Shown: piece by piece, positions 1 through 42,446 of the stretch | Layout: each line of letters starts with the position of its first letter | Numbering within the stretch: the stretch's first letter is position 1 | Sequence record: MN850581.1 | DNA length: 42,446 nt | DNA from: Escherichia phage sortkaff | Direction: 5' to 3' (one strand) | Translations under genes and position numbers: made by a program | The notes under the pieces: generated by a model | Database searches by the model: none | What the model saw: the letters and a program-made list of their open reading frames with translations, nothing else | Told to the model about the DNA's origin: nothing

Positions 1-13
1 GCTCGTTCGCCAT

Positions 14-66
14 GATAAAAAAATCCTCCGGTTACTCCTGGATGTTTACAGGGTTCGCGGAGGATT
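14..66 (-). terminator. rho-independent terminator at the end of the leftward early operon
   Basis: Minus-strand reading gives a 9-bp stem AATCCTCCG/CGGAGGATT (plus 22-30 and 58-66) with inner CCTG/CAGG pairing, followed by a U7 tract (plus A-run 14-21). It lies directly downstream of the last minus-strand ORF 89..382. Confidence 0.5.
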
Positions 67-88
67 GTCGTCTATCACTGGACCGTTA

Positions 89-382
89 TCAAGTGGAGCG
101 CCCCGGCGAGAGGTCAGGGCATAGGTGCATATTCTCCGCCGTGATGGGCCAGGGGCTAACCGGGTGGGCGTAGGCCAGCTTGTCGGCCCGTTTGGCGATG
201 TAGCCCGTGCGCTTGCCCGTGTCCTCAAACTTCGCACAGATAACGCACGTCCCGTTACTGGTGAAACGGGTGAAGTTGCCCCGGTGCGCCTTGCACTCGA
301 TCCCCCGGTAGGTGGGGACTTTCATCGCGATAGCCTGCGCGCGGCTGAATGCGACGGGTTTCTCCTTCGTCGCGCCCGCCAT
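89..382 (-). CDS. hypothetical small protein, possible zinc-binding (C-x2-H ... C-x2-C)
   Basis: 97-aa ORF; its ATG overlaps the stop of the upstream gene (TAATG), suggesting translational coupling. Cys/His cluster CKAHRGNFTRFTSNGTCVIC. Confidence 0.5.
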   Translation of the reverse strand: MAGATKEKPVAFSRAQAIAMKVPTYRGIECKAHRGNFTRFTSNGTCVICAKFEDTGKRTGYIAKRADKLAYAHPVSPWPITAENMHLCPDLSPGRST

Positions 383-798
383 TAGTCGCAGGCTCCGCCG
401 CTGGGGGTGCTGCTGTCGCCACTGTCATAGCTGGGGCTGCTGTCGCTGTCGTGGCTGGAGTGGTGGCGGTGGCTGGAGTTGTCCCAGTCGTTGCGGTCGT
501 TGACGTGGTAGACCGGGTTTAGTGGCGAGGTCAGCGAAAGCGGGTTAAGCGGGTCGAGGTCGTCGCCCTGGCGGTGGAGTGCGCGCCGGGTCGGGTCACT
601 GCGGAGCGCGGTCGCCATGCGCTGCTCGTGGTGTCGCTGGTTGTTGCGACGGTCGCGGGAGGCGATGGACATAGCCCGATCGATCTCCGCCCCCATTTTG
701 GCCGCCTGGCTCTTTGCGGCCATGCTGCGCGGGGCGATGATAATCCGCTCCGTGGGCTTGCGGTTAAACAGGCGCTTAATGCTGTCAAAGATGGACAT
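382..798 (-). CDS. hypothetical protein with His/Ser/Asp-rich low-complexity C-terminus
   Basis: 138-aa ORF with a strong RBS (GAAGGAGAGAG) just upstream of the ATG at 798. Confidence 0.65.
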   Translation of the reverse strand: MSIFDSIKRLFNRKPTERIIIAPRSMAAKSQAAKMGAEIDRAMSIASRDRRNNQRHHEQRMATALRSDPTRRALHRQGDDLDPLNPLSLTSPLNPVYHVNDRNDWDNSSHRHHSSHDSDSSPSYDSGDSSTPSGGACD

Positions 799-868
799 TG
801 CTCTCTCCTTCGTCTGGGTGGAATCGGCCCCAGCATAGCGCCGGGGCGTACATCATTCAAGCGCGATA

Positions 869-1126
869 TTATCGGAGCATCAGGAGGAGGCAGCCGACCA
901 CGAGGCCGATCGCCAGCGCCTTAATGATGCCGGGACATTTGGGCCGCTCGTCGTGCGGGAAGTACATCACGCAGTCGCGCATAAGCTCCGCGCGCTTGCG
1001 GTCTATGTCGGCCTGAGTGACTGGCGGACGCGTCAGCCATGAAACCGGGATGTAGGCCGGAGGGACTCGATCCCCCCAGCTCCCGGCGGTCACTTTGCGC
1101 GGCGGTACTGCTTCACGTCGGACCAC
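869..1126 (-). CDS. hypothetical small protein with C-terminal hydrophobic segment
   Basis: 85-aa ORF with a GTG start and GGAGG about 13 nt upstream; overlaps the 3' end of the upstream gene by about 37 nt; C-terminal IIKALAIGLVVGCLLLMLR looks like a transmembrane helix. Start is uncertain. Confidence 0.35.
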   Translation of the reverse strand: MVRREAVPPRKVTAGSWGDRVPPAYIPVSWLTRPPVTQADIDRKRAELMRDCVMYFPHDERPKCPGIIKALAIGLVVGCLLLMLR

Positions 1127-2028
1127 TCGACCACGCCAGCCTCCAGCGTGTTACCTGCGCCGTTGTGGAGCATGATATCCACCAGCGCGTCGTCCGGCAT
1201 GTTGTGCGGCTTATAGCCCCATTCCCACACGATCCAGCCCTCGGAGTCCGGCTTCTCGCGCCCGGTCAGCGCGTCGAGCAAGTCCTGGCCGATCTCGGTC
1301 GGGATCCGGCCCGTGGCCGCCAGCGCCTGGATCTTGCTGCGCAATGCTTCGCCGCGTTTGGTATGCCAGCGGAGGCTCTGCTCCGTCTCCTGCTGGACGC
1401 GCGTCTCAAACCACGCCACGCGCTCGGCGTTGCAGTCACAGCGCGTCAGCTTCTCCATGTTCTCCTGTCCGCGCACGAAGTCCCGAAGGTGGCCGTTAGG
1501 CATCCTGAAAACATTCCAGTTATACGGGAGGCGCTTCTCGTCGCAGTTGGTCACGTAGCGCTCCAGCAAGTCCACGCGCTCCTCGGCCAGTCTGGCCGCC
1601 TTGTCGAATGCCCCGGCCTTGTCGGCCTTTGCCACCAGCTCGCGCGCTACCTGCTCCGTCCAGGCGATGTGTTGAGGCTCGCCCATGATGCCGCGCCAGC
1701 CGTGCGGGACGTGCATCGCGCCGATGATCTCGCGCAACCGGACATAGTAGCCGGACACGGTGGCCTCTGCGGCCCGCATCTGGTCCAGCTCCTGCTCCAG
1801 CTCGCGCTCGCGGTACTTGTCGCGCCACTTCTCGCTCTCGGCATGGACGCGAGCCAGCGCATCGTCGGACAGGAGCGGCAGGTGGCAGGGGGAGAGGTCC
1901 GGCTCCGCTTTGAAGCCGTTCGCCATAGCGTCGGCAATGTCGGAAACGCGGATCTTGCGCTGGGTGTAGCGGGCGCGGTCCTCGTGGGACATATGCGCGT
2001 AGAGTAATCCTTCGTCGTGGCTGTTCAT
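1090..2028 (-). CDS. hypothetical protein (312 aa)
   Basis: Long ORF; ATG at 2028 is preceded by a purine-rich GAGAGAGAGAACC. The in-frame upstream extension to 2217 has no ATG and would begin inside the predicted promoter, so 2028 is preferred. Confidence 0.7.
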   Translation of the reverse strand: MNSHDEGLLYAHMSHEDRARYTQRKIRVSDIADAMANGFKAEPDLSPCHLPLLSDDALARVHAESEKWRDKYRERELEQELDQMRAAEATVSGYYVRLREIIGAMHVPHGWRGIMGEPQHIAWTEQVARELVAKADKAGAFDKAARLAEERVDLLERYVTNCDEKRLPYNWNVFRMPNGHLRDFVRGQENMEKLTRCDCNAERVAWFETRVQQETEQSLRWHTKRGEALRSKIQALAATGRIPTEIGQDLLDALTGREKPDSEGWIVWEWGYKPHNMPDDALVDIMLHNGAGNTLEAGVVEWSDVKQYRRAK

Positions 2029-2219
2029 GGTTCTCTCTCTCGGTTGGTTGAAGGTGGGCGGCGTTGCTTCGTCGGTAGCCTCGGTTCGATTCCACTGGTA
2101 AGCGTTCTGCCTTGCGGCGAGTGTCCAGCGTTCGGCCTCACGGTTGGGAATCCTGACACTACGATCAAGCCCCTGCGTTGCTCCTCTCCGGCTGCATCCT
2201 GCCGCCGCCCTACGCAATA

Positions 2220-2248
2220 AAGATAACGGAAGCGTGATATTAATGCAA
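2220..2248 (-). promoter_or_regulatory. sigma70-like promoter (-35 TTGCAT, 17-bp spacer, -10 TATCTT) with ATCACGCTTCC in the spacer
   Basis: Minus-strand reading TTGCAT-taatATCACGCTTCCgt-TATCTT; near-identical in layout and spacer to the Dam promoter at 15484..15512. Confidence 0.45.
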
Positions 2249-2255
2249 GGATTAT

Positions 2256-2531
2256 TTATTCTTTATCATCACCCCATCGGCCAGGCTTTAGCAGGTTGCC
2301 GCGTCGCCAGTCGTCCCACACGAAGTACGGCCAGAATGCGAGCGTAAGCGCCAGGAAGAAAACGACAATCACCGCCACCAGCGCCGCCGCCAGTGGCACG
2401 AGCGACGAGGGCAGGGTGGCCGCCTCTTTGGCACAGGCGCGCCCCAGGTAGAGGCCAGCGCCCGCCCATATCTCGATCAGCATCCACGCCGCGCCGATCG
2501 CCAGGTAGGAGAAAATCATTTCGTAGAGCAT
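2256..2531 (-). CDS. hypothetical small membrane protein (two predicted TM helices)
   Basis: 91-aa ORF with hydrophobic stretches LAIGAAWMLIEIWAGAGLYL and LAAALVAVIVVFFLALTLAFW; its ATG overlaps the upstream stop (TGATG). Confidence 0.55.
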   Translation of the reverse strand: MLYEMIFSYLAIGAAWMLIEIWAGAGLYLGRACAKEAATLPSSLVPLAAALVAVIVVFFLALTLAFWPYFVWDDWRRGNLLKPGRWGDDKE

Positions 2532-2734
2532 CAGTAGATCCCATTGGTCAGAAGATACAGCCGCCCGTTTCGCATCAGGCGGATCATGTTGCTGGTCCCG
2601 TGGCCCATCGGGACCGGGTACAGGTTGCCATCTGCGGCGCGCATATACAGGCGGTTGCGGACGCGCCAGCCTTGCAGGGTGTGGCCCCGGCGTCCGTACT
2701 CGTCGCGCTTCACGTCCACGATCCGGCAGTACAC
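2531..2734 (-). CDS. hypothetical small protein
   Basis: 67-aa ORF with a GTG start and weak RBS. Confidence 0.3.
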   Translation of the reverse strand: MYCRIVDVKRDEYGRRGHTLQGWRVRNRLYMRAADGNLYPVPMGHGTSNMIRLMRNGRLYLLTNGIY

Positions 2735-2757
2735 CGGAGCCTAGTCAATCTGCATCA

Positions 2758-3138
2758 TCACCACTTCCTCCAGTCGGCAGGGTCGCGCGGGAGCTGCGCC
2801 AGGTCATGGTCCCACTTCGGGGCCTCGTCCGGCTTGCGGTAGCCGTCGTAAAGCATCTGGACCGCCGCGATCGGGTGAGCCGGGAGCGACTCATGGATGT
2901 ACAGATAGAACATGCCGCGCCGTCCCTCGTGGGTGATGCCGAAGCCGCTCCGGGTGTAGGTGTGGAGCGGCTGGTCGCCAGGTGCGGTCGGCATGGTGTC
3001 GGCGAGATACTGGATCGCGCTGGCGTGGAGTGGTGACGGCATCATGATTTGCGGCGTCCCTTCGGTCAGGGTGACGCGCTTGCCATCGTGCGGGCCTCCA
3101 ATCAGGAGCGCCTCGACTAAGTTTGCGGGGTGTTGCAT
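2758..3138 (-). CDS. hypothetical protein
   Basis: 126-aa ORF with RBS GGGAGGA 3 nt before the ATG. Confidence 0.65.
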   Translation of the reverse strand: MQHPANLVEALLIGGPHDGKRVTLTEGTPQIMMPSPLHASAIQYLADTMPTAPGDQPLHTYTRSGFGITHEGRRGMFYLYIHESLPAHPIAAVQMLYDGYRKPDEAPKWDHDLAQLPRDPADWRKW

Positions 3139-3222
3139 GGATCCTCCCAGTCTACGGGGTCGAATGATTAGCGCCTACTTGCGGCCCTCTGGGCTTCCAT
3201 CGTTCGGCGCTGGTGGTATCGG

Positions 3223-3573
3223 TCAGAATGGCGCGCCGTGGGTAGCGCGTAGCTCGTCTGGAGTCAGCGGCAGGCCGACCGGGCCGACTGGCCGCGATGC
3301 CTTGAGCTGGTTCCAGTAGGCAAACGGTCCAGCGTCGCGCCATGAATGATTGTACTTGCCGAAGGACAGGGAGCCGGAGCTGGTGGCCGGGCCATCGTAG
3401 CCGACGCGCTCAAGCTCTGCGAGCGGGACTAACATCAGCGTGTCCAGGGTGTGGACGCCATCGGGATAGCGGTAAACCTCGGCGCGCACGAGGGCAGGGA
3501 AGCGGACACGCTCGAAGCCGCTCCGCCCGTTGTAGCCGTAGGCGTCGGCGTGGAGGATCTCGATCATTTTCAT
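3223..3573 (-). CDS. hypothetical protein
   Basis: 116 aa from ATG-AAA-ATG (MKMIEIL...) within the longer six-frame ORF; purine-rich leader. Confidence 0.55.
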   Translation of the reverse strand: MKMIEILHADAYGYNGRSGFERVRFPALVRAEVYRYPDGVHTLDTLMLVPLAELERVGYDGPATSSGSLSFGKYNHSWRDAGPFAYWNQLKASRPVGPVGLPLTPDELRATHGAPF

Positions 3574-3625
3574 GGTGTTGTCTCTCGTCGGGTGGATGAA
3601 TGCCCCGTTGCCGGGGCGCTGGTGG

Positions 3626-3859
3626 TCAGACGCCGTAACGGTCGGCAAGGAAAGAAAACCAGTTTTCAAGGCTGGCGCGTTGTTTGGCTGAAATGCCGTC
3701 GCCGTAGCGCTCCACCATTTCCGCAAACTTGCCTTTGATTGCTTTGAGGCGTTCAGCGTTCACGAAGTACGGGCCGAATGCGTCAAACGCGAAGCCGGAG
3801 CGGTCGCCCGCGCGGTTAAGAATGTCTTTGATTTGTGCAACGGTGAATTTATTAGCCAT
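3626..3859 (-). CDS. hypothetical small protein
   Basis: 77 aa from MANKFTV...; RBS GGAGAAA 5 nt upstream of the ATG. Confidence 0.65.
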   Translation of the reverse strand: MANKFTVAQIKDILNRAGDRSGFAFDAFGPYFVNAERLKAIKGKFAEMVERYGDGISAKQRASLENWFSFLADRYGV

Positions 3860-3966
3860 TTTCGTTTCTCCTCTGGGGGTCGGCGATGTTGCCGCCCTAT
3901 GTGATATAAGATAAACACTTTCGGGCGGCATGTCCAGAGAAATATCACGAAAAGATTAAATTATTT

Positions 3967-4155
3967 TCAGGCCAGATCGTCGTCCACTCTCCGGCCCAGC
4001 GCTGCCACGTCGTCCTCGGTTGCCGGACGGTAGCCATAACCAGGCCCCAGCTTGCGGGCGATGTGCTGCGCCTGCGCCTGGTTCAGCGTCACGGCGATCA
4101 GATTATTGGCCGCATCGACCACGCAGTGGGCTGCGTTTGCTGCTGCTATGTTCAT
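3967..4155 (-). CDS. hypothetical small protein
   Basis: 62 aa from MNIAAANA...; RBS GAGGTGAG; ATG overlaps the upstream stop (ATGA). Confidence 0.6.
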   Translation of the reverse strand: MNIAAANAAHCVVDAANNLIAVTLNQAQAQHIARKLGPGYGYRPATEDDVAALGRRVDDDLA

Positions 4156-4388
4156 CGTCTCACCTCGTCCGCCAGCTCCTGCTCCAGTTGGGAGACCTGC
4201 GCGCAAACGTCGTCGAAGTCCTCCATCTTGTCCAGCAAGCGGCGCGCAAGATGCCTCACGACCTCCTCGCAGTCGAGGCCGCCGATCGAGCTGGGCGGAT
4301 AACCTTCGCTTAACATGGTCAGCTCTGCGTCGTCCAGCTCCTGCTCGTCCAGGTGGCGGACTGGTCGGGCCAGTTCCAGCTTATTCAT
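4152..4388 (-). CDS. hypothetical small acidic protein
   Basis: 78 aa from MNKLELARP...; RBS GAAGGGAGG; start overlaps the upstream gene's end. Confidence 0.6.
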   Translation of the reverse strand: MNKLELARPVRHLDEQELDDAELTMLSEGYPPSSIGGLDCEEVVRHLARRLLDKMEDFDDVCAQVSQLEQELADEVRR

Positions 4389-4611
4389 TGTCGCCTCCCT
4401 TCGCTGCTGCTCTGCGCTGCTCGTCCATCTTCGCCACAAACTCCCGGACGCCCTGCTCCGCGAGCGCCGTCGCCTGGTTATGGCTGTAGCCCTTGCGGCG
4501 GGCTATGTCGTAAAGCTGCTGGCGCATCGTCGCCCGTTGCTGCGGTCCTACATACATACGGGAGAGGTCCGTCACGCTTGCCGCCTGCCCTTTCGTCGTC
4601 TCTTTCATCAT
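4381..4611 (-). CDS. hypothetical small protein
   Basis: 76-aa ORF starting ATGATG with RBS ACGAGG. Confidence 0.6.
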   Translation of the reverse strand: MMKETTKGQAASVTDLSRMYVGPQQRATMRQQLYDIARRKGYSHNQATALAEQGVREFVAKMDEQRRAAAKGGDNE

Positions 4612-4631
4612 TACCTCGTTTTGTCGGGGCC

Positions 4632-5081
4632 GTAACGAAACCGTTACAGCTTGAGAATGTTACACACGATCGCGATTAACAGCGTTAACCCTGCGCCGTA
4701 GACTGCGAAACATATCCAGAGAAATGTCCACGATCCGACGGCTTCCCGGAGTGGTGTTTCCTGCTCCGGCGATGTTCTCCCTCGCGCTTTCCGGGAGGGG
4801 AATTTTATCACGTTAATAGTATGCTCCTTTGCATCACGTTTCAATGATAATTATGTGTGGAAATGGTCGGGGGTTTTGGGGTTTTAACCCCCGGCAAAAT
4901 CCCCGCCGTAACACTCAAAAAATACCCGTTACCGGAATGGCTGTAAGTTACTGAATATCATCGGTAACATTGTCGGTGTAACAGTGTTACCTTTTTGAAA
5001 CTTCGGAGCCACTGGGTAACGGTAACATAAATATATACCCCCTTTAGGGGGTATATGTTATGTAACCCGTGACCGTTACCA
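4632..5081. repeat. cluster of GTAAC/GTTAC iteron-like repeats and palindromes in a roughly 480-bp largely non-coding region
   Basis: About 13 GTAAC/GTTAC pentamers in about 450 bp: palindrome GTAACGAAACCGTTAC (4632-4647), CGGTAACAttgtCGGTGTAACAGTGTTAC (4962-4990), GGTAACGGTAAC (5015-5026), GTAACccgtgaccGTTAC (5062-5079). Also a 10-bp-arm palindrome ATATACCCCC-TTTA-GGGGGTATAT (5033-5056) and hairpin CGGGGGTT/AACCCCCG (4868-4893). Confidence 0.6.
4816..4844 (-). promoter_or_regulatory. sigma70-like promoter (-35 TTGAAA, 17-bp spacer, -10 TACTAT) with CGTGAT in the spacer and again just after the -10
   Basis: Minus-strand reading TTGAAA-CGTGATgcaaaggagca-TACTAT-taaCGTGAT; would drive the downstream early small genes (4611 leftward). 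Confidence 0.4.
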
Positions 5082-5094
5082 GGAAATGTGACCG

Positions 5095-6753
5095 TTAAAA
5101 ATCGTTAAGATCGTCGGCCCCGTCGTCGGCTTTATTGCCCCAGTCAGTCGGGCGCGGATCGTTATCCTTTATCCCACCCAGGAGCGGGATCGCTTCGTTC
5201 ATGGCGGTGAGCGTTTCGTCCCCGGCCATCTTGATCAGGATCTGCTTTTTGGTGGCATGTTCAAAGGCGCGATGGAATTGCATCTTGTCCATCGGGTCGT
5301 CGGTCCCGGTGCGCGCCCAGTCCGATAACATGCCTTTGGTAAGTTTCGGCGTCCGGTAGTTCTTTTCCTTTCGCGTCAGGTTGTACTCGTGGACAAACTG
5401 CGCCAGCCGGAGGGCGTTCTCCTGCGTCCGGCTCACCTTCTGCGCTGCGGCCTTCTCCTCGTCCGCGCCTGCGTCCTGTTTCACCAGCTCCGGCTCGTTG
5501 ATAACGATCAGGGTCGTGTCATTGCTGCCGATGTGCCACGCGGCGGGGCCGTCCTTCCCAGGTGCGGACATGCGCGCCATTGCGTCGCGTTTGGCCTTGA
5601 CCAGCTCCGGCGGGAGTTTAACGGACTTCGTGCGGAATGCGCGCCGCTCCAGCATGGCGGAGCCTTTGGCTTTGGTGTGATCGAATACGAACAAATCGCG
5701 GTCCTTGTGCTTCGAGAGCGTGATCTCAAAGGCGGAGTTAGCCTTGAGGGCAGACGCCCCACGTCCGCCGCGCGTTGCGTCCTTCCCGGAGTGGTGGAGG
5801 ATCACCACGGCACAGTCCAGCGCCTCGGCCAGCTTCTGCGCGTTGGCTAACAGGATCGCCGCCTGGTCGTTGTTGTTCTCGGTGAATGGCTCGCCGCCCA
5901 CCCAGCGCCCCGGCTCGTTGTCCTTCGGTTCGCGCCACTGCTCGCCGATCTTCTGGCCTGCGGAGTTGGCGCTATAGGTATCGATCACGACCAGCGCGGG
6001 CTTGTTGCCCTCCAGCTCGAAGAACGGGGAGGCGTTGAATTTGGCCGCGAATTTCATCAGCTCGCGCTCCCGGTGCAACGGTACGGGCTGCGCGATGATA
6101 AACAGGTTATCAAGCGGCTTGTTTTTGTTCTGGCTGTATACCCAGCCCGCATAGCGCTCTTTCACGCCGTCGGCGTCCTCTGGCGCGAAGTACAGCACGG
6201 AGCCTTTACGGACGGGCAAGCCCCCGAAGTGGTGGCCCTTCGCCACGCAGATAGCCATCTGGAGCGCACAAAACGTTTTCTTTGCCCCGGACTCGCCGAC
6301 CAGGAAGCCCACGGACCGCTCCGGGATCAGGTTCTGGATCACGAAGTTGATAACACGCGGGGCGCTGGCCTCCCGGAGCTTGTCCAGAAATTCGTCCGGC
6401 TGCTCCGCCAGCATGGCCTTAATTTTCGCCAGGTCACGCTCGCGGCGCTCCTCGGTGGTCAGGCTGCGCGGCATCATGGCGGGCTGGTTGTCCTCGTCCA
6501 GTACCATGTCCCACTCGTGATCCGCTTCGTTTGTGCCGAAGTGGTAGAGCTGCACGTCCTCTAACGTCATTCCCTGCTCTGCGGCTGCGTCCTCGTCGAT
6601 CGCCATCTGTCGGGCCAGCTCGTCCTCGCTCATTCCCGGCGAAGTCTCCAGCCATTCCGGCGGCTGCTCCAGAGGCCCGTCGTCTGGGAGGATCTGGTCG
6701 AGTAGCTCCTCTTTGCTCGGCTCCTGCTGGTCGTCTCTTTCGTCTTGGATCAT
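5095..6753 (-). CDS. RepA-like / RecA-fold (AAA_25-like) replication ATPase, putative replicative helicase or initiator
   Basis: 552-aa ORF with a degenerate P-loop VGESGAKKTFCALQMAICVAKG followed by hydrophobic-Asp Walker B (ALVVIDTYS) and an ILHHSGK motif; RBS AAGGAAAG; flanked on both sides by GTAAC repeats. Confidence 0.6.
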   Translation of the reverse strand: MIQDERDDQQEPSKEELLDQILPDDGPLEQPPEWLETSPGMSEDELARQMAIDEDAAAEQGMTLEDVQLYHFGTNEADHEWDMVLDEDNQPAMMPRSLTTEERRERDLAKIKAMLAEQPDEFLDKLREASAPRVINFVIQNLIPERSVGFLVGESGAKKTFCALQMAICVAKGHHFGGLPVRKGSVLYFAPEDADGVKERYAGWVYSQNKNKPLDNLFIIAQPVPLHRERELMKFAAKFNASPFFELEGNKPALVVIDTYSANSAGQKIGEQWREPKDNEPGRWVGGEPFTENNNDQAAILLANAQKLAEALDCAVVILHHSGKDATRGGRGASALKANSAFEITLSKHKDRDLFVFDHTKAKGSAMLERRAFRTKSVKLPPELVKAKRDAMARMSAPGKDGPAAWHIGSNDTTLIVINEPELVKQDAGADEEKAAAQKVSRTQENALRLAQFVHEYNLTRKEKNYRTPKLTKGMLSDWARTGTDDPMDKMQFHRAFEHATKKQILIKMAGDETLTAMNEAIPLLGGIKDNDPRPTDWGNKADDGADDLNDF

Positions 6754-6790
6754 ACTGCTTTCCTTAAATCATGGTAACGTTGTCGGTAAC

Positions 6791-6819
6791 AATGTACCCC
6801 CGACGCGTTACCCGGTCAA
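6791..6819 (-). promoter_or_regulatory. leftward promoter for the RepA-like gene (-35 TTGACC, 17-bp spacer, -10 TACATT)
   Basis: Back-to-back with the rightward promoter. The predicted transcript start falls inside two direct GGTAAC repeats (6773-6778 and 6785-6790, 12-bp period) that sit between promoter and RBS. Confidence 0.4.
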
Positions 6820-6842
6820 CCCGCCGCCAGCAAAGAAAAAAC

Positions 6843-6871
6843 TTTACATCATGGTTTCATTGTTCTAATGT
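6843..6871 (+). promoter_or_regulatory. rightward early promoter (-35 TTTACA, 17-bp spacer, -10 TAATGT) with upstream A-tract
   Basis: TTTACA-tcatggtttcattgttc-TAATGT preceded by caaagaaaaaac; downstream RBS GGAGG 5 nt before the ATG at 6898. Confidence 0.5.
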
Positions 6872-6897
6872 CGATAGCGAACAAACCGGAGGCATTT

Positions 6898-7353
6898 ATG
6901 GACCTGTTCAAAGACGAGCCGCGCGCCCCACTTCGGGCCAACGTGGCGCAACGTAAGACGCCAGCGGAGAGAATGCTGGAGATACTGGAAAAGGTTAAGC
7001 CGTCCGATCTCTCCATTCAGGACGCCATCGATCGCGGTGTACTCGATCCGTTTGGTGTAACGCAGGAAGTCCGGGACGCTTTCGCCCGGTTAAAACCGTC
7101 GGAGCAAATCTTCGCCGCGTTCTGGGGCGTTGCTGGTGTGGACAGTAAGGCATTGCTGGCCCTATGCCGACACGCCGCATTCATGGAGCGCGACGGACTG
7201 CTCCGCGATCTCAAAGTGGACAAGGAGCTGATCGCCTGCCCGGTGTCAGACTCCGACGGACTCGACGACGTGATCCCCCCAGGGGCGCCAGTCGGGCCGG
7301 AATTAGCCGCCGCTGCGTTGCGGTGTAAGCAGGCGTTACGGAGTGAGAAATGA
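6898..7353 (+). CDS. hypothetical protein (first gene of rightward early operon)
   Basis: 151 aa from the second in-frame ATG; the first ATG at 6868 lies inside the predicted -10 hexamer and lacks an RBS. Confidence 0.65.
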   Translation: MDLFKDEPRAPLRANVAQRKTPAERMLEILEKVKPSDLSIQDAIDRGVLDPFGVTQEVRDAFARLKPSEQIFAAFWGVAGVDSKALLALCRHAAFMERDGLLRDLKVDKELIACPVSDSDGLDDVIPPGAPVGPELAAAALRCKQALRSEK

Positions 7354-7553
7354 AACTTTTGTTAAAGAGGATCTACATTAACGCAATCATTCTGATTGTG
7401 GTTTATGTGGCCGTTTGGGCGCTGTTCCCCGGCCATGTCCCGTTTGATTATCTGGAGGGCTGGGCGTTCGCTGCGACGCTGGCCGCTCTGGTTGGCGTGG
7501 ACTACCTGCGGGAATATATCGACAAATTACTGGACCAGAGAGGAGACGCTTAA
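7350..7553 (+). CDS. hypothetical small membrane protein
   Basis: 67-aa ORF overlapping the upstream stop; hydrophobic helices (IILIVVYVAVWALF, WAFAATLAALVGV). Confidence 0.55.
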   Translation: MKLLLKRIYINAIILIVVYVAVWALFPGHVPFDYLEGWAFAATLAALVGVDYLREYIDKLLDQRGDA

Positions 7554-8294
7554 ATGTTTATCGCCGTGAAAAAACATAACAGGCCCGTATTTTTGAACGT
7601 GAACGAGATCAAGATCATTCGCGACGCGGAGCCGGATATCCACAACCCGGACTATGATCCGAAGATCCACCCCGGCAGTGTGATTTTTACCACGACCGAT
7701 CAGCACAGTACGCTTGAGCGGTATTTCTCCAGCATGTCGCCGGAGGACCTGCGGGACGTGATCAACGATGCCGCCGCCCAGGTTTACGCGGCTCCTATCG
7801 CCGCCCGGATCATGAGCCTGGACAATTGCGTGGCCCGCCTGGCCCGGTCTATGGAGGACTGGCTGGAGCTGGCAAACACGCCGATCATTAACGGCGAGGA
7901 TCTGGACGTCCAGCGCATACTCGACGAGACAAAGCAGACGCTGGACAGCATCCAGCCGCGCCTCGTCGCTGGTGGTTCGCCCGGTAAGCCCCGGCATTTT
8001 GTCGGGCTGGACTCGGACGTGTTTAACGTGGTTCAGCTCCTCACGTCGCACGAGTGGGCCGATCACTGCACCAGTACGCAGTTAGGCCAGCGCCTGGAGT
8101 CGGCGATCACGGACCTGCATAACCACACCAGCGAGATCCGCCAGCGTAAGGACCGGGCGGAGGAGCTGCTGGCCGAAGTGTGGCACGAGTGGAATAACGA
8201 CGACGCCACGCGGAAAGCGCTCGGCGAGGATATGGGGAAAGTTATCGGGAATTTTTTGTGGCCCGATGAAAATAAAACTTGTGAGAAAGAATAA
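7554..8294 (+). CDS. hypothetical protein (246 aa)
   Basis: ORF with RBS GAGGAGA upstream; ATG immediately after the upstream stop. Confidence 0.7.
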   Translation: MFIAVKKHNRPVFLNVNEIKIIRDAEPDIHNPDYDPKIHPGSVIFTTTDQHSTLERYFSSMSPEDLRDVINDAAAQVYAAPIAARIMSLDNCVARLARSMEDWLELANTPIINGEDLDVQRILDETKQTLDSIQPRLVAGGSPGKPRHFVGLDSDVFNVVQLLTSHEWADHCTSTQLGQRLESAITDLHNHTSEIRQRKDRAEELLAEVWHEWNNDDATRKALGEDMGKVIGNFLWPDENKTCEKE

Positions 8295-8307
8295 ATCACG
8301 ATATAGT
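8279..8307 (+). promoter_or_regulatory. sigma70-like promoter (-35 TTGTGA, 17-bp spacer, -10 TATAGT) with ATCACGA in the spacer, followed by a GC hairpin
   Basis: TTGTGA-gaaagaataaATCACGA-TATAGT; the -35 overlaps the last codons of the upstream gene; hairpin GCCGGGG-aatgg-CCCCGGC at 8317-8335 lies in the leader. Confidence 0.4.
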
Positions 8308-8354
8308 TAAGTTGTCGCCGGGGAATGGCCCCGGCAATAACGGAGATTAAGACG

Positions 8355-8594
8355 ATGGCAAAATTAACAGTAGTTTCCCCGACTTCCCAGGAACGTGGCC
8401 GCCAGTGGGCTGTTAACTTCCACGTCGTAGGCGCTCCAGTTCGCCGTCGCTTCCTCTCCTGGAAAGCGCCGGAGCTGCTGAAAGGCGAGGAGCCGGAGGT
8501 GGAGGATTACGTGGACGAGTACACCACACGCGGCGAATACGAAGCCCGCCGCATCATCCATCGCAACAACCTGCGCGCCGCTGAATACTACTAA
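8355..8594 (+). CDS. hypothetical small protein
   Basis: 79 aa from MAKLTVV...; GGAG about 8 nt upstream. The ATG at 8325 lies inside the leader hairpin, so 8355 is preferred. Confidence 0.6.
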   Translation: MAKLTVVSPTSQERGRQWAVNFHVVGAPVRRRFLSWKAPELLKGEEPEVEDYVDEYTTRGEYEARRIIHRNNLRAAEYY

Positions 8595-8637
8595 CCACAC
8601 GGCCCCTACGGGGGCCACATCCACCCAGGAGCAAGCC

Positions 8638-8985
8638 ATGACAACAATCATTTACGCCTTACCTAAGCGCACATCACACGCGCGCACGTCTCGATCCACG
8701 CCACTGATCAGCCGTAAAAATTACAGCCTGATTACAGTCGGCGAGCTGGTGAAGTCCACGCCGAAAGGGAAGAAAATTATCCCGCTCTGGTACAACAATC
8801 CGCGCCCCCAGTTTTTCGGGAGCGACTCTTATCACTTTTTCGATAACGTCAAAGACGCGGCGGAGCATATCCGGCACGAGCTGGCCGGGACGTACAAACT
8901 TCTTAACGATCAGGCGAAGTTTATCGCGGAGCTGATCGAGGAGGCGGATCAGATCTACATATCAGCCACGGATCCAACGGCATGA
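8638..8985 (+). CDS. hypothetical protein
   Basis: 115-aa ORF with RBS GGAG (cacccaGGAGcaagccATG). Confidence 0.65.
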   Translation: MTTIIYALPKRTSHARTSRSTPLISRKNYSLITVGELVKSTPKGKKIIPLWYNNPRPQFFGSDSYHFFDNVKDAAEHIRHELAGTYKLLNDQAKFIAELIEEADQIYISATDPTA

Positions 8986-9203
8986 TCCCGGCGGACATTC
9001 AGCGCAAGGCTAAAAAGGTCCTCCAGCGCCACCTCGCCGGGGAGATTAAGCCCCGGAAGCTGGTCGGCGGTCTGGGCCTCGCGCTGGAGGTTGGTTATCG
9101 CTGGCGGCTGCTGTCACGCGATAAGGGCCAGACGTGGGATCTCATGTCCCACGAGAAGTACAACAAACTTACACGGGGCAAAAAGCCCCCTAAAATGAGA
9201 TGA
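8982..9203 (+). CDS. hypothetical small basic protein
   Basis: 73-aa ORF; start overlaps the upstream stop (ATGA). Confidence 0.55.
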   Translation: MIPADIQRKAKKVLQRHLAGEIKPRKLVGGLGLALEVGYRWRLLSRDKGQTWDLMSHEKYNKLTRGKKPPKMR

Positions 9204-9487
9204 TCACAATGGAAAAATACTGGTATTTGTTCGAGGCGCACGGTCGCCAGGTCCTGGTCCGCAAGGGGTCAAACGACGACAACGATCCGACGATCGATCT
9301 CGTGGTCCAGATCGCCGGGGCGGAAATTTCTTTCGCGGTTATCTACGGGAACGAGGGCGGCGAGGAGGAGCGCGATCGCATGTTCGACACGAAGGAGGAG
9401 GAGCTGAAAGGGGCGGCTACTGCTTTCGCGGAAAAATTCATCGGCATCACTAACCCTATGGACGCGTTAGCCGCTTTACAAGGTTAA
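9200..9487 (+). CDS. hypothetical small acidic protein
   Basis: 95-aa ORF; start overlaps the upstream stop. Confidence 0.55.
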   Translation: MITMEKYWYLFEAHGRQVLVRKGSNDDNDPTIDLVVQIAGAEISFAVIYGNEGGEEERDRMFDTKEEELKGAATAFAEKFIGITNPMDALAALQG

Positions 9488-9513
9488 TCAGCGCCTTAAC
9501 ATTCGATCGATAT

Positions 9514-9540
9514 GGAGCCTTTGCGGCTCCATTTTTTTTC
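9514..9540 (+). terminator. rho-independent terminator
   Basis: Stem GGAGCC-tttgc-GGCTCC followed by ATTTTTTTT. Confidence 0.7.
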
Positions 9541-9587
9541 GTGCTACCCTTTTAGCGGTTACTCAATTGTTAAAAGGGATCAGGATA

Positions 9588-9944
9588 ATGTCCGAACATA
9601 GCACGCTCTGGCAGTTGTTCCAGGTGTACCGCGTGGAGTTGGGTTACTCCTTTGTGTCTGCGGCGGTCGCCGTCTTTCGTCACTGGCAGTTAAAACACCC
9701 ATTCCGTGATATAGTTACGGGTGGCGCTTTGTGCGCTTTCGTCGCGTTTGGGATGAATAATATCCTTTCGTTTTTTAATATTGATCACGGGACCTGGGGC
9801 TATCTGGCCTCTGTATTCCTGGGCTATATCGGCGTAGAGACTGCGCTCGACTGGGCCAGCGAAAAGATCCCGTTTCTGAAAAAAATCCGCGCCACTCCGG
9901 CGCATACCACTAACCCGGAGGATCCGACCGATGGCAAAGTTTGA
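9588..9944 (+). CDS. S: class I holin, lambda S-like
   Basis: Similar to lambda S as recalled from memory (SVFLGYIGVETALDW versus lambda SVFIGYIGTDS); hydrophobic TM segments; ATG with AGGA RBS. An in-frame TTG at 9567 would add MLKGIRI. Confidence 0.75.
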   Translation: MSEHSTLWQLFQVYRVELGYSFVSAAVAVFRHWQLKHPFRDIVTGGALCAFVAFGMNNILSFFNIDHGTWGYLASVFLGYIGVETALDWASEKIPFLKKIRATPAHTTNPEDPTDGKV

Positions 9945-10404
9945 AGTTACTACCCAGCGCAAGGCGTTTCTGGACGCTCTGGCCGTTGGCGAGGGGACCG
10001 ATAACGGCAAGCAAAAAACGAACAATCACGGCTACGACGTGATCGTGGGCGGCGAGCTGTTTACCGATTACAGCAAGCATCCGGCGAAGCTGGTCCGCCT
10101 GCGCCCCGGCCTCTCCTCTACCGCTGCTGGCCGTTATCAGCTCCTGAGCAAGTATTACGGCCACTATAAGGACCTGCTGGGCCTGCCGGACTTCTCCCCG
10201 GCGTCGCAGGACCAGATCGCCCTCCAGCAAATCAGCGAGCGCCGCGCGCTGGCCGACATTGACGCAGGCCGGATCGCCGACGCGGTGAAAAAATGTAACA
10301 CCATCTGGGCCTCCCTGCCTGGCTCGCCGTATGGTCAGCGCACGGAGACGCTCGACGACTTCCTGAGCTATTTCCGCAAGGCTGGCGGTAAGGTCGCCGA
10401 ATGA
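9931..10404 (+). CDS. R: endolysin, lambda R-type lytic transglycosylase
   Basis: 157 aa with extended similarity to lambda R recalled from memory (QRKAFLD, EGTDNG, NHGYDVIVGGELFTDYS, AGRYQLL, FSP.SQD..ALQQI, IWASLPG); catalytic-Glu context GEGT; RBS GGAGGA. Confidence 0.9.
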   Translation: MAKFEVTTQRKAFLDALAVGEGTDNGKQKTNNHGYDVIVGGELFTDYSKHPAKLVRLRPGLSSTAAGRYQLLSKYYGHYKDLLGLPDFSPASQDQIALQQISERRALADIDAGRIADAVKKCNTIWASLPGSPYGQRTETLDDFLSYFRKAGGKVAE

Positions 10405-10922
10405 TGGCCGCCCTCCGGTTGTTCCTGCGCGCCTACTGGAAGCCGCTCGCGGTGCTGGTTGCCGTGCTGCTGGCTCTGGGGGGATCTTTCTGGGCTGGTC
10501 ATGTCTGGACCGATCGAGGCTGGCAGGTGAAGGAGTCCGCCCGCAAGGCAGACGAATCCGCCCAGGTCGCCATCGGTGAACATGCCGCCCGTATCATTGA
10601 ACAAGGGCGGGACATTGCCCGCGAGGAGGCTGTAAAACATGCGAACGAACAAGCCGCACGGGCGCGCGCTGATTCCGCTGCTGCTGGGGCTGCTCTTGAT
10701 CGGCTGCTCGCACGAGCAAAGGCCGCCGAACAAGGTAACGCCGCCGCAAGTGCGACCGCTGCCCTCGGAAGCCAGGCAAGGGACAAGACCGCCCGAATGT
10801 ACGCCGACTTGCTCGAAGGGACTGGAGCGCTCGCTCGACGGTATGCTGATATAGCCGACGACGCGATCACGAGGGGGGAGACTTGCGAAAGGATCTATGA
10901 CTCGATAGTGAGTCAGCAATGA
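10401..10922 (+). CDS. Rz: i-spanin (Rz-like)
   Basis: 173 aa; N-terminal TM (LAVLVAVLLALGGSFWAG) then Ala/Glu/Arg-rich coiled-coil-like region; directly after the endolysin with overlapping start (ATGA). Confidence 0.75.
   Translation: MMAALRLFLRAYWKPLAVLVAVLLALGGSFWAGHVWTDRGWQVKESARKADESAQVAIGEHAARIIEQGRDIAREEAVKHANEQAARARADSAAAGAALDRLLARAKAAEQGNAAASATAALGSQARDKTARMYADLLEGTGALARRYADIADDAITRGETCERIYDSIVSQQ
10639..10854 (+). CDS. Rz1: o-spanin (Rz1-like lipoprotein) embedded in a different frame within Rz
   Basis: 71-aa ORF wholly inside Rz in another frame; lipoprotein signal with lipobox LLIGC, proline-rich mature part; GGAGG about 9 nt upstream. Confidence 0.7.
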   Translation: MRTNKPHGRALIPLLLGLLLIGCSHEQRPPNKVTPPQVRPLPSEARQGTRPPECTPTCSKGLERSLDGMLI

Positions 10923-10926
10923 GAGA

Positions 10927-10949
10927 GGGGCCTTGCGGCCCCTTTTTTT
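10927..10949 (+). terminator. rho-independent terminator of the lysis operon
   Basis: GGGGCC-ttgc-GGCCCC followed by T7; the T-tract overlaps the stop of the convergent Ig-like gene. Confidence 0.75.
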
Positions 10950-11949
10950 ATGCGGTGACGGTGAGAGCGCAAGCCGTGGAGGTTGCAGTCTTTCCGCCCG
11001 CGTCAGTAACGCGGCAAGTGTAGGATCCTGCGTCGCCAGACGCCGCTCCGGTTTTCGTGAACGTGGCCGACGTTGCGCCGGAAACTGCTACGCCATCCTT
11101 AAGCCACTGATAGGTTAACGGGGCTACGCCGCCGGAAGCCTGCACAGGGCCGATCGAGATATTGCCACCAGTAGCGACGGAGGACGTCGCCGGGGGCTGC
11201 GTCGTAAACGCCGGGAGCGTGTTTAACGTCACGGCGCAAGCCTGAGACGTAACGGAGCCTTGCGGCACGGCGCTGTCCTTCACAATACACGTATACGTCG
11301 CATTGTCCCCGGTCGCGGCGGTTTTGGTATACGTGGCCGCCGTGGCCCCGGCGATGTTTACGCCGTTTTTCTGCCACTGGTAGGAGTACGGCGCGAGGCC
11401 GCCAGCCGCTGCGACGGTCAGCGTCAACGGGTCGCCGATGTAGACGGCTTTAGTCGGCGTCAGGTTGGTAGAGAGGGACAGGGCGACTTTGAGGCGGATC
11501 CGCTGGGAGTCCTTCGTCTGGCCCTGGCTGTCCGTCACGGTCACGTAATAGTCGCCGTTGTTGCTCGCCTGGTAGTTGGCGATCGCATAGCTCGGCGAGT
11601 TGGATCCGACGTTAACAGTCGTCCCGCCGGAGACTTTCTTCCACTGGTAGGACAGCGGAGCGATCCCCCCAGAGGCGGCGACGGTCAGCGTCTGCGTTGC
11701 GCCAGCCGCGACGAAGGTCGATCCGGCATCACCGCCAGCCACGCCGGGGAGGTCCTGCGTAAACACGATCGGAGGTAGCAGGTTCGGATCGTACTCGATG
11801 TAAAACATTTTCGTGGGGTCGAGGTTAGTCGGGTCAGCGTCTAACCAGATAAGATCTTTTTGCGGAGTCGCGCCGCTGGCCGGATCCTCGATCCGGGTGA
11901 CTTTCCAGCCCAGCAAGTCCGGGCGGTAGTAGCGATGCCAGTAACCCAT
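10948..11949 (-). CDS. protein with three tandem bacterial Ig-like domains after a 95-aa N-terminal domain
   Basis: 333 aa; three repeats of about 80 aa each containing P(L/Y)(S/T)YQW(K/Q/L)K and Y(Y/T)(V/C) motifs typical of Ig-like folds; RBS GAGGA; bounded by terminators on both sides. Confidence 0.8.
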   Translation of the reverse strand: MGYWHRYYRPDLLGWKVTRIEDPASGATPQKDLIWLDADPTNLDPTKMFYIEYDPNLLPPIVFTQDLPGVAGGDAGSTFVAAGATQTLTVAASGGIAPLSYQWKKVSGGTTVNVGSNSPSYAIANYQASNNGDYYVTVTDSQGQTKDSQRIRLKVALSLSTNLTPTKAVYIGDPLTLTVAAAGGLAPYSYQWQKNGVNIAGATAATYTKTAATGDNATYTCIVKDSAVPQGSVTSQACAVTLNTLPAFTTQPPATSSVATGGNISIGPVQASGGVAPLTYQWLKDGVAVSGATSATFTKTGAASGDAGSYTCRVTDAGGKTATSTACALTVTA

Positions 11950-12024
11950 AATTTTGTCCTCGTGGTGTGGCCGTGGTATAGTTCCCCGGCATTGTAGATC
12001 ATCTTTGGGCCGTAAACGAAAGGA

Positions 12025-12051
12025 GCCGCTTTTTAAGCGGCCCTTTTTTTT
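12025..12051. terminator. bidirectional hairpin terminator
   Basis: Stem GCCGCT-tttta-AGCGGC. Plus strand: followed by CCTTTTTTTT. Minus strand: hairpin follows the stop of the 33-aa ORF and is followed by a U-rich stretch. Confidence 0.6.
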
Positions 12052-12151
12052 ACAGTGCTAATGATACGGCGTAACCAATTGCGGCCCATGCTGCCGCGCT
12101 GGCGGCGATTACGGCCCAGATTACATAGCGGTGTCCGCGTAAGTCTTTCAT
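12050..12151 (-). CDS. putative 33-aa single-TM peptide
   Basis: MKDLRGHRYVIWAVIAASAAAWAAIGYAVSLAL; ATG overlaps the upstream stop (ATGA); immediately followed by a terminator. Not listed in the ORF track because it is short. Confidence 0.4.
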   Translation of the reverse strand: MKDLRGHRYVIWAVIAASAAAWAAIGYAVSLAL

Positions 12152-12543
12152 TTGAATTTCCCCTCTCTCTTGAATTTCATGATCCGCCCACGAAGGGACG
12201 GGACAGTTTTGCCTAACCAGTTGGCGACGTGCGCGTGGGTCAGCTCGTCCGGGACTACCACGCCGCGCCCGGTGGAGATCACCAGCTCGTCCAGGTCTGC
12301 CTCGGTCAGCTCGTGCTCCAGGAAGCGTAGGAGCCTGCTATCCTCCCCGGTGGTCCATTCCGTATAGGTCCGGTTGAATGCCAGCGACACGCCCAGCTCC
12401 GACGCCCGGACCTGCATCTGGCGGAAGTTGCGCCCGATTTTCTTTGCCAGCTCCTCGCGTGGCATGGTCCCGGCCAGGCGGATCAGCTCCGCGTCCTGCG
12501 CGTCAGTCCATCCGATAATTTCCGCTGTTACTTTACCCATCAT
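12148..12543 (-). CDS. hypothetical protein with two helix-turn-helix-like repeats
   Basis: 131 aa from ATGATG preceded by AAGGGGGA; the longer six-frame ORF (to 12840) overlaps upstream genes and its N-terminal part is Gly/Arg-rich, so is probably not translated. Confidence 0.6.
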   Translation of the reverse strand: MMGKVTAEIIGWTDAQDAELIRLAGTMPREELAKKIGRNFRQMQVRASELGVSLAFNRTYTEWTTGEDSRLLRFLEHELTEADLDELVISTGRGVVVPDELTHAHVANWLGKTVPSLRGRIMKFKREGKFK

Positions 12544-12734
12544 CCCCCCTTGAGGCGCTTTCTGTTTTTGGTGGCCGCTATGGCCTCTTTGAGCGTCGTC
12601 TCTTTGCCGCCGCCCGGTTGTACCCGGTCCAGTTTTGGGTCCGGCTGGTGGAGGAAGATCTCGCCCTCCGGTGTCTCGATCGATATGTCCGCGATCGCCT
12701 CTTTGCCAAAGACTGCCGACACTTTGCTGATCAT
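12540..12734 (-). CDS. hypothetical small protein
   Basis: 64 aa from MISKVSAV...; stop overlaps the downstream start. Confidence 0.4.
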   Translation of the reverse strand: MISKVSAVFGKEAIADISIETPEGEIFLHQPDPKLDRVQPGGGKETTLKEAIAATKNRKRLKGG

Positions 12735-12790
12735 GTCGTCCAGTCCGGCGGCCTGCGCCGCCTCCCATACCTCGCGGCGCGTACCCTGTT

Positions 12791-13027
12791 TTAACAATCT
12801 TTGTGGTCGTCCCACGGTCCGAAGCCTCCCACGTAGACAAATTCTCCGCCGTTCTCCCGGCGCTCCTGCCTGGCGTGATATGCCGCGTTCTGCCCGGTTC
12901 GTTTCTCCTGCTTCATTGCCTTGCAGGTCTTGGAACAAAAGCGGCCCCAGCCCCGTTTAAGGTCCGCCACGCGGACCTCGTGCATTTTGCCGCACCATTC
13001 GCACGGCTTGATTTTTTTAGCGGCCAT
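12791..13027 (-). CDS. hypothetical zinc-ribbon protein
   Basis: 78 aa with CEWCG ... CSKTC (C-x2-C ... C-x3-C); start overlaps the upstream gene's end. Confidence 0.55.
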   Translation of the reverse strand: MAAKKIKPCEWCGKMHEVRVADLKRGWGRFCSKTCKAMKQEKRTGQNAAYHARQERRENGGEFVYVGGFGPWDDHKDC

Positions 13028-13298
13028 ATGCTTTCCGTAATGCGTCGTTAGCGTTAGCCATCAGCTCGGCGATCTCGCGCTGCGTGGCCTTGTATGCCTC
13101 CGGGCCTGCGTACCACATGCGGAGGCGGTTGGTAAGGCACTGCGCGTTAAAGGCCAGTGTCTGCGCCTGGACCAGCATCAGGCGGCTAACTACGCGCGCT
13201 TTGTTTGTGCGGGCGAAAATGGTCCCCGGCTGGTCGCCCCAGTATTTGGCGCGGAGGTCTGCCAGTGTCTGGCCGTTTTTGTTGGTTGCTGTAGTCAT
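13017..13298 (-). CDS. hypothetical protein
   Basis: 93 aa from MTTATNK...; RBS GAGGAAAA. Confidence 0.6.
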   Translation of the reverse strand: MTTATNKNGQTLADLRAKYWGDQPGTIFARTNKARVVSRLMLVQAQTLAFNAQCLTNRLRMWYAGPEAYKATQREIAELMANANDALRKAYGR

Positions 13299-13329
13299 TT
13301 CGTTTTCCTCGCTGGTTGGTGTGAGAAAG

Positions 13330-13358
13330 AATATAACAAAGGATAAATGGGGCCGCAA
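13330..13358 (-). promoter_or_regulatory. sigma70-like promoter (-35 TTGCGG, 17-bp spacer, -10 TATATT) for the small-gene operon
   Basis: Minus-strand reading TTGCGG-ccccatttatcctttgt-TATATT; CGTGAT at 13377-13382 upstream; overlaps the 13-mer GTGAGAAAGAATA (plus 13321-13333). Confidence 0.4.
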
Positions 13359-13380
13359 GGATTATTTTAATTATTTCGTG

Positions 13381-13410
13381 ATAAAAGAGAAAAGGCCCCG
13401 GAGTGGGGCC
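13381..13410 (-). terminator. rho-independent terminator after the Dam operon
   Basis: Minus-strand stem GGCCCC-actcc-GGGGCC followed by UUUUCUCUUUUAU. Confidence 0.7.
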
Positions 13411-13415
13411 TGAGA

Positions 13416-14153
13416 CTAGCGGACGTTAGCGAGGAAGGTCGCGAGCGCGAAGCCCTCCGGGGTGGCGCTGCGTATGTTCTTTGTGCGGGTACTCGATCCG
13501 CCCAGCTTGGACCAGCCGGGATTATCTTTAGCCGCCGGGACTGGCTTCACCTCCGGCATAACGAAGCCGCCACCACACCAGATCCCGGTCTGCTTCGGAT
13601 AGGCATCGCGCGCCGGGTAGATCTCCGGGTATAGGCGGTGCTGGTGGTCGTCCGGCAAGTAGCCGCCGTAATGGTACGGGTGAAACCAGTAATCACAGGG
13701 CCGCCACATCGTCGAGAGCCGGGAGATCTTCGGATTCTCCAGCATCCACGGAACGGGCCGCGAATCGTCATAGCTGCCATTCTCATAGGCGGCGAAGTTC
13801 GCCACCTCCTCCACCATGCGAGCCAGCGCGACGGCCTTGTGTTGGAAGTACGGATCCCGCGCCCGTTTCAGCTCCCACCAGCGCGCCCCGGTGCAAGTAA
13901 GGTCGGTACACTCGGCAAACGAGGCGACAAACTCAATACCGGGGCCGACCTCCTCGACAATGGTCAGCGCCTCGATCTCGGTATGCTGCGCGTTAAACAT
14001 GCGCCCGACGCGGATAAGGTTCGGCTCCTGCGGGTCTGGGTGGATCCCGTCCTCGTGCTGGCCGTCATACATCCAGCATTGATAGCCAGCCCGGAGCCAC
14101 GGATCAACCATGATCCGCGTAAGGTTGAATAAGAATATCGCCTTACGCGTCAT
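13416..14153 (-). CDS. hypothetical protein, possible nucleic-acid-modifying enzyme (unassigned)
   Basis: 245 aa, aromatic-rich, with short motifs reminiscent of but not diagnostic for C5-methyltransferases (LENP, TPEGFALA). Translationally coupled to the upstream gene with a GAGG RBS. Confidence 0.7.
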   Translation of the reverse strand: MTRKAIFLFNLTRIMVDPWLRAGYQCWMYDGQHEDGIHPDPQEPNLIRVGRMFNAQHTEIEALTIVEEVGPGIEFVASFAECTDLTCTGARWWELKRARDPYFQHKAVALARMVEEVANFAAYENGSYDDSRPVPWMLENPKISRLSTMWRPCDYWFHPYHYGGYLPDDHQHRLYPEIYPARDAYPKQTGIWCGGGFVMPEVKPVPAAKDNPGWSKLGGSSTRTKNIRSATPEGFALATFLANVR

Positions 14154-14154
14154 G

Positions 14155-14739
14155 TTACGGCCTCGCTGGCATAATGATCATCGTGGACGGTCCGAAAGGC
14201 GTCTTAAACTCGACGCGCATCGGCATGTTATTACCCGCGAAGTGGAGATCAACAAACGGCATCTTAATCCCGAATTTTTTCCCCAGCTTTTCGACGAGGC
14301 CCAGATATTCCGCCATCACCTTAACGTCCGTCACGGCTTTGGAGTTGTTCTTCGCGCTCTCGATCACTGCGGTAAGGTTCGGATAATTGGCGTCCACGAC
14401 GTCAACCGTCCCGACGGCCAGGCGCTGGCGGCGGAAGTCGAAGCCCTCCAGGTCCTGCGGCTTGTCTGCCATCTGCGCGCACCAGTACACGATCCCGGCT
14501 TCGGTATCGATCACGGCGGTAGAGTAGGCGCGCCCGGTCGGCGGTGTGGAAACGTTCAGGATCAGGCCATCCGCCGGGGCCTCGGTCAGCGCGGAGCGGG
14601 TGGAGAGCGCTACGTGGCCGTTAGACGTCTGGATCTCGTCGCCTTTGAAGTGTAAAGCGTTCAGGTAATACCGCACATCCTGGCGGCCTTTGGTGAGCTG
14701 GTGAGCGCGGAGCGCGTCAACGGGTGCATAGATGATCAT
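14155..14739 (-). CDS. hypothetical protein
   Basis: 194 aa; RBS AAGGGGGA 8 nt upstream; sits between the Dam gene and the 245-aa gene in the same operon. Confidence 0.7.
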   Translation of the reverse strand: MIIYAPVDALRAHQLTKGRQDVRYYLNALHFKGDEIQTSNGHVALSTRSALTEAPADGLILNVSTPPTGRAYSTAVIDTEAGIVYWCAQMADKPQDLEGFDFRRQRLAVGTVDVVDANYPNLTAVIESAKNNSKAVTDVKVMAEYLGLVEKLGKKFGIKMPFVDLHFAGNNMPMRVEFKTPFGPSTMIIMPARP

Positions 14740-14752
14740 CTTTGAGTCCCCC

Positions 14753-15453
14753 TTAAATCAGGCTTTTGCCTGCGTACATCATTTCGGTAAGCGTTACGTA
14801 TTCCGTCTTGATCTCGCCGCGCTTGCGGGGCTTGATCAGGAATAAAACGGACGACTTCGCATTTTTGCCGCCAGGTTCCCCGGTCACGGCATCCACAAAC
14901 GCCACGCGCCCGGACGTCTCGCCGTCGCTGGTGATGTGGACAATGACGGACGCATGATCCAGCGCTTTCTTAAACCAGGCCGTAGAGGCGTCGGAGTTCA
15001 CGAGGAGGACCGTCGAGACGCCGCGCGTCTTTGCCTGCTCGATCGCTTTGGTCACAAACGGCATCGGCTCCGCGTATGGTGGGTTACACCACGCCAGCCC
15101 GTTCTCCGCGCCCCAGTTCACTTCGTCGCGGAGGGCGTTCGTCTCCTGTCCAGATAGCAGGCGCACAGGGCGTTAATCTTCTCGGCGGCCACGTCGATCC
15201 CAAACTCGCCGAAACGCTTACGCGCCCAGGCGAAAAGCCACTCCGGCGTCCGCCACTTCTGGCGCACTTTGTCCGGCGTCTTGCTGCCTTTGAAACGGCG
15301 ACCGCTCACGCGGTTCTCGTCGTCGGCCATGATCTCGTTAGTCGCTTTCTGGCCGATGGCCGCGAGCTGGGTCATAACGCCGGGGGCCACGCCATGCTCC
15401 GCGCCTGCCTGCTCCAGCATTTCGATCGTGCTCTTGTCGTTCTCGTATTTCAT
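14753..15453 (-). pseudogene. dam: phage Dam-type DNA N6-adenine methyltransferase (NPPY motif), interrupted by a frameshift
   Basis: N-terminal part (15118..15453, ...WRTPEWLFAWARKRFGEFGIDVAAEKINALCACYL) and C-terminal part (14753..15166, ...NWGAENGLAWCNPPYAEP...) lie in frames offset by one base. Frame switch must fall between plus 15121 and 15171; no slippery heptamer seen. Confidence 0.65.
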
Positions 15454-15483
15454 TGGATTATCCTTTGTTGGTGGATCGCAATT

Positions 15484-15512
15484 AACATAATGGAAGCGTG
15501 ATTTTATTTCAA
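15484..15512 (-). promoter_or_regulatory. sigma70-like promoter for the Dam operon (-35 TTGAAA, 17-bp spacer, -10 TATGTT) with ATCACGCTTCC in the spacer
   Basis: Minus-strand reading TTGAAA-taaaATCACGCTTCCat-TATGTT-aATTGCG; closely matches the promoter at 2220..2248; RBS AAAGGA before the Dam ATG. Confidence 0.45.
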
Positions 15513-15592
15513 GAGGAAAATGTGATTTACTTGTGCTGTCTCTTTCCTTCGTCGGAAAAAATTAGCGCCCGCTGGTATCGGTCGCGCCCATT

Positions 15593-15618
15593 GGCCCCTC
15601 GTGCGGGGCCTTTTTTTT
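15593..15618 (+). terminator. canonical rho-independent terminator oriented for plus-strand transcripts
   Basis: GGCCCC-tcgtgc-GGGGCC followed by T8. The T-tract overlaps the primase stop codon on the opposite strand; no plus-strand gene is evident upstream. Confidence 0.55.
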
Positions 15619-16429
15619 ACCCAAACGCGCCGCAATAGTCAGCGCCCCAGCAAGCCCTCCCCGTCCGCTCGTGCCGATACATCCAGATCTCGTCCGGGTC
15701 AGTCGCCACCATGCGAAGCTCCCGATCGCCCTCATACTCCAGCGCCACCTCGACGGCATTACCCGGCGTAAACGTCAGCCAGACCTCGGCCCCTGTCCGC
15801 GCGGCCACCTTTGCAGCATGGCCGGGATCGGCCACCAGATAAGCCGTCTTGCCCTCGGCGACTGGGTGGATCAGGCCGTAGGATCCCCACGTCGGGCCGC
15901 CTGCTGCAAACGTCACGGAGCGGTCAGGCGCTATCTTCGCCACATTGCAGGGCGATCCCCCCAGCGCACGGAAGCACGGCACATACAGGAAGCCGCCGCG
16001 CATGGTCCCTTTGCTCATGATCAGCTCGACCTCCTCCGGCTTGAGGCTCCAGTCCTCGCGGGGCCGCTGCTGCATGGCTGCGAATTTCTTCGCCTCTTTG
16101 ACGATGGTTTCCCGCTTCTCCGGGGTGAGTCCGCCGATCCAGTCGCCCAGGTCGTTGATCGCCTCGTTGAATGGCTGGTTACGGGAGGCCATAAACCAAA
16201 ACATCCCATCACGCGCGCCGCCACACGAGCCGGAGCAATACGCGAAGCCGTCCCGGCGTTTTTCCTTGTCCTTGTGGCCCCAGCGGAAACGGTCGTTTCC
16301 TCCACATATCGGGCATGGTTGATGCCGCCCCTTGAATATGGCGCGGTCCCAGCCGCACAGCTCGATCAGGACTTGCTCCCATTTGTCCGGCATGGCGGCC
16401 AGTACATCCTCTTTTTTATAAATTGCCAT
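15617..16429 (-). CDS. DNA primase (zinc-ribbon plus TOPRIM-like domain)
   Basis: 270 aa; T7/P4-type primase zinc ribbon CPICGGNDRFRW ... YCSGSCGG; downstream acidic motifs (VAEGKTAYLVADPG, ATDPDE) consistent with TOPRIM; RBS GGAGGA. Confidence 0.7.
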   Translation of the reverse strand: MAIYKKEDVLAAMPDKWEQVLIELCGWDRAIFKGRHQPCPICGGNDRFRWGHKDKEKRRDGFAYCSGSCGGARDGMFWFMASRNQPFNEAINDLGDWIGGLTPEKRETIVKEAKKFAAMQQRPREDWSLKPEEVELIMSKGTMRGGFLYVPCFRALGGSPCNVAKIAPDRSVTFAAGGPTWGSYGLIHPVAEGKTAYLVADPGHAAKVAARTGAEVWLTFTPGNAVEVALEYEGDRELRMVATDPDEIWMYRHERTGRACWGADYCGAFG

Positions 16430-16497
16430 GTTGTCCTCCGGTTAATTCTGCATTACTATAAATCACGCTTTAATGATATTACAAGGAATAAAAAGGC

Positions 16498-18552
16498 ATG
16501 GTAGAGACACTGGAGCGCCAGATAGCGGCGATCGACAAAGACGCCATACTCCGCGCGCTGGGCGACTTGCCCGTGACTCCATACGATCATCAGTTCGTAG
16601 CGTATGAGGCTTGTCAGCAAGCTATCCGCAAATATCCCGGCCCGGTTATTGTGGATGCCGCCGTTTCTGCGGGTAAGACAATCATGATCGCCATGCTGGC
16701 GCGCCGGATCCGCGATCTCGGCTATCCGGCCATGATCCTGTCCCGTCAGGCGGAGATCATCGATCAGGACCATGAGGAGCTGAAAAACTTCCAGGTGTGG
16801 TCCTCGATCTACTGCGCGGGCATCAATAACACGAAGTCGAACAAATTCCCGATCATCGTCGGCTCGGAGGGTACGGTGATCGGCGGCATTAAGCCAGGCG
16901 AAAAGCTGGCGAACTATGCGCCGCTGTTCCTGCTGATCGATGAATGCCATCACGTCAACATAGAGGACCTGATCCGCTCTGAAAATCGCAAGGTCCCGGA
17001 GTACCTGGTGGAGAATGGGGCCTATGTGCTGGACGAGTTCGGCGAAAAGGTTCAGGTAGGGGAGCACGTCGGCGAGACTTACGAAGAAATGATCGAGAGT
17101 GGCCGCGCCGCCTATACGATCATCATTCGCACTTTTCAGGAGCGATGCCGCCGCGTCCACGGTAAGGAGCTGCGGATCATCGGTTACACCGGGACGCCTT
17201 ACCGGGGCTGCGAGTCCATCATCCAGCCGGACCTTAAGGAGCCGGGATTCTGGCGTAAGAAGGTATGCGAGATCTCTACGGAATACCTTGTAAGCGTCGG
17301 CGCTGTCGTCCCGACACGCTTCGGGATCTCCGATCTCCGGTACGACCTGAGCCAGTGGCGATCGACGGGCGAGGAGGGGATCAAGGAGTTTTCCGACGCT
17401 GATATGAAAGCGATGGAAGCCGCGATCCACAAGGACAAAAAGCTAACACAAAAAATCATGGCGGAAGTGTACGCCATCACTGAAAACCGTAACGGGGTGC
17501 TGGTGACGTGCGCCGGGGTCCGCCACTGCAAAGAGGCCGCCGCCGCGCTGCCGGAGGGGACGCCGTTCGCCATCATCACGGAGGACACGACGCCGCGCAA
17601 ACGCCGCGAGATCCTCAAAGATGCCAATACGGGCAAAATAAAATTCATCTTCCAGGTTAACGCGCTCACGACGGGCGTCAACGTGCCTTTCTGGGACACG
17701 TCGGTGATCCTGCGTAAGATTGGCTCCCTCACCCTGTTAACCCAGCTCTTAGGCCGTGGTATGCGTATTCTTAAGCCGTTCCATCTGGCCGCCGGGTACA
17801 CGAAAGAGGATCACCTGGTACTCGACTACGCCGGGACGCTCGACGAGCTGGGATCGTTGTACTTCTCCCCGCTGCTGGAGGCTTACCAGCATAACGCCGA
17901 CGAGAGCAAGGGTAAGCTGGTTCAGCGCTGCCCGAAATGTTACGCGGCTGGCCGCACGGTCATGAATGGCGAACATGCCCGCCGTTGCCGCTGGGTGGAT
18001 CCTGATACGAAAATCCGATGTGACCACTTTTTCACGTTCATAACCTGCGACGACTGGAAGGACTCCAGCGGGAAGATCGTCACGCAAAAAGGCTGCGGCG
18101 CGAAAAATGACATTGTGGCCCGCATCTGCCGCTGCTGCGGTAATAGCCTTGTGGATCCGAATGAAAAGCTATCACACACGGCATACAGCAAAGATGATTA
18201 TTGCACGGTCCGCGATTTCAGGATCGAGCCAGCGCGAGGCCGTAATGGCAACGATACGGGCGGCGTGGCTTTCCGGTACGTTCTGGAGCGTGACGGCGTG
18301 GAGTTTATCGCGTGGCAAGTGTTCTGGCCGGGTAGCGATTCCCCCCAGGCGCGCAAGGAGTGGCTACATAACGCGGTCAATAAGCACGTACTGGACGGAA
18401 GCATGAGAAAACAGATCAAGGAGTGCCGGACGGTCGGCGCTGTCATGAGTTACGCCGGGTACTTTATGCGCCCGCTCAAAGTGACTCACCGCAAGATCGG
18501 CAAGGGTAAAGACGTTATTTCGAACAAAATTTTTCTGAATGAGGACTTTTAA
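16498..18552 (+). CDS. superfamily-2 DNA helicase (DEAH-box) with C-terminal Cys-rich zinc-finger-like region
   Basis: 684 aa; Walker A DAAVSAGKT, DEAH box LLIDECHH, C-terminal CPKC ... C ... CRCC cluster. Confidence 0.8.
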   Translation: MVETLERQIAAIDKDAILRALGDLPVTPYDHQFVAYEACQQAIRKYPGPVIVDAAVSAGKTIMIAMLARRIRDLGYPAMILSRQAEIIDQDHEELKNFQVWSSIYCAGINNTKSNKFPIIVGSEGTVIGGIKPGEKLANYAPLFLLIDECHHVNIEDLIRSENRKVPEYLVENGAYVLDEFGEKVQVGEHVGETYEEMIESGRAAYTIIIRTFQERCRRVHGKELRIIGYTGTPYRGCESIIQPDLKEPGFWRKKVCEISTEYLVSVGAVVPTRFGISDLRYDLSQWRSTGEEGIKEFSDADMKAMEAAIHKDKKLTQKIMAEVYAITENRNGVLVTCAGVRHCKEAAAALPEGTPFAIITEDTTPRKRREILKDANTGKIKFIFQVNALTTGVNVPFWDTSVILRKIGSLTLLTQLLGRGMRILKPFHLAAGYTKEDHLVLDYAGTLDELGSLYFSPLLEAYQHNADESKGKLVQRCPKCYAAGRTVMNGEHARRCRWVDPDTKIRCDHFFTFITCDDWKDSSGKIVTQKGCGAKNDIVARICRCCGNSLVDPNEKLSHTAYSKDDYCTVRDFRIEPARGRNGNDTGGVAFRYVLERDGVEFIAWQVFWPGSDSPQARKEWLHNAVNKHVLDGSMRKQIKECRTVGAVMSYAGYFMRPLKVTHRKIGKGKDVISNKIFLNEDF

Positions 18553-18999
18553 ATGTACCTGTTAACCCGTGGAAATGTGACGATCGACGTAAACGAGGGC
18601 AAGGACTGGCTGGAATTTACCCGCCGCCATAATCTGCCGCTCTGCCCGCTGGAGGCGGTGGAGCAAAAGGAAACTAACACTTACTTGCGCTACTTCCACC
18701 CTGAGATCCTGGCGTTCCATCCGGTCAACGAATCGGGGGCCGCTGGTGATGAAAAGTACGGCGCGGAGCTGAAAAAACGCGGACGCCTCACCGGGATCTC
18801 CGACTGGGTGATCCTGGAGCCACGGGGCGGCCACCCCTACGCCCTGATCGAGCTTAAGCGAAACCTTAAGAGCAAGAGCCGATTAACGCCGGACCAGAAA
18901 GAGGTCTTGCTGGCGGCCAAAAAGCGCGGCGCGTGGACTGCGGTCGCGTGGGGTTGTGACGCTTTCGAGGCGGCGCTGGAAATGTATCTTGCTTTGTAG
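18553..18999 (+). CDS. VRR-NUC domain nuclease
   Basis: 148 aa; PD-(D/E)XK-type motif ISDWVILEP ... ALIELKR characteristic of VRR-NUC; immediately downstream of the helicase; RBS GAGGA. Confidence 0.7.
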   Translation: MYLLTRGNVTIDVNEGKDWLEFTRRHNLPLCPLEAVEQKETNTYLRYFHPEILAFHPVNESGAAGDEKYGAELKKRGRLTGISDWVILEPRGGHPYALIELKRNLKSKSRLTPDQKEVLLAAKKRGAWTAVAWGCDAFEAALEMYLAL

Positions 19000-19028
19000 T
19001 TGCGAACATCACGAAAGCATGATATAAA
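19000..19028 (+). promoter_or_regulatory. sigma70-like promoter (-35 TTGCGA, 17-bp spacer, -10 TATAAA) with ATCACGA in the spacer
   Basis: TTGCGA-acATCACGAaagcatga-TATAAA upstream of the exonuclease gene. Confidence 0.45.
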
Positions 19029-19060
19029 ATAAGCCTACCCACCACGAAAGAGACGAGACG

Positions 19061-20107
19061 ATGGAACTACAAACAAACGGCCTGATCCCTGAGCTGCCGA
19101 CGATGGAAGTTTACGGATCGATGTTTATCGACGCCCGCGCGGCGGAGGACCTGAGTAACGAAGCCTATCACGAGGACGAGATCTATATTACCGGGTCGAG
19201 CCTCTGGACTATCTTTAGCCAGTGTCCGGCGGCGTGGCGTTTCCAGAAAGCACAGGAGGACAAGGCCAAAAAACTTAACTCCGCCCAGAAGCCGCTCACG
19301 TTCGGGACCACTTCCCACACGATGTTACTTGAGCCGGACCGCTTCCAGCGCGAGTTTTACCGCCTGCCTAACCCGGACGACTTCCCGGAGCTGATTACCT
19401 CTATGGCGAAGATGCAAGCCTGGTTAAAGGAGCGCGGCCAGAAGGGCTACTCCAACAAAACGGCGGAGGAGCTGATCGCGATGTGTCGCCAGATCCAGCA
19501 ACCGGACGAAGTGCTAAACATCTGGCACGAGATCGAGGCAAACGCCATCAAAGAGGCGAACGGTCGCGAGATCGTCCCGGCGAAGGACTGGGACCGCGTT
19601 CACTCTATGCGCGACGTGCTGCTGGCTAACCACAATTACCGCCGGATCATTGAGACGGGGATCCCGGAGCTGTCCATCTTCTGCATTATCGACGGCGTTC
19701 CCGTTAAGGTGCGTCTGGACCGCGTAACGGACCTCGGCGAGATCATCGACTACAAAACCACGCAAAGCGCGGAGCCGGAGCGCTTCGGTCGTCTGGCTCA
19801 CGATCTGGGCTACTGGTGCAAGATGGCGTTACAGCATGACTGCTTCCAGCTCTGCTACCAGCAAAACCCGACCGGGACGAAGTTACTTGTACAGGAGAAG
19901 GACGAGCCGTGGCTGGCGCTCATGAATCGCCTTACGCCTGAGCAATTGATGATCGGGCGCGGCCAGTACAAGACGGCGCTCCAGCTCTTTAAACAGTGCC
20001 GCGATCTGGATATCTGGCCCGCATACGCGAACGGCCAGGAGGAGATCGACCTCCGCACTCCGATTTATTTACAGCAACGTTACAAAGAATATTTTAAGGA
20101 GATCTAA
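19061..20107 (+). CDS. PD-(D/E)XK recombination exonuclease (RecB/YqaJ-like fold)
   Basis: 348 aa; motif LDRVTDLGEIIDYKTT (D ... DYK) typical of RecB-family nucleases; sits directly upstream of the ERF annealing protein. Confidence 0.7.
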   Translation: MELQTNGLIPELPTMEVYGSMFIDARAAEDLSNEAYHEDEIYITGSSLWTIFSQCPAAWRFQKAQEDKAKKLNSAQKPLTFGTTSHTMLLEPDRFQREFYRLPNPDDFPELITSMAKMQAWLKERGQKGYSNKTAEELIAMCRQIQQPDEVLNIWHEIEANAIKEANGREIVPAKDWDRVHSMRDVLLANHNYRRIIETGIPELSIFCIIDGVPVKVRLDRVTDLGEIIDYKTTQSAEPERFGRLAHDLGYWCKMALQHDCFQLCYQQNPTGTKLLVQEKDEPWLALMNRLTPEQLMIGRGQYKTALQLFKQCRDLDIWPAYANGQEEIDLRTPIYLQQRYKEYFKEI

Positions 20108-20833
20108 ATGGAAAACATCATCCAGTTTTCGGCCACTCGTGGCGAGTTTATGAAAGCGTTTTTTGCCGCCCGGAAGAACATCGGCACGATCTCCAAAACG
20201 CGCAAAAACGATCACTTAAAATCGACTTACGCCAACCTGTCGGACTACCTGGACGCCATCGACTCCGCGATCGAGGAGCAAGGCTTGATGGTGATCCAGT
20301 CTCCGGGCGCGTTTACCGCTGCGGGCGATATGCCGATGGAAACCAGGATCGAGCATGTCGAATCGGGCGAGTTTATGGTGGCGCTCATGGAGATCCACGT
20401 CGATCGTAAAAACGCCCAGGGCGACGGCTCCGCGATTTCCTACGCCCGCCGCTACCACATCGGCGCGCTGTTCGGTCTGACTGCCGACGACGACGACGGC
20501 CACGGCGCTAAACGCAAGTTTGCCGACTACAAAAAAGAGTTTGACCTGATCGAAGATATTACCGAACTGAAAAAAGAGGCCCGCGTGGCGTTCATGTACC
20601 TGAAAGGCCAGGAGACGGAGCAAAACCTGATCCACGAGTACGTCGCGAAGCGTGAAGCCAAAGCGGCGGCCTCTACTGCGGTCGGTTTCAATCCGGCGGC
20701 CCCGGTTGCTCGTCGTGGTCAGAAGCCGCAAAATGCGCAAGCCCCGGTACAGGGGCAGACGCCGGAGCCGGAAACGAAAGAGGCCCCTGCTCCGGTACAG
20801 GACGACAAAAAACCGAATCTTGAGGACTTCTAA
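20108..20833 (+). CDS. erf: ERF-family single-strand annealing protein
   Basis: 241 aa; similarity to P22 Erf recalled from memory ([14 protein letters not shown] and [15 protein letters not shown] versus P22 SSYARKYCLNGLFG); RBS AAGGAG. Confidence 0.8.
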
Positions 20834-20835
20834 AC

Positions 20836-21384
20836 ATGGCATCACGCGGCGTAAATAAGGTGATTCTGGTCGGCAATCTGGGACAGGATCCCGAAGTAAG
20901 ATATATGCCGTCGGGCGGGGCGGTCGCGAACATCACGATCGCCACCTCTGAGTCTTGGCGCGATAAGCAGACCGGGGAGCAAAAGGAGCAAACGGAATGG
21001 CATCGCGTGGTGCTGTTCGGCAAGCTGGCGGAGATCGCCGGGGAGTACCTCAAAAAAGGCTCGCAGGTCTACATTGAGGGCCAGCTTAGGACGCGCAAAT
21101 GGACAGACCAGCAAGGCGTCGAGAAGTACACGACGGAGGTCGTCGTGAACGTTGGCGGCACTATGCAAATGCTGGGTAGCCGGGGCGGGAATGATGGCGG
21201 CCAGTCTGGGGGGAACGGTGGCGGGCGTCAGTATTCCGGCCAGACCTCCGGCGGGAATGGCAATTCTCGCAATTCTCCGGGCCGTGGCGGGGCGCAAACG
21301 CAAAAAGGAGGGGGTAGTAGCCAAAATGCGGGACAAGGCGCTGGAGAGCCTCCTATGGACTTCGACGATGATATCCCGTTTTAA
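20836..21384 (+). CDS. ssb: single-stranded DNA-binding protein
   Basis: 182 aa; classic SSB OB-fold N-terminus ([43 protein letters not shown]...[12 protein letters not shown]), Gly/Gln-rich linker and acidic tail DFDDDIPF. Confidence 0.95.
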
Positions 21385-21427
21385 CTCACTGGCCCCTCCG
21401 GGGGCCTGATCCTCCCAGGGGTCGAAG

Positions 21428-21868
21428 ATGAAACAATGTACAATCTGCAAAGAGCTTAAGCCGCTGGAGGCGTTCCACAGAAACCGGAGCAAAAAGGACG
21501 GGCGTGACTGCCGCTGTAGCGCCTGCAAAAACGCGAAGGGCCGGAGCTACTACCACGCCGATCCAGTGCGCAAAGAGAAGATCATCGCCAGCGTAAAGGC
21601 ATACCAGGCCGGACCGGGACGCGAGCTGGCAAACGCCACAAAGTCGGCATACCACACGCGACACGCCAAAAAGCGGCGCGCTCATAATCTGGTCTATAAC
21701 GCGTTAAGGCGCGGGGACCTCGTGAAAAGCCCGTGTGAGTGTTGCGGGGAGTTAAAGGTGGTAGGGCATCACGACGACTACGATCGCCCGTTAGACGTGC
21801 GCTGGCTTTGCGAGAGGCATCACAAGGAATGGCATCGGCTCCACGGGGAAGCCTTAAATCCCGATTGA
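21428..21868 (+). CDS. HNH endonuclease
   Basis: 146 aa; N-terminal CTIC ... CRCSAC zinc knuckle and C-terminal HNH core CECCG ... HH ... N ... WLCERHH. Confidence 0.7.
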   Translation: MKQCTICKELKPLEAFHRNRSKKDGRDCRCSACKNAKGRSYYHADPVRKEKIIASVKAYQAGPGRELANATKSAYHTRHAKKRRAHNLVYNALRRGDLVKSPCECCGELKVVGHHDDYDRPLDVRWLCERHHKEWHRLHGEALNPD

Positions 21869-21893
21869 CGTAAATCACTAACTAATTAATAAT
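21865..21893 (+). promoter_or_regulatory. sigma70-like promoter (-35 TTGACG, 17-bp spacer, -10 AATAAT) with AATCAC repeats
   Basis: TTGACG-taaATCACtaactaatt-AATAAT-cACGGAG; upstream of the XRE regulator gene; ATCACG spans the -10/+1 junction. Confidence 0.4.
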
Positions 21894-21910
21894 CACGGAG
21901 ACGTTAACAA

Positions 21911-22138
21911 ATGTTGGAGCCTATGATGGCACAGAAACTTAAGCCCGTTTGCCTCGTGAAAGAAGTCCGCGAGGCGAAGGGCGTAAAACAGAAAGATTTA
22001 GCGGACGCGACGGGCATCCTCCAGCAACGTTTAAGCTGCTATGAGAACGGCCACGAGCTGCCGTCTGTAACTAACCTCTGCCGCCTGGCTATGGCGTTGG
22101 ATGTTTCCATTAACGATCTGATCGAGTACGGGGTGTAA
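21911..22138 (+). CDS. XRE-family helix-turn-helix transcriptional regulator (Cro/CI-type)
   Basis: 75-aa ORF; HTH signature QKDLADATGILQQRLSCYENG; most likely start is the ATG at 21926 (GGAG 6 nt upstream). Confidence 0.7.
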   Translation: MLEPMMAQKLKPVCLVKEVREAKGVKQKDLADATGILQQRLSCYENGHELPSVTNLCRLAMALDVSINDLIEYGV

Positions 22139-22139
22139 A

Positions 22140-22514
22140 TTGAGCGATATCGACGGCATCAAAACGATCGAGGCGATTGTGGACATTATCGCCCGCACTT
22201 TCCACGAGGCTAATCGCGCCTATTGCCAGGCACTGGGCGACGATAGTCAAAAGAGCTGGGACGAGGCCCCGGAGTGGCAGCGGGAGAGCGCCCGTAACGG
22301 CGTACTGTTCCACCTTAACGGCGATCACGGCCCGGAAGCCAGTCACGAGTCCTGGCTGGCTGAGAAGCGCGCACAGGGCTGGAAATATGGCCCGGTTAAG
22401 GATGCCGAAGCGAAAGAGCATCCTTGCTTTGTGCCTTATAGCGAGCTGCCGCCGGAGCAAAAAGCGAAAGATTACATTTTCCGCGCGATCGTCCACGCGC
22501 TCGGCAAAGCGTAA
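22140..22514 (+). CDS. hypothetical protein, RyR-domain-like
   Basis: 124 aa, apparent TTG start; motifs SHESWLAEKRAQGWKYGPVKD and HPCFVPYSELPPEQKAKD recalled as typical of phage RyR-domain proteins. Confidence 0.55.
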   Translation: MSDIDGIKTIEAIVDIIARTFHEANRAYCQALGDDSQKSWDEAPEWQRESARNGVLFHLNGDHGPEASHESWLAEKRAQGWKYGPVKDAEAKEHPCFVPYSELPPEQKAKDYIFRAIVHALGKA

Positions 22515-22538
22515 TTGTTAAATCGGTATCGAGAGAAA

Positions 22539-22562
22539 GGGGCCTGAGCGGCCCCTTTTTTA
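22539..22562. terminator. bidirectional rho-independent terminator between convergent replication and tail operons
   Basis: GGGGCC-tgagc-GGCCCC followed by T6 on plus; U-rich after the hairpin on minus. Confidence 0.75.
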
Positions 22563-22565
22563 TGG

Positions 22566-24929
22566 CTACGGCCCGGAGGTGATACGCGGGCGCGTTACGA
22601 TCTGCTTGTACATCCTGATCTGAGTCTCCGCCGGGACCGCCGTCTGGATAGGGTCGGCAATGTCCACAACGATCGGCTTGCCCGTATCGTCCGGCGGCGT
22701 CTGGTACGGAGGGCGGACGACCGTCGTAACGAGGTCAGCGCCACCAGCGCCAGCGCCGGGGATAACGATCCGCGTACCGGGGGACAGCATCGTGGTATAG
22801 AGCCACGGGGATCCGGTACTCGTGCCGTTAGGCGTCAGCCATTGGGTGATCGACTTCTGGCCGACACTGGCGGCGAGGATCTTCGCCTGGTTCCCGGTCG
22901 GGAAGTACGCGCCAGCCTCGACGACCAGATAAGGCTTAAGCCCTACGATCCCATTAGGACCGCCCGCCGGGTCGTTGCTGCCATAGTCATAAGTCCAGAC
23001 CAGATCGCCCCGGTCAAACTCGCGGCCACACGGGAAGAAATTACCGTACCCGCCGTGGGAGGTGATATCAGGGAAAAACTGCTTAGACACTCCCCCCAGC
23101 ATGGCCCCCAGAGAGCCGTCAATATTGACGTACATCCGGGCCTCGACGTTACAGTTAATCATGTTGATATTGCTGTAACGGCATTTGCTCCACGCCTGCG
23201 TTACCGGGTTCAGGCTGTTCACGTTCATCATGTTCAGCACGGACTTAGTACGAATGTACTGGCCGGAGGAGGTGGTCCCGCCTGCGGAGTCGTCGCCGAT
23301 CGCGTCCAGCTCCCAGAAATTCACGTTAAACATGTCGAGCTGAGTCGCCACGCCGAAGATCGTCAGCTTATAGCAGTCGATGTTTTCCAGCTTAACGCGG
23401 TTGTCGTGCGGCGCACGGTTGACGCCTGCGGTCGGGTCGCCGGGGTCGGCTGCTACCGGGCAGTAAACGCGGCCAGTTTTCGTCTTAACGTTGCGGATCG
23501 TGTAGTTGCGCGGCGCGGACTGGCGAGGCGGCCCCCATTCCATATGGATGATTCGCAGATCGTGGACGTCGGTCGTCGCGTTGCCGACGGGTTCCCCGGT
23601 CACGCCGTCGATCACGAAGTCTTTACAGCCAGACGTGTAGATCCCGGCGGTGGTGATACCAGTCCCCACGGACTTGTTAACGTCAGGGTTTACGCAAACA
23701 TTCTCGATCACGAAGTCGCGGCCCATTTCAACGTGAATACACTGTTTACACGCATTAACAAGGACGTTACGGATCGTGAAGTTGCGCGCGTAGTTTTCAT
23801 CAGGCAGATCCCAGCCGTAAGGGCCTTTGCCCGCCACGCCGATCCCCAGCCCCCAGTTAGACGCAAAGCTGCCGGGGTTAATCCCGTCGATGTTGTCGAG
23901 GAGGATATTTTCGATCACGCATCCATCCTGGAAACACTGGTGGACCACGTTAAGCTCGATCCCGTCGCCCTGCATGTTGACGAAAGCGAGGTTGCGGAAG
24001 ATGCCGCGCGACATAAACGCATTCCCGCCCTGGTGAATGATGCCGTTATAGCCGTTGGTAAACAGACAACCGTCGATCTCGATCGTTCCCCAGATCTGCG
24101 GGCCGCCGGATTGTACGCCCTGGATGTTGATATGGCTGTTATTGCTGCCGCCGGGGATCCCGTCGTACCAGCAATCGAACATCCTCACGTCGCCGCCGTC
24201 ATGGCGCATACGGTGGCCGTTACGGCCATTAACGCCGCGTAGGGTGGTATTCTGACACCACATCGAACGACCGCGCCACGTACCGCCGATAACCTCGCAA
24301 TTCACGAAGCGGGGATCGTTGCCAGTCAGCGTCCAGTCGCCGCCGAAAATGCGAATATTGGAGGCAGTCAGGATCCCGTTAGTGGTCCCTTTCCAGCCGT
24401 CCGCCCGGACGTCGAGGCCGTTCGCGCTGGCGTAGTCAAACATGGCCTGTAAAGCTGCCGTTACAGTTGCGTAAGGTGCTTTGCCGACGAAGTTCCACGG
24501 CGTCACATAGCCGTTTAGCTGCTCCTGCACATTGCCGACGGGCGTCCCGACGTACTTCGCCCCGTTCTGGGACAGAAGCAAATTCCACATCTGGACGGGA
24601 TCATATTTAAAGAGATTGGAAAAGGTGAAGATCACGACGTCGTTTTGGTCTGCGACGACCATAGACGACTCAATTTTGGTGATCAGCTTGACCACTTGAC
24701 CATTCCAGACCGGGAAGCCTGCGACGTTCGTCCGCACGGGTTGCGGGATAGGCGTCAGGGTCCCGTCCTCGTTCTCGACGTAGACCTGGACCTGGTTCGC
24801 CGGGTTAGTGGGATCCGTGTCAGCCTTTCCCGCGTAGATCTTCCCGTTCGCCAGCGCGGCGAAACGGTCGTTGCGAAAGAAAGGTTGCGACGGCATTCCC
24901 AGATTGGAAAAGACCTCAAGATCTGCCAT
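22566..24929 (-). CDS. tailspike protein with P22 gp9-type N-terminal head-binding domain and right-handed beta-helix-like receptor-binding domain
   Basis: 787 aa; N-terminal about 110 aa align with P22 tailspike recalled from memory (FAALANGKIYAGKADTDPTNPANQVQVYVENEDG ... NGQVVKLI versus [34 protein letters not shown] ... NGQLVKIV); the rest is divergent, Gly/Asn-rich and repetitive. Confidence 0.85.
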   Translation of the reverse strand: MADLEVFSNLGMPSQPFFRNDRFAALANGKIYAGKADTDPTNPANQVQVYVENEDGTLTPIPQPVRTNVAGFPVWNGQVVKLITKIESSMVVADQNDVVIFTFSNLFKYDPVQMWNLLLSQNGAKYVGTPVGNVQEQLNGYVTPWNFVGKAPYATVTAALQAMFDYASANGLDVRADGWKGTTNGILTASNIRIFGGDWTLTGNDPRFVNCEVIGGTWRGRSMWCQNTTLRGVNGRNGHRMRHDGGDVRMFDCWYDGIPGGSNNSHINIQGVQSGGPQIWGTIEIDGCLFTNGYNGIIHQGGNAFMSRGIFRNLAFVNMQGDGIELNVVHQCFQDGCVIENILLDNIDGINPGSFASNWGLGIGVAGKGPYGWDLPDENYARNFTIRNVLVNACKQCIHVEMGRDFVIENVCVNPDVNKSVGTGITTAGIYTSGCKDFVIDGVTGEPVGNATTDVHDLRIIHMEWGPPRQSAPRNYTIRNVKTKTGRVYCPVAADPGDPTAGVNRAPHDNRVKLENIDCYKLTIFGVATQLDMFNVNFWELDAIGDDSAGGTTSSGQYIRTKSVLNMMNVNSLNPVTQAWSKCRYSNINMINCNVEARMYVNIDGSLGAMLGGVSKQFFPDITSHGGYGNFFPCGREFDRGDLVWTYDYGSNDPAGGPNGIVGLKPYLVVEAGAYFPTGNQAKILAASVGQKSITQWLTPNGTSTGSPWLYTTMLSPGTRIVIPGAGAGGADLVTTVVRPPYQTPPDDTGKPIVVDIADPIQTAVPAETQIRMYKQIVTRPRITSGP

Positions 24930-24967
24930 TTATCGCTCCATTAGAAAGGGGGCTTGCGCCCCCGTTG

Positions 24968-27900
24968 TTACTGCTGGTTATCGTCTGCGGCGGCTCGTCC
25001 GCCAGCGCCCGAAAAGAAGCCCACGATCCCGGCCCGGTTAACTGCTGCCTGTTCCTCCGGGGTCATGGCTGCGAATAGCTCGCGCCACTGGGGGGAATTT
25101 GCCATTTCGCGCTCGGCTTCGTTGACGAAAGTCCGGCCCGCCGGGGTGAGCTTGCCGGAGCTTTGCGCCGCTGCTGCCTGCATGAGTTTATTAAAATTCG
25201 TGCCGGATAGCACATTATCCGCAAGGACCGATCGCGGGACACGGTTCGCACGGGCCAGGCCCTGGGCTGCGGACAATGCGGCGTTACCTGCCGGACCTGC
25301 TGCGGCGTATGCTGCGGCATGTTTCCCGATCCACCCAGCCGCGCCGTAGAGCTTGGACAGCGGACCGCCAGCTCCCGGATCGTCGAAGCGTTTCACGAAG
25401 TCATTGATCGCCCCGGTGGTCGTGGTGAAACGTTGTGCGCGGTCGATACCATTCGCGACGCGGTAGATCTGCATGAAGCGGACGCGCTGCTCTCGCGGTA
25501 GGTGCTTCATAACGTTCCCCAGAGTGCCGTTAGCCTGCGCCGTCTTGTACCAGTCCACGAAGCCGGGGACGGCGAAAGTATTACGCGCGCTACGTGCGCC
25601 CAGGGTACGCTCCAGCGCGTTAGCCACTACCTCGCCTTTGAGGCTCTCCGGGGTTGCCGCCATCAGCTTGTCCCAGTCGCGGGCGCTGCCGCCTTTCTTG
25701 CCCAGGTTAAGGATCGCGTTTTGCACTTTCCCGGTGATCGAGTCGTTGAGGTTTTTCCCCAGCGTGTCGATCGCGATCGTCTCCAGGTCCTTACGACGCT
25801 TAACGAGCTGTTTCCCCACGTTCCAGTCGTCCGCCGCGCCGTACTTGGCCGCGATAGCCTCCTGATCCTCGGTTAATCGCGCGTAGAGCTGTTTTAGCGC
25901 TGCCTTGTCGGAGTCCACAAACGGACCGGATCGCGTGTTAAGCGCCTGGCCTACCTGTCGGCGGAGCTTGTCCAGACGGGCATAAGTCGGCGGCCCCATA
26001 GAGTCGTTAACAGGCTGGAGCCAGTCCAGCGCCTTACGCTCTGCCGCGTCCAGCGTCCCCAGCCCCTCTACGTCCGCCTTGTCCCAGATATGGCGTAACG
26101 TGTTGTTTGCGTCCACGGTTTCGTTTTTCGGGATTTTGGTCGCGATCTGGTTATAAACGTCGTCCGCCTGTTTCCCCAGGTCGTCAATAATGGCACGGGT
26201 GCGGGTGCTAAACGCCTGATCGATCGTCTGCGCGTTCATGGTCCCCATGCTGTCGATCAGCTCGTCCGCTTTCCCGGCCAGACGTCCGATCCCTTCGAGC
26301 TGCTGGGCTTCCAGATTGGAGCCTTTGCGGCTAACGAGCTGCTGGACCGTCGCGCGGAACTGAGGATCACGCGCATAAGCCGCCGGGGTCAGCGAATCCT
26401 CGATCCCCAGTTGCTGGGCGGTGCGCATCAGCTTTTTGTCCACGTCGGCCATGTTCGCAAGGTCGATCGTGTCCTGGGAGGCCCGGAGGTTCTCGCCGTT
26501 CGGCGCGGCCACGTTCTCGTCGCCAGTAAAGCGGAATTTGCTTTGATCGCGGGCCACGGCGTCCGAAATGTTGGCCTCGGTGGCCGCCGGGGTCGGTGCT
26601 GCATCGCCAGCGGCACGAGAAGCCGCTCCAGCTTCCTCCCAGACGCCCTTAGCCGCATTCCATACCTTGCTTGCTCCGCCGATAAGCGCACGGCCTACGG
26701 CCTCGCCAGCGGGCGCTAGTGCGATGTTAGTCAGCGTCTCCTCCGGGTCGCCACGGCCAGCCGCGATCGAGCCGGGAACGGCACGAGCCGCCGGAGCTGC
26801 CACCCATTTCTCCACGCCATCGGCGACGCGGGTCAAAACGCTGGCGACTTCTGGGCTTGCGCGCTCTGCGAGGCCCATCAGCTCCGTAGCTGCTTTGGCC
26901 TTACCTGCGGACGGCAACGGCGCGAGGAGGTCCCCGATCAGGGTCCCGATCTGCGCGTATTTGTCGGTAGGCGGTTCGAAGCCGGGGATCGTCCCCGGCG
27001 GGATGTTCGGCGCTTGCGTGTCCTGGTCAACGATACCCAGCGACTTACCCGCATCCGTGGCCGCGTTGGAAACCATATTGACCAGCGAGATCGGCGTGTT
27101 GAGGAGGTCGATCCCGGTCTGGACGATACCGCGCCCGCCCTGGTCGAGAGCGTGGAGCGCGGTCTGGCCTAACTGTTCCCAGTTTTGGGCGGCTTGCTCG
27201 TTGGGATCGACGGATCCAGGGGCCTGTCCGGCTTGATCAGCGCTGCCCGGCTCTCCGTTACCGTTCGGCGCTGCCGCCCCTCGTGCGACATTAGATCCCG
27301 CTTGATTAGGTGCATTGCCAGCGGGGACGGCTGCGACTTGCTGATCGGCCCCTCCGGCTCCGGCGGTTGCGCCATTTTCTCCAGCTCCGGCGGTAAAGGT
27401 TCCTGCTTCGTCGAACTGGTCGAAAAAGTTACCAGAAGATTTAGAGCCATCCCGGCGGGCGCTGGTTGCGCGCTGAATAGGTTCGCCGCTATCGCCAGCC
27501 CCTCGACTAGTCCACTCGTTAAAACGTTCATCCACATATTGACGCCCCTCCGGGCCGGGGGTTGCCTGGCCCGCCAGTTGTTTGTCTACGTTGCCGGGGC
27601 CGTCGTGGTAAGCCTGGAGCGCAAGGCCCCAGTCTCCGTAACGCTGGTACATCTGGGAAAGGTACTGAGCCCCGGCGTCAGCCTGGAGCGCCGGATCGCT
27701 CTTGAGAGCGTTCCAGTCGTAACCCATATCCTCCGCCGTGCCTTTCATGACCTGCGTTAAACCGTGCGCGCCTTTGCTGGAGACGGCGGACGTAGGATCC
27801 GCCGTGCCGCCCGTTTCCTTGCTCGCGAGTGCCGTCATGATGCCAGCGGGTAGGCCCCATCGTGCCCCGGCGCTCTCCAGTAAATCAGAATACCCGCCGC

Positions 27901-27991
27901 CCGACGATCCCGCTTGAGACGGAATCTGATTAGGGAGCGCCGTCGCATTTTTCGGCATGTTCTGATCAAACTGGTCGAAGAAATTCGCCAT
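24968..27991 (-). CDS. internal virion / ejection protein with N-terminal soluble lytic transglycosylase (SLT) domain
   Basis: 1007 aa; SLT motifs KETGG ... GAHGLTQVM ... AGAQYL ... AYHDGPGNV; Ala/Gly/Gln-rich remainder; occupies the position of P22 gene 16. Confidence 0.8.
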   Translation of the reverse strand: MANFFDQFDQNMPKNATALPNQIPSQAGSSGGGYSDLLESAGARWGLPAGIMTALASKETGGTADPTSAVSSKGAHGLTQVMKGTAEDMGYDWNALKSDPALQADAGAQYLSQMYQRYGDWGLALQAYHDGPGNVDKQLAGQATPGPEGRQYVDERFNEWTSRGAGDSGEPIQRATSARRDGSKSSGNFFDQFDEAGTFTAGAGENGATAGAGGADQQVAAVPAGNAPNQAGSNVARGAAAPNGNGEPGSADQAGQAPGSVDPNEQAAQNWEQLGQTALHALDQGGRGIVQTGIDLLNTPISLVNMVSNAATDAGKSLGIVDQDTQAPNIPPGTIPGFEPPTDKYAQIGTLIGDLLAPLPSAGKAKAATELMGLAERASPEVASVLTRVADGVEKWVAAPAARAVPGSIAAGRGDPEETLTNIALAPAGEAVGRALIGGASKVWNAAKGVWEEAGAASRAAGDAAPTPAATEANISDAVARDQSKFRFTGDENVAAPNGENLRASQDTIDLANMADVDKKLMRTAQQLGIEDSLTPAAYARDPQFRATVQQLVSRKGSNLEAQQLEGIGRLAGKADELIDSMGTMNAQTIDQAFSTRTRAIIDDLGKQADDVYNQIATKIPKNETVDANNTLRHIWDKADVEGLGTLDAAERKALDWLQPVNDSMGPPTYARLDKLRRQVGQALNTRSGPFVDSDKAALKQLYARLTEDQEAIAAKYGAADDWNVGKQLVKRRKDLETIAIDTLGKNLNDSITGKVQNAILNLGKKGGSARDWDKLMAATPESLKGEVVANALERTLGARSARNTFAVPGFVDWYKTAQANGTLGNVMKHLPREQRVRFMQIYRVANGIDRAQRFTTTTGAINDFVKRFDDPGAGGPLSKLYGAAGWIGKHAAAYAAAGPAGNAALSAAQGLARANRVPRSVLADNVLSGTNFNKLMQAAAAQSSGKLTPAGRTFVNEAEREMANSPQWRELFAAMTPEEQAAVNRAGIVGFFSGAGGRAAADDNQQ

Positions 27992-29308
27992 TTAAAGCCC
28001 CTCCGGTAAAAATCCGAATTTTGCCTTAAATTGCTCTTTACGGGTAGGGGTAGGCTCCGCATAAAGTGCATCGATCGCCGCCTGCGCATTTTGAACGGGC
28101 ATCCCCCCAGCCGAAAGCTGGCCGACTGCTGCGGTCTTGCTGTCGTCGATCGCAATGTCGCGCTTGTACGCTTCGACGCGCCCGCCCTGCGATTTCTCGA
28201 TCGCGTCCTTGCCTTTGCTGAGGGCGTCAACGTAGCGCTGCATGACGTCTTTTAGCTGCTGCTCGCTCATGGTTCGCGGGTCTGCGCTGATCAGTGCCTG
28301 AGCTGCGGCGCGGCCCTCCTGCTCGGTTACGGGGCCAGTACCGCGCAAAGCCTGAATACCCGCGACGCGGGCCTGGTCTTTCATCTGGTTAAACTGGTTC
28401 ATGATTTCCGCCGTAGCGTCACCGCCACCAGTGGCCGCACTCCATGCCCTGTTACCCAGACCGTTGATCCCGGTAACGAAGCCCAGATCCTTACGCTCAA
28501 GCAAGCGTTTCGCCTGGTCGATCGCCGTGTCGATCGGCGCGAGCGTGGTCTGGTACGTCTGGAGAAAATCGCGTTTCGTGTTGAGCTGGTCGGCCTGCAT
28601 CTTGCTTTGTTGCTGGAGCAATTTCGAGCGCTCAATGTCGTTTTTCTCCTGAGAGATCCGCGTGTTAAGGCGCTCCGTTTGCAGACCGATGTAACGGAGG
28701 TTACGGTCCGCCGCGTTACTGGCCGCCGTGACGTCCTGGCCCCGGATCGTGGTCTGGTTCTTCATGACCTCTTTCGCGTAGTCCAGTTGATCCTTGCTGG
28801 TATTGCTCGCCAGGTGGAGCGCCTGCACGGAGCGACGGAAGCCGTCCGGGTCGGTCGCTGCGGCCTGATAGGCTTTCTGCGGGTCGATACCCAGCGCCTT
28901 AAGCGCGTCCGCGTTCTGCTGGACAAACTGCTGGGTCTGCTCCGGCCCCTGCGAGAGCGCGACGTCTGCCTGGCTGGCGAGCTGCGCGCCCTGCTGCTGG
29001 CGGATCCCGTCCATCATGCCTAAGCGCTTTTGTAGCGCCTCGATCTGGTTCGGGTACTTGTACGCCAGCGCCTGCAATTTCGACGGATCACCCTGCGCGG
29101 CCTGCCAGTCAGCATTGAATTGCTTCATTTGCTCCTGTTGCTGCTGGGCGGCCTGCATTGCCATTCCCTGCTGTCGGTTCTGGATCGCCGCTGCGGTGTT
29201 CTGCTGGATCTGGCCGTAGTTGTTTAGCGTGTCCTGCGCGCCCTGCTGAATGATCCCGATATTCTGCGCGAAGGATCCAACGTTGGGATCAGTGCCGAAA
29301 ATAGCCAT
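27992..29308 (-). CDS. ejection protein (P22 gp20-like by position and size), Gln-rich coiled coil
   Basis: 438-aa ORF contiguous with neighbours; Q-rich helical sequence; assignment by synteny only. Confidence 0.6.
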   Translation of the reverse strand: MAIFGTDPNVGSFAQNIGIIQQGAQDTLNNYGQIQQNTAAAIQNRQQGMAMQAAQQQQEQMKQFNADWQAAQGDPSKLQALAYKYPNQIEALQKRLGMMDGIRQQQGAQLASQADVALSQGPEQTQQFVQQNADALKALGIDPQKAYQAAATDPDGFRRSVQALHLASNTSKDQLDYAKEVMKNQTTIRGQDVTAASNAADRNLRYIGLQTERLNTRISQEKNDIERSKLLQQQSKMQADQLNTKRDFLQTYQTTLAPIDTAIDQAKRLLERKDLGFVTGINGLGNRAWSAATGGGDATAEIMNQFNQMKDQARVAGIQALRGTGPVTEQEGRAAAQALISADPRTMSEQQLKDVMQRYVDALSKGKDAIEKSQGGRVEAYKRDIAIDDSKTAAVGQLSAGGMPVQNAQAAIDALYAEPTPTRKEQFKAKFGFLPEGL

Positions 29309-29970
29309 TAGATAAAGCTCCCGAACATATTACCGAACATGGAGGCCCCGGTGTTCATATCCTGCGCCACGCCCTGATTAAGCGCATTCTGGCTGTAGCC
29401 TGCCACCTGCCACGGCAAGGCCGCTTTAGCCGCGTTTACGTTGCCTTTCTGGCCCTGTAGCGCGTTAAGGGCGTTGGTCCCTTGTGCCGCTGCTGCGGAC
29501 TGCGCGCCAGCGCCGGACAGTCCCACGTTAGCCAGGCCCATAAGCTGGTTATACATGTCTTGTTGCTGCGCCGTCATTTGCGCGAGGTAGTTCTGGCCCA
29601 GCGTCGGCGCGATCGTGGTCAGGGAGTTAGCCGTGGCCGCCCCACCTAAGTTGCCCGTAGCCTCTGCGCTGGCTAACAGGGAGTTACGCGCCTGGCCCTC
29701 CTGCATTTTGTACTCATTGCCGCCGTAATACTGCTGGAGCGTTTTCTCCCGATCGATCGGCTGTCCCGCGATCGCGATAAGGTCAGGTAGCGCGCCCGTC
29801 CCGGCTTCGCGGAAAGGCGAGAGCCAGGCGTCTTGACGGTTCATTAAGTCGCGCTGCCAGTCCATTTGTTTGTCGAGGCTCTTTTGTTGCTGCTTCGCCG
29901 CTTTATTCGCGCCGATGCCGCCTAAGATACCGCCGACGGCGTTACCAATTCCGCTAACAATGCCGCCCAT
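29308..29970 (-). CDS. ejection protein (P22 gp7-like by position)
   Basis: 220 aa, Gly-rich N-terminus; assignment by synteny. Confidence 0.55.
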   Translation of the reverse strand: MGGIVSGIGNAVGGILGGIGANKAAKQQQKSLDKQMDWQRDLMNRQDAWLSPFREAGTGALPDLIAIAGQPIDREKTLQQYYGGNEYKMQEGQARNSLLASAEATGNLGGAATANSLTTIAPTLGQNYLAQMTAQQQDMYNQLMGLANVGLSGAGAQSAAAAQGTNALNALQGQKGNVNAAKAALPWQVAGYSQNALNQGVAQDMNTGASMFGNMFGSFI

Positions 29971-30349
29971 CTGGTGGCCTCCTCATGAAAATCATTTGCA
30001 CTTTTTGCCCGGTGATCAATTCTACTTGCTGCGGGTCGCTTTCAACAAATCCAAAGCGGCGCAAACAATTTCGGACGCCCTCGTGACCTGGGAGGATCGG
30101 CGCTCGGATAGGGACGCTGCCAAACTTCGCCATAAAGTCCGCCAGCGCCTCCCTAACGTACTTTCGGAAGCCGGGACGCATTGCCATATGCCCGTCCAGT
30201 CCGCCCTCCTCGTTGGCGTTGATGGCGAATATGCCGCACTCTCCCCATAGCCAGTATGTGCATACATCGTTTTCCGGCCATTCAGGGACGCCCCACGCGC
30301 GCATAAGGGCCGCGCCGTAGTCCTCCGGGACCTGCCTTAAGCCGATCAC
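29954..30349 (-). CDS. virion protein (P22 gp14-like by position)
   Basis: 131-aa ORF overlapping neighbours; assignment by synteny. Confidence 0.5.
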   Translation of the reverse strand: MIGLRQVPEDYGAALMRAWGVPEWPENDVCTYWLWGECGIFAINANEEGGLDGHMAMRPGFRKYVREALADFMAKFGSVPIRAPILPGHEGVRNCLRRFGFVESDPQQVELITGQKVQMIFMRRPPDGRHC

Positions 30350-30924
30350 GTCCCGGCCATCCCGTGCGACATAACGAGCGCCACCAGCGCCGCGATCACC
30401 TGGCGAGCCTCCACCAGCCCGTCCGCGAGCGCCTGGATCTCCGCTTGCGAGTACGTCGCCCCGGCGGCGTAAGCCGCGCTACCATTGATCGCCCCCTTTT
30501 TGAGCGCCCCGGTCGGGGACGTCCAGCCCGTTTGACGGCCTCCCATCACCTTGATGTTGTTCACGCGGATCTCGGTCCCGATCGAGAGAGGTCCGTCCAT
30601 TACCTGGAGCGCGTCCTCATTTAGTTTCACAACGTTATTATTAATGGTGATAATGGAGCCGTTAAGGTTATCGATCTCGCCGTTAATCTGGGAGATCTGG
30701 CCCTGCTGGTCGGTCAGCGCGGCGTCCTGCTGGTCGTTGCGGATCCTTTGCTGCTCTGCGACCTGAAACGCGTCGGAGGCATCACTCCCGGCCTGATCTG
30801 CGGCGCTCCCTGCGCTGGCAGTAACTCCCCCCAGGCGGGTAAGCCAGTCCTTAAAAGCGACGGACGTCCCCGGCGGGAGGCTGCTTAAGTTGAGCTGCTG
30901 GATAAGGAATTTAGTATCAGCCAT
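30346..30924 (-). CDS. tail needle protein (P22 gp26-like)
   Basis: 192 aa; C-terminal similarity to P22 gp26 recalled from memory (GGRQTGWTSPTG ... YSQAEIQALADGLVEARQ versus GARQTGWTAATG ... YTQTEIQAIANALITERR); heptad-like N-terminal region. Confidence 0.75.
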   Translation of the reverse strand: MADTKFLIQQLNLSSLPPGTSVAFKDWLTRLGGVTASAGSAADQAGSDASDAFQVAEQQRIRNDQQDAALTDQQGQISQINGEIDNLNGSIITINNNVVKLNEDALQVMDGPLSIGTEIRVNNIKVMGGRQTGWTSPTGALKKGAINGSAAYAAGATYSQAEIQALADGLVEARQVIAALVALVMSHGMAGT

Positions 30925-30934
30925 GAGGCCCCCA

Positions 30935-32395
30935 TTAGCTTACGCGGACGCGCGCACGGGACAGCGTGGCAGGCGTAGCGCCTACGGTGCGGATCTTGAA
31001 TCCGACGACGGTCCGGCAACGTCCGACCTTGTGCAAAATAACGCGTTTTAGCCACTGCTGCGGCGTGTTGTAGTCGATCAGGATCTCCTGTCCGAATACG
31101 CTCCCGTCCTCCGTGGCGCTGATCCACATCCGGCTCGTTACGCTGTCGCCGCCCACGCTGGCGTCGATCTCGAAGTCGCTTAACATCATGCCCGTAAACG
31201 GCATCAGCGGCGTATAGAGGACGATCTCCTGGTCTGCCCCGTACTGCGCGCAAGTGGTCATATCAAACGCGCCCAGTACCGCCAGCGTCTTGTCTCCGAC
31301 CGTTACGCGGTTCCCTTCGTTAACGTAGTCGATCGCGCGGTGCGGTCCGCTGGCATTTTGTACGCCCGTTTTAATGATCGTCCAGACCGGGAGGCCCTGC
31401 GCCTGGCTAACCGGGTGATCGTAGACGAGCGTTTGATCCGGTAAGTGGACAATAAGCAATTTATGGCTTTCAAAGCTGATCGCCTCCAGTCGCGTTTGTT
31501 GGAGCTGGGCCACGGTGTACCCGGCCAGAATCTTTTTAACCTGCACGGAGGCCAGATCAGACCAGTCTCCGCCGCCGGGGTTCATCAGCGCGATCGTGTA
31601 CTCGCCCACGAAAGGCGACGTAAGAAATGCGAAGCTGTTCAGGTACTGGCATACGGTTTCACGGCCCAGCGTCCCGGCCTCGACGGTGTAGGATGGCTGA
31701 TTGGCGTAAACGTTCTGGGCGTCCCCGGTCAGGCCGAAAAACTCGATCGAGGCGGTCCCGAAGCAAATCACGTAATCGCGCCACGCCCTGATCGCCACGA
31801 TGCCGTCCGGCATGGACTCCGCACGATAGAACGGCGCGATCTTGTCCGGGTGGCTCTCGTCCTCCAGCGAGGAGATCCAGAAAGTGTCCGAATTTTTCAC
31901 GCTGAAAATGTAGCGCTGGCGGAGGTGGCACACGTCGTTAATGTCGCCCCAGGTGAATTGCGGGTTGTTGACGCCCGTCCCGGAGTCCAGCGGCCAGTTA
32001 CTAAACGTCTTGCGGGTCCCGTCGTAGCGGTAGAGTAAGAGCTGGTTTCCGGTCACGACGCCCTGAGAATCGCGGCTATGGGCCATAGGAGTACGATCCT
32101 CGCCGTTGACGTCGCCGACCTCCACGCCTGCGTTATACAGCTTGCCGCCCATTACCCTATAAGCGGAGTTCGAAACCGTGTTCCAGTCGGAGCCACGGGA
32201 CAGGCCCGCCACGTCCGCGACTTTCTTAAGCCCCGGCATCATGCGCATATAGCCGTTACCGCCCTTAATCTGGCGAGCAATGGCGAGCATGTTCTCCGGT
32301 AGCCGGGTGATCCAGTCGAAGTCCGTCCGGCTGCGGCCATCACCGAAAACGATCGGCAGGTTAACGACCTGCCCGCGTTGCGCATAAGCTCCCAT
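30935..32395 (-). CDS. tail hub protein (P22 gp10-like by position and size)
   Basis: 486-aa ORF; synteny with the P22 late operon. Confidence 0.6.
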   Translation of the reverse strand: MGAYAQRGQVVNLPIVFGDGRSRTDFDWITRLPENMLAIARQIKGGNGYMRMMPGLKKVADVAGLSRGSDWNTVSNSAYRVMGGKLYNAGVEVGDVNGEDRTPMAHSRDSQGVVTGNQLLLYRYDGTRKTFSNWPLDSGTGVNNPQFTWGDINDVCHLRQRYIFSVKNSDTFWISSLEDESHPDKIAPFYRAESMPDGIVAIRAWRDYVICFGTASIEFFGLTGDAQNVYANQPSYTVEAGTLGRETVCQYLNSFAFLTSPFVGEYTIALMNPGGGDWSDLASVQVKKILAGYTVAQLQQTRLEAISFESHKLLIVHLPDQTLVYDHPVSQAQGLPVWTIIKTGVQNASGPHRAIDYVNEGNRVTVGDKTLAVLGAFDMTTCAQYGADQEIVLYTPLMPFTGMMLSDFEIDASVGGDSVTSRMWISATEDGSVFGQEILIDYNTPQQWLKRVILHKVGRCRTVVGFKIRTVGATPATLSRARVRVS

Positions 32396-32404
32396 GCTCG
32401 CCCC

Positions 32405-32860
32405 TTAGTTGGCCGTGTCGTCGTCGTAAAAGCGGCTATGCGCCCAGGTCGATTGATTCCCCGCCCCGGTCGGCATGTCGTTACGGCGTTTGAGCGTCGG
32501 CACTTCGTAGAATGCCACCTTAATGTCGTCCCATTTCTCCTTAAGGAGCGCCCGGACGTCTGCGGGGAGTTCCATCTGGTTATCGATCAGCATCCTTTGT
32601 GCCATCTTGAGCGCGATCGCCTCCAGCGTCCACAGCTCCAGACCGGAGTCCTCGTTGCCATCGGGGATCCCGTCGGAGTTGGTGGTGAAGATGTACGGAA
32701 AATTCAGGTTATCCTTGATACACTCCGCCATAAAAGCCTCTAAATCAGTCAGCCCGTCAACGACGGACTGCTGATCGGCAATTAGGAGGGTTGCAGTCGA
32801 GGACAGGCCCGCACGGCGTAACGCCTGGTTAACGATCCTGATCTTCTGCAACGTCGCCAT
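32405..32860 (-). CDS. tail adaptor protein (P22 gp4-like)
   Basis: 151 aa; motifs DLEAFMAEC and MPTGAGNQ resemble P22 gp4 as recalled; synteny. Confidence 0.65.
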   Translation of the reverse strand: MATLQKIRIVNQALRRAGLSSTATLLIADQQSVVDGLTDLEAFMAECIKDNLNFPYIFTTNSDGIPDGNEDSGLELWTLEAIALKMAQRMLIDNQMELPADVRALLKEKWDDIKVAFYEVPTLKRRNDMPTGAGNQSTWAHSRFYDDDTAN

Positions 32861-33399
32861 TATTTTTTCCCTTTCGCCTCAGTGTCCACTTTCTGGCCGT
32901 CTACTTTCTGGCCGTCTTTTTTGCCGTCGTCCGCTTTGGCGTCGTCCTTCGGCTCGTCTTTCTTCGGCTCCACTTTCACGCCGTCCGGCTGTTCAGAAGC
33001 GACGATCGTCTCCCCTTCGGTGTGGACCTGATCGCCCACCAGTTTCTCGTCCTCCGGGGTCGGTGCTGCGGCTGCGGGGACGACCTGAGCCTGGCCCTCT
33101 GCCACCTGCACGGCGTCCAGTTTAAGGCGCTGCTCCTCGACCTCCTGCTCCGCCTGGGTGGATTTCTGTTCGCGGCTGGCGCGCTCGGCTTCCTTCTGCT
33201 TCGCCTCCTCGATCGCTTCGTCCAGGATGTGGATCTTGTTCGGGTGATCCACCCAGAGGCCCGACTCCAGACGCTTTTCGGCTTCCAGCGCCGGGAAAAT
33301 AGCATAGTGGACGAGGTGCGGACCGCAACGGACGGCAGTCAGGCGGATCGCTTCGGTGATGATGTTCGGGCGGGTGTAGATCATTTGTTCGTAGGACAT
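32860..33399 (-). CDS. hypothetical protein with Lys/Asp/Glu-rich low-complexity C-terminus, located between coat and tail adaptor genes
   Basis: 179 aa from MSYEQMIY...; RBS GAGGAG; no counterpart in the P22 gene order as I recall it. Confidence 0.6.
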   Translation of the reverse strand: MSYEQMIYTRPNIITEAIRLTAVRCGPHLVHYAIFPALEAEKRLESGLWVDHPNKIHILDEAIEEAKQKEAERASREQKSTQAEQEVEEQRLKLDAVQVAEGQAQVVPAAAAPTPEDEKLVGDQVHTEGETIVASEQPDGVKVEPKKDEPKDDAKADDGKKDGQKVDGQKVDTEAKGKK

Positions 33400-33441
33400 T
33401 GGAGACACTCCTCTGGTTAGTTAACGGGACAAGTATAAGCG

Positions 33442-33467
33442 AAAAAAAAGGGGCCACAAAGGCCCCC
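33442..33467 (-). terminator. rho-independent terminator immediately after the major capsid gene
   Basis: Minus-strand stem GGGGCC-uuugu-GGCCCC followed by U8; about 25 nt after the coat stop; an A8 tract precedes it on plus, so it could also work for plus-strand transcripts. Confidence 0.7.
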
Positions 33468-33489
33468 TTTCTCATATTGCCGCGCCAGC

Positions 33490-34752
33490 TTACGCGGGCT
33501 GCTTCGGCAGTAACAGCCCCACATATTCCGGGACCAGTACGGACACGCCGTAAAGCGTGGTAAAACGAGCCGTACACACGCCCGCGATGTGGTTAAAGTC
33601 CCAGGACATGATCAGGGTAGCGCCGTTCTTCGTGCGGCTACGCATGACTTTAGGCCCCATGTCGGACGGGAATGCCAGGTTGCCGAACATGAGTTCTACG
33701 GAGCCGTCGGCCCATGCCAGGTTTCCGTTAGCGGCCACTTTGTTGATCACGGTGATAGCCGCGCCGCTTGCTGCGTTGGCGTCAACGTTAGCATACGGAC
33801 GAGACGGCAGATCGGCGTTATTGACCGGGAGGATCTGCGGGGTGATCGTGATGTTGTTGCCGGAAACGTCCAGGACGCGGAACGTCTGGAGCTGGTCGGT
33901 CGTGTCCTTGCTGATCATATGGACGGAGTGAACGCCCGCGATCGTGAACGCGTCGCCCGCTTCCAGACCATGACCAGCGGAAACGGCGATGATGCCCTGG
34001 CGGTTATCGATCGGGACGTCGTTCGCGTTTTTGGACTGGACTTTGTGCGCCGGGGCAGCGGTCAGGGTGATCGCGCCAGTCGGGCCAGCGCCTACGCGCG
34101 GAGCCAGATCGACCTTATACGCGTCAAAGCTCGCGATATCCGGGATTTTCGCCTTTTCGAAAGCGCTCTGGTTGATGCCTGCGGAGTACGCACGGCCCGC
34201 CAGCTCGCCCGCGATATCTTTGTAAGAGAACGGCTCTACAAAGGCGCGGCGAGGGACGCCCATCGGGATCCCGATAGAGGTCATTTTCGCGTCCAGGGTC
34301 GCGAAACCGTTCCACAGGTCTTTACCCAGCGTACCCGTAGAGTTATCGCCTACGGTTGCGACCTGAGTCGCGTAACGGCCTGCGGTGTTCGCCACGTCAG
34401 AATCGATCTGAGCGGCCAGACGCAGGGCAGCGGCGCGGCCCATTTCTTTCATGTACTCCGGGCGACGCATTTCGCGCGCGTCCAGTTTCCACAGGACGTT
34501 CTGAGGCTCTTTGAACGCAGACGGGACCAGACGCTCCACGATATCGGTCGGCTGTTTGGAGGTCAGATCCAGACCTTCGACGATATCAGCGTGGTAACGC
34601 TGCGGGCGATAGATGACGTCACCTGCTTTCTGCATGGTTTCATCATCCGGGCGGTATTTGGAGGCGTTGTTAGACATTACGCAGGCAGCGTCAAAGCTCT
34701 CTACGTACTCCTCCCACATAATTTCTACTTGCTTTGCTACCTGGTTAGCCAT
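33490..34752 (-). CDS. major capsid (coat) protein, P22 gp5-like
   Basis: 420 aa from MANQVAKQ (RBS GGAG 8 nt upstream); C-terminal similarity to P22 coat recalled from memory (RPYANVDANAASGAAITVIN ... LAWADGS versus [20 protein letters not shown] ... VFWADDA). Confidence 0.85.
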   Translation of the reverse strand: MANQVAKQVEIMWEEYVESFDAACVMSNNASKYRPDDETMQKAGDVIYRPQRYHADIVEGLDLTSKQPTDIVERLVPSAFKEPQNVLWKLDAREMRRPEYMKEMGRAAALRLAAQIDSDVANTAGRYATQVATVGDNSTGTLGKDLWNGFATLDAKMTSIGIPMGVPRRAFVEPFSYKDIAGELAGRAYSAGINQSAFEKAKIPDIASFDAYKVDLAPRVGAGPTGAITLTAAPAHKVQSKNANDVPIDNRQGIIAVSAGHGLEAGDAFTIAGVHSVHMISKDTTDQLQTFRVLDVSGNNITITPQILPVNNADLPSRPYANVDANAASGAAITVINKVAANGNLAWADGSVELMFGNLAFPSDMGPKVMRSRTKNGATLIMSWDFNHIAGVCTARFTTLYGVSVLVPEYVGLLLPKQPA

Positions 34753-34785
34753 TCTCTGTTTCTCCAACCGATGGGCGAATAGGGT

Positions 34786-35754
34786 TTAGTCTTTCTTCTC
34801 TAACTTTGCTTTCAGCTCAAAATATGCGTCCCAGTTGCCGGAGCTGCGCGCTTTTTCCTTCGCTGCTTCGAGCTGGCCGATATTTTTAGCGCCGCCGTTG
34901 CCTTTCACCTGCGGAGCGCCGTTAACGTCTTTCTTCGCTCTCGGCGCGGTTCCTGCTCGGCGATCAATGTCGGCGATCAGGTAGCCCAGGCGAATATGGT
35001 CGTTATTATAGGCGTCCTCGATCTCTTGTCGCAATTTTTCGTTACGCGCAAGAGCCATAACGGTAAGGGTAGGCTTTTGACTGTTCAGAAGCAAAGCGGC
35101 TTGCAGCGGCTCCGGCAGGGACGACACGATCTCCTCTGCCTGCTCATAGCCCGCGAATTTCTTCACGGCCACGGCGCGCTCCTGCTTGTACACTTCGCCG
35201 CGCTCCTGGATACGCGTCTGGAATTGCTCGGCCTTAGCCTGCTGGGTTTTCTGGTGAGCTTCGGCCTCGGCCTTTTGCTCATACCATTTGTCCATCGCCT
35301 CGGCCAGCTTGCCCTCGTCCCAGTCGATCCCCTCGTCGCCTAACTGCGGCTTAGGCGGCAGATTGTCGAGACTGGTCGCGGGCTTGTGTTCGGTCTGGGT
35401 GGATTTCTGTTTGAGCTGGCGGGACTGCTCGCGGAGCTGCGCGCGTAATTTCTTCACCAGATCGGAGTCGTTCGCGCCGTCCTCTACCTCGTCAGGATCC
35501 GCCAGGGGCTGGCCGTCGAAGGTAAACTCCTCGCCCTCGTCCTCGCCGTTCGGATCGTCGGTGGTGGTGCGCTGGCGCTCCGGGTTGTCGTCGTCGTTCG
35601 GATCACCTTCGCCGCGCTCGCCATTGTCGCCCGGATCGGAGTCGTCGGTGGTGGTTTCTGCGGTCTGTTCAGCCGCTCCGCCGCCAGCGTCGCCGCCCTG
35701 AGTGCCGTCGTCAAAGGCTGCGTAGTATTTTAACCATGCGTTACGAAATTTCAT
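34786..35754 (-). CDS. scaffolding protein
   Basis: 322 aa, acidic N-terminus, helical middle; C-terminal coat-binding helix resembles P22 gp8 (WDAYFELKAKLEKK versus VETYRKLKAKLKGIR as recalled); directly upstream of coat. Confidence 0.75.
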   Translation of the reverse strand: MKFRNAWLKYYAAFDDGTQGGDAGGGAAEQTAETTTDDSDPGDNGERGEGDPNDDDNPERQRTTTDDPNGEDEGEEFTFDGQPLADPDEVEDGANDSDLVKKLRAQLREQSRQLKQKSTQTEHKPATSLDNLPPKPQLGDEGIDWDEGKLAEAMDKWYEQKAEAEAHQKTQQAKAEQFQTRIQERGEVYKQERAVAVKKFAGYEQAEEIVSSLPEPLQAALLLNSQKPTLTVMALARNEKLRQEIEDAYNNDHIRLGYLIADIDRRAGTAPRAKKDVNGAPQVKGNGGAKNIGQLEAAKEKARSSGNWDAYFELKAKLEKKD

Positions 35755-35811
35755 TGTAGATCCCCGTTTTGTTGCATACGCGATGTATTTCGCCCATCGG
35801 TGGCGGGGATA

Positions 35812-35841
35812 AGTGTAAGAGAAGTTTTACATCATATGCAA
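35812..35841 (-). promoter_or_regulatory. candidate promoter upstream of scaffold (-35 TTGCAT, 18-bp spacer, -10 TACACT)
   Basis: Minus-strand reading of the 127-bp gap between the cassette and the scaffold gene; weak call. Confidence 0.25.
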
Positions 35842-35881
35842 GGGGGAAAGGTTTAAGGCCGATCCCCCCAGAGGTGGCGGG

Positions 35882-36148
35882 CTATTTCGTGGCGGCTTTC
35901 ACGAGGCATTGAGACAGATATAGCGCTTCGTGGTGCGGCGGGACCGAAGCGGGGATCACGCAGTACAGCGCGACGTTAGGCCCCGTGTTCGCGTGGATCA
36001 TTTCGCTGGCGACTATCCGCCACTTTTCGCCGTCCGGCCCGGTCAGGATGCCGTCGAGGTCGTGTAGTTCTTCCTTGACCTGCGCGATCCGGCTTAACGT
36101 TGTCGGTCCCTTCCCTGGGAACGCGAGATAGTGATGGACGGTTTTCAA
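35882..36148 (-). CDS. hypothetical protein (cassette gene D)
   Basis: 88-aa ORF whose start overlaps the stop of gene C (ATGA). Confidence 0.55.
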   Translation of the reverse strand: MKTVHHYLAFPGKGPTTLSRIAQVKEELHDLDGILTGPDGEKWRIVASEMIHANTGPNVALYCVIPASVPPHHEALYLSQCLVKAATK

Positions 36149-36615
36149 AATGGTATGTCCAGCGGCTTGTCGTTGTTGGCCGGAGGAACGATCTCGGCGT
36201 CCTCCACGTCCTCCGCTTTGCGCGGGTTCACTTCGCGGGCTGCGTCCGCTGCGGCCACAAAATCGCCCTCCAGCGGCCCCTTGTAGGTCAGTTGTTTAAT
36301 GCTGGCGATATCTGCGAGGAGCTTCGACTCTGCCACTACAAAGTCGGCGCGGAGTTTCTGGAGTCCGGCTTCCATGATCGGGAGGCTGATCTCTGCCTGC
36401 TCCTCGGCGGTCGGCATGGTGTAATCAATATCGATCTCGATCTCTTTTAACAGGACGTAAGCCGCATTTTTGCCGCCTGAATTAATATGCTCCTGGACGC
36501 CCCAGATCGCGCCGTAATCGTAACTTTCCACGGACACGGATCCGCGCTTGTCGCCGCCCTGGCTACCTTCGGCCACGCAAAGGCAAACGTACATTGTTTT
36601 TTTGATAGTTGGCAT
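36145..36615 (-). CDS. hypothetical protein (cassette gene C)
   Basis: 156-aa ORF; RBS AAGAGGA; no recognisable motif. Confidence 0.65.
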   Translation of the reverse strand: MPTIKKTMYVCLCVAEGSQGGDKRGSVSVESYDYGAIWGVQEHINSGGKNAAYVLLKEIEIDIDYTMPTAEEQAEISLPIMEAGLQKLRADFVVAESKLLADIASIKQLTYKGPLEGDFVAAADAAREVNPRKAEDVEDAEIVPPANNDKPLDIPF

Positions 36616-36664
36616 TGTCTCTAATCCTCTTTGGGGTGGGGCGGGACGATGCCCGCCGCCGGGG

Positions 36665-37081
36665 TTATTTGTTGCGAGCGCCGATCATGCCCTGCCACAT
36701 GAAAACGACGGTATCAGATAACAGCTCTTTCACCTCGTCCTCGCCCATCTGCTCATAAAGCGAATCAAGCGCGCCGGGGATCTGCTCCCATAGTGCCTTT
36801 TGCCCTTCTTCCACCTGCGCGTCCGTCGGCTGGAGCTGGACCTCGATCGGGGAGGGTTCAGTGTCGCCGGACTTGACGCGGGGGTGAGCGTTAGCCATGA
36901 GGGCCTCGGCCTGCATACCCACCAGCGCGAACGCCGTCGCCAGTGCCGCCAGATCCTCCTCGGTCGGCTGCTGGATAAACATCTGGGCCAGACGGGCCTC
37001 CATAGTGCGGACCTTATCGCCGATCCCGTTCTCGTCGCACTCGGCCAGAATGATCGCGCGCGCTGCTTTTACTTGATCCAT
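36665..37081 (-). CDS. hypothetical acidic protein (cassette gene B)
   Basis: 138-aa ORF; RBS GAGAGAGAA. Confidence 0.65.
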   Translation of the reverse strand: MDQVKAARAIILAECDENGIGDKVRTMEARLAQMFIQQPTEEDLAALATAFALVGMQAEALMANAHPRVKSGDTEPSPIEVQLQPTDAQVEEGQKALWEQIPGALDSLYEQMGEDEVKELLSDTVVFMWQGMIGARNK

Positions 37082-37132
37082 TGTGTTCTCTCTCGTCGGT
37101 TAATGATGCCCCGGCGGTCCGGGGCGGTCTGG

Positions 37133-37570
37133 TTATGCGTTGCCCTGCGCCTGAGCGGCCAGGAGCTGGATAATCGGCTCCACGTCGGCCTCCGCCGCCG
37201 GGATAGGCAGGTCAACCACGCCGCGCGGCTCGCCTTTGGAAATGTGGAATTTCCAGATCGCCATCACGTCGTCCAGCGAGTAGCCCGCCAGGATCTCCTC
37301 GTGGATCTTCTGCGCGCCGTTGGTTTCGTTAAACTCCAGGACCTGATCAACGGTCGGCATCTGGTTCCCGAATTTCGCCATTGTGCGGGCCATGACGACC
37401 ACGCCGACGCCACGGGACAGGAAGGTGTTACCCTGCTCGCCGCCGGAAACCATCACGGCGATCTCCGGCTCGTCGGTGTTCGGGTGGTAGGCAAGGGCGA
37501 GGGTAACGAAGCCGCCGCGCGGGGTGACTTCGAAAACGCGAGCTGCTGGGGTGGTGGTGATCTCTTTCAT
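37133..37570 (-). CDS. hypothetical protein (cassette gene A)
   Basis: 145-aa ORF; RBS GAGAGAGGA; preceded by its own promoter and operator-like palindrome. Confidence 0.65.
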   Translation of the reverse strand: MKEITTTPAARVFEVTPRGGFVTLALAYHPNTDEPEIAVMVSGGEQGNTFLSRGVGVVVMARTMAKFGNQMPTVDQVLEFNETNGAQKIHEEILAGYSLDDVMAIWKFHISKGEPRGVVDLPIPAAEADVEPIIQLLAAQAQGNA

Positions 37571-37588
37571 GGTGTCCTCTCTCAGTTA

Positions 37589-37645
37589 ATCACGATAGCG
37601 TGATGTTGTGTGAGAAAGAATAGCCCGGACGTACCGGGCTGTAAA
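37589..37645 (-). promoter_or_regulatory. promoter (-35 TTTACA, 17-bp spacer, -10 TATTCT) plus 16-bp near-palindrome ATCACGATAGCGTGAT in the leader
   Basis: Minus-strand reading TTTACA-GCCCGGTACGTCCGGGC-TATTCT; the spacer is the portal terminator stem-loop; near-palindrome at plus 37589-37604 lies about +6 to +21. Confidence 0.45.
37611..37640 (-). terminator. rho-independent terminator after the portal gene
   Basis: Minus-strand stem AGCCCGG-uacgu-CCGGGCU followed by AUUCUUUCUC, about 30 nt after the portal stop. Confidence 0.55.
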
Positions 37646-37671
37646 GTGTTTTTTTACTGCTTTCGTTAAAA

Positions 37672-39906
37672 TTATTGTGCGGCACGTTCCAGGGTGTTGT
37701 CGGCCTGCTGCTGCGCCTGGCGCTCGGCCAGTTGCTGCGCTGCTCGGTCGCTCTGGATCTGGTGGCCCTGCCCTACGGATTTCAGGAACAAGTCGGCCTG
37801 TTTGTGCGCGTCCTGGCTCTGGGCCGTGACGTACTTCTGGAGGATGGCAACGGCGGCCATTAGCTGATCCTGCGGGATAGCTGCGGCCTCGGCCATCGTC
37901 TTGACGGTCTGCGCCTGCTTGAGCTGGCCGTCTGCCTGCGTCCCCTGCGCCTTGAGCTGCAATTCTAAGCGCTTGTTGTCCTGCTCCATAACGGCGGCCT
38001 TGCCCTGGTCTGCCACGCCCTGCGCTGCGACCATCTGCGCGTCCGGCTGGTCCTGCTGGCTCTGCTGGGCCTGCGCTACCATCTGTTTTTCCTCGTCCGT
38101 CTGCGGCTTCACAATGCCGGAGAGTAAAAGCTGGTTGCGGGTGTACTCTTTGAAGTCCTGGAGGCCCTCGCCGTCCATGTTCGCGATGATCAGGCTCATG
38201 ACGATCGTCGCGTTAGGGTCGCCCGGTTGCATGGTCGCTAACAGGTTAGTCAGGCTGCGGACAGTCTGCTGGCGTCGCGTCTGGGAGGACTCGCCGACGT
38301 CGGCCACGATCTCATATTTGCCGCGCTTGAGGTCGTTAATCGCGATCACTTCCTTCGTCTCGCGATCGACTACCTTCCCGGTCATTAACACGAGGTCGTC
38401 GCTCCCGTCCTCCTGCTGGATCCTCACGTAAGACTCGGAGCCGTAAACCTTGCGAGCGGCGGACAGGTAGACGCGGCCACAATGGCGCAACGTCTTAGCC
38501 AGGTTGTCCATGTAGAGCGCGCCCTGGCCGTCCATGCGCGCGAAAATTGCCTCCACGGTTTCAGTCGCCAGATTCGACGGCAGCGCTTCGAGCTGGGAGG
38601 ATCCGACAATCTGCTGGATCGTCGCCCCGGTGTACTGGAGAACGGCAGCGAGCGCCGGAGAGAGCGGAGTCGCCGGAGTATAGCCCAGCGGTCCGGCCTG
38701 CTGGACGACCTCACCAGACGCATTACGGAGCGATTTAGCGGGCAGATACGCGGGGCGCTTCGTGTTGCGATCCCCCCAGGCGTTGGCGAGATTTCCGGGG
38801 ATCATGTCGATATCCATGATCGGGATGTTGTCGCCGCCTGCCTGCGCGGCCTGGTCGGCCATCATCGACACGATCAGGTTTTCCAGACGCTGGGCGTCCA
38901 TCGCGAGCGTGGCGTGGCCCATCACGCGCTCCTGGTTGTCGATAAACGAGCGGCGCGCGTTGAAGATGAAAACCGGGATCCATTCGAACGGGATCAGCTT
39001 CGGCTCCTCGATCCACTCCCCGCCGGAAAACAGACCGCAATAGACCTTACGACGTTTGACACGGCGATCCTTGAGCTTTTTCCAGCCTGCGGCCTTAAGC
39101 TCGTCGAAAACCTGCTCCATGTCGTCCTCGTCGTAGACCTCCGTTTCCCCGGTGAGCGGGTTCTGGTAGGAGATCACGGTGGTGTCCTCGATCTTCACCT
39201 CGTAGTAACGGGCGATATAAATCGCGTCTTTAGAGGCCCAGTCAAACCATTTGCCCGTGTTCAGCTCCATGAGGTCCTCCGGGGCCATCGCGTCCGGGTA
39301 ACGCTCCTCGTACTTCTCCGGGGTCATGCTGAATAGCTCGGCCATCCACATAGCATCACTGCGATCGTACATTTTGGAGTCAGGATCGACAAAGAGGCAC
39401 GAGGCCGGATCGTAGATCGGGTAAAAGACGATGTGCCGCTCCTCGTTGTCGGGATCAAATTCGTCCTCCAGCTCCGTGTCCATGCGAAACGCGCCCATCC
39501 CGCCGTCGATGCCGTCGCCGTAAGTGTTATCGACGGACTCCGGCCCGTTGCTCTCGTTGTAGTCGGCGCGGAATTTGCCGTTTAGCTTGTCGGCCAGCTC
39601 CTCGGATGCCTTTTCGTCCTTCGGACGGAATACCACGGAGACACGGTTTAGGCGGTAATCGGTGATCAGGCGGTCGCACTCGCGGGCCACTTTGTTAAGT
39701 TCGAATCGAGGGTATTTCTCGAATCGTTCATCATCCATCGCAAAGCCGGAGTTGGTCGATCCTTCCCACTGCGCGCCCGGAATACGGACAAAGCGCTGGG
39801 TTTCGATCATTTTCTTGCGGCTTTGCTCCTCGCTGGCGATCGTCTGGCTCAGGCGCTTACGCGCCGTCTCATGCCAGTTCTGGGCCGATTTGGTGACTCG
39901 TGCCAT
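37672..39906 (-). CDS. portal protein, P22 gp1-like
   Basis: 744 aa; similarity to P22 portal recalled from memory (ARYYEVKIEDTTVISYQNPLTGETEVY ... KDRRVKRRKVY versus [27 protein letters not shown] ... AERQIKRRRVY); Gln-rich C-terminal helical region. Confidence 0.9.
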   Translation of the reverse strand: MARVTKSAQNWHETARKRLSQTIASEEQSRKKMIETQRFVRIPGAQWEGSTNSGFAMDDERFEKYPRFELNKVARECDRLITDYRLNRVSVVFRPKDEKASEELADKLNGKFRADYNESNGPESVDNTYGDGIDGGMGAFRMDTELEDEFDPDNEERHIVFYPIYDPASCLFVDPDSKMYDRSDAMWMAELFSMTPEKYEERYPDAMAPEDLMELNTGKWFDWASKDAIYIARYYEVKIEDTTVISYQNPLTGETEVYDEDDMEQVFDELKAAGWKKLKDRRVKRRKVYCGLFSGGEWIEEPKLIPFEWIPVFIFNARRSFIDNQERVMGHATLAMDAQRLENLIVSMMADQAAQAGGDNIPIMDIDMIPGNLANAWGDRNTKRPAYLPAKSLRNASGEVVQQAGPLGYTPATPLSPALAAVLQYTGATIQQIVGSSQLEALPSNLATETVEAIFARMDGQGALYMDNLAKTLRHCGRVYLSAARKVYGSESYVRIQQEDGSDDLVLMTGKVVDRETKEVIAINDLKRGKYEIVADVGESSQTRRQQTVRSLTNLLATMQPGDPNATIVMSLIIANMDGEGLQDFKEYTRNQLLLSGIVKPQTDEEKQMVAQAQQSQQDQPDAQMVAAQGVADQGKAAVMEQDNKRLELQLKAQGTQADGQLKQAQTVKTMAEAAAIPQDQLMAAVAILQKYVTAQSQDAHKQADLFLKSVGQGHQIQSDRAAQQLAERQAQQQADNTLERAAQ

Positions 39907-39923
39907 TGTGTTCTCCGTGGGTG

Positions 39924-41546
39924 TCAGTAGTTGCTCGGCACATTATAGCCGTGATAGTCGTCGTTTTTCACGCGCTCCGGCGGCTGCATCAACATGCAAA
40001 GCACGTCGGCCATGCCTGGCGATTTCATTTTGAGCTTGGTCCGCATCTGCGGCTTAGGCATACGGGCAAACTTGCCGTTGGTGTTGTATACGCGCGGAAT
40101 ACGGCAGACCTCGGCGCGTAACTTCTGCATATGCTCCCCGATCCCGGCCTTGTCCAGACTGATCAGCTCCTCCGGGTTGTGGTAGATGCCTTTCACGACG
40201 GCCTCGTAAGTCTTTTCGAAGCGACGGCGTAACAGGTAGATATCCTGGCTCCCCCTGTTCGCAAAAGCATCAACATTTTTCAGGAGGTTGTCGCCCTCGG
40301 TCTTGTTGTTGAGCCAGTGATCCAGCTCCACCAGCCCGTCCGGGTCTTTGACGCCCTCCCCGGCGTTGTAGCCGTCCACGATAACGTTAGTCCCGGCGTA
40401 AGCCTCCGTTACCTGGCGACGCAGGCCAGCGCCCAGCCCTGCCCGGTCCCACACAAAAGCCTCGACGCCGTGGATCTTCGCCTCGCCGATCGCCCGGTCT
40501 ACTGCGTCGTTAGCGTCGCCCTCGTACCACTCGGACATATGGGTGACGACTGGCCCCTGGCGCTCGCCATAGGCTTTGTTATCGGTCCCGACGTCCGCCG
40601 GGTCGAGTGCTGCGATCCTCATGCCGGACGGTTTAAAGCCTAAATGCAAATGAGCGTCGATCGCGGCATCAAACCATTCAGCCGGGATAATGGCATCCGG
40701 CACGGAGTCATTGAAATGACCTTCCCAGACGTGATCGAACAAGGCGCGGGAGAGGGTTTTCCGGTCAAACTCCATTTCTGCGCGGAGTTCGGGCGGAAAC
40801 CACGGGTTATCCGACCAGTTGACGCGGATAACCAGGTGGAGATCGTCCTCATAGATGCCGTCGCGGAGTAGATCCTCCCAGAATGGATTAATAAATCGCT
40901 TGCTGAATGGGTCCTCACTGGATCCGGGGTTGGCGGTGAATAGCATCATGCCGCCCTTTTCGCGCATGGTCGGCGTCAGCTTGCGGATCGACTCCTCGGA
41001 GAACGTTTGCGCCTCCTCGCCCCAGAATCGTTTGAAGCCGAAAGCGGATTTCACGCCGTCCGGGTCGCGGGCCATCCCCTTAAAACGGATGATCGCGCCG
41101 TTCTCGTGGCGGATCTCCTTCTCCAGAATTTCGAAGCCGTCCAGACCGTACTCCTCGATCCGGTTGGCGAGGAGCGGGTGGACAGAATCCTTGATCGACG
41201 CCTGAAACTCACGCAGACACATAGCGCTCGCGGCCTCGTCGTGGGCGTCTGCATCCACGATCCCGCCGACGGTGAGCGACTTCCCGGAGCCACGGCCCCC
41301 GACCAGGATAACGAAGCGTTTCGGGCGTAACAGGATGGGCGTCAGGCACTCGGCGATCGTAATGTCGTGCGGGTCGCTGGTGTAAACCCACTCGCCGTTA
41401 ACCTTGCGCATGTTGTACAGGTGGCGCGCCTGCAATCCATCCGGCGCATAGACGCCGTAAACCAGGCCGCCCTCGCGCGCCTTGTAGCGGAGCATGGCCT
41501 CCAGTCGGGCCAGTCGCTCGATCGCCTCCTTACGATTTTTTGCCAT
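39924..41546 (-). CDS. terL: terminase large subunit
   Basis: 540 aa; Walker A VILVGGRGSGKS; size and position directly upstream of portal. Confidence 0.85.
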   Translation of the reverse strand: MAKNRKEAIERLARLEAMLRYKAREGGLVYGVYAPDGLQARHLYNMRKVNGEWVYTSDPHDITIAECLTPILLRPKRFVILVGGRGSGKSLTVGGIVDADAHDEAASAMCLREFQASIKDSVHPLLANRIEEYGLDGFEILEKEIRHENGAIIRFKGMARDPDGVKSAFGFKRFWGEEAQTFSEESIRKLTPTMREKGGMMLFTANPGSSEDPFSKRFINPFWEDLLRDGIYEDDLHLVIRVNWSDNPWFPPELRAEMEFDRKTLSRALFDHVWEGHFNDSVPDAIIPAEWFDAAIDAHLHLGFKPSGMRIAALDPADVGTDNKAYGERQGPVVTHMSEWYEGDANDAVDRAIGEAKIHGVEAFVWDRAGLGAGLRRQVTEAYAGTNVIVDGYNAGEGVKDPDGLVELDHWLNNKTEGDNLLKNVDAFANRGSQDIYLLRRRFEKTYEAVVKGIYHNPEELISLDKAGIGEHMQKLRAEVCRIPRVYNTNGKFARMPKPQMRTKLKMKSPGMADVLCMLMQPPERVKNDDYHGYNVPSNY

Positions 41547-41955
41547 AGCCTAAGCCCTCGTAAGCCCGTTCAATCTGGGTAAACAGCGCGCCGACCAGAT
41601 ACGCCTCCGGCTCGTCGTTCTCCGGTCCCCAGGTGATATTAAAATCATCTGCGATAAAGTTTTTGATGTGGACGACCTCGTGGGCCACGACCGCGCGCCA
41701 GTGCTGGCTCCGCTTAATTTGCACGATCGCCACATAGGCGTCGTCGGTGACGTAGGCCGTCGCTCGGCCACTCTGGCAGGGCTTCGCCGGGTCGCGCCAG
41801 TTCTCCAGCGCCTGATCCATTACCTCCAGGTGCGCGTCGTTCTGCGGGTCGATACAGCAAACGAGATAGGGGTAAGGCGTCGCCAGAAACCACTCGATCC
41901 CCAGCTTGTCGAAGCGCCCGATCGTGTCAGGCGGTAACTTATTTTTTCTGCTCAT
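41530..41955 (-). CDS. HExxH-motif protein, possibly ImmA/IrrE-like zinc metallopeptidase
   Basis: 141 aa; RAVVAHEVVHIKNF fits the AHExxH signature of ImmA/IrrE-type peptidases; overlaps both neighbours. Confidence 0.55.
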   Translation of the reverse strand: MSRKNKLPPDTIGRFDKLGIEWFLATPYPYLVCCIDPQNDAHLEVMDQALENWRDPAKPCQSGRATAYVTDDAYVAIVQIKRSQHWRAVVAHEVVHIKNFIADDFNITWGPENDEPEAYLVGALFTQIERAYEGLGYGKKS

Positions 41956-42446
41956 TCAGGAGGGCCTCCAGCGCATCAAGACGGGCGATCAGGTCGGATA
42001 GTTCTTCTACCTCGGCCCCGTGGCGGATCATCTTCACAATCACCTCGGCAGCGTCGAACGGGAGAATGCCGTCCGCCACAGCCTGCGTGACCTCGCGGAT
42101 CTTGTCGCTGGCTTTGGTCCCCTTGAGTTCAAACTGGTAGATCGGCGCGGTCGGCTTCACGTATGGCACAAGGCGGCTCAGAATGTCGCGCATCATGGAC
42201 GGGTCATAAAGCGACATCTGGATCGCGCGCTGGATGTACATATCCTCGGTCAGCGCCACCTCCACCAGCTCGTCCTCCTGGCGGATTTCGCCCGTCTCCT
42301 TGTCCTCTACGTCGATCTTGCGCCCGGTCTTTTCTTTCACCTTCACTTTTCGGAGGGCGTCGAGTAGGAGGGTGCGGAATTGCTTTTCCCGCCCGCGTCG
42401 CTGCGGCTGGTTATCCTTGCTGAATCGGTTGCCTTTCTTAAGGTTC
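41939..42446 (-). CDS. terS: terminase small subunit, 5'-partial (N-terminus outside window)
   Basis: Reading frame is open to the right window edge (LKKGNRFSKDNQPQRRGREKQF... precedes the listed start); position upstream of the large terminase; family call rests on position and the basic N-terminal motif. Confidence 0.5.
   Translation of the reverse strand, partial: NLKKGNRFSKDNQPQRRGREKQFRTLLLDALRKVKVKEKTGRKIDVEDKETGEIRQEDELVEVALTEDMYIQRAIQMSLYDPSMMRDILSRLVPYVKPTAPIYQFELKGTKASDKIREVTQAVADGILPFDAAEVIVKMIRHGAEVEELSDLIARLDALEALLNEQKK

Follow-up and report, generated by a model that had tools for sequence, protein, structure and literature searches.

The hexamer ATCACG, which recurs at predicted promoters of Escherichia phage sortkaff (record MN850581.1; the whole 42,446-nucleotide stretch analysed is referred to below as the window), is, as our comparisons strongly support, one arm of a 16-bp dyad, ATCACG-N4-CGTGAT. 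These sites are real and not due to chance; they are dyad-symmetric, evolutionarily conserved and placed on core promoters, and most early and middle promoters are overlapped or adjoined by one. From these sites and the genes around them we infer that a protein binds, which protein it is, in which direction it regulates and when: the reading that we favour, and consider probable with some reserve, is that the window holds at least 11 operators of a dimeric phage helix-turn-helix repressor, most probably a 75-aa XRE protein, which would downregulate early and middle promoters and also itself.

Compared with Klebsiella phage vB_KpnS_IME279 (Sortsnevirus), the window is a circular permutation at 99% identity, and the group is described in the literature as lytic podoviruses. 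An integrase, a second repressor and an S24 peptidase domain are absent both from the annotation of IME279 (99% identical) and from family scans of the window, in which some 25 small ORFs received no function from Pfam or PHROG. No operator or promoter analyses for Sortsnevirus and Murrayvirus were found in the searchable literature.

The 16-bp dyad in non-coding DNA

Counted across the whole window, ATCACG appears enriched, with 52 copies against 22.4 ± 4.8 expected from dinucleotide shuffles. An order-4 Markov model, on the other hand, expects 51.2 (placing the hexamer at rank 929 of 2080), and a synonymous-codon shuffle accounts for 26 of the 37 coding copies, the residual coding excess being CGTGAT in frame 2 (xxC GTG ATx). 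Because these two models reproduce most copies, the genome-wide excess is mostly compositional, and over-representation at that scale was dropped as evidence. The intergenic excess is real: non-coding DNA (±20 nt, 4.6 kb) contains 14 copies where composition predicts 1.9 and the coding rate 4.6 (p ~2e-8 before correction), which makes ATCACG second of the 2080 hexamers in non-coding enrichment, behind the terminator-stem word GGCCCC. The intergenic-versus-coding comparison that the initial annotation had proposed as a check on its motif thus came out in the motif's favour.

An unbiased dyad scan returned ATCAC-N6-GTGAT as the top intergenic dyad, six of its seven genome-wide sites being intergenic. 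The consensus is (A)ATCACG-N4-CGTGAT(T), with ATAACG and ATCATG as allowed variants of the left arm and CGTTAT and CATGAT of the right, and the centres of the hexamer arms lie 10 bp apart, i.e. about one helical turn. With up to two mismatches the dyad occurs at 14 sites in the window, of which eight are intergenic. Scores were obtained from a position-weight matrix of the 16-bp core with an intergenic background, trained on the related phages Sortsne and Kc237 only, with the window left out; a first matrix, with AT-rich flanks and a GC-rich background, had been set aside because it rewards AT-richness. With this relatives-trained matrix, 5.4 kb of non-coding DNA yields 11 sites scoring 12 bits or more where 0.14 are expected, a count that none of 1000 shuffles reached; the 37 kb of coding DNA yields five.

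Orthologous promoters of Sortsne, Kc237, IME_EC2 and Lumpael also carry the dyad, with mismatches that shift between the half-sites. Its degenerate form TCAY-N6-RTGA has 31 intergenic sites versus 12 coding ones, in the face of about 15 times more coding DNA, and is intergenic-specific in seven of the eight related genomes compared. The idea, put forward before any database search, that the hexamer might be a half-site is strongly supported by the dyad scan, by conservation in relatives and by the window-free matrix.

Sites at individual promoters

Every occurrence of ATCACG or CGTGAT that had been named initially is present in the sequence. Promoters are here matches to the sigma-70 consensus rather than mapped transcription start sites. 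Promoters 2248→2220, 15512→15484, 16484→16455, 4844→4816, 92→64, 8279-8307, 21865-21893 and that of exonuclease VIII have their sites within the spacer or over a hexamer, and over the whole set the motif stands 2, 3 or 4 nt after a -35, over a -35, over a -10, some +12 to +27 downstream, or about 18 nt upstream of a -35. Placement in the spacer, over a hexamer or just past the promoter fits repression, to judge from the predicted promoters.

The predicted operator at 15487-15502 (18.1 bits) occupies the spacer of the methyltransferase-operon promoter 15512→15484, reading on the minus strand TTGAAA, 4 nt and ATCACGCTTCCATTAT, of which the final three bases, TAT, open the -10 TATGTT; the hexamer itself is at 15497-15502 (minus strand). 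The site is conserved as ATAATGGATTCGTGAT in Kc237 and TTAACGGATTCGTGAT in Sortsne, with a variable centre. A second predicted operator, at 2223-2238 (one mismatch to the dyad; 19.9 bits; ATCACG at 2233-2238, minus strand), lies in the spacer of the promoter upstream of hyp50, 2248→2220, in the same register, with TTGCAT, 4 nt and ATCACGCTTCCGTTAT on the minus strand followed by the -10 TATCTT; its Sortsne counterpart is ATAACGCTATCGTGAT, within a TTGCAT-N17-TATATT promoter. The longer version ATCACGCTTCC that had been described as common to 2233 and 15497 is indeed present at both.

Primase and helicase are served by overlapping back-to-back promoters, TTGTAA-N18-TATAGT on the minus strand (16484→16455) and ATTACT-N17-GATATT on the plus strand, and the predicted operator ATCACGCTTTAATGAT (16462-16477; 17.0 bits) sits in the spacer of both. 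It is conserved in Kc237, IME_EC2, Lumpael and L010. The hexamer reported upstream of the helicase is there, but it begins at 16462 (16462-16467), 2 nt from the position 16464 first given. The best score, 20.1 bits, belongs to the predicted operator at 19008-19023 (ATCACG at 19008-19013, plus strand) in the exonuclease VIII (recombination-operon) promoter, where TTGCGA is followed by 2 nt and ATCACGAAAGCATGAT, which overlaps the -10 TATAAA. An alignment of this promoter from six phages shows no change in the -35, in either arm or in the -10, next to a variable 4-nt centre and diverging flanks; Kc237 carries its mismatch on the opposite arm, and Sortsne has a perfect dyad.

Two weaker sites, at 21874-21889 (12.1 bits) and 21892-21907 (15.9 bits), are found at the XRE gene's own promoter (TTGACG-N17-AATAAT, 21865-21893), which agrees with the earlier statement that this promoter carries the motif. 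ATCACTAACTAATTAA lies in its spacer, and ATCACGGAGACGTTAA, whose hexamer (21892-21897, plus strand) overlaps the end of the -10, spans the -10 and the start region up to the ribosome-binding site. ATCACGGAGACGTTAA is unchanged in Sortsne, IME_EC2 and Lumpael, i.e. in four phages with the window; its overlap with the ribosome-binding site could account for part of this conservation.

A perfect palindrome, ATCACGATAGCGTGAT (37589-37604; 0 mismatches; 19.7 bits), lies in the leader of hyp42, after the terminator hairpin of the portal gene and about 12-27 nt downstream of the -10 of the minus-strand promoter TTTACA-N17-TATTCT (37645→37617). The orthologous place holds ATCATTGGTTCGTGAT in Kc237 and a perfect TTCACGACAACGTGAA in Skarpretter. 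Near the left end, the predicted operator at 4833-4848 (15.5 bits) contains the -35 of the leftward promoter 4844→4816, as ATCA-TTGAAA-CGTGAT on the minus strand, and an extra half-site (4807-4812) falls at about +1 of the same promoter; the plus-strand hexamers at 4807 and 4833 correspond to CGTGAT twice on the promoter's minus strand. Its counterpart at the corresponding end of Sortsne (41795) is ATCACGAATCAATGAT. The predicted operator ATCACTGGACCGTTAT (74-89; 15.8 bits) covers the -35 and spacer of the minus-strand promoter 92→64 upstream of hyp46, and related sites occur in the same intergenic region in Sortsne (36866), IME_EC2 (33868) and Lumpael (737).

Two predicted operators are weak. 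ATCATTCAAGCGCGAT (852-867; three mismatches; 10.2 bits) lies on the -35 TTGAAT of the promoter upstream of hyp48, and its orthologs in IME_EC2 and Lumpael, ATAACGCTTGCATGAT, are nearer the consensus; ATCATGGTTTCATTGT (6848-6863; 11.7 bits) directly follows the -35 TTTACA of the hyp02 promoter and is conserved in Kc237 and Sortsne, IME_EC2 having ATCACTGTTACGTCAT there. ATCACGATATAGTTAA (8295-8310; 15.3 bits; hexamer at 8295-8300, plus strand) overlaps the -10 TATAGT of the hyp05 promoter 8279-8307, but of its two half-sites only the left one is good, and Kc237, with ACAACGATAGTATTAAG there, does not conserve it; of the sites listed, it makes the weakest case for function.

The remaining two are half-sites. 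At 13367-13382 (14.3 bits), just after the terminator of methyltransferase-16, a minus-strand ATCACG (13377-13382) with a poor partner precedes the -35 of the hyp15 promoter (TTGCGG-N17-TATATT) by about 18 nt, so that the core promoter is not overlapped; cttttATCACGaaataattaaaa is identical here in all three Sortsneviruses, and other genera have a TAGCA-N5-TGCTA dyad at this position instead. At the single promoter where its position was measured, which has a poor -35, this second dyad of the relatives has its centre near -43; the only protein family with a matching phyletic pattern is a small acidic protein with no Pfam hit, confined to phages that carry the dyad. The ATCACG half-site at 3944-3959 (10.1 bits) separates two small leftward ORFs, in an AT-rich gap of 35 nt, where CGTGATATT on the minus strand may form a TGn-type -10; no ortholog was found among the relatives compared. 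No dyad site was detected at the promoter-like sites that precede the holin, scaffold and hyp36 genes.

The candidate binder and the alternatives

The XRE/HTH_3 protein of 75 aa is encoded at 21911-22138 (plus strand), at the end of the rightward replication operon and with its own promoter. It matches PF01381 (HTH_3; E = 2e-13, 50.6 bits against a cutoff of 23) and the PHROG family phrog_3, 'transcriptional repressor', and its AlphaFold model has five helices (pLDDT 86.7), with GILQQRLSCYENG as the recognition helix; the nearest solved folds are C.BclI, C.AhdI, CylR2, SinR, DdrO and P22 c2. Since this is the only Pfam-recognisable helix-turn-helix protein in the window, its own promoter carries two sites, and operator variants track the recognition helix, we regard it as probably the operator binder. 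The combination of an HTH_3 protein, a dyad of about 14-18 bp, overlap with core promoters and operators at its own promoter is that of Cro/CI-type systems.

Among the relatives, the helix LQQR pairs with the ATCACG operator form, I(A/P)HQ with ATCAY..RTGAT and AERQ with (T/C)TCAY; DVHQ occurs without such a dyad, GTTAAC being found instead. The AERQ and DVHQ classes each comprise at least two independent phages. The correspondence is loose in places: C130_2 and Skarpretter have an identical helix 3 and somewhat different sites (TCAT-rich versus TCAC-rich), and in Murrayviruses helix 3 differs from that of Sortsneviruses while the ATCAY arms are retained. A scan of viral contigs added L010, L013, L016 and L017, which fit the pattern but belong to the same lineages. 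A word-indexed search for XRE proteins with the same helix gave only four, all judged by identity to be members of this phage group, and an exhaustive search gave multi-HTH proteins and one Murrayvirus-type protein; neither search yielded a relative with the same recognition helix outside the group.

Unlikely, though it deserves the most weight of the alternatives, is that the dyad is a real operator bound by another phage protein, either hyp13 or a small protein without a detectable family, with XRE doing something else. An unrecognised DNA binder is conceivable, given that the majority of the phage's small proteins belong to no detectable family. The alternative candidate hyp13 (130 aa; 12148-12540, minus strand) matches phrog_323, 'transcriptional regulator, D5-like' (E = 1.2e-16), a Pfam search giving no match. 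It is present in all eight phages compared and has strongly diverged in C130_2, Skarpretter and Kc166B, whose motif also differs; covariation consequently fails to single out XRE, because hyp13 too is most divergent where the motif differs. Motif usage nevertheless follows the split between genera, as does XRE identity to the window (93% and 88% in Sortsnevirus, 73% and 71% in Murrayvirus), whereas hyp13 shows no such split (76% and 72% against 75% and 65%). By eye, and without profile support, hyp13 appears to contain two tandem Myb-like repeats, which are commoner for asymmetric sites than for a 16-bp palindrome, and the two sites at XRE's own promoter fit autoregulation and argue against another binder.

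We consider it quite improbable that the dyad is a site for an enterobacterial host transcription factor, which the phage exploits or which restricts the phage. Phages of this group have hosts in several enterobacterial genera (Klebsiella, Escherichia, Kosakonia, Salmonella) with many regulators in common, and the arms resemble the lambda half-site TATCAC and, in the opposite arrangement, the TGTGA/TCACA of CRP, all of which was counted for a host factor. The E. coli phages Sortsne, Skarpretter and C130_2, however, use ATCACG, TTCACG and TCAT forms, respectively, and a single host factor is disfavoured because it would hold the motif constant across genera on the same host; moreover, we know of no host factor that reads TCAC-N6-GTGA with the arms so ordered.

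That RNA polymerase itself reads the motif, as an intrinsic feature of the spacer or of an extended -10, is very improbable as a general explanation and was rejected as such. It would account for the right arm TGAT at the TGn extended -10 position of three promoters (caTGATATAAA at exonuclease VIII, aaTGATATTAC at the helicase and cGTGATATT at 3944), and for the common register, -35 plus 4 nt, of the two best examples, 2233 and 15497. The register relative to the hexamers nonetheless varies over the set, the element is dyad-symmetric, with mismatches that swap arms between phages, the perfect copy at 37589 lies outside a core promoter, and the corresponding promoter positions carry different sequences in sister genera that share these hosts. 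That the motif might be part of a preferred extended -10, which had been named at the outset as a finding that would count against a separate site, is contradicted by the several registers, by the symmetry and by the restriction of the TG 1 nt upstream of the -10 to three sites (19008, 16462, 3944), the left arm having no counterpart in an extended -10. Finally, a chance or compositional artefact or an RNA hairpin is scarcely credible: the genome-wide copies are fully expected from pentamer content and largely from codon usage, and the perfect copy can fold into a 6-bp hairpin (-5.2 kcal/mol), but the intergenic enrichment, the matrix count unmatched by shuffling and the conservation at orthologous positions speak against an artefact, and the hairpin was rejected since most sites lie in untranscribed spacers and all but the perfect copy give 0 to -0.7 kcal/mol.

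Proposed mechanism and relation to known systems

Under the XRE repressor model, the targets would be sigma-70-type promoters of early, replication/recombination and methyltransferase genes, each site being bound by a dimer of the small phage-encoded helix-turn-helix protein. At most promoters the site falls in the spacer, on a hexamer or a short way past them, so that a dimer sitting there would keep host RNA polymerase out or block it. The promoters would fire upon infection; XRE protein would then accumulate, its gene standing last in the rightward replication operon with a promoter of its own, and would turn the promoters down, more readily at the stronger sites (17-20 bits), before repressing its own gene through the two weaker ones (12 and 16 bits).

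The lambda OR/OL operators (17 bp, consensus TATCACCGCCGGTGATA) were compared together with those of 434 and P22. Lambdoid Cro/CI operators are likewise dyads, about 16-17 bp long, which lie across sigma-70 core promoter elements and are read by dimers of small HTH_3-type proteins, as is proposed here for XRE; they show graded affinities and autoregulation, to which the bit scores and own-promoter sites of the window are comparable. The arm ATCAC/GTGAT is that of the lambda consensus, and the XRE model has P22 c2 as one of its structural neighbours. The arms are, however, separated by 6 nt rather than 5; single sites are spread over at least 11 promoters genome-wide rather than set in triplets at two operators; and the recognition helix LQQRLSC differs from those of lambda CI and Cro. 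No lambda-type CI partner, integrase or immunity region was found in this phage, whose group is described as lytic, and a lambdoid immunity region (CI, Cro and OR/OL) was rejected, as the replication operon ends in just one small HTH gene and no integrase or lysogeny module was found.

The solved sequences closest to XRE are the controller (C) proteins C.AhdI, C.BclI and C.Esp1396I (E = 9e-5 to 1.5e-4), and C proteins are also the top Foldseek matches of the model (rmsd ~1 Å over 54 residues). They are single-domain HTH_3 dimers of about 75-80 aa, similar in size to XRE, with core-promoter dyads and autoregulation. Unlike the proposed XRE regulon with its many promoters, a C protein controls one operon, made up of its own gene and that of the endonuclease, by way of paired operators. 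XRE has no linked restriction endonuclease, and the C-box consensus, of the GACT..AGTC type, is unrelated to the dyad. Operators dispersed over a genome are known for the multi-site repressors P1 C1 and mycobacteriophage L5 gp71 ('stoperators'), whose scattered sites are likewise partly in promoters and partly downstream, as at 37589 in a leader; those sites are asymmetric and maintain lysogeny, whereas here they are palindromic and the phage is apparently strictly lytic.

Precedents for strictly lytic phages that encode small HTH repressors tuning phage or host transcription are TgrL of phiCbK, an XRE-family HTH regulator (PMC10688885), and Gp36 of mycobacteriophage D29, a MerR-like repressor (PMC12266134). 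In contrast to the role proposed for XRE, TgrL has largely host genes as its targets and forms pairs with paralogs from the host (PMC10688885), and Gp36 binds GC-rich direct repeats (PMC12266134). Neither has a palindromic operator on most of its phage's own early and middle promoters, as is predicted for the window phage.

Most likely this is an ordinary kind of gene switch, not previously described for this phage group, and as the mechanism is conceptually familiar its value is mainly annotational and comparative. The pair would offer a compact candidate repressor and operator with graded natural variants, possibly reusable as a genetic part. Sortsnevirus and Murrayvirus phages are being isolated for phage therapy and biocontrol (against Klebsiella, E. 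coli, Salmonella and Kosakonia), and the sites would give these phages a first regulatory map. Their distribution suggests two promoter classes, one with operators, at replication, recombination, methyltransferase and unknown early genes, and one without, made up of the promoter-like sites of holin, scaffold and hyp36. More tentatively, it is possible, if doubtful, that a lytic P22-like podovirus places nearly its whole early and middle programme under one 75-aa XRE repressor acting at no fewer than 11 dispersed palindromic operators, one of which silences both primase and helicase, and that this regulon expanded in Sortsnevirus as the second promoter-proximal system, TAGCA-N5-TGCTA, was lost; if true, this would be a case in which a change of regulatory wiring can be traced between sister phage genera that share hosts.

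Intergenic enrichment and the 16-bp dyad

ATCACG occurs 52 times on the two strands of the window, against 22.4 ± 4.8 in dinucleotide shuffles. This raw count is uninformative, since an order-4 Markov model predicts 51.2 copies (rank 929 of 2080 hexamers, whole window), within-gene synonymous-codon shuffling yields 26.2 ± 4.3 of the 37 coding copies, and the leftover coding excess is a codon-pair effect, i.e. CGTGAT in the frame xxC-GTG-ATx. The non-coding set (4.6 kb; gaps ± 20 nt) contains 14 copies, compared with 1.9 expected from local composition and 4.6 from the coding rate, and in an unbiased non-coding ranking the hexamer is second of 2080, after GGCCCC, a rho-independent terminator stem. 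The recurrence of ATCACG at promoter-like sites, on which the initial annotation based its suggestion of a regulator half-site, is thus accompanied by genuine intergenic enrichment; every occurrence it listed is present, save that the copy upstream of the helicase gene begins at 16462 rather than 16464. The + strand holds 28 of the 39 copies classed as coding between 16.2 and 39.2 kb (small numbers); this bias is seen in the rightward gene block (16.5-22.5 kb) and the leftward one (22.6-42 kb) alike, and so does not track transcription direction, and the codon pair GTG-ATC in leftward genes accounts for part of it.

Co-enriched words (AATGAT, GTGATA, AGCGTG) hint at a partner arm, and an unbiased scan of the window with all 5-nt arms and spacers of 0-10 returned ATCAC-N6-GTGAT as the top dyad, above terminator hairpins, with 6 of 7 sites intergenic. 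ATCACG-N4-CGTGAT has a single perfect copy (37589-37604); matches with up to three mismatches number 45 against 18.8 expected, and 8 of the 14 sites with up to two lie in non-coding DNA, though this makes up only ~8% of the genome. A 16-bp matrix was trained on 11 intergenic sites from Sortsne and Kc237 only, excluding the window to avoid circularity, and was scored against intergenic base composition, which gives AT-richness no credit. At a threshold of at least 12 bits it identified 11 sites in non-coding DNA of the window, where Markov shuffles give 0.14 (0 of 1000 reach the count), and 5 in 37 kb of coding DNA. ATCACG therefore is a half-site, as had been supposed, being one arm of this dyad. 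Chance and an RNA hairpin are ruled out as its source by the intergenic enrichment, the performance of the relatives-trained matrix against shuffles, and folding.

Placement at promoters and conservation in relatives

Promoters considered here are assigned by match to the consensus and not by mapping of start sites. At the upstream promoter of hyp50 (TTGCAT, 4 nt, ATCACGCTTCCGTTAT) the last three bases of the putative operator open the -10; the methyltransferase-operon promoter at 15484-15512 reads TTGAAA, 4 nt, ATCACGCTTCCATTAT, and that of exonuclease VIII (exoVIII) TTGCGA, 2 nt, ATCACGAAAGCATGAT, the dyad continuing into TATAAA. In the 68-bp primase/helicase divergent gap a putative operator at 16462-16477 occupies both spacers (leftward TTGTAA-N18-TATAGT, rightward ATTACT-N17-GATATT). 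Sites contain or overlap the -35 of the left-end, hyp48 and hyp46 promoters and overlap the -10 of hyp05, and the XRE gene promoter has one site over its -10 and a second, weaker one in the spacer. The perfect palindrome lies in the hyp42 leader, ~12-27 nt downstream of a -10, and the half-site at 13377 is not in a core promoter but precedes a -35 by ~18 nt; no dyad site was found where promoter-like sequences precede the holin, scaffold and hyp36 genes. A variant second dyad is present upstream of the portal-gap promoter -35 (TTAACGAAAGCAGTAA, 37654-37669; ATAACGAATCCGTTAA at about 32700 in Kc237), so that, with the leader site, this promoter may have two flanking sites, an arrangement that could permit looping.

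The window (59% G+C, P22-like structural module) is a circular permutation of Klebsiella phage vB_KpnS_IME279 (Sortsnevirus; 99% identity over the 5 kb compared), with gene order colinear with all mapped genes of that record. Its ends (1/42446) meet inside the 5′ end of hyp46, the ortholog of IME279 gp46, indicating an essentially complete, circularly permuted genome in which the gene driven by promoter 92->64 wraps round the window end. Kosakonia phage Kc237, Escherichia phage Sortsne and the Murrayviruses IME_EC2 and Lumpael are related to it, as are C130_2, Skarpretter and Kc166B at a greater distance; in the available literature phages of this group are described as lytic podoviruses, and searchable literature yielded no promoter or operator analysis for the Sortsnevirus/Murrayvirus group. 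The dyad is found at orthologous promoters of relatives, and its relaxed form, TCAY-N6-RTGA, shows intergenic specificity in 7 of 8 genomes, with 31 sites in intergenic and 12 in coding DNA, the latter being ~15-fold larger. An alignment of the exoVIII promoter from six phages has an invariant -35, -10 and pair of arms, a variable 4-nt centre and divergent flanks; the single dyad mismatch is a right-arm one in the window (CATGAT) and a left-arm one in Kc237 (ATCATG), and is absent in Sortsne. This pattern is as predicted for selection on a symmetric protein-binding site, and not as predicted for an RNA polymerase spacer preference.

Candidate binding proteins and proposed mechanism

Pfam detects just one helix-turn-helix protein in the window, the 75-residue product of 21911-22138 (the XRE protein; HTH_3, E = 2e-13), which is labelled a transcriptional repressor in PHROGs. 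Its model has a five-helix XRE fold (pLDDT 86.7), and its closest solved relatives are the R-M controllers C.BclI and C.AhdI, followed by CylR2, SinR, DdrO and P22 c2, all dimeric regulators that bind dyad operators. Orthologs lie at the end of the rightward replication/recombination operon in 8 of 8 phages, and sort by the start of their recognition helix into four classes that track the cis element: ILQQRLSC in Sortsneviruses, with ATCACG..CGTGAT; MI(A/P)HQLSR in Murrayviruses, with ATCAY..RTGAT and A-rich inner positions; IAERQLSR in C130_2, Skarpretter and the viral contig L016, with (T/C)TCAY..RTGA(A/G), Skarpretter having a perfect TTCACGACAACGTGAA at the exact place of the window's perfect copy; and VDVHQLSR in Kc166B and contig L017, which lack such a dyad and carry GTTAAC instead, including in the exoVIII promoter spacer (10 intergenic copies in Kc166B against 0.8 expected). 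Searches found no XRE protein with the same recognition helix outside this phage group. The two sites at its own promoter fit autoregulation, and the case for the XRE protein as dyad binder is good but circumstantial.

That another phage protein binds the dyad is rather unlikely, the main rival candidate being hyp13 (12148-12540, - strand), which matches phrog_323 (‘transcriptional regulator, D5-like’, E = 1.2e-16), is present in all compared phages and is most divergent where the motif also differs; two W-T-x-x-x-D-x-x-L Myb-like repeats are discernible by eye, and it may be a late-gene regulator. Binding by a host factor is very improbable, as sister genera sharing the E. coli K-12 host differ in arm sequences at the same promoters. 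Likewise very improbable is an intrinsic promoter element or extended -10, TGAT occupying the TGn position in three sites only.

A dimer covering the spacer or one hexamer of a sigma-70 promoter with 17-18-bp spacing would be able only to repress; MerR-type activation from the spacer needs over-long spacers and a different fold. With the XRE protein as binder, the most economical model, for which we infer binding, regulatory sign and timing alike, is a four-step shut-off. On infection the host polymerase would fire the consensus-like promoters; the XRE protein would then build up, turn off early, replication/recombination and methyltransferase transcription, more readily at stronger sites (17-20 bits), and restrict its own synthesis via weaker sites (12 and 16 bits). 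At 37589 the site in the leader would work either as a roadblock or by occluding a downstream-shifted start.

Further elements and relation to known systems

A second intergenic dyad, (A/T)TAGCA-N5-TGCTA(A/T), occurs at 6-7 sites each in IME_EC2 (59-75, 4742-4758, 7052-7068, 28251-28267, 36214-36230, 37522-37538), C130_2 (1330, 3761, 4737, 10695, 13842, 34798, 37100) and Skarpretter (1, 3967, 24176, 35076, 35712, 36885), and is absent from the window. At the single promoter measured, which precedes the hyp15 ortholog of IME_EC2, the centre of this dyad lies near -43, an activator-like position, and the -35 is poor; the string ATAGCACnnnTTGCTAAA also appears to fit the MarA/SoxS/Rob marbox consensus. 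At the matching promoters of the window, Sortsne and Kc237 the -35 hexamers are good and ATCACG sites take the place of this dyad. A single protein family occurs in all five non-Sortsnevirus relatives and in none of the three Sortsneviruses: a small acidic protein (71-82 aa, no Pfam match) encoded between a methyltransferase gene and rusA (all - strand: L004 (IME_EC2), 5518-5751; L005, 14394-14618; L006 (C130_2), 11743-11958; L007 (Skarpretter), 989-1237; L008, 8348-8590), a candidate partner of the TAGCA dyad, e.g. a co-activator. A near-global, single-repressor programme, its regulon expanded in Sortsnevirus as the second system was lost, is a tentative possibility.

GGTAAC/GTTACC-type repeats (GGTAAC 9, CGTTAC 9, CCGTTA 10, GTAACA 8) are dense in intergenic DNA on both sides of repA (5095-6753, encoding an AAA-ATPase), at 4850-5094 and 6760-6800; with a long AT-flanked G/C hairpin (ATATACCCCCTAAAGGGGGTATAT, 5033-5056), they look like iterons or a replication origin. 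The string (C)TTTCTCACAC(C/A) lies directly downstream of the -10 of the hyp15 and hyp42 promoters (about 13320-13335 and 37606-37616, - strand) and of the IME_EC2 (about 10550) and Lumpael exoVIII promoters, and may be a conserved initial transcribed or leader element. A 73-residue ORF at 8982-9203 (+) encodes a ParE-like toxin domain (PF24732, E = 1e-19), and no antitoxin is obvious in the annotation; the ORF following the XRE gene (22140-22514, +) encodes a RyR domain (PF02026, E = 2e-12).

Functionally, the dyad system would be a Cro/CI-type helix-turn-helix operator system. Its arm is the lambda consensus arm ATCAC/GTGAT, although 6 nt separate the arms, against 5 in lambda, and R-M controllers are closest to the XRE protein. 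With no cI partner, tripartite operators or integrase found, it is not a lambdoid immunity region. The dispersed multi-promoter layout resembles that of P1 C1 and L5 gp71, but here the sites are palindromic and the phage lytic; precedents for helix-turn-helix repressors in lytic phages are phiCbK TgrL (PMC10688885) and D29 Gp36 (PMC12266134). Whilst conceptually unsurprising, such an operator system is useful for annotating and engineering therapy-candidate phages.

What the first reader, a model, noticed from the sequence alone, without database searches (positions are those of the whole stretch)
22566..24929. Chimeric tailspike: conserved P22-type head-binding domain joined to a divergent receptor-binding domain
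Only the first roughly 110 residues match P22 gp9 closely; the remainder is Gly/Asn/Asp-rich with repetitive short beta-strand-like segments suggesting a right-handed beta-helix depolymerase with different specificity. This is the expected host-range module and marks a recombination junction near residue 110 (around 24600).
Basis: partly seen in the sequence, partly recalled or inferred. Interest (0 to 1): 0.35.

Follow-up and report, generated by a model that had tools for sequence, protein, structure and literature searches.

The report
P22-type tailspike carrying a colanidase domain
This gene encodes a phage tailspike whose first ~113 residues are the P22-type tail-attachment domain and whose remainder is a known enzyme type that digests the slime polysaccharide colanic acid. 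A near-identical gene is already annotated in a published phage, so the finding is real but ordinary.

Summary
ORF 22566..24929 (-) encodes 787 aa. Residues 9-112 match Pfam Head_binding (E 1e-34), with 51% identity to P22 gp9 residues 14-113. Nothing beyond residue 113 resembles gp9.

The rest is not an orphan domain. It belongs to the colanidase tailspike family:
- PHROG 6117, E 1e-243.
- 40% identity to the biochemically characterised NST1 colanic-acid hydrolase.

The window is a Sortsnevirus podophage genome, about 97% identical to Klebsiella phage vB_KpnS_IME279. That phage's tailspike is 98.7% identical and annotated "colanic acid degradation". Sortsne's (88.8%) is annotated "putative tailspike colanidase".

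The homology switch lies at residues 113-118 (about 24576-24593), close to the predicted 24600. It is inherited, not recent: the same two-domain architecture occurs in more than 20 protein clusters. Exchange at this point is nevertheless real:
- N- and C-domain identities are discordant among relatives.
- A syntenic metagenomic phage keeps the N-domain but carries a different receptor-binding domain.

Verdict: already known; low interest.

The parts
22566..24929 (-). Tailspike gene, 787 codons plus TAG stop
   Evidence: ORF list. GC3 is 75.6%. The product is 98.7% identical to the IME279 protein and 88.8% to Sortsne's 'putative tailspike colanidase'.
24591..24929 (-). N-terminal P22-type 'head-binding' (tail-hub attachment) domain, aa 1-113
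   Evidence: PF09008, E 1e-34. Matches P22 gp9 at 51% identity over aa 14-112 and Sf6 gp14 over aa 8-121, E 2e-31. The model matches 1LKT, 7SG7 and 8TVR with TM 0.70-0.81.
24423..24590 (-). Hinge and helical neck/cap, aa 114-169; first part of the colanidase module
   Evidence: Homology to phi92 gp150 starts at aa 115 and to NST1 CAE at aa 117. pLDDT is low (52-63) over aa 101-140, and helices are predicted at 110-118, 122-126, 133-137 and 155-169.
23295..24422 (-). Right-handed parallel beta-helix catalytic domain, aa ~170-545
23946..23972 (-). Motif GDGIELNVV (aa 320-328) with invariant D321, E324, N326: candidate catalytic acids
   Evidence: Invariant in the 35-sequence alignment. Conserved in gp150, NST1 CAE and E. 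coli WcaM. A catalytic role is inferred, not shown.
23724..23747 (-). Motif QCIHVEMG (aa 395-402) with invariant Q395, H398, E400: candidate catalytic/substrate residues
   Evidence: In NST1 CAE, Q395 and E400 are conserved but H398 reads F.
22569..23294 (-). C-terminal domain(s), aa ~546-787, conserved with gp150 and NST1 CAE
24936..24939 (-). Shine-Dalgarno GGAG, 6 nt upstream of the ATG
   Evidence: Read directly from the sequence. Invariant in four sortsneviruses.
22531..22561 (.). Bidirectional intrinsic terminator (A-tract, GGGGCC-loop-GGCCCC, T-tract) shared with the convergent gene
   Evidence: Folds at -18.3 and -20.9 kcal/mol, z -3.3 and -3.5. Conserved in relatives. The pattern scan missed it.
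30935..32860 (-). Tail-hub partners of the N-domain: gp10-like (30935..32395) and gp4-like (32405..32860)
   Evidence: PF11134 Phage_stabilise, E 2e-138. PF11650 P22_Tail-4, E 3e-22.

Best explanation
The gene encodes the tailspike of a virulent Sortsnevirus-type podophage that has a P22-like tail machine.

**Attachment module.** Residues 1-113 form the P22/Sf6-type 'head-binding' domain. By homology, this domain docks a tailspike trimer onto the gp4/gp10-like tail hub encoded a few kb upstream of it on the minus strand.

**Enzyme module.** After a flexible hinge and helical neck, residues ~170-787 form a colanidase of the phi92 gp150 / NST1 CAE type. It consists of a right-handed beta-helix plus C-terminal domain(s).

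**Inferred action.** The enzyme binds and endo-hydrolyses colanic acid, or a colanic-acid-like capsule, into repeat units. This lets the virion tunnel through the exopolysaccharide to the outer membrane, where the needle and ejection proteins take over. Candidate catalytic residues are D321, E324 and E400.

**Shown here:** domain homologies, fold, genomic context, modular exchange among relatives.

**Inferred:** trimer state, hub binding, substrate, catalytic residues.
For: **N-domain.** PF09008. Sequence matches to P22 and Sf6. Structural matches. Hub proteins are present in the window.

**Enzyme module.**
- PHROG 6117 'colanic acid degradation', E 1e-243.
- 40% identity over 670 aligned columns to NST1 CAE, E 1e-138.
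- NST1 CAE releases 1148-Da colanic acid repeat units and creates reducing ends (PMC9143390). J8-65, whose tailspike is 87% identical to NST1's, lowers high-MW colanic acid (PMC4179555).

**Host argument.** The 88.8%-identical Sortsne tailspike belongs to a phage isolated on E. coli K-12 MG1655 (PMC7552041). From general knowledge, K-12 lacks O-antigen and K capsule, which leaves colanic acid as the polysaccharide target.

**Conserved residues.** Acidic and polar residues are invariant across 35 homologues.
Against: - No assay exists for this protein or for any Sortsnevirus tailspike.
- I found no published identification of the catalytic residues of this family, so D321/E324/E400 rest on conservation only.
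- The nearest relative was isolated on Klebsiella pneumoniae, whose surface polysaccharide is normally a K capsule rather than colanic acid.
- The structure is a monomer prediction (pLDDT 83), not a trimer.
Confidence: 0.85

Rival explanations
1. The same fold and enzyme class, but the natural substrate is a Klebsiella (or Kosakonia) capsule that resembles colanic acid, such as the K108 type, instead of or in addition to colanic acid itself.
For: The closest phage, IME279, has K. pneumoniae as host, and Kc237 (84.8%) has Kosakonia. DepoCatalog lists 'colanidase-like' Klebsiella depolymerases (Dep108.1, KP24gp307). It also cites work showing that K108 CPS is similar to colanic acid. All ten amino-acid differences from IME279 lie in the beta-helix core, aa 279-421.
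Against: Sortsne's 88.8%-identical tailspike serves a phage grown on E. coli K-12. The differences from IME279 are mostly synonymous (48 against 10 codons), which looks like an imported patch rather than a change of specificity. This rival overlaps the best explanation and does not exclude it.
Confidence: 0.25
2. The junction near 24600 marks a recent acquisition of a foreign receptor-binding domain by this particular phage lineage.
For: The N-domain is slightly lower in GC (55.5% against 59.2%). Domain swaps clearly occur in this family.
Against: Nucleotide identity to IME279 is 97-100% on both sides of the junction. GC3 matches the rest of the genome. The same Head_binding + colanidase architecture is present in 23 protein clusters and in Sortsnevirus, Murrayvirus, Giessenvirus, Skarprettervirus and Kc166B.
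Confidence: 0.05
3. The C-terminal part only binds polysaccharide and has lost catalysis, making it an adhesin rather than a depolymerase.
For: No direct activity data exist. The catalytic residues of the family are not experimentally defined.
Against: D321, E324, N326, Q395 and E400 are invariant across all 35 aligned homologues, including in the active enzyme NST1 CAE; H398 is conserved in gp150 and WcaM but reads F in NST1 CAE. Identity to NST1 CAE is 40% over the whole module.
Confidence: 0.05
4. The protein is a full-length, diverged P22 gp9-type endorhamnosidase.
For: Both are beta-helix tailspikes, and Foldseek lists full-length P22 TSP.
Against: BLASTP finds nothing beyond residue 112. 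TM to full-length P22 TSP is only 0.24-0.28, against 0.77 for 6E0V.
Confidence: 0.01

Closest known systems
Tailspike of Klebsiella phage vB_KpnS_IME279 (YP_009792818, 'colanic acid degradation') and of Escherichia phage Sortsne (QBZ71594, 'putative tailspike colanidase')
   Same: Same length (787 aa) and same two-module architecture. Same genomic position, after the SLT-containing ejection protein gene. Identity is 98.7% and 88.8%.
   Different: There are ten substitutions relative to IME279, all within aa 279-421. The flanking genes differ.
Phage phi92 gp150 colanidase tailspike (PDB 6E0V)
   Different: Identity is only about 28-29%. gp150 belongs to a myovirus and has no P22-type N-domain. 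Related myovirus proteins carry PF18668-type N-terminal adaptors instead.
Phage NST1 colanic acid-degrading enzyme (ADI49571, HM214492) and Bonnellvirus J8-65 tailspike
   Same: 40% identity over aa 117-770. It is the experimentally characterised reference for the family (PMC9143390, PMC4179555).
   Different: Its N-terminal 160 aa are unrelated, being an adaptor for a phiKMV-like tail.
P22 gp9 / Sf6 gp14 tailspikes
   Same: The N-terminal hub-binding domain (51-54% identity) and the overall logic of adaptor, hinge and beta-helix enzyme.
   Different: The receptor-binding enzyme is unrelated in sequence and has a different substrate: O-antigen endorhamnosidase against an exopolysaccharide hydrolase.
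E. coli WcaM (colanic acid cluster protein; TIGR04004, Pfam PF27800 'WcaM')
   Same: 32% identity over aa 215-442, conserving D321, E324, N326, H398 and E400. Both fall in the same Pfam family.
   Different: WcaM is a 464-aa bacterial protein with no phage adaptor and no matching C-terminal domain. The query scores 81 bits against an equivalog cut-off of 795.

Membership tests
P22-type tailspike head-binding domain (Pfam PF09008) | Sequence match above Pfam's gathering score at the protein N-terminus | tested here: met
   119.3 bits against a cut-off of 24; aa 9-112 cover profile positions 9-112 of 113.
P22-type tailspike head-binding domain (Pfam PF09008) | Fold of the solved P22 / Sf6 N-terminal domains | tested here: met
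   Foldseek TM (target-normalised) is 0.81 to 1LKT, 0.70-0.71 to 7SG7 and 0.71 to 8TVR. The first 23 residues have low confidence.
P22-type tailspike head-binding domain (Pfam PF09008) | Encoded in a phage with the P22-type tail hub (gp4, gp10) to which it docks | tested here: met
   PF11134 E 2e-138 at 30935..32395 and PF11650 E 3e-22 at 32405..32860. gp7-, gp20- and SLT-type ejection genes lie alongside.
P22-type tailspike head-binding domain (Pfam PF09008) | Physical attachment of the trimer to the hub in the virion | not testable with these tools
   Requires cryo-EM or biochemical reconstitution.
Colanidase tailspike family (phi92 gp150 / NST1 CAE; PHROG 6117; Pfam PF27800) | Full-module sequence homology to gp150 and to NST1 CAE | tested here: met
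   E 4e-60 over aa 115-775; E 1e-138 at 40% identity over aa 117-770; PHROG 6117 E 1e-243.
Colanidase tailspike family (phi92 gp150 / NST1 CAE; PHROG 6117; Pfam PF27800) | Beta-helix plus C-terminal domain fold of 6E0V | tested here: met
Colanidase tailspike family (phi92 gp150 / NST1 CAE; PHROG 6117; Pfam PF27800) | Conservation of the family's active-site residues | tested here: inconclusive
   D321, E324, N326, Q395, H398 and E400 are invariant in the 35 sequences. I found no publication defining the catalytic residues, so the correspondence is presumed.
Colanidase tailspike family (phi92 gp150 / NST1 CAE; PHROG 6117; Pfam PF27800) | Hydrolysis of colanic acid to repeat units | not testable with these tools
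   Shown only for NST1 CAE (PMC9143390) and, at phage level, for J8-65 (PMC4179555).
P22 gp9 endorhamnosidase receptor-binding domain | Sequence similarity over gp9 residues ~125-666 | tested here: not met
   No alignment beyond residue 112 with E below 0.1. PDB hits to P22 TSP cover aa 13-113 only.
WcaM equivalog (TIGR04004 / NF007517) | Score above the curated equivalog cut-off | tested here: not met
   81.5 bits against 794.6, matching aa 216-444 only. It is a homologue, not WcaM.

The most novel reading that the evidence does not exclude
The phage colanidase core and the host protein WcaM share one active site (D321/E324/E400 equivalents). On this reading, the tailspike enzyme and the last gene of the host's own colanic-acid cluster are two versions of one hydrolase, exchanged between bacteria and phages. 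One nearly unchanged receptor-binding domain (85-99% identical) would then let sortsneviruses adsorb to Escherichia, Klebsiella and Kosakonia through a shared colanic-acid-like exopolysaccharide. The homology is already recorded in Pfam (PF27800 'WcaM'). The functional reading of WcaM and the cross-genus receptor use are untested.
Probability: 0.3. Interest if true: 0.35.

Novelty: already known. Interest (0 to 1): 0.12.

Why it matters
The gene is the host-range determinant of this phage. It is a textbook-style example of tailspike modularity, with a conserved tail adaptor fused to an exchangeable polysaccharide-degrading enzyme. Its practical value is modest. Colanidases are used to strip colanic acid or EPS, for example from plasmid preparations, biofilms and phage cocktails, and this is one more variant. 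Nothing here changes current understanding.

Tried and rejected
- **Full-length similarity to P22 gp9.** Rejected by BLASTP and by structure.
- **Antisense 466-aa ORF 22842..24242 (+) as a real gene.** Rejected. It has no family hits, and its GC1 of 76% mirrors the tailspike's GC3.
- **Exact-sequence look-up of the protein in the 15-billion collection.** Not found, so the source phage could not be named.
- **The local Pfam copy.** It lacks a model for the C-terminal module, so only PF09008 was reported. The precomputed annotations show PF27800 'WcaM'.
- **The terminator pattern scan.** It missed the bidirectional terminator after the gene. Folding found it.
- **Literature search for WcaM together with tailspike.** Nothing returned. 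I found no publication describing the 6E0V structure or its catalytic residues.
- **P0035's alternative receptor-binding domain.** It has no solved relative beyond the neck.
- **The Enterobacter chromosomal homologue P0030.** It lies in neither a prophage nor an EPS cluster.

Full report
**1. What is there**

The ORF at 22566..24929 on the minus strand is real and encodes 787 aa.
- Its GC3 is 75.6%, like neighbouring genes. The 466-aa antisense ORF inside it (22842..24242, +) has GC1 76% and no family match, so it is a compositional artefact.
- A GGAG lies 6 nt upstream of the ATG.
- A stable hairpin flanked by an A-tract and a T-tract (22531-22561) follows the stop codon. It serves as a bidirectional terminator shared with the convergent gene.

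**2. Identity of the window**

The window is a complete, circularly permuted genome of a Sortsnevirus-type podophage. It is 97-98% identical in nucleotides to Klebsiella phage vB_KpnS_IME279, about 84% to Kosakonia phage Kc237 and about 80% to Escherichia phage Sortsne.

The tailspike protein compares as follows:

| Phage | Identity | Annotation |
|---|---|---|
| IME279 | 98.7% | 'colanic acid degradation' / 'tail fibers protein' |
| Sortsne | 88.8% | 'putative tailspike colanidase' |
| Kc237 | 84.8% | 'tail fibers protein' |

The exact sequence is not in the large protein collection.

The gene closes a P22-like tail module. In the window this comprises gp4-like (PF11650), gp10-like (PF11134, E 2e-138), a gene whose IME279 counterpart is annotated 'tail needle protein' (no family hit in the window itself), gp7-like, gp20-like, and an SLT-domain ejection protein.

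**3. N-terminal module**

- Residues 9-112 match PF09008 Head_binding (E 1e-34).
- P22 gp9 aligns at 51% identity over residues 14-112, with nothing significant afterwards.
- Sf6 gp14 aligns over residues 8-121 (E 2e-31).
- The AlphaFold model (pLDDT 83) matches the solved P22 and Sf6 N-domains with TM 0.70-0.81.
- Model confidence drops to 52-63 over residues 101-140, consistent with a flexible hinge.

**4. C-terminal module**

This is not an orphan domain.
- PHROG 6117 'colanic acid degradation' matches residues 48-780 (E 1e-243).
- NST1 CAE is the experimentally characterised colanic-acid hydrolase. It is 40% identical over residues 117-770 (E 1e-138). It yields 1148-Da repeat units and new reducing ends (PMC9143390).
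- Phage J8-65 has a tailspike 87% identical to NST1's. [quoted passage not shown]
- In a 35-sequence alignment, Q299, D321, E324, N326, Q395, H398 and E400 are invariant. D321/E324 and E400 are my candidate catalytic acids. This is an inference from conservation only.
- The C-terminal composition is Gly 12.9%, Asn 8.2% and Asp 6.1%.

**5. The junction**

- Homology to P22-type proteins ends at residues 112-121.
- Homology to colanidases from other tail types starts at residue 115 (gp150), 117-118 (NST1, Bonnellvirus) or 129 (phiWec myoviruses).
- It is not a recent event in this genome. Identity to IME279 is 98-100% on both sides, and the Head_binding + PF27800 architecture occurs in 23 protein clusters. 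Matches over ≥98% of the protein length occur in Sortsnevirus, Murrayvirus, Giessenvirus and Skarprettervirus phages and in the Kc166B lineage.

Exchange around this boundary is nonetheless demonstrable.
- N-domain and C-domain identities are discordant among relatives. P0003/P0005 are N 48% and C 89%. P0019/P0023 are N 100% and C 65%. The query against P0021 is N 77% and C 44%.
- Twenty-residue profiles place break zones both near residue 113 and near residues 165-200.
- The metagenomic contig L008 (40 kb) is syntenic with the window at 72-76% nucleotide identity. It carries a 623-aa tailspike with a related N-domain, clearly alignable over residues 9-105, and an unrelated receptor-binding domain.
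- Nucleotide homology between L008 and the window is lost from 24766 to 22110. This span covers the receptor-binding part plus the small neighbouring gene.
- The colanidase module itself is found behind at least four kinds of N-terminal adaptor: PF09008, PF18668, PF12571, and phiKMV-type.

**6. Mechanism (mostly inferred)**

1. Trimers dock by the N-domain to the gp4/gp10-like hub.
2. The beta-helix binds and cleaves colanic acid or a similar capsule.
3. The virion reaches the outer membrane, where the needle and ejection proteins act.

Sortsne grows on E. coli K-12. From general knowledge, K-12 has neither O-antigen nor K capsule, which favours colanic acid as the substrate.

The Klebsiella host of IME279 keeps open a colanic-acid-like capsule as substrate. 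DepoCatalog describes 'colanidase-like' Klebsiella depolymerases and cites work showing that K108 CPS resembles colanic acid.

**7. Side observations**

- The beta-helix core is homologous to host WcaM: 32% identity over residues 215-442, with the invariant acids conserved. Pfam PF27800 is in fact named 'WcaM'. The query is far below the WcaM equivalog cut-off.
- All ten amino-acid differences from IME279 lie in residues 279-421. Forty-one of the 64 nucleotide differences fall in nt 751-1350 (binomial p 8e-11). Differing codons are mostly synonymous, 48 against 10, which suggests an imported patch.
- The flanks of the tailspike gene are mosaic. The upstream SLT ejection gene is only 45-89% identical to IME279.
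- The downstream gene is replaced outright. Here it encodes a RyR-domain protein. In IME_EC2 it is DUF2829, and in L008 it is an Acb2/Tad1-hairpin gene.

**8. Verdict**

The 'divergent' domain is a known colanidase, and the junction is an inherited module boundary. This is an already annotated kind of protein in an already described phage genus. Interest is low.

Noticed in passing
window 22140..22514 (+): The gene convergent with the tailspike encodes a RyR-domain protein (PF02026, E 2e-12) and sits in a hypervariable slot. IME279 has an unrelated 79-aa ORF there, IME_EC2 a DUF2829 gene, and the syntenic contig L008 an Acb2/Tad1-hairpin (anti-defence sponge type) gene. Homology to IME279 breaks exactly at this gene's stop codon.
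   Followed up: partly
window 24948..24963 (-): A GC hairpin, GGGGGC-GCAA-GCCCCC, lies between the stop of the SLT ejection gene and the tailspike RBS. Its stem is invariant and its loop variable in four sortsneviruses. A short T-run follows, five T's in Sortsne. It may be a leaky terminator or a transcript-stabilising element.
   Followed up: partly
window 24968..27991 (-): The SLT-domain ejection protein gene is much more diverged from IME279 (45-89% per 150 nt) than the adjacent tailspike (95-100%). It has a ~40-nt indel in its Ala/Gly/Pro-rich C-terminus. A mosaic boundary therefore lies at the tailspike start.
   Followed up: partly
window 23667..24095 (-), tailspike aa 279-421: All ten amino-acid differences from the IME279 tailspike, and 41 of 64 nucleotide differences, cluster in the catalytic beta-helix core (binomial p 8e-11). 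Most differing codons are synonymous (48 against 10), suggesting a small imported recombination patch.
   Followed up: partly
tailspike aa 215-442; L011 6506-7897 (E. coli K-12 wcaM): Host WcaM, the last gene of the colanic acid cluster, is 32% identical to the tailspike's beta-helix core and keeps D321, E324, N326, H398 and E400. Pfam PF27800, which covers the phage domain, is named 'WcaM'. This hints that WcaM is itself a colanic-acid hydrolase.
   Followed up: partly
L012 9001-10785: A 594-aa chromosomal Enterobacter homologue of the colanidase module (31% identity over 80% of the query, no phage adaptor) lies next to a yfaZ-family gene. No phage or EPS genes are nearby.
   Followed up: partly
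window 10948..11949 (-): A 333-aa protein made of Ig-like and PKD repeats (Hoc-like / 'tail protein' PHROGs) is encoded away from the structural module, among early and replication genes.
   Followed up: no
window 22842..24242 (+): A 466-aa antisense ORF lies inside the tailspike gene. It has no family hits, and its GC1 of 76% mirrors the sense-frame GC3. It is a high-GC artefact.
   Followed up: yes
whole window: The window is a circular permutation of the IME279 genome map (window 4563 corresponds to IME279 nt 1). Overall GC is 59.4%, higher than in the enterobacterial hosts of its relatives.
   Followed up: partly
tailspike aa 22-107 vs PDB 6TGF: The N-domain also matches the N-terminal 'head' domain of the bacterial stewartan hydrolase WceF of Pantoea stewartii (E 3e-5). 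This resemblance is already described in PMC7949094.
   Followed up: partly

Follow-up and report, generated by a model that had tools for sequence, protein, structure and literature searches.

The minus-strand gene at positions 24968–27991 of Escherichia phage sortkaff (MN850581.1; the whole stretch of 42,446 nt that was analysed is called the window in this text) encodes an ejection protein of 1007 aa. It consists of an N-terminal module of ~215 aa (leader, SLT domain and the start of the linker), a disordered A/G/Q-rich linker and a body homologous to P22 gp16. The fusion of a transglycosylase to an ejection protein adds little, since it is textbook knowledge (T7 gp16) that an ejection protein of the virion can bear a lytic transglycosylase, and sister phages already carry the annotation. 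The only new detail of the gene is a repeated peptide around the enzyme, NFFDQFD, which is probably a docking tag. We lean, with modest confidence, towards a gp16-type ejection protein with a muralytic SLT domain whose motif pair docks on the C-terminal half of the gp20-like neighbor. The features discussed here are the following:

22566..24929, minus strand: tailspike, downstream neighbor (Pfam Head_binding, E 1.3e-34; PHROG 6117)
24968..27991, minus strand: whole gene of the 1007-aa SLT-gp16-type ejection ('DNA transfer') protein (ORF list and translation, PHROG 770, Pfam SLT)
24968-24970, minus strand: stop codon of this gene
24971..27181, minus strand: gp16-like body, aa 271-1007 (PHROG 770, BLASTP to P22 gp16, AF2)
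27182..27496, minus strand: low-complexity A/G/Q/N-rich linker, aa 166-270 (composition, AF2 pLDDT <50)
27410..27430, minus strand: motif copy 2, NFFDQFD, aa 188-194, ~25 aa after the SLT domain (pLDDT ~26 in the full-length AF2 model)
27497..27892, minus strand: SLT lytic-transglycosylase domain, aa 34-165 (Pfam PF01464, AF2, Foldseek)
27815..27817, minus strand: codon for E59 of KETGG, the predicted catalytic glutamate (alignments with homologues and with Slt70/T7)
27893..27991, minus strand: N-terminal leader, aa 1-33 (AF2 pLDDT <50 for residues 1-32, alignment, conservation profile)
27965..27985, minus strand: motif copy 1, NFFDQFD, aa 3-9, part of the N-terminal leader (pLDDT ~30, predicted disordered)
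27992..29308, minus strand: gp20-like ejection protein (438 aa), with which the N-terminal module is proposed to pair (Pfam Inj_translocase, PHROG 2534)
27998..28004, minus strand: Shine-Dalgarno sequence GGAGGGG, which falls within the gp20-like gene at its 3' end (sequence reading)
29308..29970, minus strand: gp7-like ejection protein, 220 aa (Pfam P22_gp7, PHROG 598)

A sequence-only reading of this DNA had reported the 1007-aa ORF and put it in the position of P22 gene 16. The ORF is present, and the ORF list and translation set its strand as minus. The position was confirmed as well: according to Pfam and PHROG matches, the genes run gp7-like, gp20-like, SLT-gp16 and tailspike, as in the P22 record, with a tailspike that combines the P22 head-binding domain with a colanidase-type body. 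The Shine-Dalgarno sequence lies 7 nt ahead of the ATG (27989-27991), and this start codon comes immediately after the gp20-like gene's stop codon. In an alignment of homologues the N-terminus is kept as MAN[FVI]FDQFDQNMP, and public data contain proteins that are 98–99% identical to the window protein. The phage is Sortsnevirus-like, sharing 90.6% nucleotide identity with Klebsiella phage IME279 across the gene. It also harbors Erf-like and exonuclease VIII-like recombination genes.

Domain annotation bore out the N-terminal SLT domain. Pfam PF01464 matches aa 38-142 with 61.8 bits (E 5.6e-17; cutoff 21.3 bits), and all four strings named from the sequence were found (KETGG at 58-62, GLTQVM at 77-82, AGAQYL at 106-111 and AYHDGPG at 127-133). 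The family-1 motifs E59-T60, G77-L-T-Q80 and A127-Y-H-D-G131 are complete. Among 29 aligned homologues, E59 and Y128 are invariant, Q80 is nearly so, and the rest of the motif positions show little or no variation; E59 aligns with the Glu of 'QES' in Slt70 and of 'TES' in T7 gp16. AF2 models residues 33-163 confidently (pLDDT ~70-91), and the top Foldseek matches for this region are T7 gp16-N (7k5c_B), MltF and Slt with probability 1.0, the latter two at an rmsd of 2-4 Å over ~118-140 columns. A phmmer search of the PDB with all 1007 residues gave no match, and the SLT domain alone gave weak matches to Slt70 and MltE only. Profile, motifs and the lysozyme-like helical fold thus identify a family-1 (goose-lysozyme-like) lytic transglycosylase, with predicted activity. 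The preceding leader is rich in Q, N, P and G, disordered in the AF2 model, and contains a conserved LPNQ.

The remainder of the protein belongs to the P22 family. Residues 142-959 match positions 3-667 of the 668 positions of the PHROG 770 profile (E 6.8e-113), a family that includes P22 gp16 itself (E 2.3e-266). With BLASTP, aa 275-358 align with residues 65-134 of P22 gp16 (32% over 84 aa, pairwise E 2e-6), and residues 577-796 align weakly and collinearly with 255-474 (19% identity). Sf101 bridges the two: its protein shares 81% identity with P22 and 35% with the window protein. These matches identify the body as a true homologue of P22 gp16. P22 gp16, a membrane-associated ejection protein, shares the PHROG, the homologous body and the gene order with the window protein; it differs in its size of 609 aa, its missing SLT domain, a very low overall identity and the N-terminal module made up by its first ~52 residues (MKVTANGKTFNFPDGT...VDEYFAGQ). 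Residues ~516-855 of the window protein are a confidently predicted helical domain for which Foldseek returned no solved relative. The body is matched by 802 cluster representatives at E <= 1e-3. A hydropathy scan revealed no strong transmembrane segment in it (highest Kyte-Doolittle score of any 19-mer, 1.12); the absence of a classical transmembrane helix speaks neither for nor against a peripheral or refolding-dependent membrane insertion. The linker (aa 166-270), which holds motif copy 2, differs in length and sequence between aligned homologues.

The closest relatives are the Sortsnevirus and Murrayvirus proteins of IME279 (Klebsiella), Sortsne and KMB41 (Escherichia), Lumpael (Salmonella) and IME_EC2. 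They have the same gene, position, architecture and motif sites, at DNA identities to the window gene from 90.6% (IME279) down to ~76%; essentially nothing differs except the length of the A/G-rich linker and the second residue of the motif, which can be F, V or I. Their labels read 'lytic transglycosylase' or 'DNA transfer protein', and GenBank labels several homologues 'transglycosylase'. No experimental study of these proteins was found in the searched literature. The SLT domain is present in every full-length homologue from Sortsnevirus, Murrayvirus and Skarpretter-like phages. The fusion is also found in Sf101-like phages and prophages of Lederbergvirus, the genus of P22 itself, and in P22-like phages of Ralstonia and Pseudomonas. 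A local HMM built from our own alignment, which undercounts divergent variants of the RSK1/PfAn1 type, detected it in at least 18 of the 150 best cluster representatives. The domain is thus largely standard among full-length homologues across P22-like genera. By these comparisons the fusion is common and already annotated among relatives of P22, and is not special to the window phage. The sequence-only reading had taken it as a sign of domain shuffling between podovirus lineages, a suggestion that its wide distribution in P22-like phages does not support. A recent review's generalization that P22-like phages are devoid of a gp16 transglycosylase should also be corrected, as a sizeable minority carry one, including members of P22's genus.

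The shuffling that can be demonstrated in the sequences lies within the P22-like phages. Sf101 gp13 and the proteins of Sf101-like prophages have an SLT module that is 55% identical to the window protein over aa 34-194. The segment that follows in Sf101 gp13 is 81% identical to residues 53-189 of P22 gp16. This junction of an SLT module with a P22 gp16 segment in Sf101 shows the module to be a swappable cassette. The C-terminal part of Sf101 gp13 is ~35% identical to aa 495-871 of the window protein (query positions 308-684 in a search with aa 188-1007). Unlike the window protein, Sf101 gp13 has no N-terminal leader, and its two copies of a related motif, NPFAQ[LI]E, both follow the SLT domain. 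For Sf101-like proteins, PF26808 is precomputed.

The fusion had also been said to resemble T7 gp16 rather than P22. This is true of the architecture of the protein, with the SLT domain first, and of its best structural match, T7 gp16-N; the body, in contrast, is P22 gp16-like. T7 gp16, an internal virion protein, likewise comes last in an ejection operon of three genes and likewise has an SLT domain with a catalytic Glu, an extended segment with an aromatic PF-type motif and a large C-terminal part. Architecture and structural match could be read as a recent acquisition of the SLT domain from a T7-like podovirus, which would make the window phage unusual among P22-like phages, and the window sequence FDQFDQNMP does align with MDKYDKNVP of T7. 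However, identity to T7 gp16 amounts to 25% over 173 aa and is confined to the SLT region (BLASTP), which is no closer to T7 gp16 than to cellular Slt70, so that a recent T7 origin is not indicated. Past the SLT domain, BLASTP found no similarity to the C-terminal body of T7 gp16, and the Foldseek match to 7k5c_B is limited to the N-terminal region. The window protein has no match at E <= 1e-3 to PHROG 342, the T7 gp16 family, which is matched by T7 and by the N-terminal module of Sf101 (E 3.9e-24). Moreover, the fusion is widespread and old in P22-like phages of Enterobacteriaceae, Pseudomonas and Ralstonia. We consider a recent T7 origin very improbable.

The heptapeptide NFFDQFD does occur twice, as the sequence-only reading had noticed, at aa 3-9 and aa 188-194, so that the copies bracket the SLT domain. 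The second copy was not found at the C-terminus where it had been placed; positions 24980-25000 encode GRAAADD. Six-frame translation showed no further occurrence in the window, and a self-repeat check found no other repeated peptide of at least 6 residues in the protein. Given the protein's composition, 2.4e-7 further occurrences are expected by chance; this value and the uniqueness of the repeat rule out chance repetition. The DNA of the two copies is identical at 17 of 21 positions, with synonymous third-position differences in 4 of the 7 codons, which rules out a recent gene conversion between them.

Across the family the motif can be generalized to N-Φ-F-[D/A]-Q-[F/Y/I], of which NFFDQFD is the local form. 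Nearly all SLT-gp16 proteins carry two copies (14 variant classes). The copies within a protein agree at 4.43 of 5 core positions, compared with 2.89 for shuffled partners, and the observed agreement was reached in 0 of 20000 shuffles among variant classes that are phylogenetically related. Both copies lie in predicted disorder (AF2), and in the conservation profile copy 2 forms an island inside the variable linker. Their placement is flexible: they flank the SLT domain here, stand in tandem after it in Sf101, and are replaced by a different motif, GPWEKYQ, in tandem before it, in three proteins (P0096, P0099 and P0107). One protein lacking the SLT domain (P0229) has NVFDLLGE twice, 15 aa apart. 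The low chance expectation, the maintenance of two covarying copies, the synonymous DNA differences and the conservation within a variable linker argue that the motif is functional and is kept in two copies by selection inside disordered segments. Its probable structure is an N-capped amphipathic helical turn. No paper containing the motif strings turned up in a full-text literature search. The peptides around the copies in the window are MANFFDQFDQNMPK and SSGNFFDQFDEAG.

What the motif pair might bind is suggested by the mosaic structure of related loci. In Sf101-like loci, a block comprising the gp20 C-terminal half, the SLT domain and both motifs stays 95-100% identical, while in the same loci the gp20 N-terminal half drops to 43-74% and gp16 is replaced beyond ~aa 206-220. 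The gp20 C-terminal halves, that of the window included, can be aligned only among SLT-bearing phages. It should be noted that the two genes abut, and physical adjacency could account for the co-inheritance of the gp20 C-terminal half and the N-terminal module. Leavitt et al. 2024 found that Sf6 gp16 is packaged into P22 particles and is functional only together with Sf6 gp20 (PMC10883804). The N-terminus of Sf6 gp16 is of a different type. When gp20, a GS linker and residues 1-215 of gp16 were modeled by AF2 as a chimera, the pLDDT of copy 2 rose from ~26 to at least 50, still below 70, and a short helix appeared, while the N-terminal copy stayed disordered. A different underlying alignment could also produce this change in pLDDT. 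In T7, residues 157-228 of gp16, which follow the SLT domain, tape gp15 subunits together (PMC8954989). An aromatic motif, P-F-[AGS]-x-x-[FY]-[WY], is conserved in this region across Studiervirinae and is kept even in K1F behind a different N-terminal domain. An aromatic motif sits at a comparable distance after the SLT domain in the window protein and in T7 gp16; BLAST gave no alignment between the post-SLT region and the T7 tape, and we treat the resemblance as a lead rather than an established homology.

The domain identities, the positions, conservation and covariation of the motif and its linkage to the gp20 C-terminal half are direct observations. We infer the enzymatic activity, the ejection and, above all, the docking on gp20, a preferred reading rather than a proven one. 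After adsorption, the SLT-gp16 protein would exit from the capsid along with the gp7- and gp20-like proteins. Its SLT domain (E59) would cut the peptidoglycan locally to let the trans-periplasmic conduit pass, and the gp16-like body would contribute to the conduit where it reaches the inner membrane, as is the case in P22 and T7. The two motif copies would dock the N-terminal module on the cognate gp20-like tunnel protein, at its C-terminal half; in function they would correspond to the 'molecular tape' located behind the SLT domain of T7 gp16.

The motif pair could have other roles. It might act as a capsid-targeting signal that binds the scaffolding core or the coat at procapsid assembly, in the manner of T4 IPIII, whose ten N-terminal residues direct fusion proteins into capsids (as cited in PMC8402733); the likeness is a resemblance only, that of an N-terminal, aromatic and acidic peptide. 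In most members of the gp16 family the paired motifs are indeed at the extreme N-terminus, and the window phage and Sf101 have the type of scaffold (35% identity) as well as that of the motif in common, while P22 differs in both. P22 E-proteins need the scaffold to be incorporated, and N-terminal fragments of gp7 and gp20 suffice (PMC8402733). However, a gp16 amber fragment (1-171) was not seen in P22 particles (PMC8402733), and foreign gp16 proteins of 22-26% identity, including that of Sf6, do enter them (PMC10883804), so that a lineage-specific packaging code is not needed. Linkage of the block with the motifs is to the gp20 C-terminal half rather than to head genes, and copy 2 in the window lies 188 residues into the protein. 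Capsid targeting therefore seems rather unlikely to us. A processing role, in which a host or phage protease would cut at or near the motifs and so separate SLT domain and gp16 body, either in the periplasm or inside the capsid, has a precedent in the host OpdA, which removes the first 20 residues of P22 gp7 (PMC8402733; P22 record note), and the motifs do sit in disordered, exposed stretches that border a globular domain on both sides (AF2). Yet both copies are downstream of the SLT domain in the Sf101 type and upstream in the GPWEKYQ type, so that its excision would not be a common outcome; relatives without the domain also have paired motifs, and no protease consensus was recognized. Such processing is improbable. 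The repeat could also be a mere DNA footprint of the insertion or excision of the SLT cassette via short direct repeats, without any role at the protein level. The SLT domain is flanked exactly by its copies and would be lost in frame if they recombined, gp16 genes are highly mosaic, and the Erf-like and exonuclease VIII-like genes mentioned above are at hand. Against this stand the DNA differences between the copies, which are synonymous, the conservation and covariation of the amino-acid motif across many lineages and its non-flanking position in other lineages; in addition, no relative without the SLT domain was found to start with MANFFDQFDEAG. We regard a footprint as quite improbable.

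If docking on gp20 is indeed the role of the motif pair, it may apply across the gp16 family. Motifs such as NFFDQFD, NPFAQIE, GPWEKYQ, LPxGFVLD and IDPFDTI are found at or near the N-terminus of gp16-type proteins. It is conceivable, though we hold it only tentatively and rather doubt it, that such paired, lineage-specific aromatic motifs form a family-wide 'pairing code' that docks gp16 on the C-terminal half of its cognate gp20, with the T7 tape as one instance. A code of this kind would explain why gp16 and gp20 have to be exchanged together in P22 hybrids, and would make the T7 gp16 'molecular tape' one case of a general podovirus mechanism. The paired motif may also provide a small, mutable handle on gp16/gp20 matching and on E-protein addressing in P22-type ejectosomes. 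Just past the second motif lies a clean recombination boundary, which could be of use in designing chimeric ejection proteins.

The open reading frame at 24968-27991, noted in the sequence-only reading, exists and encodes 1007 aa, with the qualification that it lies on the minus strand (ORF listing, translation). The upstream gp20-like gene ends with its stop codon immediately before the ATG of this frame, and a Shine-Dalgarno sequence precedes that ATG (GGAGGGG, 7 nt upstream, by sequence read). The window belongs to a Sortsnevirus-like podophage, its gp16-like gene being 90.6% identical at the nucleotide level to Klebsiella phage IME279. The virion genes form a P22-like, syntenic module (Pfam, PHROG), in the order scaffold, coat, gp4-like, gp10-like, needle, gp7-like, gp20-like, gp16-like, tailspike; the gp7-like gene corresponds to Pfam P22_gp7 and the gp20-like gene to Inj_translocase. 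The position of P22 gene 14 is taken by a 131-aa ORF with a GTG start (29954-30349, minus), overlapping the needle and gp7-like genes at their ends; its sole match is PHROG 17333, of unknown function. In the tailspike (22566-24929, minus), a P22 head-binding domain (Pfam E 1.3e-34) is joined to a body of the colanic-acid-degradation type (PHROG 6117, E 1e-242), which suggests a capsule or colanic-acid receptor. Outside the main virion block, a 333-aa ORF (10948-11949, minus) contains repeated stretches matching Ig-like 'Hoc-like head decoration' and tail-protein PHROGs.

The four SLT strings that had been pointed out in the protein are all present in their places, and Pfam SLT matches aa 38-142 (E 5.6e-17). 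E59 is invariant among homologues and aligns with the catalytic-motif Glu of both Slt70 and T7 gp16. In an AlphaFold2 model built on a 29-sequence alignment, the SLT fold (residues 33-163) and a helical domain (~516-855) are confident. Residues 1-32 and 164-515 have pLDDT < 50, and 1-32 and 164-262 are without predicted secondary structure. The top solved-structure match of the model is T7 gp16-N (7k5c_B), slightly ahead of MltF and Slt; no solved relative of the helical body appeared among the structure matches. The body is of P22 type: aa 142-959 match PHROG 770 ('DNA transfer protein', E 6.8e-113), of which P22 gp16 is a core member (E 2.3e-266), and direct BLASTP gives a weak but collinear alignment of P22 gp16 residues 65-134 with aa 275-358 (32%).

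The T7-like architecture had been read as domain shuffling between podovirus lineages. The resemblance in architecture stands, but the fusion is standard for a large, already annotated sub-family of P22-like phages, and there is no sign of recent exchange with T7-like phages. A recent acquisition of the SLT domain from T7 is not supported, since T7 gp16 is only 25% identical over 173 aa, E. coli Slt70 is about as close, and a PHROG search gives no match to the T7 gp16 family. Nor is the fusion special to this phage: the SLT domain is present in all full-length close homologues, under the GenBank labels 'transglycosylase', 'lytic transglycosylase' or 'DNA transfer protein', and the gene adds one more member to a known type. 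The module also occurs in Skarpretter, C130_2, Kosakonia phages, Stutzerimonas STP9, Pseudomonas PfAn1 and Ralstonia RSK1 and, within P22's own genus Lederbergvirus, in Sf101, IME10 and dozens of Sf101-like prophages, while the Lederbergviruses E212 and Kapi1 lack it at the gp16 position. The generalisation in a recent review that P22-like phages lack the gp16 transglycosylase holds for P22, Sf6, HK620 and CUS-3 but does not extend to the whole group. Sf101 gp13, the most clear-cut example, consists of the SLT module (residues 1-220), a segment (221-353) 81% identical to P22 gp16 residues 53-189, and a remainder similar to the window protein; the module is thus a cassette replacing the first ~52 residues of P22 gp16. 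A search with aa 270-1007 against 1.84 billion cluster representatives turned up 802 related clusters. Among the 150 best representatives, an HMM detects an SLT-like N-domain in at least 18, making it a recurrent minority option in the family; a few more carry a divergent variant missed by the HMM.

The duplicated heptapeptide NFFDQFD proved more informative. Exactly two copies exist, with none elsewhere in the six frames of the window:

27965-27985, minus strand: motif copy 1, NFFDQFD, aa 3-9
27410-27430, minus strand: motif copy 2, NFFDQFD, aa 188-194

The N-terminal copy is where it had been reported; the supposed C-terminal one is not, as 24980-25000 encodes GRAAADD. What the motif brackets is thus the SLT domain, not the whole protein. 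No other peptide of at least 6 residues is repeated in the protein (expected chance recurrences of the motif from composition, 2.4e-7), and the DNA of the copies differs at four synonymous third positions. In the homologue alignment it is a local version of N-Φ-F-[D/A]-Q-[F/Y/I], present twice in almost all SLT-gp16 proteins.

Table. Motif pairs in SLT-gp16 proteins (copy 1 / copy 2)
NFFDQFD / NFFDQFD
NVFDQFD / NVFDQFG
NIFDQFD / NIFDQFG
NPFAQFA / NPFAQFS
NMFAQYA / NLFAEYA
NMFAKYV / NMFGQYA
NPFAQLE / NPFAQIE

Of 5 variable core positions, copies within a protein agree at 4.43 and shuffled partners at 2.89. None of 20000 shuffles attains the observed figure, with the caveat that the variant classes are phylogenetically related. 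In the window's lineage the copies flank the SLT domain; in Sf101-like proteins they lie in tandem downstream of it, ~24 aa apart, and another lineage has a different tandem pair upstream (GPWEKYQ...GPWSKYQ). Both copies fall within predicted disorder, and the one in the linker forms a conservation island. Such features typify a short linear motif selected at the protein level; they fit neither a structural part of the SLT fold nor a DNA duplication of recent date.

Paired motifs extend beyond the SLT proteins. The extreme N-terminus of gp16-like proteins very often bears two, sometimes three, copies of a short aromatic motif that differs between lineages (representative proteins P0096, P0099, P0107, P0119, P0128, P0153, P0174, P0191, P0202, P0219, P0221, P0229 and others). 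Many SLT-less members, too, start with such a mini-motif in two copies, for instance LPxGFVLD (E212 and Kapi1 included), GPWEKYQ, IDPFDTI, WDNDPI, TNSFGS or DFSFA. SLT-less P0229 has NVFDLLGE twice, 15 aa apart, nearly the Sortsne motif NVFDQFGE. We found no description of these family-wide pairs in the literature searched. The most economical history has an N-terminal pair in the ancestor and, later, insertion of SLT domains between, before or after the copies.

Three kinds of evidence suggest that the motif's partner is the gp20-like protein: mosaic linkage, published genetics and the T7 'tape'. In Sf101-like loci (IMG/VR loci L021-L074; gp20 at ~2160-3491, gp16 from 3492), a block of gp20 C-half, SLT and both motifs is 95-100% identical, while the gp20 N-half falls to 43-74% and gp16 past ~aa 206-220 is wholly replaced. 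The block is sharply bounded, from mid-gp20 to just past the second motif, and its two flanks are exchanged among these prophages. The C-halves of gp20 can be aligned only between phages that have the SLT domain (window, Sf101, PfAn1), and gp20 of P22, E212 and Kapi1 matches theirs only in the N-half. Sf6 gp16, whose N-terminus is yet another type, is packaged into P22 particles but functional only with Sf6 gp20 (Leavitt et al. 2024, PMC10883804), so packaging is promiscuous and gp16-gp20 pairing specific. The T7 tape, gp16 residues 157-228, holds gp15 subunits together (PMC8954989) and has an aromatic motif conserved across Studiervirinae (KPFAKDFW, TPYAKDFW, QPFGKDYW, ESFGEMFY). Phage K1F gp16 (L080:229-1128, compared with T7 gene 16, L008) retains this region, with ESFGEMFY, behind an N-terminal domain of another, non-SLT kind; in T7-like phages, too, the enzymatic head can thus be swapped.

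We tentatively prefer a mechanism, to which we give somewhat less than an even chance, in which the N-module would dock bivalently, via both motif copies, on the gp20 C-half. It is an inference, since adjacency of the two genes alone could account for the linkage. The signal from an AlphaFold2 chimera (gp20-linker-gp16(1-215)) is weak: copy 2, a coil at pLDDT ~26 in the full-length model, gains a helical turn at a pLDDT of at least 50 but below 70, and copy 1 stays disordered. A capsid-targeting, scaffold-binding signal would suit the N-terminal position and has a precedent in T4 IPIII (cited in PMC8402733), but loses weight because foreign gp16s are packaged promiscuously (PMC10883804) and the P22 gp16 1-171 fragment is absent from particles (PMC8402733). 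Processing sites or recombination footprints fit poorly with copies that vary in placement and have diverged synonymously. Pairing, covariation and linkage to the gp20 C-half make the motif a modest new lead, open to simple mutagenesis.

Some database entries deserve mention. In Escherichia phage Sortsne (MK651787; L003:2989-6036) the orthologous gene is divided into three CDS in GenBank, two of them 'hypothetical' and the other, which begins at an internal Met, a 'putative lytic transglycosylase'. The frame is unbroken (1015 aa), and the split is probably an annotation artefact; similarly truncated entries (P0030-P0032) occur in the protein database. Sf101-like proteins P0044-P0083 bear the precomputed Pfam accession PF26808. 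Ralstonia phage RSK1 gp16 (L009:1733-5575, 1280 aa) has two ~35-aa units, L..AF.NG.M...DA..F.QDVK.G...LP.G, downstream of its divergent SLT domain, and a unit of this type opens the SLT-less family members P0148, P0182, P0183, P0189, P0196 and P0220.

Follow-up and report, generated by a model that had tools for sequence, protein, structure and literature searches.

A conserved predicted terminator and a P22-type slot gene follow the coat gene of Escherichia phage sortkaff

The interval between the major capsid (coat) gene and the head-tail adaptor gene of Escherichia phage sortkaff contains two ordinary conserved parts of the P22-type head gene cluster, here in a virulent Sortsnevirus. One is a hairpin with a U-tract that has the features of a canonical Rho-independent terminator. 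The other is a gene for a 179-aa protein that, judged from its sequence, is the local long member of a family (orf69/orf186/gene 6) found between coat and gene 4 in P22-like phages. Taken as a whole, an account of the interval that combines this terminator, a candidate promoter abutting it and the slot gene as a family member is in our view likely to be correct. The 179-aa gene is not a new insertion, and the finding is largely ordinary. What is new is an invariant TATACT that, together with a TTG in the hairpin loop, suggests a combined terminator and promoter by which scaffold and coat would be transcribed as a unit separate from the other genes.

Results

Gene order around the coat gene

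The window analysed here is a stretch of 42,446 nucleotides (sequence record MN850581.1). Over positions 32300-34900 it is ~99.6% identical to Klebsiella phage vB_KpnS_IME279 (Sortsnevirus), in which the gene order is the same. The coat gene, the hairpin, the 179-aa gene and the homologue of P22 gene 4 all lie on the minus strand. The coat gene (33490-34752), whose counterpart in IME279 is gp37, belongs to the P22 gp5 family (PF11651 P22_CoatProtein, E = 7e-73; phrog_283, E = 1e-98) and ends with a TAA stop codon at 33492-33490. Upstream of it, also on the minus strand, lies the scaffolding protein gene (34786-35754; phrog_648, E = 1e-78), which would be the first gene of the proposed scaffold-coat unit. 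The head-tail adaptor gene, homologous to P22 gp4, occupies 32405-32860 (PF11650, E = 3e-22; phrog_637).

A conserved hairpin and U-tract after the coat gene

The predicted intrinsic terminator ('t coat') spans 33442-33470 on the minus strand. Its stem consists of six G:C pairs, formed by G33466-C33461 with G33455-C33450, around the loop UUUGU (33460-33456), and can be extended to 10 bp through G33467:U33449 and A33468-70:U33448-46, with a folding energy of -17.1 kcal/mol. An uninterrupted U8 tract (33449-33442) follows directly 3' of the stem. By these sequence features the hairpin and U8 are a textbook Rho-independent terminator; that transcription terminates there we infer from the sequence and its conservation. 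The first-pass annotation had placed a strong terminator about 25 nt past the coat stop codon. The location just after the stop was right; in the sense orientation, the stem lies 22 nt from the stop codon.

Sites of this kind were far more frequent in the window than in shuffled sequence. Nine terminator-type sites in the window passed strict criteria (a perfect stem of at least 6 bp with at least 4 G:C pairs, followed by 6 or more T in 8), compared to 0.52 ± 0.84 in 100 dinucleotide shuffles. Stems made up of G:C pairs alone with T7 or longer behind them occurred three times in the window and never in 200 shuffles. The ~20-kb structural cluster has only two terminator-type hairpins, the coat hairpin being one of them. 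A built-in terminator scan, which used lax criteria and returned a total count at the chance level, listed just a weak plus-strand reading of the coat hairpin. A search of the window against Rfam matched no family.

The hairpin was kept in Kc237, Sortsne, KMB41, Lumpael, IME_EC2 and ST231, as well as in two IMG/VR contigs and a Logan contig. The stem sequences differ among these relatives, with arms such as GGGGCC/GGCCCC, GGGGAGCC/GGCUCCCC and GGGGGAGC/GCUCCUC. RNAalifold on a MAFFT alignment was uninformative, as loops and stems of differing length fell out of register, and we used per-sequence folds instead. In these, the coat hairpin folded in 10 of 10 related phages at -14 to -19 kcal/mol, and it was followed by U7-U8 in all relatives. 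Conservation of the hairpin, with changed stem sequences, spans all Sortsnevirus and Murrayvirus relatives examined. The earlier call of a strong terminator after the coat gene is supported by the six G:C pairs, the U8 tract and this conservation as structure. Its position fits a role in making scaffold and coat in excess.

A promoter-like element that overlaps the terminator

A sigma-70-type promoter-like element can be read at 33432-33459 on the minus strand, to which the invariance of its -10 hexamer in 10 relatives and its position weight matrix (PWM) score point. The putative -35 element, TTGTGG (33459-33454), lies in the loop and 3' arm of the hairpin, the 16-nt spacer includes the U-tract, and the -10 element, TATACT (33437-33432), is located 4 nt past the U-tract and 32 nt ahead of the ATG of the 179-aa gene. 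TATACT was unchanged in 10 phages from at least three lineages, in which the spacer varies on both sides of it. The motif GCTTATACT was kept in all relatives (GCATATACT in IME_EC2), even in a divergent contig (L022) with a different downstream spacer. In the spacer of each relative the TATACT site was the top PWM match, at 10.7-13.7 bits. The window's own arrangement, TTGTGG-16-TATACT, scored 11.3 bits, 38th in the whole window, with -35 and -10 matches of 3/6 and 5/6. Relatives with TTGGCT-16/17-TATACT scored 12.6-13.7 bits, and the -35 match was 3-4/6 across the set.

We found no TATACT after three strong hairpins elsewhere in the window. A second promoter-like element, conserved in nine phages, lies upstream of the scaffold gene at 35812-35841 on the minus strand (TTGCAT at 35841-35836, an 18-nt spacer, and TACACT at 35817-35812). 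The motif CTTAyACTTrTCCC is common to this site and the post-coat site, a likeness that was noticed post hoc. Searching for GCTTATACT with one mismatch gave matches not above chance, and the longer motif was needed to link the two sites. Another promoter-like arrangement, TGGACA-18-AATAAT at 32888-32859, was rejected, as its -10 element falls on the gp4 start codon.

The invariance of TATACT, 4 nt past the U-tract, and the -35-like TTG in the loop of the hairpin suggest a combined terminator and promoter. That a sigma-70-type promoter abuts the terminator and restarts transcription for the downstream genes is a reading of the sequence that we hold tentatively, as a real possibility which falls somewhat short of being probable.

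The 179-aa gene and the parts of its product

The 179-aa ORF starts with an ATG at 33399 and ends with a TAA at 32862-32860. A Shine-Dalgarno sequence, GAGGAG (33408-33413, minus strand), is located 8 nt upstream of the ATG, and its (G)GAG is conserved in the alignment. The GTG start at 33408 proposed by the ORF finder falls inside this ribosome-binding site. The TAA overlaps the gp4 ATG by 1 nt (TAATG), and the gene is start-stop coupled to gp4. Relative to Kc237, dN/dS was 0.09 in the N-terminal domain (calculated over codons 1-75, nt 33399-33175), 0.12 in the helix and 0.40 in the tail. The ORF that the first-pass annotation had listed is, by its ribosome-binding site and its purifying selection, a real gene.

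The predicted protein has three parts. Codons 1-52 (33244-33399, minus strand) encode a conserved beta-beta-beta-alpha domain that ends in SGLWVDHP (AF2 pLDDT 81 for the domain alone). Codons 53-104 (33088-33243, minus strand) encode a predicted single long helix rich in E, K, Q and A, with a pI of 4.75 and a pLDDT of ~84 falling to 58. Codons 105-179 and the stop codon (32860-33087, minus strand) encode a tail rich in K, D, E, P and A, predicted to be disordered from its composition and a pLDDT below 50. With 13 K, 11 D and 8 E among its 75 residues, the tail (residues 105-179) was correctly described at first sight as rich in Lys, Asp and Glu. It ends in a conserved basic motif, KKDGQKVDGQKVDTEAKGKK, that is invariant across two genera, in both of which homologues of the gene occupy the same slot. 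A 109-aa form in this slot (P0038) has a much shorter linker and keeps both ends, including the C-terminal motif.

Membership in the slot family of P22-like phages

The first-pass annotation had regarded the gene as absent from the P22 order. This did not survive comparison with related genomes, in which a homologous gene was found at this position in P22-like relatives. The slot is filled by orf69 in P22, by gene 6 in Sf6 and by orf186 in epsilon34, L and ST64T. In the P22 record the interval from gene 5 to gene 4 has an annotated stem-loop (6102-6119) and orf69 (6135-6344), and the Sf6 record has a terminator 't coat' and gene 6 annotated. In epsilon34, L and ST64T the slot holds the 186-aa version, and Brookers and Bas106 also have a gene between coat and gp4. 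Equivalent hairpins are visible after the coat genes of epsilon34, Bas106 and lambda.

The sequence link runs through an N-terminal domain of ~45-50 aa, with (M/I)(I/L)Y at its start and a G-W-x-x-(H/N)-P motif after the helix. BLASTP aligned WVDHPNKI here with WLDHPSKL in the P22-type family, and the domain matched phrog_1175 with E = 0.0027. Profile-profile comparison (hhalign) of the window's N-terminal domain with the P22 orf69 family gave a probability of 92% (E = 6e-7) over 30 columns. It is through this domain that the protein is homologous to P22 orf69, epsilon34 gp6 and Bas106_0006; Sf6 gene 6 was placed in the family by position only, not by sequence. At the other end, the protein described here has an acidic linker and the basic C-terminal motif, and the 3' end of its gene is coupled to the start of gene 4. 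The family architecture is a conserved N-terminal domain of ~50 aa (GW-x-DHP), a flexible, acidic linker whose length varies greatly, and a short basic C-terminal motif that is also conserved. In sortkaff the linker comprises a helix of ~50 aa and ~50 disordered residues, and in the 186-aa version of epsilon34 a WDGH domain stands between the N-terminal domain and the basic tail. The domain-linker-basic-tail architecture recurs in at least 330 protein clusters, all unnamed, from enterobacterial phages and prophages. PHROGs splits the slot family into four (28530, 1175, 3769 and 3251), which appear to be one family with a common layout.

Database-wide searches reached less far. An exhaustive profile search with HMMER of 1.84 billion representative proteins returned only three clusters of the clade and two long, probably spurious proteins; it missed P22 orf69 at database-wide E-values, and profile-profile comparison and the PHROG scan were needed for the link. 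With just the N-terminal domain as query, a word-indexed protein search returned a single fragment. Two short P22-type members gave only sub-threshold matches to Pfam DUF7302. Literature retrieved for orf69 mostly concerned unrelated ORF69s, and the 'gene 6' of a paper on Sf6 evolution was gene 61, not the slot gene.

In the Lederbergvirus members P22, Sf6, epsilon34, L and ST64T, as in sortkaff, the coat gene is followed by a GC hairpin whose tail is T-rich and then by the small ORF and gene 4; the ORF overlaps the gene 4 start with its 3' end, and its product has a basic motif near the C-terminus (PMC8022706). The U-tract is an uninterrupted U8 here, whereas it is interrupted in P22 and Sf6. 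The spacer measures 42 nt from the U-tract to the ATG here, compared to ~11-15 nt from the hairpin foot to the start codon in P22 and Sf6, and it contains the invariant TATACT; the P22 and Sf6 sequences read contain no TATAAT-like hexamer. Unlike the Lederbergvirus forms, the N-terminal domain here carries an insertion of ~12 residues between strands 1 and 3. The middle of the protein is a long helix and a disordered K/D/E tail here; P22 has no such middle part, epsilon34 has a WDGH domain in its place, and an (EP)n linker occurs as well. The gene overlaps gp4 by 1 nt here and by 17 nt or more in Lederbergvirus.

Discussion

Transcription of the head genes

In the layout we propose, the terminator would end or strongly reduce transcription arriving from the scaffold and coat genes. 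It would thereby leave these two, whose products are very abundant, as a separate, highly expressed unit, and the downstream low-copy genes for head completion, ejection and the tail would receive less transcript. Since ~11 kb of essential genes lie downstream of the hairpin, a promoter or antitermination is needed; the putative promoter would restart transcription of these genes, which would otherwise depend on read-through alone. A precedent for the first part is T-phi of phage T7, a strong intrinsic terminator immediately after capsid gene 10 that enriches capsid mRNA over the downstream genes for tail and internal proteins. T-phi acts on T7 RNA polymerase, and the T7 downstream genes rely on partial read-through, whereas in sortkaff host RNA polymerase is presumed to be at work and a promoter-like element overlaps the terminator.

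It is also conceivable, if somewhat unlikely, that the hairpin is mainly a barrier to 3' exonucleases that forms the stabilising end of the scaffold-coat message, or an RNase processing site, with the downstream genes expressed by read-through or antitermination and TATACT not a promoter. In P22, Sf6 and lambda one late transcript is made under Q-type antitermination, their equivalent stem-loops have interrupted U-tracts, and the P22 record labels its own copy merely a 'putative stem-loop'; the promoter-like site in the window has a moderate score. This reading is countered by the uninterrupted U-tracts, U8 here and U7-U8 in all relatives, which are the signature of efficient intrinsic termination, by the invariance of TATACT beside a diverging spacer, and by the same motif upstream of the scaffold gene.

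Possible roles of the slot protein

Neither Pfam nor NCBIfam had a match for the 179-aa protein, its PHROG is annotated 'unknown', and a sequence-profile search of the PDB returned only chance matches to GGA1. From the layout of the family we suggest, as a possibility on the unlikely side, that the protein is non-structural, is made in small amounts and serves head completion or DNA packaging as a two-ended adaptor or chaperone, in which it would resemble gpFI of lambda. Its N-terminal domain and basic C-terminal peptide, held apart by a spacer of tunable length, would join two partners. Between P22 and epsilon34/L the coat proteins hardly differ (PMC2629481), but the N-terminal domains of the slot proteins are only about 36-39% identical, which argues against a tight, co-evolving contact with the coat.

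Lambda likewise has a GC hairpin directly 3' of its major capsid gene E, and the next gene, FI, encodes a small non-enzymatic protein ahead of the head-completion gene FII. GpFI has a small folded domain joined to a long linker that is flexible and charged; it does not occur in virions and helps with packaging. Accessory functions of gpFI in packaging have been cited (PMC11868608). Membership of the 179-aa protein in the gpFI family itself was rejected, as we found no profile similarity: hhalign against gpFI gave a probability of 0.1%, and the PDB search gave no sequence match to 2LSM. The analogy rests on gene position and on the layout of a domain plus flexible linker, which stands in reverse order here relative to gpFI. 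A fuller version, speculative and in our judgement improbable, would make the orf69/orf186/gp36 family the gpFI counterpart of the P22 lineage: a non-virion, two-ended adaptor produced from a composite terminator-promoter junction, which would insulate a scaffold-coat mini-operon with a highly conserved, possibly autoregulatory leader at 35755-35811, a candidate operator for the scaffold protein.

The first-pass annotation had taken the gene to be foreign to the P22 order and suggested that it could encode a decoration or internal protein. A foreign gene for a protein that decorates the capsid, or for a virion protein that is internal or ejected, we consider very unlikely. The charged disordered tail and long helix are features of some internal or surface-exposed virion proteins, the gene sits among structural genes, and the long charged form is limited to a small clade (three clusters among 1.84 billion representative proteins). 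The slot gene is nevertheless present with a homologous N-terminal domain in P22, epsilon34, L, ST64T, Brookers and Bas106, and by position in Sf6. No known decoration family matched by sequence or fold, and Pfam, PHROGs and fold comparison showed no similarity to cement or ejection families either; moreover, the variation in linker length (109-190 aa) is ill-suited to a decoration protein that binds a lattice. We know of no orf69 product in the well-studied P22 virion, and our literature search found no virion proteomics for any Sortsnevirus or Murrayvirus relative. The small N-terminal domain resembles that of the ribosomal protein L9, and the lysine-rich tail might interact with RNA or DNA. 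These features would suit a late nucleic-acid-binding regulator, for example of late mRNA translation or stability or of DNA condensation, a role to which we give little credence.

An accessory, moron-like position, with a gene for host interaction or counter-defence and not for assembly, also seems unlikely to us. It would account for free swapping and remodelling of the slot gene between phages with near-identical coats. The slot gene does differ sharply between P22 (69 aa) and epsilon34, L and ST64T (186 aa, with the WDGH domain inserted) despite coats that are >99% identical, linker length is highly variable, and we know of no essential P22 gene that maps between genes 5 and 4. L and P22 have gp4 proteins that are 97% identical and coats that are >99% identical (PMC2629481; PMC8022706), and orf186 has been described as interrupting a region of high synteny (PMC8022706). 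Against such a role, the gene keeps its position, its overlap with gene 4 and both conserved ends from the temperate Lederbergvirus to the virulent Sortsnevirus and Murrayvirus, which is unusual for a moron. Expression of the slot gene would be late, from within the structural cluster, and the lack of any match in the Pfam and NCBIfam searches likewise speaks against it.

Implications for P22-type phages

Both the post-coat terminator and the small gene ahead of gene 4 have long been annotated in P22-like phages, and sortkaff carries no extra gene at this place. The slot family is without an assigned function even in P22, which is among the best-studied phages. With the combined terminator and promoter as our reading of the junction, the virulent Sortsnevirus and Murrayvirus seem to have split the single late operon of the P22 type by means of hairpin-plus-promoter junctions. 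On this model, which can be tested, such junctions would allow coat and scaffold to be over-produced without Q-type antitermination.

The coat gene is followed by a terminator-type hairpin

Across 32300-34900 the window shared 99.6% identity with Klebsiella phage vB_KpnS_IME279 (NC_047862, genus Sortsnevirus) and 80-85% with Kosakonia phage Kc237 and Escherichia phage Sortsne. The minus strand carried the scaffold gene (34786-35754), the coat gene (33490-34752; TAA stop at 33492-33490), a 179-aa ORF (32860-33399) between the coat gene and the gp4 homologue, and then the homologues of P22 gp4, gp10 and gp26 with the ejection proteins; from this order the head module is of the P22 type. The IME279 record lacks ~249 bases that the window has between its scaffold gene and gp39 homologue (35755-36145), including an 88-aa ORF (35882-36148, minus) without a PHROG match; the window in turn was missing the gp41 homologue (~270 bases, 37081-37133), so that it represents a distinct isolate despite the coat-region identity. 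The portal and scaffold genes are adjacent in P22, whereas here three small genes of unassigned role (156, 138 and 145 aa) intervened (36145-37570, minus), only one of them with a PHROG match (35278, annotated function unknown). In Kc237, two genes between portal and scaffold carry the annotation 'internal virion protein'.

A hairpin, GGGGCC-UUUGU-GGCCCC (33466-33450, minus), started 22 nt past the coat stop with a U8 tract (33449-33442) directly 3' of it; counting one G:U and three A:U pairs, its helix was 10 bp and -17.1 kcal/mol. Strict hairpin-plus-T-run sites numbered 9 in the window versus 0.52 in dinucleotide shuffles, nearly all at gene ends and correctly oriented, and for all-GC stems with at least T7 behind them the figures were 3 and 0. 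A built-in terminator scan, with lax criteria and totals at chance level, reported the coat hairpin just as a poor plus-strand reading. The GC hairpin, its U8 tract and the 179-aa ORF described by the first-pass annotation were borne out, an observation that is real and well beyond chance. That the hairpin may attenuate transcription is a reasonable reading.

The homologous spacers of Kc237, Sortsne, four Murrayvirus phages, two IMG/VR contigs and one Logan contig were folded, and each formed a hairpin of 10-11 bp (-14 to -19 kcal/mol) with U7-U8 behind it; the stem sequences varied (GGGGCC/GGCCCC, GGGGAGCC/GGCUCCCC, GGGGGAGC/GCUCCUC). The hairpin is not restricted to the Sortsnevirus/Murrayvirus clade: a stem-loop at 6102-6119 is entered in the GenBank record of P22 as 'similar in location to stem-loops in phage HK97 and phage lambda', the Sf6 record names a terminator 't coat', and counterparts were visible in epsilon34, Bas106 and lambda. 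Those of P22-like temperate phages and lambda differed in having an interrupted U-tract and weaker stems (-12 to -15 kcal/mol).

The 179-aa gene belongs to the P22 order

The 179-aa ORF started at ATG 33399 with GAGGAG 8 nt upstream, and its stop overlapped the gp4 start (TAATG). Its final 75 residues held 13 K, 11 D and 8 E, the charged tail noted at first pass. Against Kc237, dN/dS rose from 0.09 in the N-terminal domain through 0.12 in the helix to 0.40 in the tail, and the ORF is therefore a genuine protein-coding gene. An antisense 132-aa GTG ORF (33022-33420, plus) is probably a high-GC artefact, since the dN/dS pattern favours the minus-strand frame.

The same annotation had held this gene to be absent from the P22 order, which comparison with relatives' genomes contradicted. 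In P22, orf69 (69 aa) lies between genes 5 and 4; the slot is occupied by gene 6 (61 aa) in Sf6 and by a gene for a 186-aa protein in epsilon34, L, ST64T, ST104 and BTP1. The phage L genome paper lists orf186 as 'detailed function unknown' and as breaking the coat to head-completion synteny (PMC8022706). The N-terminal ~50 residues of the window's 179-aa protein aligned with P22-type proteins, beginning at the first strand, (M/I)(I/L)Y, and reaching the G-W-x-D-H-P motif; BLASTP paired WVDHPNKI with WLDHPSKL (E 0.003), the N-terminal domain matched phrog_1175, the orf69 family (E 0.0027), and a Sortsne/Murray profile matched the P22-type profile with 92% probability (E 6e-7). These scores, combined with the identical position, establish homology to the P22/epsilon34/Bas106 type; kinship to Sf6 gene 6 is positional only.

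A promoter-like element adjoins the terminator

Four nt past the U-tract, GCTTATACT occurred in every relative (GCATATACT in IME_EC2), including the divergent contig L022, though the sequence farther downstream differs there. With a TTG in the hairpin loop it formed TTG(G/T)(C/G)(T/G)-N16/17-TATACT, the top sigma-70-type match in each relative's spacer (10.7-13.7 bits with an approximate PWM built from consensus frequencies). The -10 lay 32 nt before the ATG with the ribosome-binding site inside the predicted leader, a geometry that fits a promoter for the 179-aa gene. The P22 and Sf6 sequences inspected, with only about 11-15 nt from hairpin end to start codon, had no TATACT-like hexamer there.

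The extended motif at this junction, CTTAyACTTrTCCC, recurred exactly once elsewhere in the window, inside the TTGCAT-N18-TACACT that precedes the scaffold gene; the match was noticed after the fact. That region was conserved in nine phages, with its own hairpin preceding the promoter-like element. The spacer (35755-35885, minus; L002:6505-6645, L003:6450-6590, L004-L007 ~440-590 and L022:20-160 in relatives) had 80% mean identity in 8 phages of two genera, exceeding coding DNA, and ran from the hairpin through TTGCAT-N18-TACACT/TAAACT to a nearly invariant ~57-nt leader (CCCGCCACCGATGGGCGAAATACATCGCGTATGCAAC...) containing the inverted repeat CGATG-N9-CATCG. An Rfam search of it gave no match. 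Scaffold synthesis is autoregulated in P22; this may be a regulatory leader and possibly an operator for such autoregulation.

Scaffold and coat would then be expressed as an insulated unit, with a promoter ahead of the two genes and a terminator behind them, and genes downstream of coat would be re-initiated at the terminator-promoter junction. Because the window's own TATACT site scored only moderately and the motif match is post hoc, we infer this model with some doubt, as a possibility a little short of even.

The only other strict hairpin in the structural cluster followed the portal gene (AGCCCGG-UACGU-CCGGGCU, block 37617-37645, minus), with a weak U-tract and an A-rich stretch upstream, within a spacer of conserved TTTACA-N17-TATTCT; across IME279-like, Kc237 and Sortsne phages the block hardly varied. 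TATTCTTTCTC recurred 3' of two minus-strand hairpins, 13411-13393 and 37640-37622 (window ~13330-13411 and 37617-37627), and may be a shared -10 plus initial-transcribed motif. Elsewhere, a perfect 10-bp palindromic hairpin, ATATACCCCC-TAAA-GGGGGTATAT (5033-5056, minus), lay just downstream of a RepA-like AAA ATPase gene (5095-6753) and was followed by repeated GTTAC/GTAAC-containing sequence; it may serve as a terminator, an origin or an operator.

Two conserved ends and a variable linker

AlphaFold predicted for the 179-aa protein a beta-beta-beta-alpha domain (residues 4-46, pLDDT about 81-90), a single long helix (53-104) and disorder from 105 onward. Sortsnevirus and Murrayvirus kept the N-terminal domain and the final ~25 residues (…KDGxKVDGxKVxT..KAKK), with a middle divergent in sequence and changing in length; a 109-aa metagenomic homologue in the same slot (P0038) retained both ends around a much shorter linker. 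P22-type members join the N-terminal domain to a basic KKPGRKPK-like motif by a linker that varies in length and is acidic or made of (EP)n. The linker was an (EP)n repeat of variable length in P0035, P0121 and P0075 (E. coli, Salmonella and Serratia prophages), and the AGWFSHPDDLLKD motif was duplicated in one E. coli variant, which suggests repeat-driven change in linker length. Epsilon34 gene 6 (L019:1501-2061, 186 aa) combined an orf69-like N-terminal domain, a WDGH domain (Pfam PF25311, E 2e-40) and the P22 orf69 basic tail; the 186-aa type also occurs in L and ST64T (orf186). WDGH is a domain inserted into the linker, and a literature search found no mention of it. A profile search placed at least 330 clusters in the slot family, every one labelled 'hypothetical'; when 1.84 billion representative proteins were searched, just three clusters at 50% identity had the long charged form.

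Pfam, NCBIfam and PHROGs scans gave the protein no functional assignment, a PDB sequence-profile search returned chance hits only, and BFVD nothing, so the protein is assigned here to no functional family. The decoration role suggested at first pass is unsupported; a virion-associated protein seems very improbable, and a nucleic-acid-binding regulator hardly less so. An accessory or counter-defence gene, though unlikely, would agree with the near-identical coats of P22 and epsilon34/L, and the 97% identical gp4 of L and P22, beside very different slot genes (PMC2629481; PMC8022706). Four points, the conserved slot, its coupling to gp4, the two conserved ends with a tunable spacer, and the analogy in position to lambda FI, which follows E and its hairpin, lead rather tentatively to a two-ended adaptor or chaperone that would be absent from the virion and take part in head completion or packaging. 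A comparison with gpFI by hhalign was negative.

The coat hairpin and slot gene are therefore an already annotated arrangement of P22-like phages, not new to this phage; what is added here is the promoter-like element fused to the terminator, as we infer it from sequence.

Follow-up and report, generated by a model that had tools for sequence, protein, structure and literature searches.

A plastic accessory module between the portal and scaffolding genes of P22-like phages encodes a protein whose C terminus may mimic the SSB C-terminal tip

Anti-defense and host-takeover proteins are known to be encoded at variable accessory loci that interrupt otherwise conserved structural operons of phages. 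In T4, the internal protein (IP) locus comprises small, fast-evolving, individually dispensable genes that lie among head genes and whose content is shuffled between close relatives. At least one of its products, IPI, is an anti-defense factor delivered with the DNA, and the IPs carry a cleavable N-terminal capsid-targeting sequence for which the prohead protease is needed. In P22 (Lederbergvirus), the scaffold gene (3893-4804) follows the portal gene (1702-3879) directly, with a gap of 13 nt. At the protein level, the C-terminal tip of SSB (SSB-Ct, DDDIPF), through which enzymes of DNA repair and replication are recruited, is an established docking motif; its partners number at least 17 (PMC5872125, PMC7145534). 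Bas52_0087, an SSB-like protein of a phage that ends in FDDDIPF, triggers DRT10 and has been implicated in interference with ExoI; oligomerization has also been implicated, and an interface with ExoI and host ssDNA processing was proposed by its authors (bioRxiv 10.64898/2026.04.29.721553). We found no report in the literature of a non-OB protein with an SSB tip.

The stretch of DNA analyzed here (hereafter the window; 42,446 nt, Escherichia phage sortkaff, MN850581.1) belongs to Sortsnevirus and is about 98% identical to Klebsiella phage IME279. It is the genome of a P22-like lytic phage in which four small minus-strand genes, A-D, occupy a slot between the portal and scaffold genes:

37672..39906, minus strand: portal gene (744 aa), which bounds the slot upstream (Pfam P22_portal, E = 3.9e-154; phrog_156)
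37571..37671, minus strand: portal-A intergenic control region, with a hairpin, a promoter-like site, a palindrome and an SD-pairing stem, all of putative function
37133..37570, minus strand: gene A, 145 aa, pI 4.7, with an ATG start and the SD GAGAGAGGA
37108..37125, minus strand: GC-rich A-B hairpin GCCCCGG-ACCG-CCGGGGC, read from the sequence, with the junction sequence ACCGACGAGAGAG next to it
36665..37081, minus strand: gene B, 138 aa, pI 4.3 (phrog_35278, unknown function, E = 1e-84)
36640..36657, minus strand: GC-rich B-C hairpin GGCGGG-N6-CCCGCC, read from the sequence
36145..36615, minus strand: gene C, 156 aa, pI 4.45 (27 clusters, all in this phage clade)
36148..36159, minus strand: D-I-P-F codons of the C-terminal tip of C, a look-alike of the SSB C-terminal tip (alignment of 27 homologs)
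35882..36148, minus strand: gene D, 88 aa, with a TTG start that overlaps the stop codon of C (TTGA)
35812..35841, minus strand: putative promoter-like site TTGCAT-18 nt-TACACT in the D-scaffold gap, read from the sequence, with a conserved leader downstream
34786..35754, minus strand: scaffolding gene (322 aa), which bounds the slot downstream (phrog_648, E = 9.6e-79)

The gene order otherwise follows that of P22 (terminase, portal, scaffold, coat, gp4-, gp10- and gp26-like genes, ejection proteins); both the portal and the coat family have homologs in P22, and profile searches of Pfam and PHROGs place the P22_CoatProtein gene after the scaffold gene. A first-pass annotation of this DNA had correctly stated that portal and scaffold are adjacent in P22. 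Where P22 has its 13 nt, however, this clade has 1.1-1.9 kb, 2-5 genes and a control region of its own. All four ORFs that had been listed in the window are present on the minus strand at the expected lengths and positions, and A-D are genuine genes. Independent gene callers found the identical 145-138-156-88 set on other contigs, and all four genes are under purifying selection, with dN/dS against relatives in the region of 0.1-0.5 for the four (gene by gene: A, 0.1-0.6; B, 0.15-0.6; D, about 0.2 against short forms of its family); for C, comparison with IME279 gave zero non-synonymous changes at a dS of 0.09. The initial description of their translation signals was accurate for A, which has an ATG start and a Shine-Dalgarno sequence, but not for D, which has no Shine-Dalgarno sequence of its own and overlaps C through TTGA rather than the reported ATGA. 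The same TTG start codon is used in KMB41, L032 and L036.

No motif had been recognized in the four products at the outset. No homology to known head-assembly proteins was found for them, and no structural role has been assigned in any relative. Searches of A-D against Pfam, NCBIfam, PADLOC and PHROGs returned the PHROG of B as their sole match, with 0 PADLOC matches at E values up to 1 and only noise from Pfam and NCBIfam, and thus no known defense or anti-defense family. The slot families had no match in the PDB, and profile searches of PDB sequences with B, C and D gave none above noise. In large-database searches the slot protein families were all confined to this phage clade, and deeper profiles for A-D are impossible because every homolog falls within it. 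The B, C and D families showed no relationship to one another by hhalign. A look-alike segment, 'PTAEQ..EAG', occurs in both B and C.

The A-D proteins are small and soluble. A is predicted to form a five-strand sheet with helices (AF2 pLDDT 60-84); its family is found only in Sortsnevirus, with 8 clusters among 5.8 billion proteins, mostly on phage-sized contigs of roughly 40 kb, and BLASTP of A against the first slot protein of Kc166B found nothing. B, which is 100% identical to sortkaff_56, is predicted to be all-helical (six helices in AF2, pLDDT 55-79) and has 50 clusters in a large-database search, every one of them from this clade. The idea that B is a DNA mimic was dropped, its acidity being modest (17% Asp+Glu, net -13) and structural matches being absent. 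D, with five predicted strands and a C-terminal helix (AF2 pLDDT 83-90), is the short form of a family whose gene closes the slot in almost every relative; a search of 1.84 billion representatives gave 13 for this family that are genuine, whereas a match to a 924-aa repeat protein (P0043) was spurious. A Foldseek search of the PDB with a concatenated A+B+D model gave nothing better than E = 0.2, the only matches being weak ones to PUR-alpha. Apart from weak fold similarities, A, B and D offered no functional clue.

We compared the slot using the annotations of 13 phages, family clustering and 34 loci including metagenome contigs. It is occupied in every relative examined (Sortsnevirus, Murrayvirus, Skarprettervirus, Hungariovirus, unclassified phages and metagenome contigs) by small genes from about nine families, in a conserved relative order. 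Viable isolates differ in which genes they have: D is absent from IME279, C from Sortsne, Kc237, ST231 and Lumpael, and B from KMB41, C130_2 and Skarpretter. Because each of A-D is absent from some viable isolate, they are not indispensable parts of head assembly. Mapping of breakpoints between the window and IME279 revealed an extra gene, X (90 aa), at the A-B junction of IME279, and X is 64% identical to a gene located after D in a Hungariovirus-like contig. D itself looks ancestral and appears from the sequence to have been deleted later in IME279, where a remnant of its 3′ end persists. The breakpoints of gene exchange are clean and fall at conserved junctions, with TTCGAAGGGGCTTACGC standing before three different genes and ACCGACGAGAG before either B or X. 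In L026, identity is 97.6% for the portal and 64-91% for the slot proteins. C and D are retained together across genera with portals only 60% identical.

These comparisons bear directly on the view, put forward in the first-pass annotation, that the four genes are an inserted cassette and possibly a moron. That view is not supported, given that the slot is filled in all relatives by shuffled families and that GC content is 0.56-0.65 inside the slot and in its flanks alike. A classic moron or recent foreign insertion would be an independently transcribed unit, captured elsewhere and of benefit to the lysogen or host; the promoter-like site and terminator-like hairpin upstream of A and the unknown function of the genes would fit such a unit. 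The slot also resembles lambdoid morons in its clean gain and loss of genes at junctions and in its short conserved gene-end sequences beside differing neighbors. It differs from them in having no compositional anomaly, no lysogen to benefit, an ancestral position and a fixed relative gene order. Moreover, homologs of A-D occur only on phage contigs of this clade; a search of 5,426 E. coli genomes gave none, and the annotation of IME279, a close relative, lists neither an integrase nor any other gene of lysogeny. This explanation was rejected on composition and distribution, and we consider it highly improbable. The annotation had also stated that the presence of the same four genes in most P22-like relatives, with assigned structural roles, would count against an accessory module. 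Half of this is borne out: homologs of each of the four do occupy the portal-scaffold position in many relatives, but no role has been assigned to any of them, and not one of the four genes occurs throughout. The slot is an ancestral, recombination-prone accessory site common to the Sortsnevirus, Murrayvirus, Skarprettervirus and Hungariovirus clade. The small-protein families on which it draws, about nine in number and in several cases acidic, are private to the clade; they are gained, lost and swapped at conserved junctions with their order kept.

The slot also has a control region of its own. The hairpin, which is conserved, the promoter-like site and the palindrome of the operator type had all been reported at the outset and were found between portal and A. 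The hairpin (AGCCCGG-TACGT-CCGGGCT, 37622-37640, followed by AUUCUUUCUC) lies downstream of the portal gene and constitutes the spacer of the promoter-like sequence TTTACA-17-TATTCT (37645-37617). Its stem is kept in other genera by compensatory changes (CCGG/CCGG, CCGC/GCGG, CCCA/TGGG). The palindrome ATCACGCTATCGTGAT (ATCACG-CTAT-CGTGAT) lies at 37589-37604, and palindromes of this type are enriched genome-wide (14 sites against 1.85 expected), with 8 of the 14 intergenic; judged by sequence, the operator type recurs at other putative promoters of the phage. A candidate for the protein that binds it is encoded by the gene homologous to IME279 gp26, which is annotated 'transcriptional repressor'. 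The control-region RNA has a predicted folding energy of -31.2 kcal/mol (z = -6.0), with a predicted stem in which UUCUUUCUCA pairs with the gene A Shine-Dalgarno sequence UGAGAGAGGA. Folding of 10 relatives likewise yielded an SD-sequestering stem in 6, with differing SD sequences. The portal-scaffold module is apparently regulated separately and is extra relative to P22. The hairpin and promoter-like site lie upstream of it; no convincing terminator follows D, where a second promoter-like site stands instead. This site was missed at promoter-scan thresholds; its counterpart in KMB41 reads TTGCAT-18-TAAACT, with an unrelated spacer and an identical downstream sequence, CCCGCCACCGATGGGCGAAATACATCGCGTATG.

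The position of A-D in the head operon suggests late expression, and it is one at which a replication factor would be less expected than a protein that is structural or packaged. The four proteins could be minor internal head proteins that are packaged via portal or scaffold contacts, ejected with the DNA and active in the first minutes of infection, in the manner of the hypervariable T4 IPI-III or T7 gp6.7 and gp7.3. Like the T4 IP locus, the slot lies among head genes, here between portal and scaffold, and is hypervariable between relatives beside conserved neighbors, as the L026 identities illustrate; its products are small, soluble and each individually dispensable. Homologs of B and of another slot family (f3) are labeled 'internal virion protein' in the GenBank record of Kc237, a label given without published evidence, and the C-terminal peptides conserved among slot proteins (FEGAYA, MIGAR.K and IPF) could serve as docking signals. 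A literature search turned up neither functional nor proteomic work on this clade, nor proteomic support for packaging in any relative. The N termini of the four proteins (MKEITTT, MDQVKAA, MPTIKKT and MKTVHHY) have no common motif, and no C-terminal targeting motif is shared across A-D. P22-type heads have no maturation protease for the processing of targeting peptides, and the interval from portal to coat contains no gene for a protease. Furthermore, the P22 ejection set (gp7-, gp20- and gp16-like) is already encoded downstream. We regard internal head proteins as an unlikely, if serious, explanation, and one compatible with a role of C through its SSB-like tip, should C be delivered with the DNA.

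The N-terminal domain of C is rich in strands and contains a CxC that is invariant; a helix of 41 residues, a disordered acidic tail and the C-terminal tip follow. AF2 pLDDT exceeds 90 for residues 1-110 and is below 50 for residues 114-148; the core is a confident model of beta strands and a long helix without an OB fold, and C lacks the OB domain of the SSB family. Its tail is of the SSB-family type, with a disordered linker leading to an acidic tip that ends in Ile-Pro-Phe. In the window, C ends in ...NNDKPLDIPF and the phage's own SSB in ...MDFDDDIPF, such that the last four residues of C are identical to those of both this SSB and E. coli SSB. The match to SSB-Ct comprises these four residues and their acidic context only, KPLDIPF being less acidic than the tip of SSB. 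In its architecture, too, C is like SSB, with a folded, probably oligomeric core, a disordered acidic linker and a terminal Asp-Ile-Pro-Phe-COOH.

A six-frame translation of the window has 465 ORFs of 50 aa or more, and an [IVLF]PF terminus occurs in just two of them, SSB and C. An (I/V/F)PF terminus is present in 23 of 27 C homologs, preceded by a tail that varies in length and sequence, and the last nine residues of the homologs have a net charge of -1 to -4. The tip has the sequence features of SSB-Ct, namely a terminal Phe, a preceding Pro and branched hydrophobic residue, and acidic residues, and it is conserved at the peptide level: all four tip codons show synonymous differences between the window and IME279, and the tip is retained where gene D does not overlap it (e.g., in C130_2 and Skarpretter). 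The tip is not indispensable to the role of C, given that four homologs terminate at DAEIV instead. Searches with C tail peptides as queries found nothing above noise. C resembles Bas52_0087 in being a second phage-encoded protein, besides the canonical SSB function, with an SSB tip on a disordered C terminus. However, Bas52_0087 has two predicted OB folds where C has none, and the two proteins have no sequence relationship and differ in genomic context.

The likeness to SSB-Ct could also be coincidental, in which case the IPF of C and the other conserved termini might bind a component of the phage itself, such as portal, terminase, coat or scaffold, and the slot proteins might be non-essential assembly chaperones or scaffold auxiliaries. 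The operon position is consistent with this, as is the joint retention of C and D across genera despite 60% portal identity, and the long helix and acidic tail of C are reminiscent of scaffolding proteins. Four distant C homologs have weak matches to phrog_2932, 'head scaffolding protein' (E = 5e-4 to 1e-2; 5e-4 for the Skarpretter type), but these amount to about 20 bits and are limited to the coiled helix, and no PHROG scaffold match was found for A-D of the window. C has no similarity to the phage's own scaffold, on which ground a scaffold paralog was rejected. Several viable phages have no C and IME279 has no D, and P22 assembly needs no such proteins. Docking on a phage partner seems to us rather improbable.

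The reading that we favor, with a probability of about 0.4, is that the slot is a plastic module of accessory genes and that C imitates the C-terminal tip of SSB. C would be a 'pseudo-SSB', in which a non-OB core displays an acidic disordered tail and an Ile-Pro-Phe-COOH tip and the long helix probably drives oligomerization. Since it carries the SSB docking tip, C would bind SSB-interacting host or phage proteins; its partners would be ExoI, RecQ, PriA, RecO, the chi subunit, DnaG and others, which it would sequester or redirect. The module, A, B and D included, would then supply DNA-metabolism, host-takeover or counter-defense factors and not capsid parts. In a bolder form of this proposal, which we hold to be doubtful, C would be the first member of a new class of phage factor. 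As a coiled-coil 'pseudo-SSB' with no OB fold, it would show SSB tips without binding ssDNA, and it would titrate the SSB interactome of the host (ExoI, RecJ, RecQ, PriA, RecG and others) or direct it to other targets; it would act late in infection or, if packaged, on entry. The slot would then be a hyperplastic locus of DNA-metabolism and counter-defense effectors within a structural operon. The interpretation first given to the module is supported in part. Of the functions suggested with it, anti-defense or host-directed roles and head-accessory roles both remain candidates, and the SSB tip on C is the first concrete handle.

One variable accessory locus of a structural operon is now defined across four genera in its gene families, junctions and control region, and a testable molecular hypothesis is supplied for one orphan protein, C. 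If A-D are packaged, this clade would have a P22-type analog of the T4 internal proteins. If a non-SSB protein does use the SSB tip, it would represent a compact viral access to a central hub of bacterial genome maintenance, with relevance to antibacterials that imitate the SSB tip and to bacterial defense in which SSB or ExoI is monitored, such as DRT10 and retron Eco8-type sensing.

The minus strand carries every gene of the terminase-to-coat part of the window, and four of these genes, called A to D, lie in the portal-to-scaffold interval (the slot):

41546-39924, minus strand: large terminase
39906-37672, minus strand: portal, 744 aa (Pfam P22_portal, E 3.9e-154)
37570-37133, minus strand: gene A, 145 aa
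37081-36665, minus strand: gene B, 138 aa
36615-36145, minus strand: gene C, 156 aa
36148-35882, minus strand: gene D, 88 aa
35754-34786, minus strand: scaffold, 322 aa (phrog_648)
34767-33490, minus strand: coat (P22_CoatProtein)

In P22 itself, 13 nt separate portal from scaffold, so the premise of the first-pass annotation, that one gene directly follows the other there, was correct. Its four ORFs of 145, 138, 156 and 88 aa were also recovered, with small corrections. Convincing ribosome-binding sites, claimed for all four, are present for A, B and C, which start with ATG after a purine-rich Shine-Dalgarno (SD) sequence, but not for D, which lacks its own SD in the sequence read at the C/D junction. 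D starts with TTG within CCA TTT TGA, and its overlap with C is TTGA rather than the ATGA reported; KMB41 and two metagenome phages show this TTG coupling as well. Pairwise dN/dS against relatives, in unsaturated comparisons, was ~0.1-0.5 for all four genes, C has no amino-acid changes relative to Klebsiella phage vB_KpnS_IME279 (Sortsnevirus) at 9% synonymous divergence, and the 145-138-156-88 set was independently called on other metagenome contigs. Judged by these sequence measures, A to D are real genes. The products of A, B and C are acidic (pI 4.3-4.7), and protein B is sortkaff_56 of Escherichia phage sortkaff (100% identity).

The slot region is ~98% identical to IME279, and the window is a complete, circularly permuted IME279-like genome in which about eight small loci are replaced or carry indels (2022-2031, 3226-4563, 12791-13016, 22138-22533, 25889-26601, 35893-36145, 37084-37090 and 41546-41937). 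No match to the region was found among 5,426 complete E. coli genomes. The IME279 slot differs from that of the window by two clean cassette events: it carries a gene of another family, X, as an insert at the junction ...ACCGACGAGAG, immediately upstream of B, and it has lost D except for ~12 nt from the 3′ end of that gene. Elsewhere, a 141-aa ORF (41530-41955, minus strand; phrog_1365, unknown function) that overlaps the large terminase start is replaced relative to IME279, with no megablast match for 41546-41937; it is another variable locus, in a place where one would expect a small-terminase-associated gene.

Two to five small genes were present between portal and scaffold in 34/34 loci, drawn from 13 deposited phages (Sortsne-, Murray-, Skarpretter- and Hungariovirus and unclassified Kosakonia phages) and from IMG/VR, Logan and ENA contigs. 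All-against-all BLASTP placed them in about nine families (A; f3, 73 aa; f8; the optional X, f5 and f7; B; C; and D, which comes in short (88-91 aa) and long (116-153 aa) forms in alignment A1). Their relative order is fixed: A, f3 or f8, then X, f5 or f7, then B, C and D.

Slot content in the window and relatives
Window: A-B-C-D
IME279: A-X-B-C
Sortsne and several contigs: A-B-D'
Kc237: f3-B-D'
sortsyn: f3-B-C-D
Lumpael: f3-f5-B'-D
KMB41: f3-f7-C-D
C130_2, Skarpretter, STP9: C-D'

Each of A to D is absent from at least one plaque-forming isolate. A Hungariovirus-like contig has a version of X (64% identity) behind D, different neighbours adjoin short conserved gene ends (FEGAYA-stop/TTCGAAGGGGCTTACGC, MIGAR.K-stop and (L)DIPF-stop), and GC in the slot (0.56-0.65) equals that of the flanks. 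The first-pass annotation had read 35882-37671 as an inserted cassette; the genes are indeed extra relative to P22, but gene content across the clade indicates that the slot, filled in every locus, is a clade-wide, ancestral and recombinationally plastic accessory slot, not an insertion. With the small corrections above, its observation itself is confirmed. Between the window and locus L026, portal is 97.6% identical and scaffold only 79%. Set against L026, L027 and the Murrayvirus loci, the acidic, low-complexity scaffold N-terminus (80-100 residues; 35450-35754) diverges much faster than portal and is not alignable in Murrayvirus, so the hypervariability of the slot reaches into the scaffold gene. 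In IME_EC2 (L004/L018; slot positions 788-1257), a frameshift, whether genuine (making a pseudogene) or a sequencing error, splits the C homologue into 68- and 103-aa ORFs; the gene is intact in the near-identical sortsyn. The unannotated OR754315 (L009, 'Stutzerimonas phage STP9', UNVERIFIED_ORG) carries a C130_2-like (Hungariovirus) portal-C-D'-scaffold region with a C protein 80% identical to the window's, and its Pseudomonas-group host label looks doubtful.

The 101-nt portal-A spacer (37571-37671, minus strand) has a predicted folding energy of -31.2 kcal/mol (z = -6.0 versus shuffled sequences). Its hairpin 1 (AGCCCGG/CCGGGCU, then AUUCUUU), kept across genera via compensatory changes, looks like a leaky intrinsic terminator and doubles as the 17-nt spacer within a promoter-like TTTACA...TATTCT. 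Predicted base pairing joins the U/C-rich tract after hairpin 1 to the gene A SD; equivalent anti-SD pairings of different sequence are also predicted for spacers of the Skarpretter-, Hungario- and other Sortsnevirus types, and none for Murrayvirus portal-side spacers. Since the -10-like hexamer overlaps the anti-SD of gene A, a promoter-started transcript would have a free SD and portal read-through would not, which suggests that only promoter-initiated transcripts would be translated from the first slot gene. The palindrome ATCACG-N4-CGTGAT has 14 sites in the window at ≤2 mismatches (1.85 expected), 8/14 of them intergenic; 16-nt sites lie at 74, 2223, 4833, 15487, 16462, 19008, 21892 and 37589. 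Three fall in 17-nt spacers of sigma-70-like promoters of early/middle genes:

2223: palindrome inside TTGCAT..TATCTT
15487: palindrome inside TTGAAA..TATGTT
19008: palindrome inside TTGCGA..TATAAA

A phage-encoded regulator probably uses the palindrome as its operator. Ahead of scaffold (35755-35841, minus strand) lie a second promoter-like site, TTGCAT-18-TACACT, and the conserved leader CCCGCCACCGATGGGCGAAATACATCGCGTATGCAACAAA. Scaffold autoregulation is known for P22, and by analogy the leader may be a scaffold autoregulation site. KMB41 carries an almost identical leader despite a scaffold protein of only ~50% identity.

That the four ORFs hold no recognisable motif was borne out by profiles from Pfam, NCBIfam, PADLOC and PHROG, which gave no match for A, C and D and only phrog_35278 (unknown function) for B. 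Exhaustive searches found no more than 8 clusters (A), 50 clusters (B), 27 clusters (C) and 13 genuine representatives (D), many on ~40-kb phage-sized contigs, with no member name pointing outside this phage clade. PDB profile searches returned noise alone, and hhalign no relationship among B, C and D. Modelled as a single chain joined by Gly-Ser linkers, A is predicted to form helices and a sheet of five strands (pLDDT 60-84), B six helices (pLDDT 55-79) and D five strands with a C-terminal helix (pLDDT 83-90); against the PDB (Foldseek) this model gave no match with E below 0.2, and the weak matches were to PUR-alpha repeats only. GenBank calls the Kc237 (L002) B and f3 homologues (QQV88632, QQV88633) 'internal virion protein', a label for which the corresponding paper (PMC8402661) offers no mass spectrometry or other support.

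At least 17 partner proteins are known to dock on the C-terminal tip of bacterial SSB, DDDIPF (PMC5872125; PMC7145534), and the phage's SSB has the same DDDIPF terminus. Among 465 six-frame window ORFs of ≥50 aa, an [IVLF]PF terminus occurs in the phage's own SSB and C only, and the match of C to the SSB tip is short. An (I/V/F)PF terminus is found in 23/27 C homologues (alignment A4), among them LDIPF, PDIPF, FDDIPF, DGIPF and NVPF, after 10-15 residues of variable length and sequence; in the other 4/27 the protein is shorter and stops at another conserved motif, DAEIV. The window (GAC ATA CCA TTT) and IME279 (GAT ATC CCT TTC) encode identical C proteins yet have a different synonymous codon at each of the four tip positions, and the tip persists in homologues free of overlap with the following gene, which shows that selection acts on the peptide. 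Strand 1 of protein C (36145-36615) also contains an invariant CxC (residues 11-13), and the 'disordered' tail of the protein (residues 111-143) holds two more conserved motifs, YKGPxEGDFVAAAD.AREVNP and EDAEIV. According to a 2026 preprint, the DRT10 defence system is triggered by an SSB-like phage protein that has an OB fold and the tip FDDDIPF, and the authors propose ExoI interference by that protein (bioRxiv 10.64898/2026.04.29.721553). C shares this layout of core, disordered acidic linker and tip, with a core that is no OB fold; by analogy, we file C as a protein that would work like an SSB tail, not as an SSB family member. The main rival, that slot proteins are packaged internal head proteins, could accommodate the tip of C too. 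The best-supported mechanism, to which we give a probability of roughly 40%, is that the slot genes may form a dispensable module for DNA metabolism or counter-defence in which C would act as an SSB-tip mimic.
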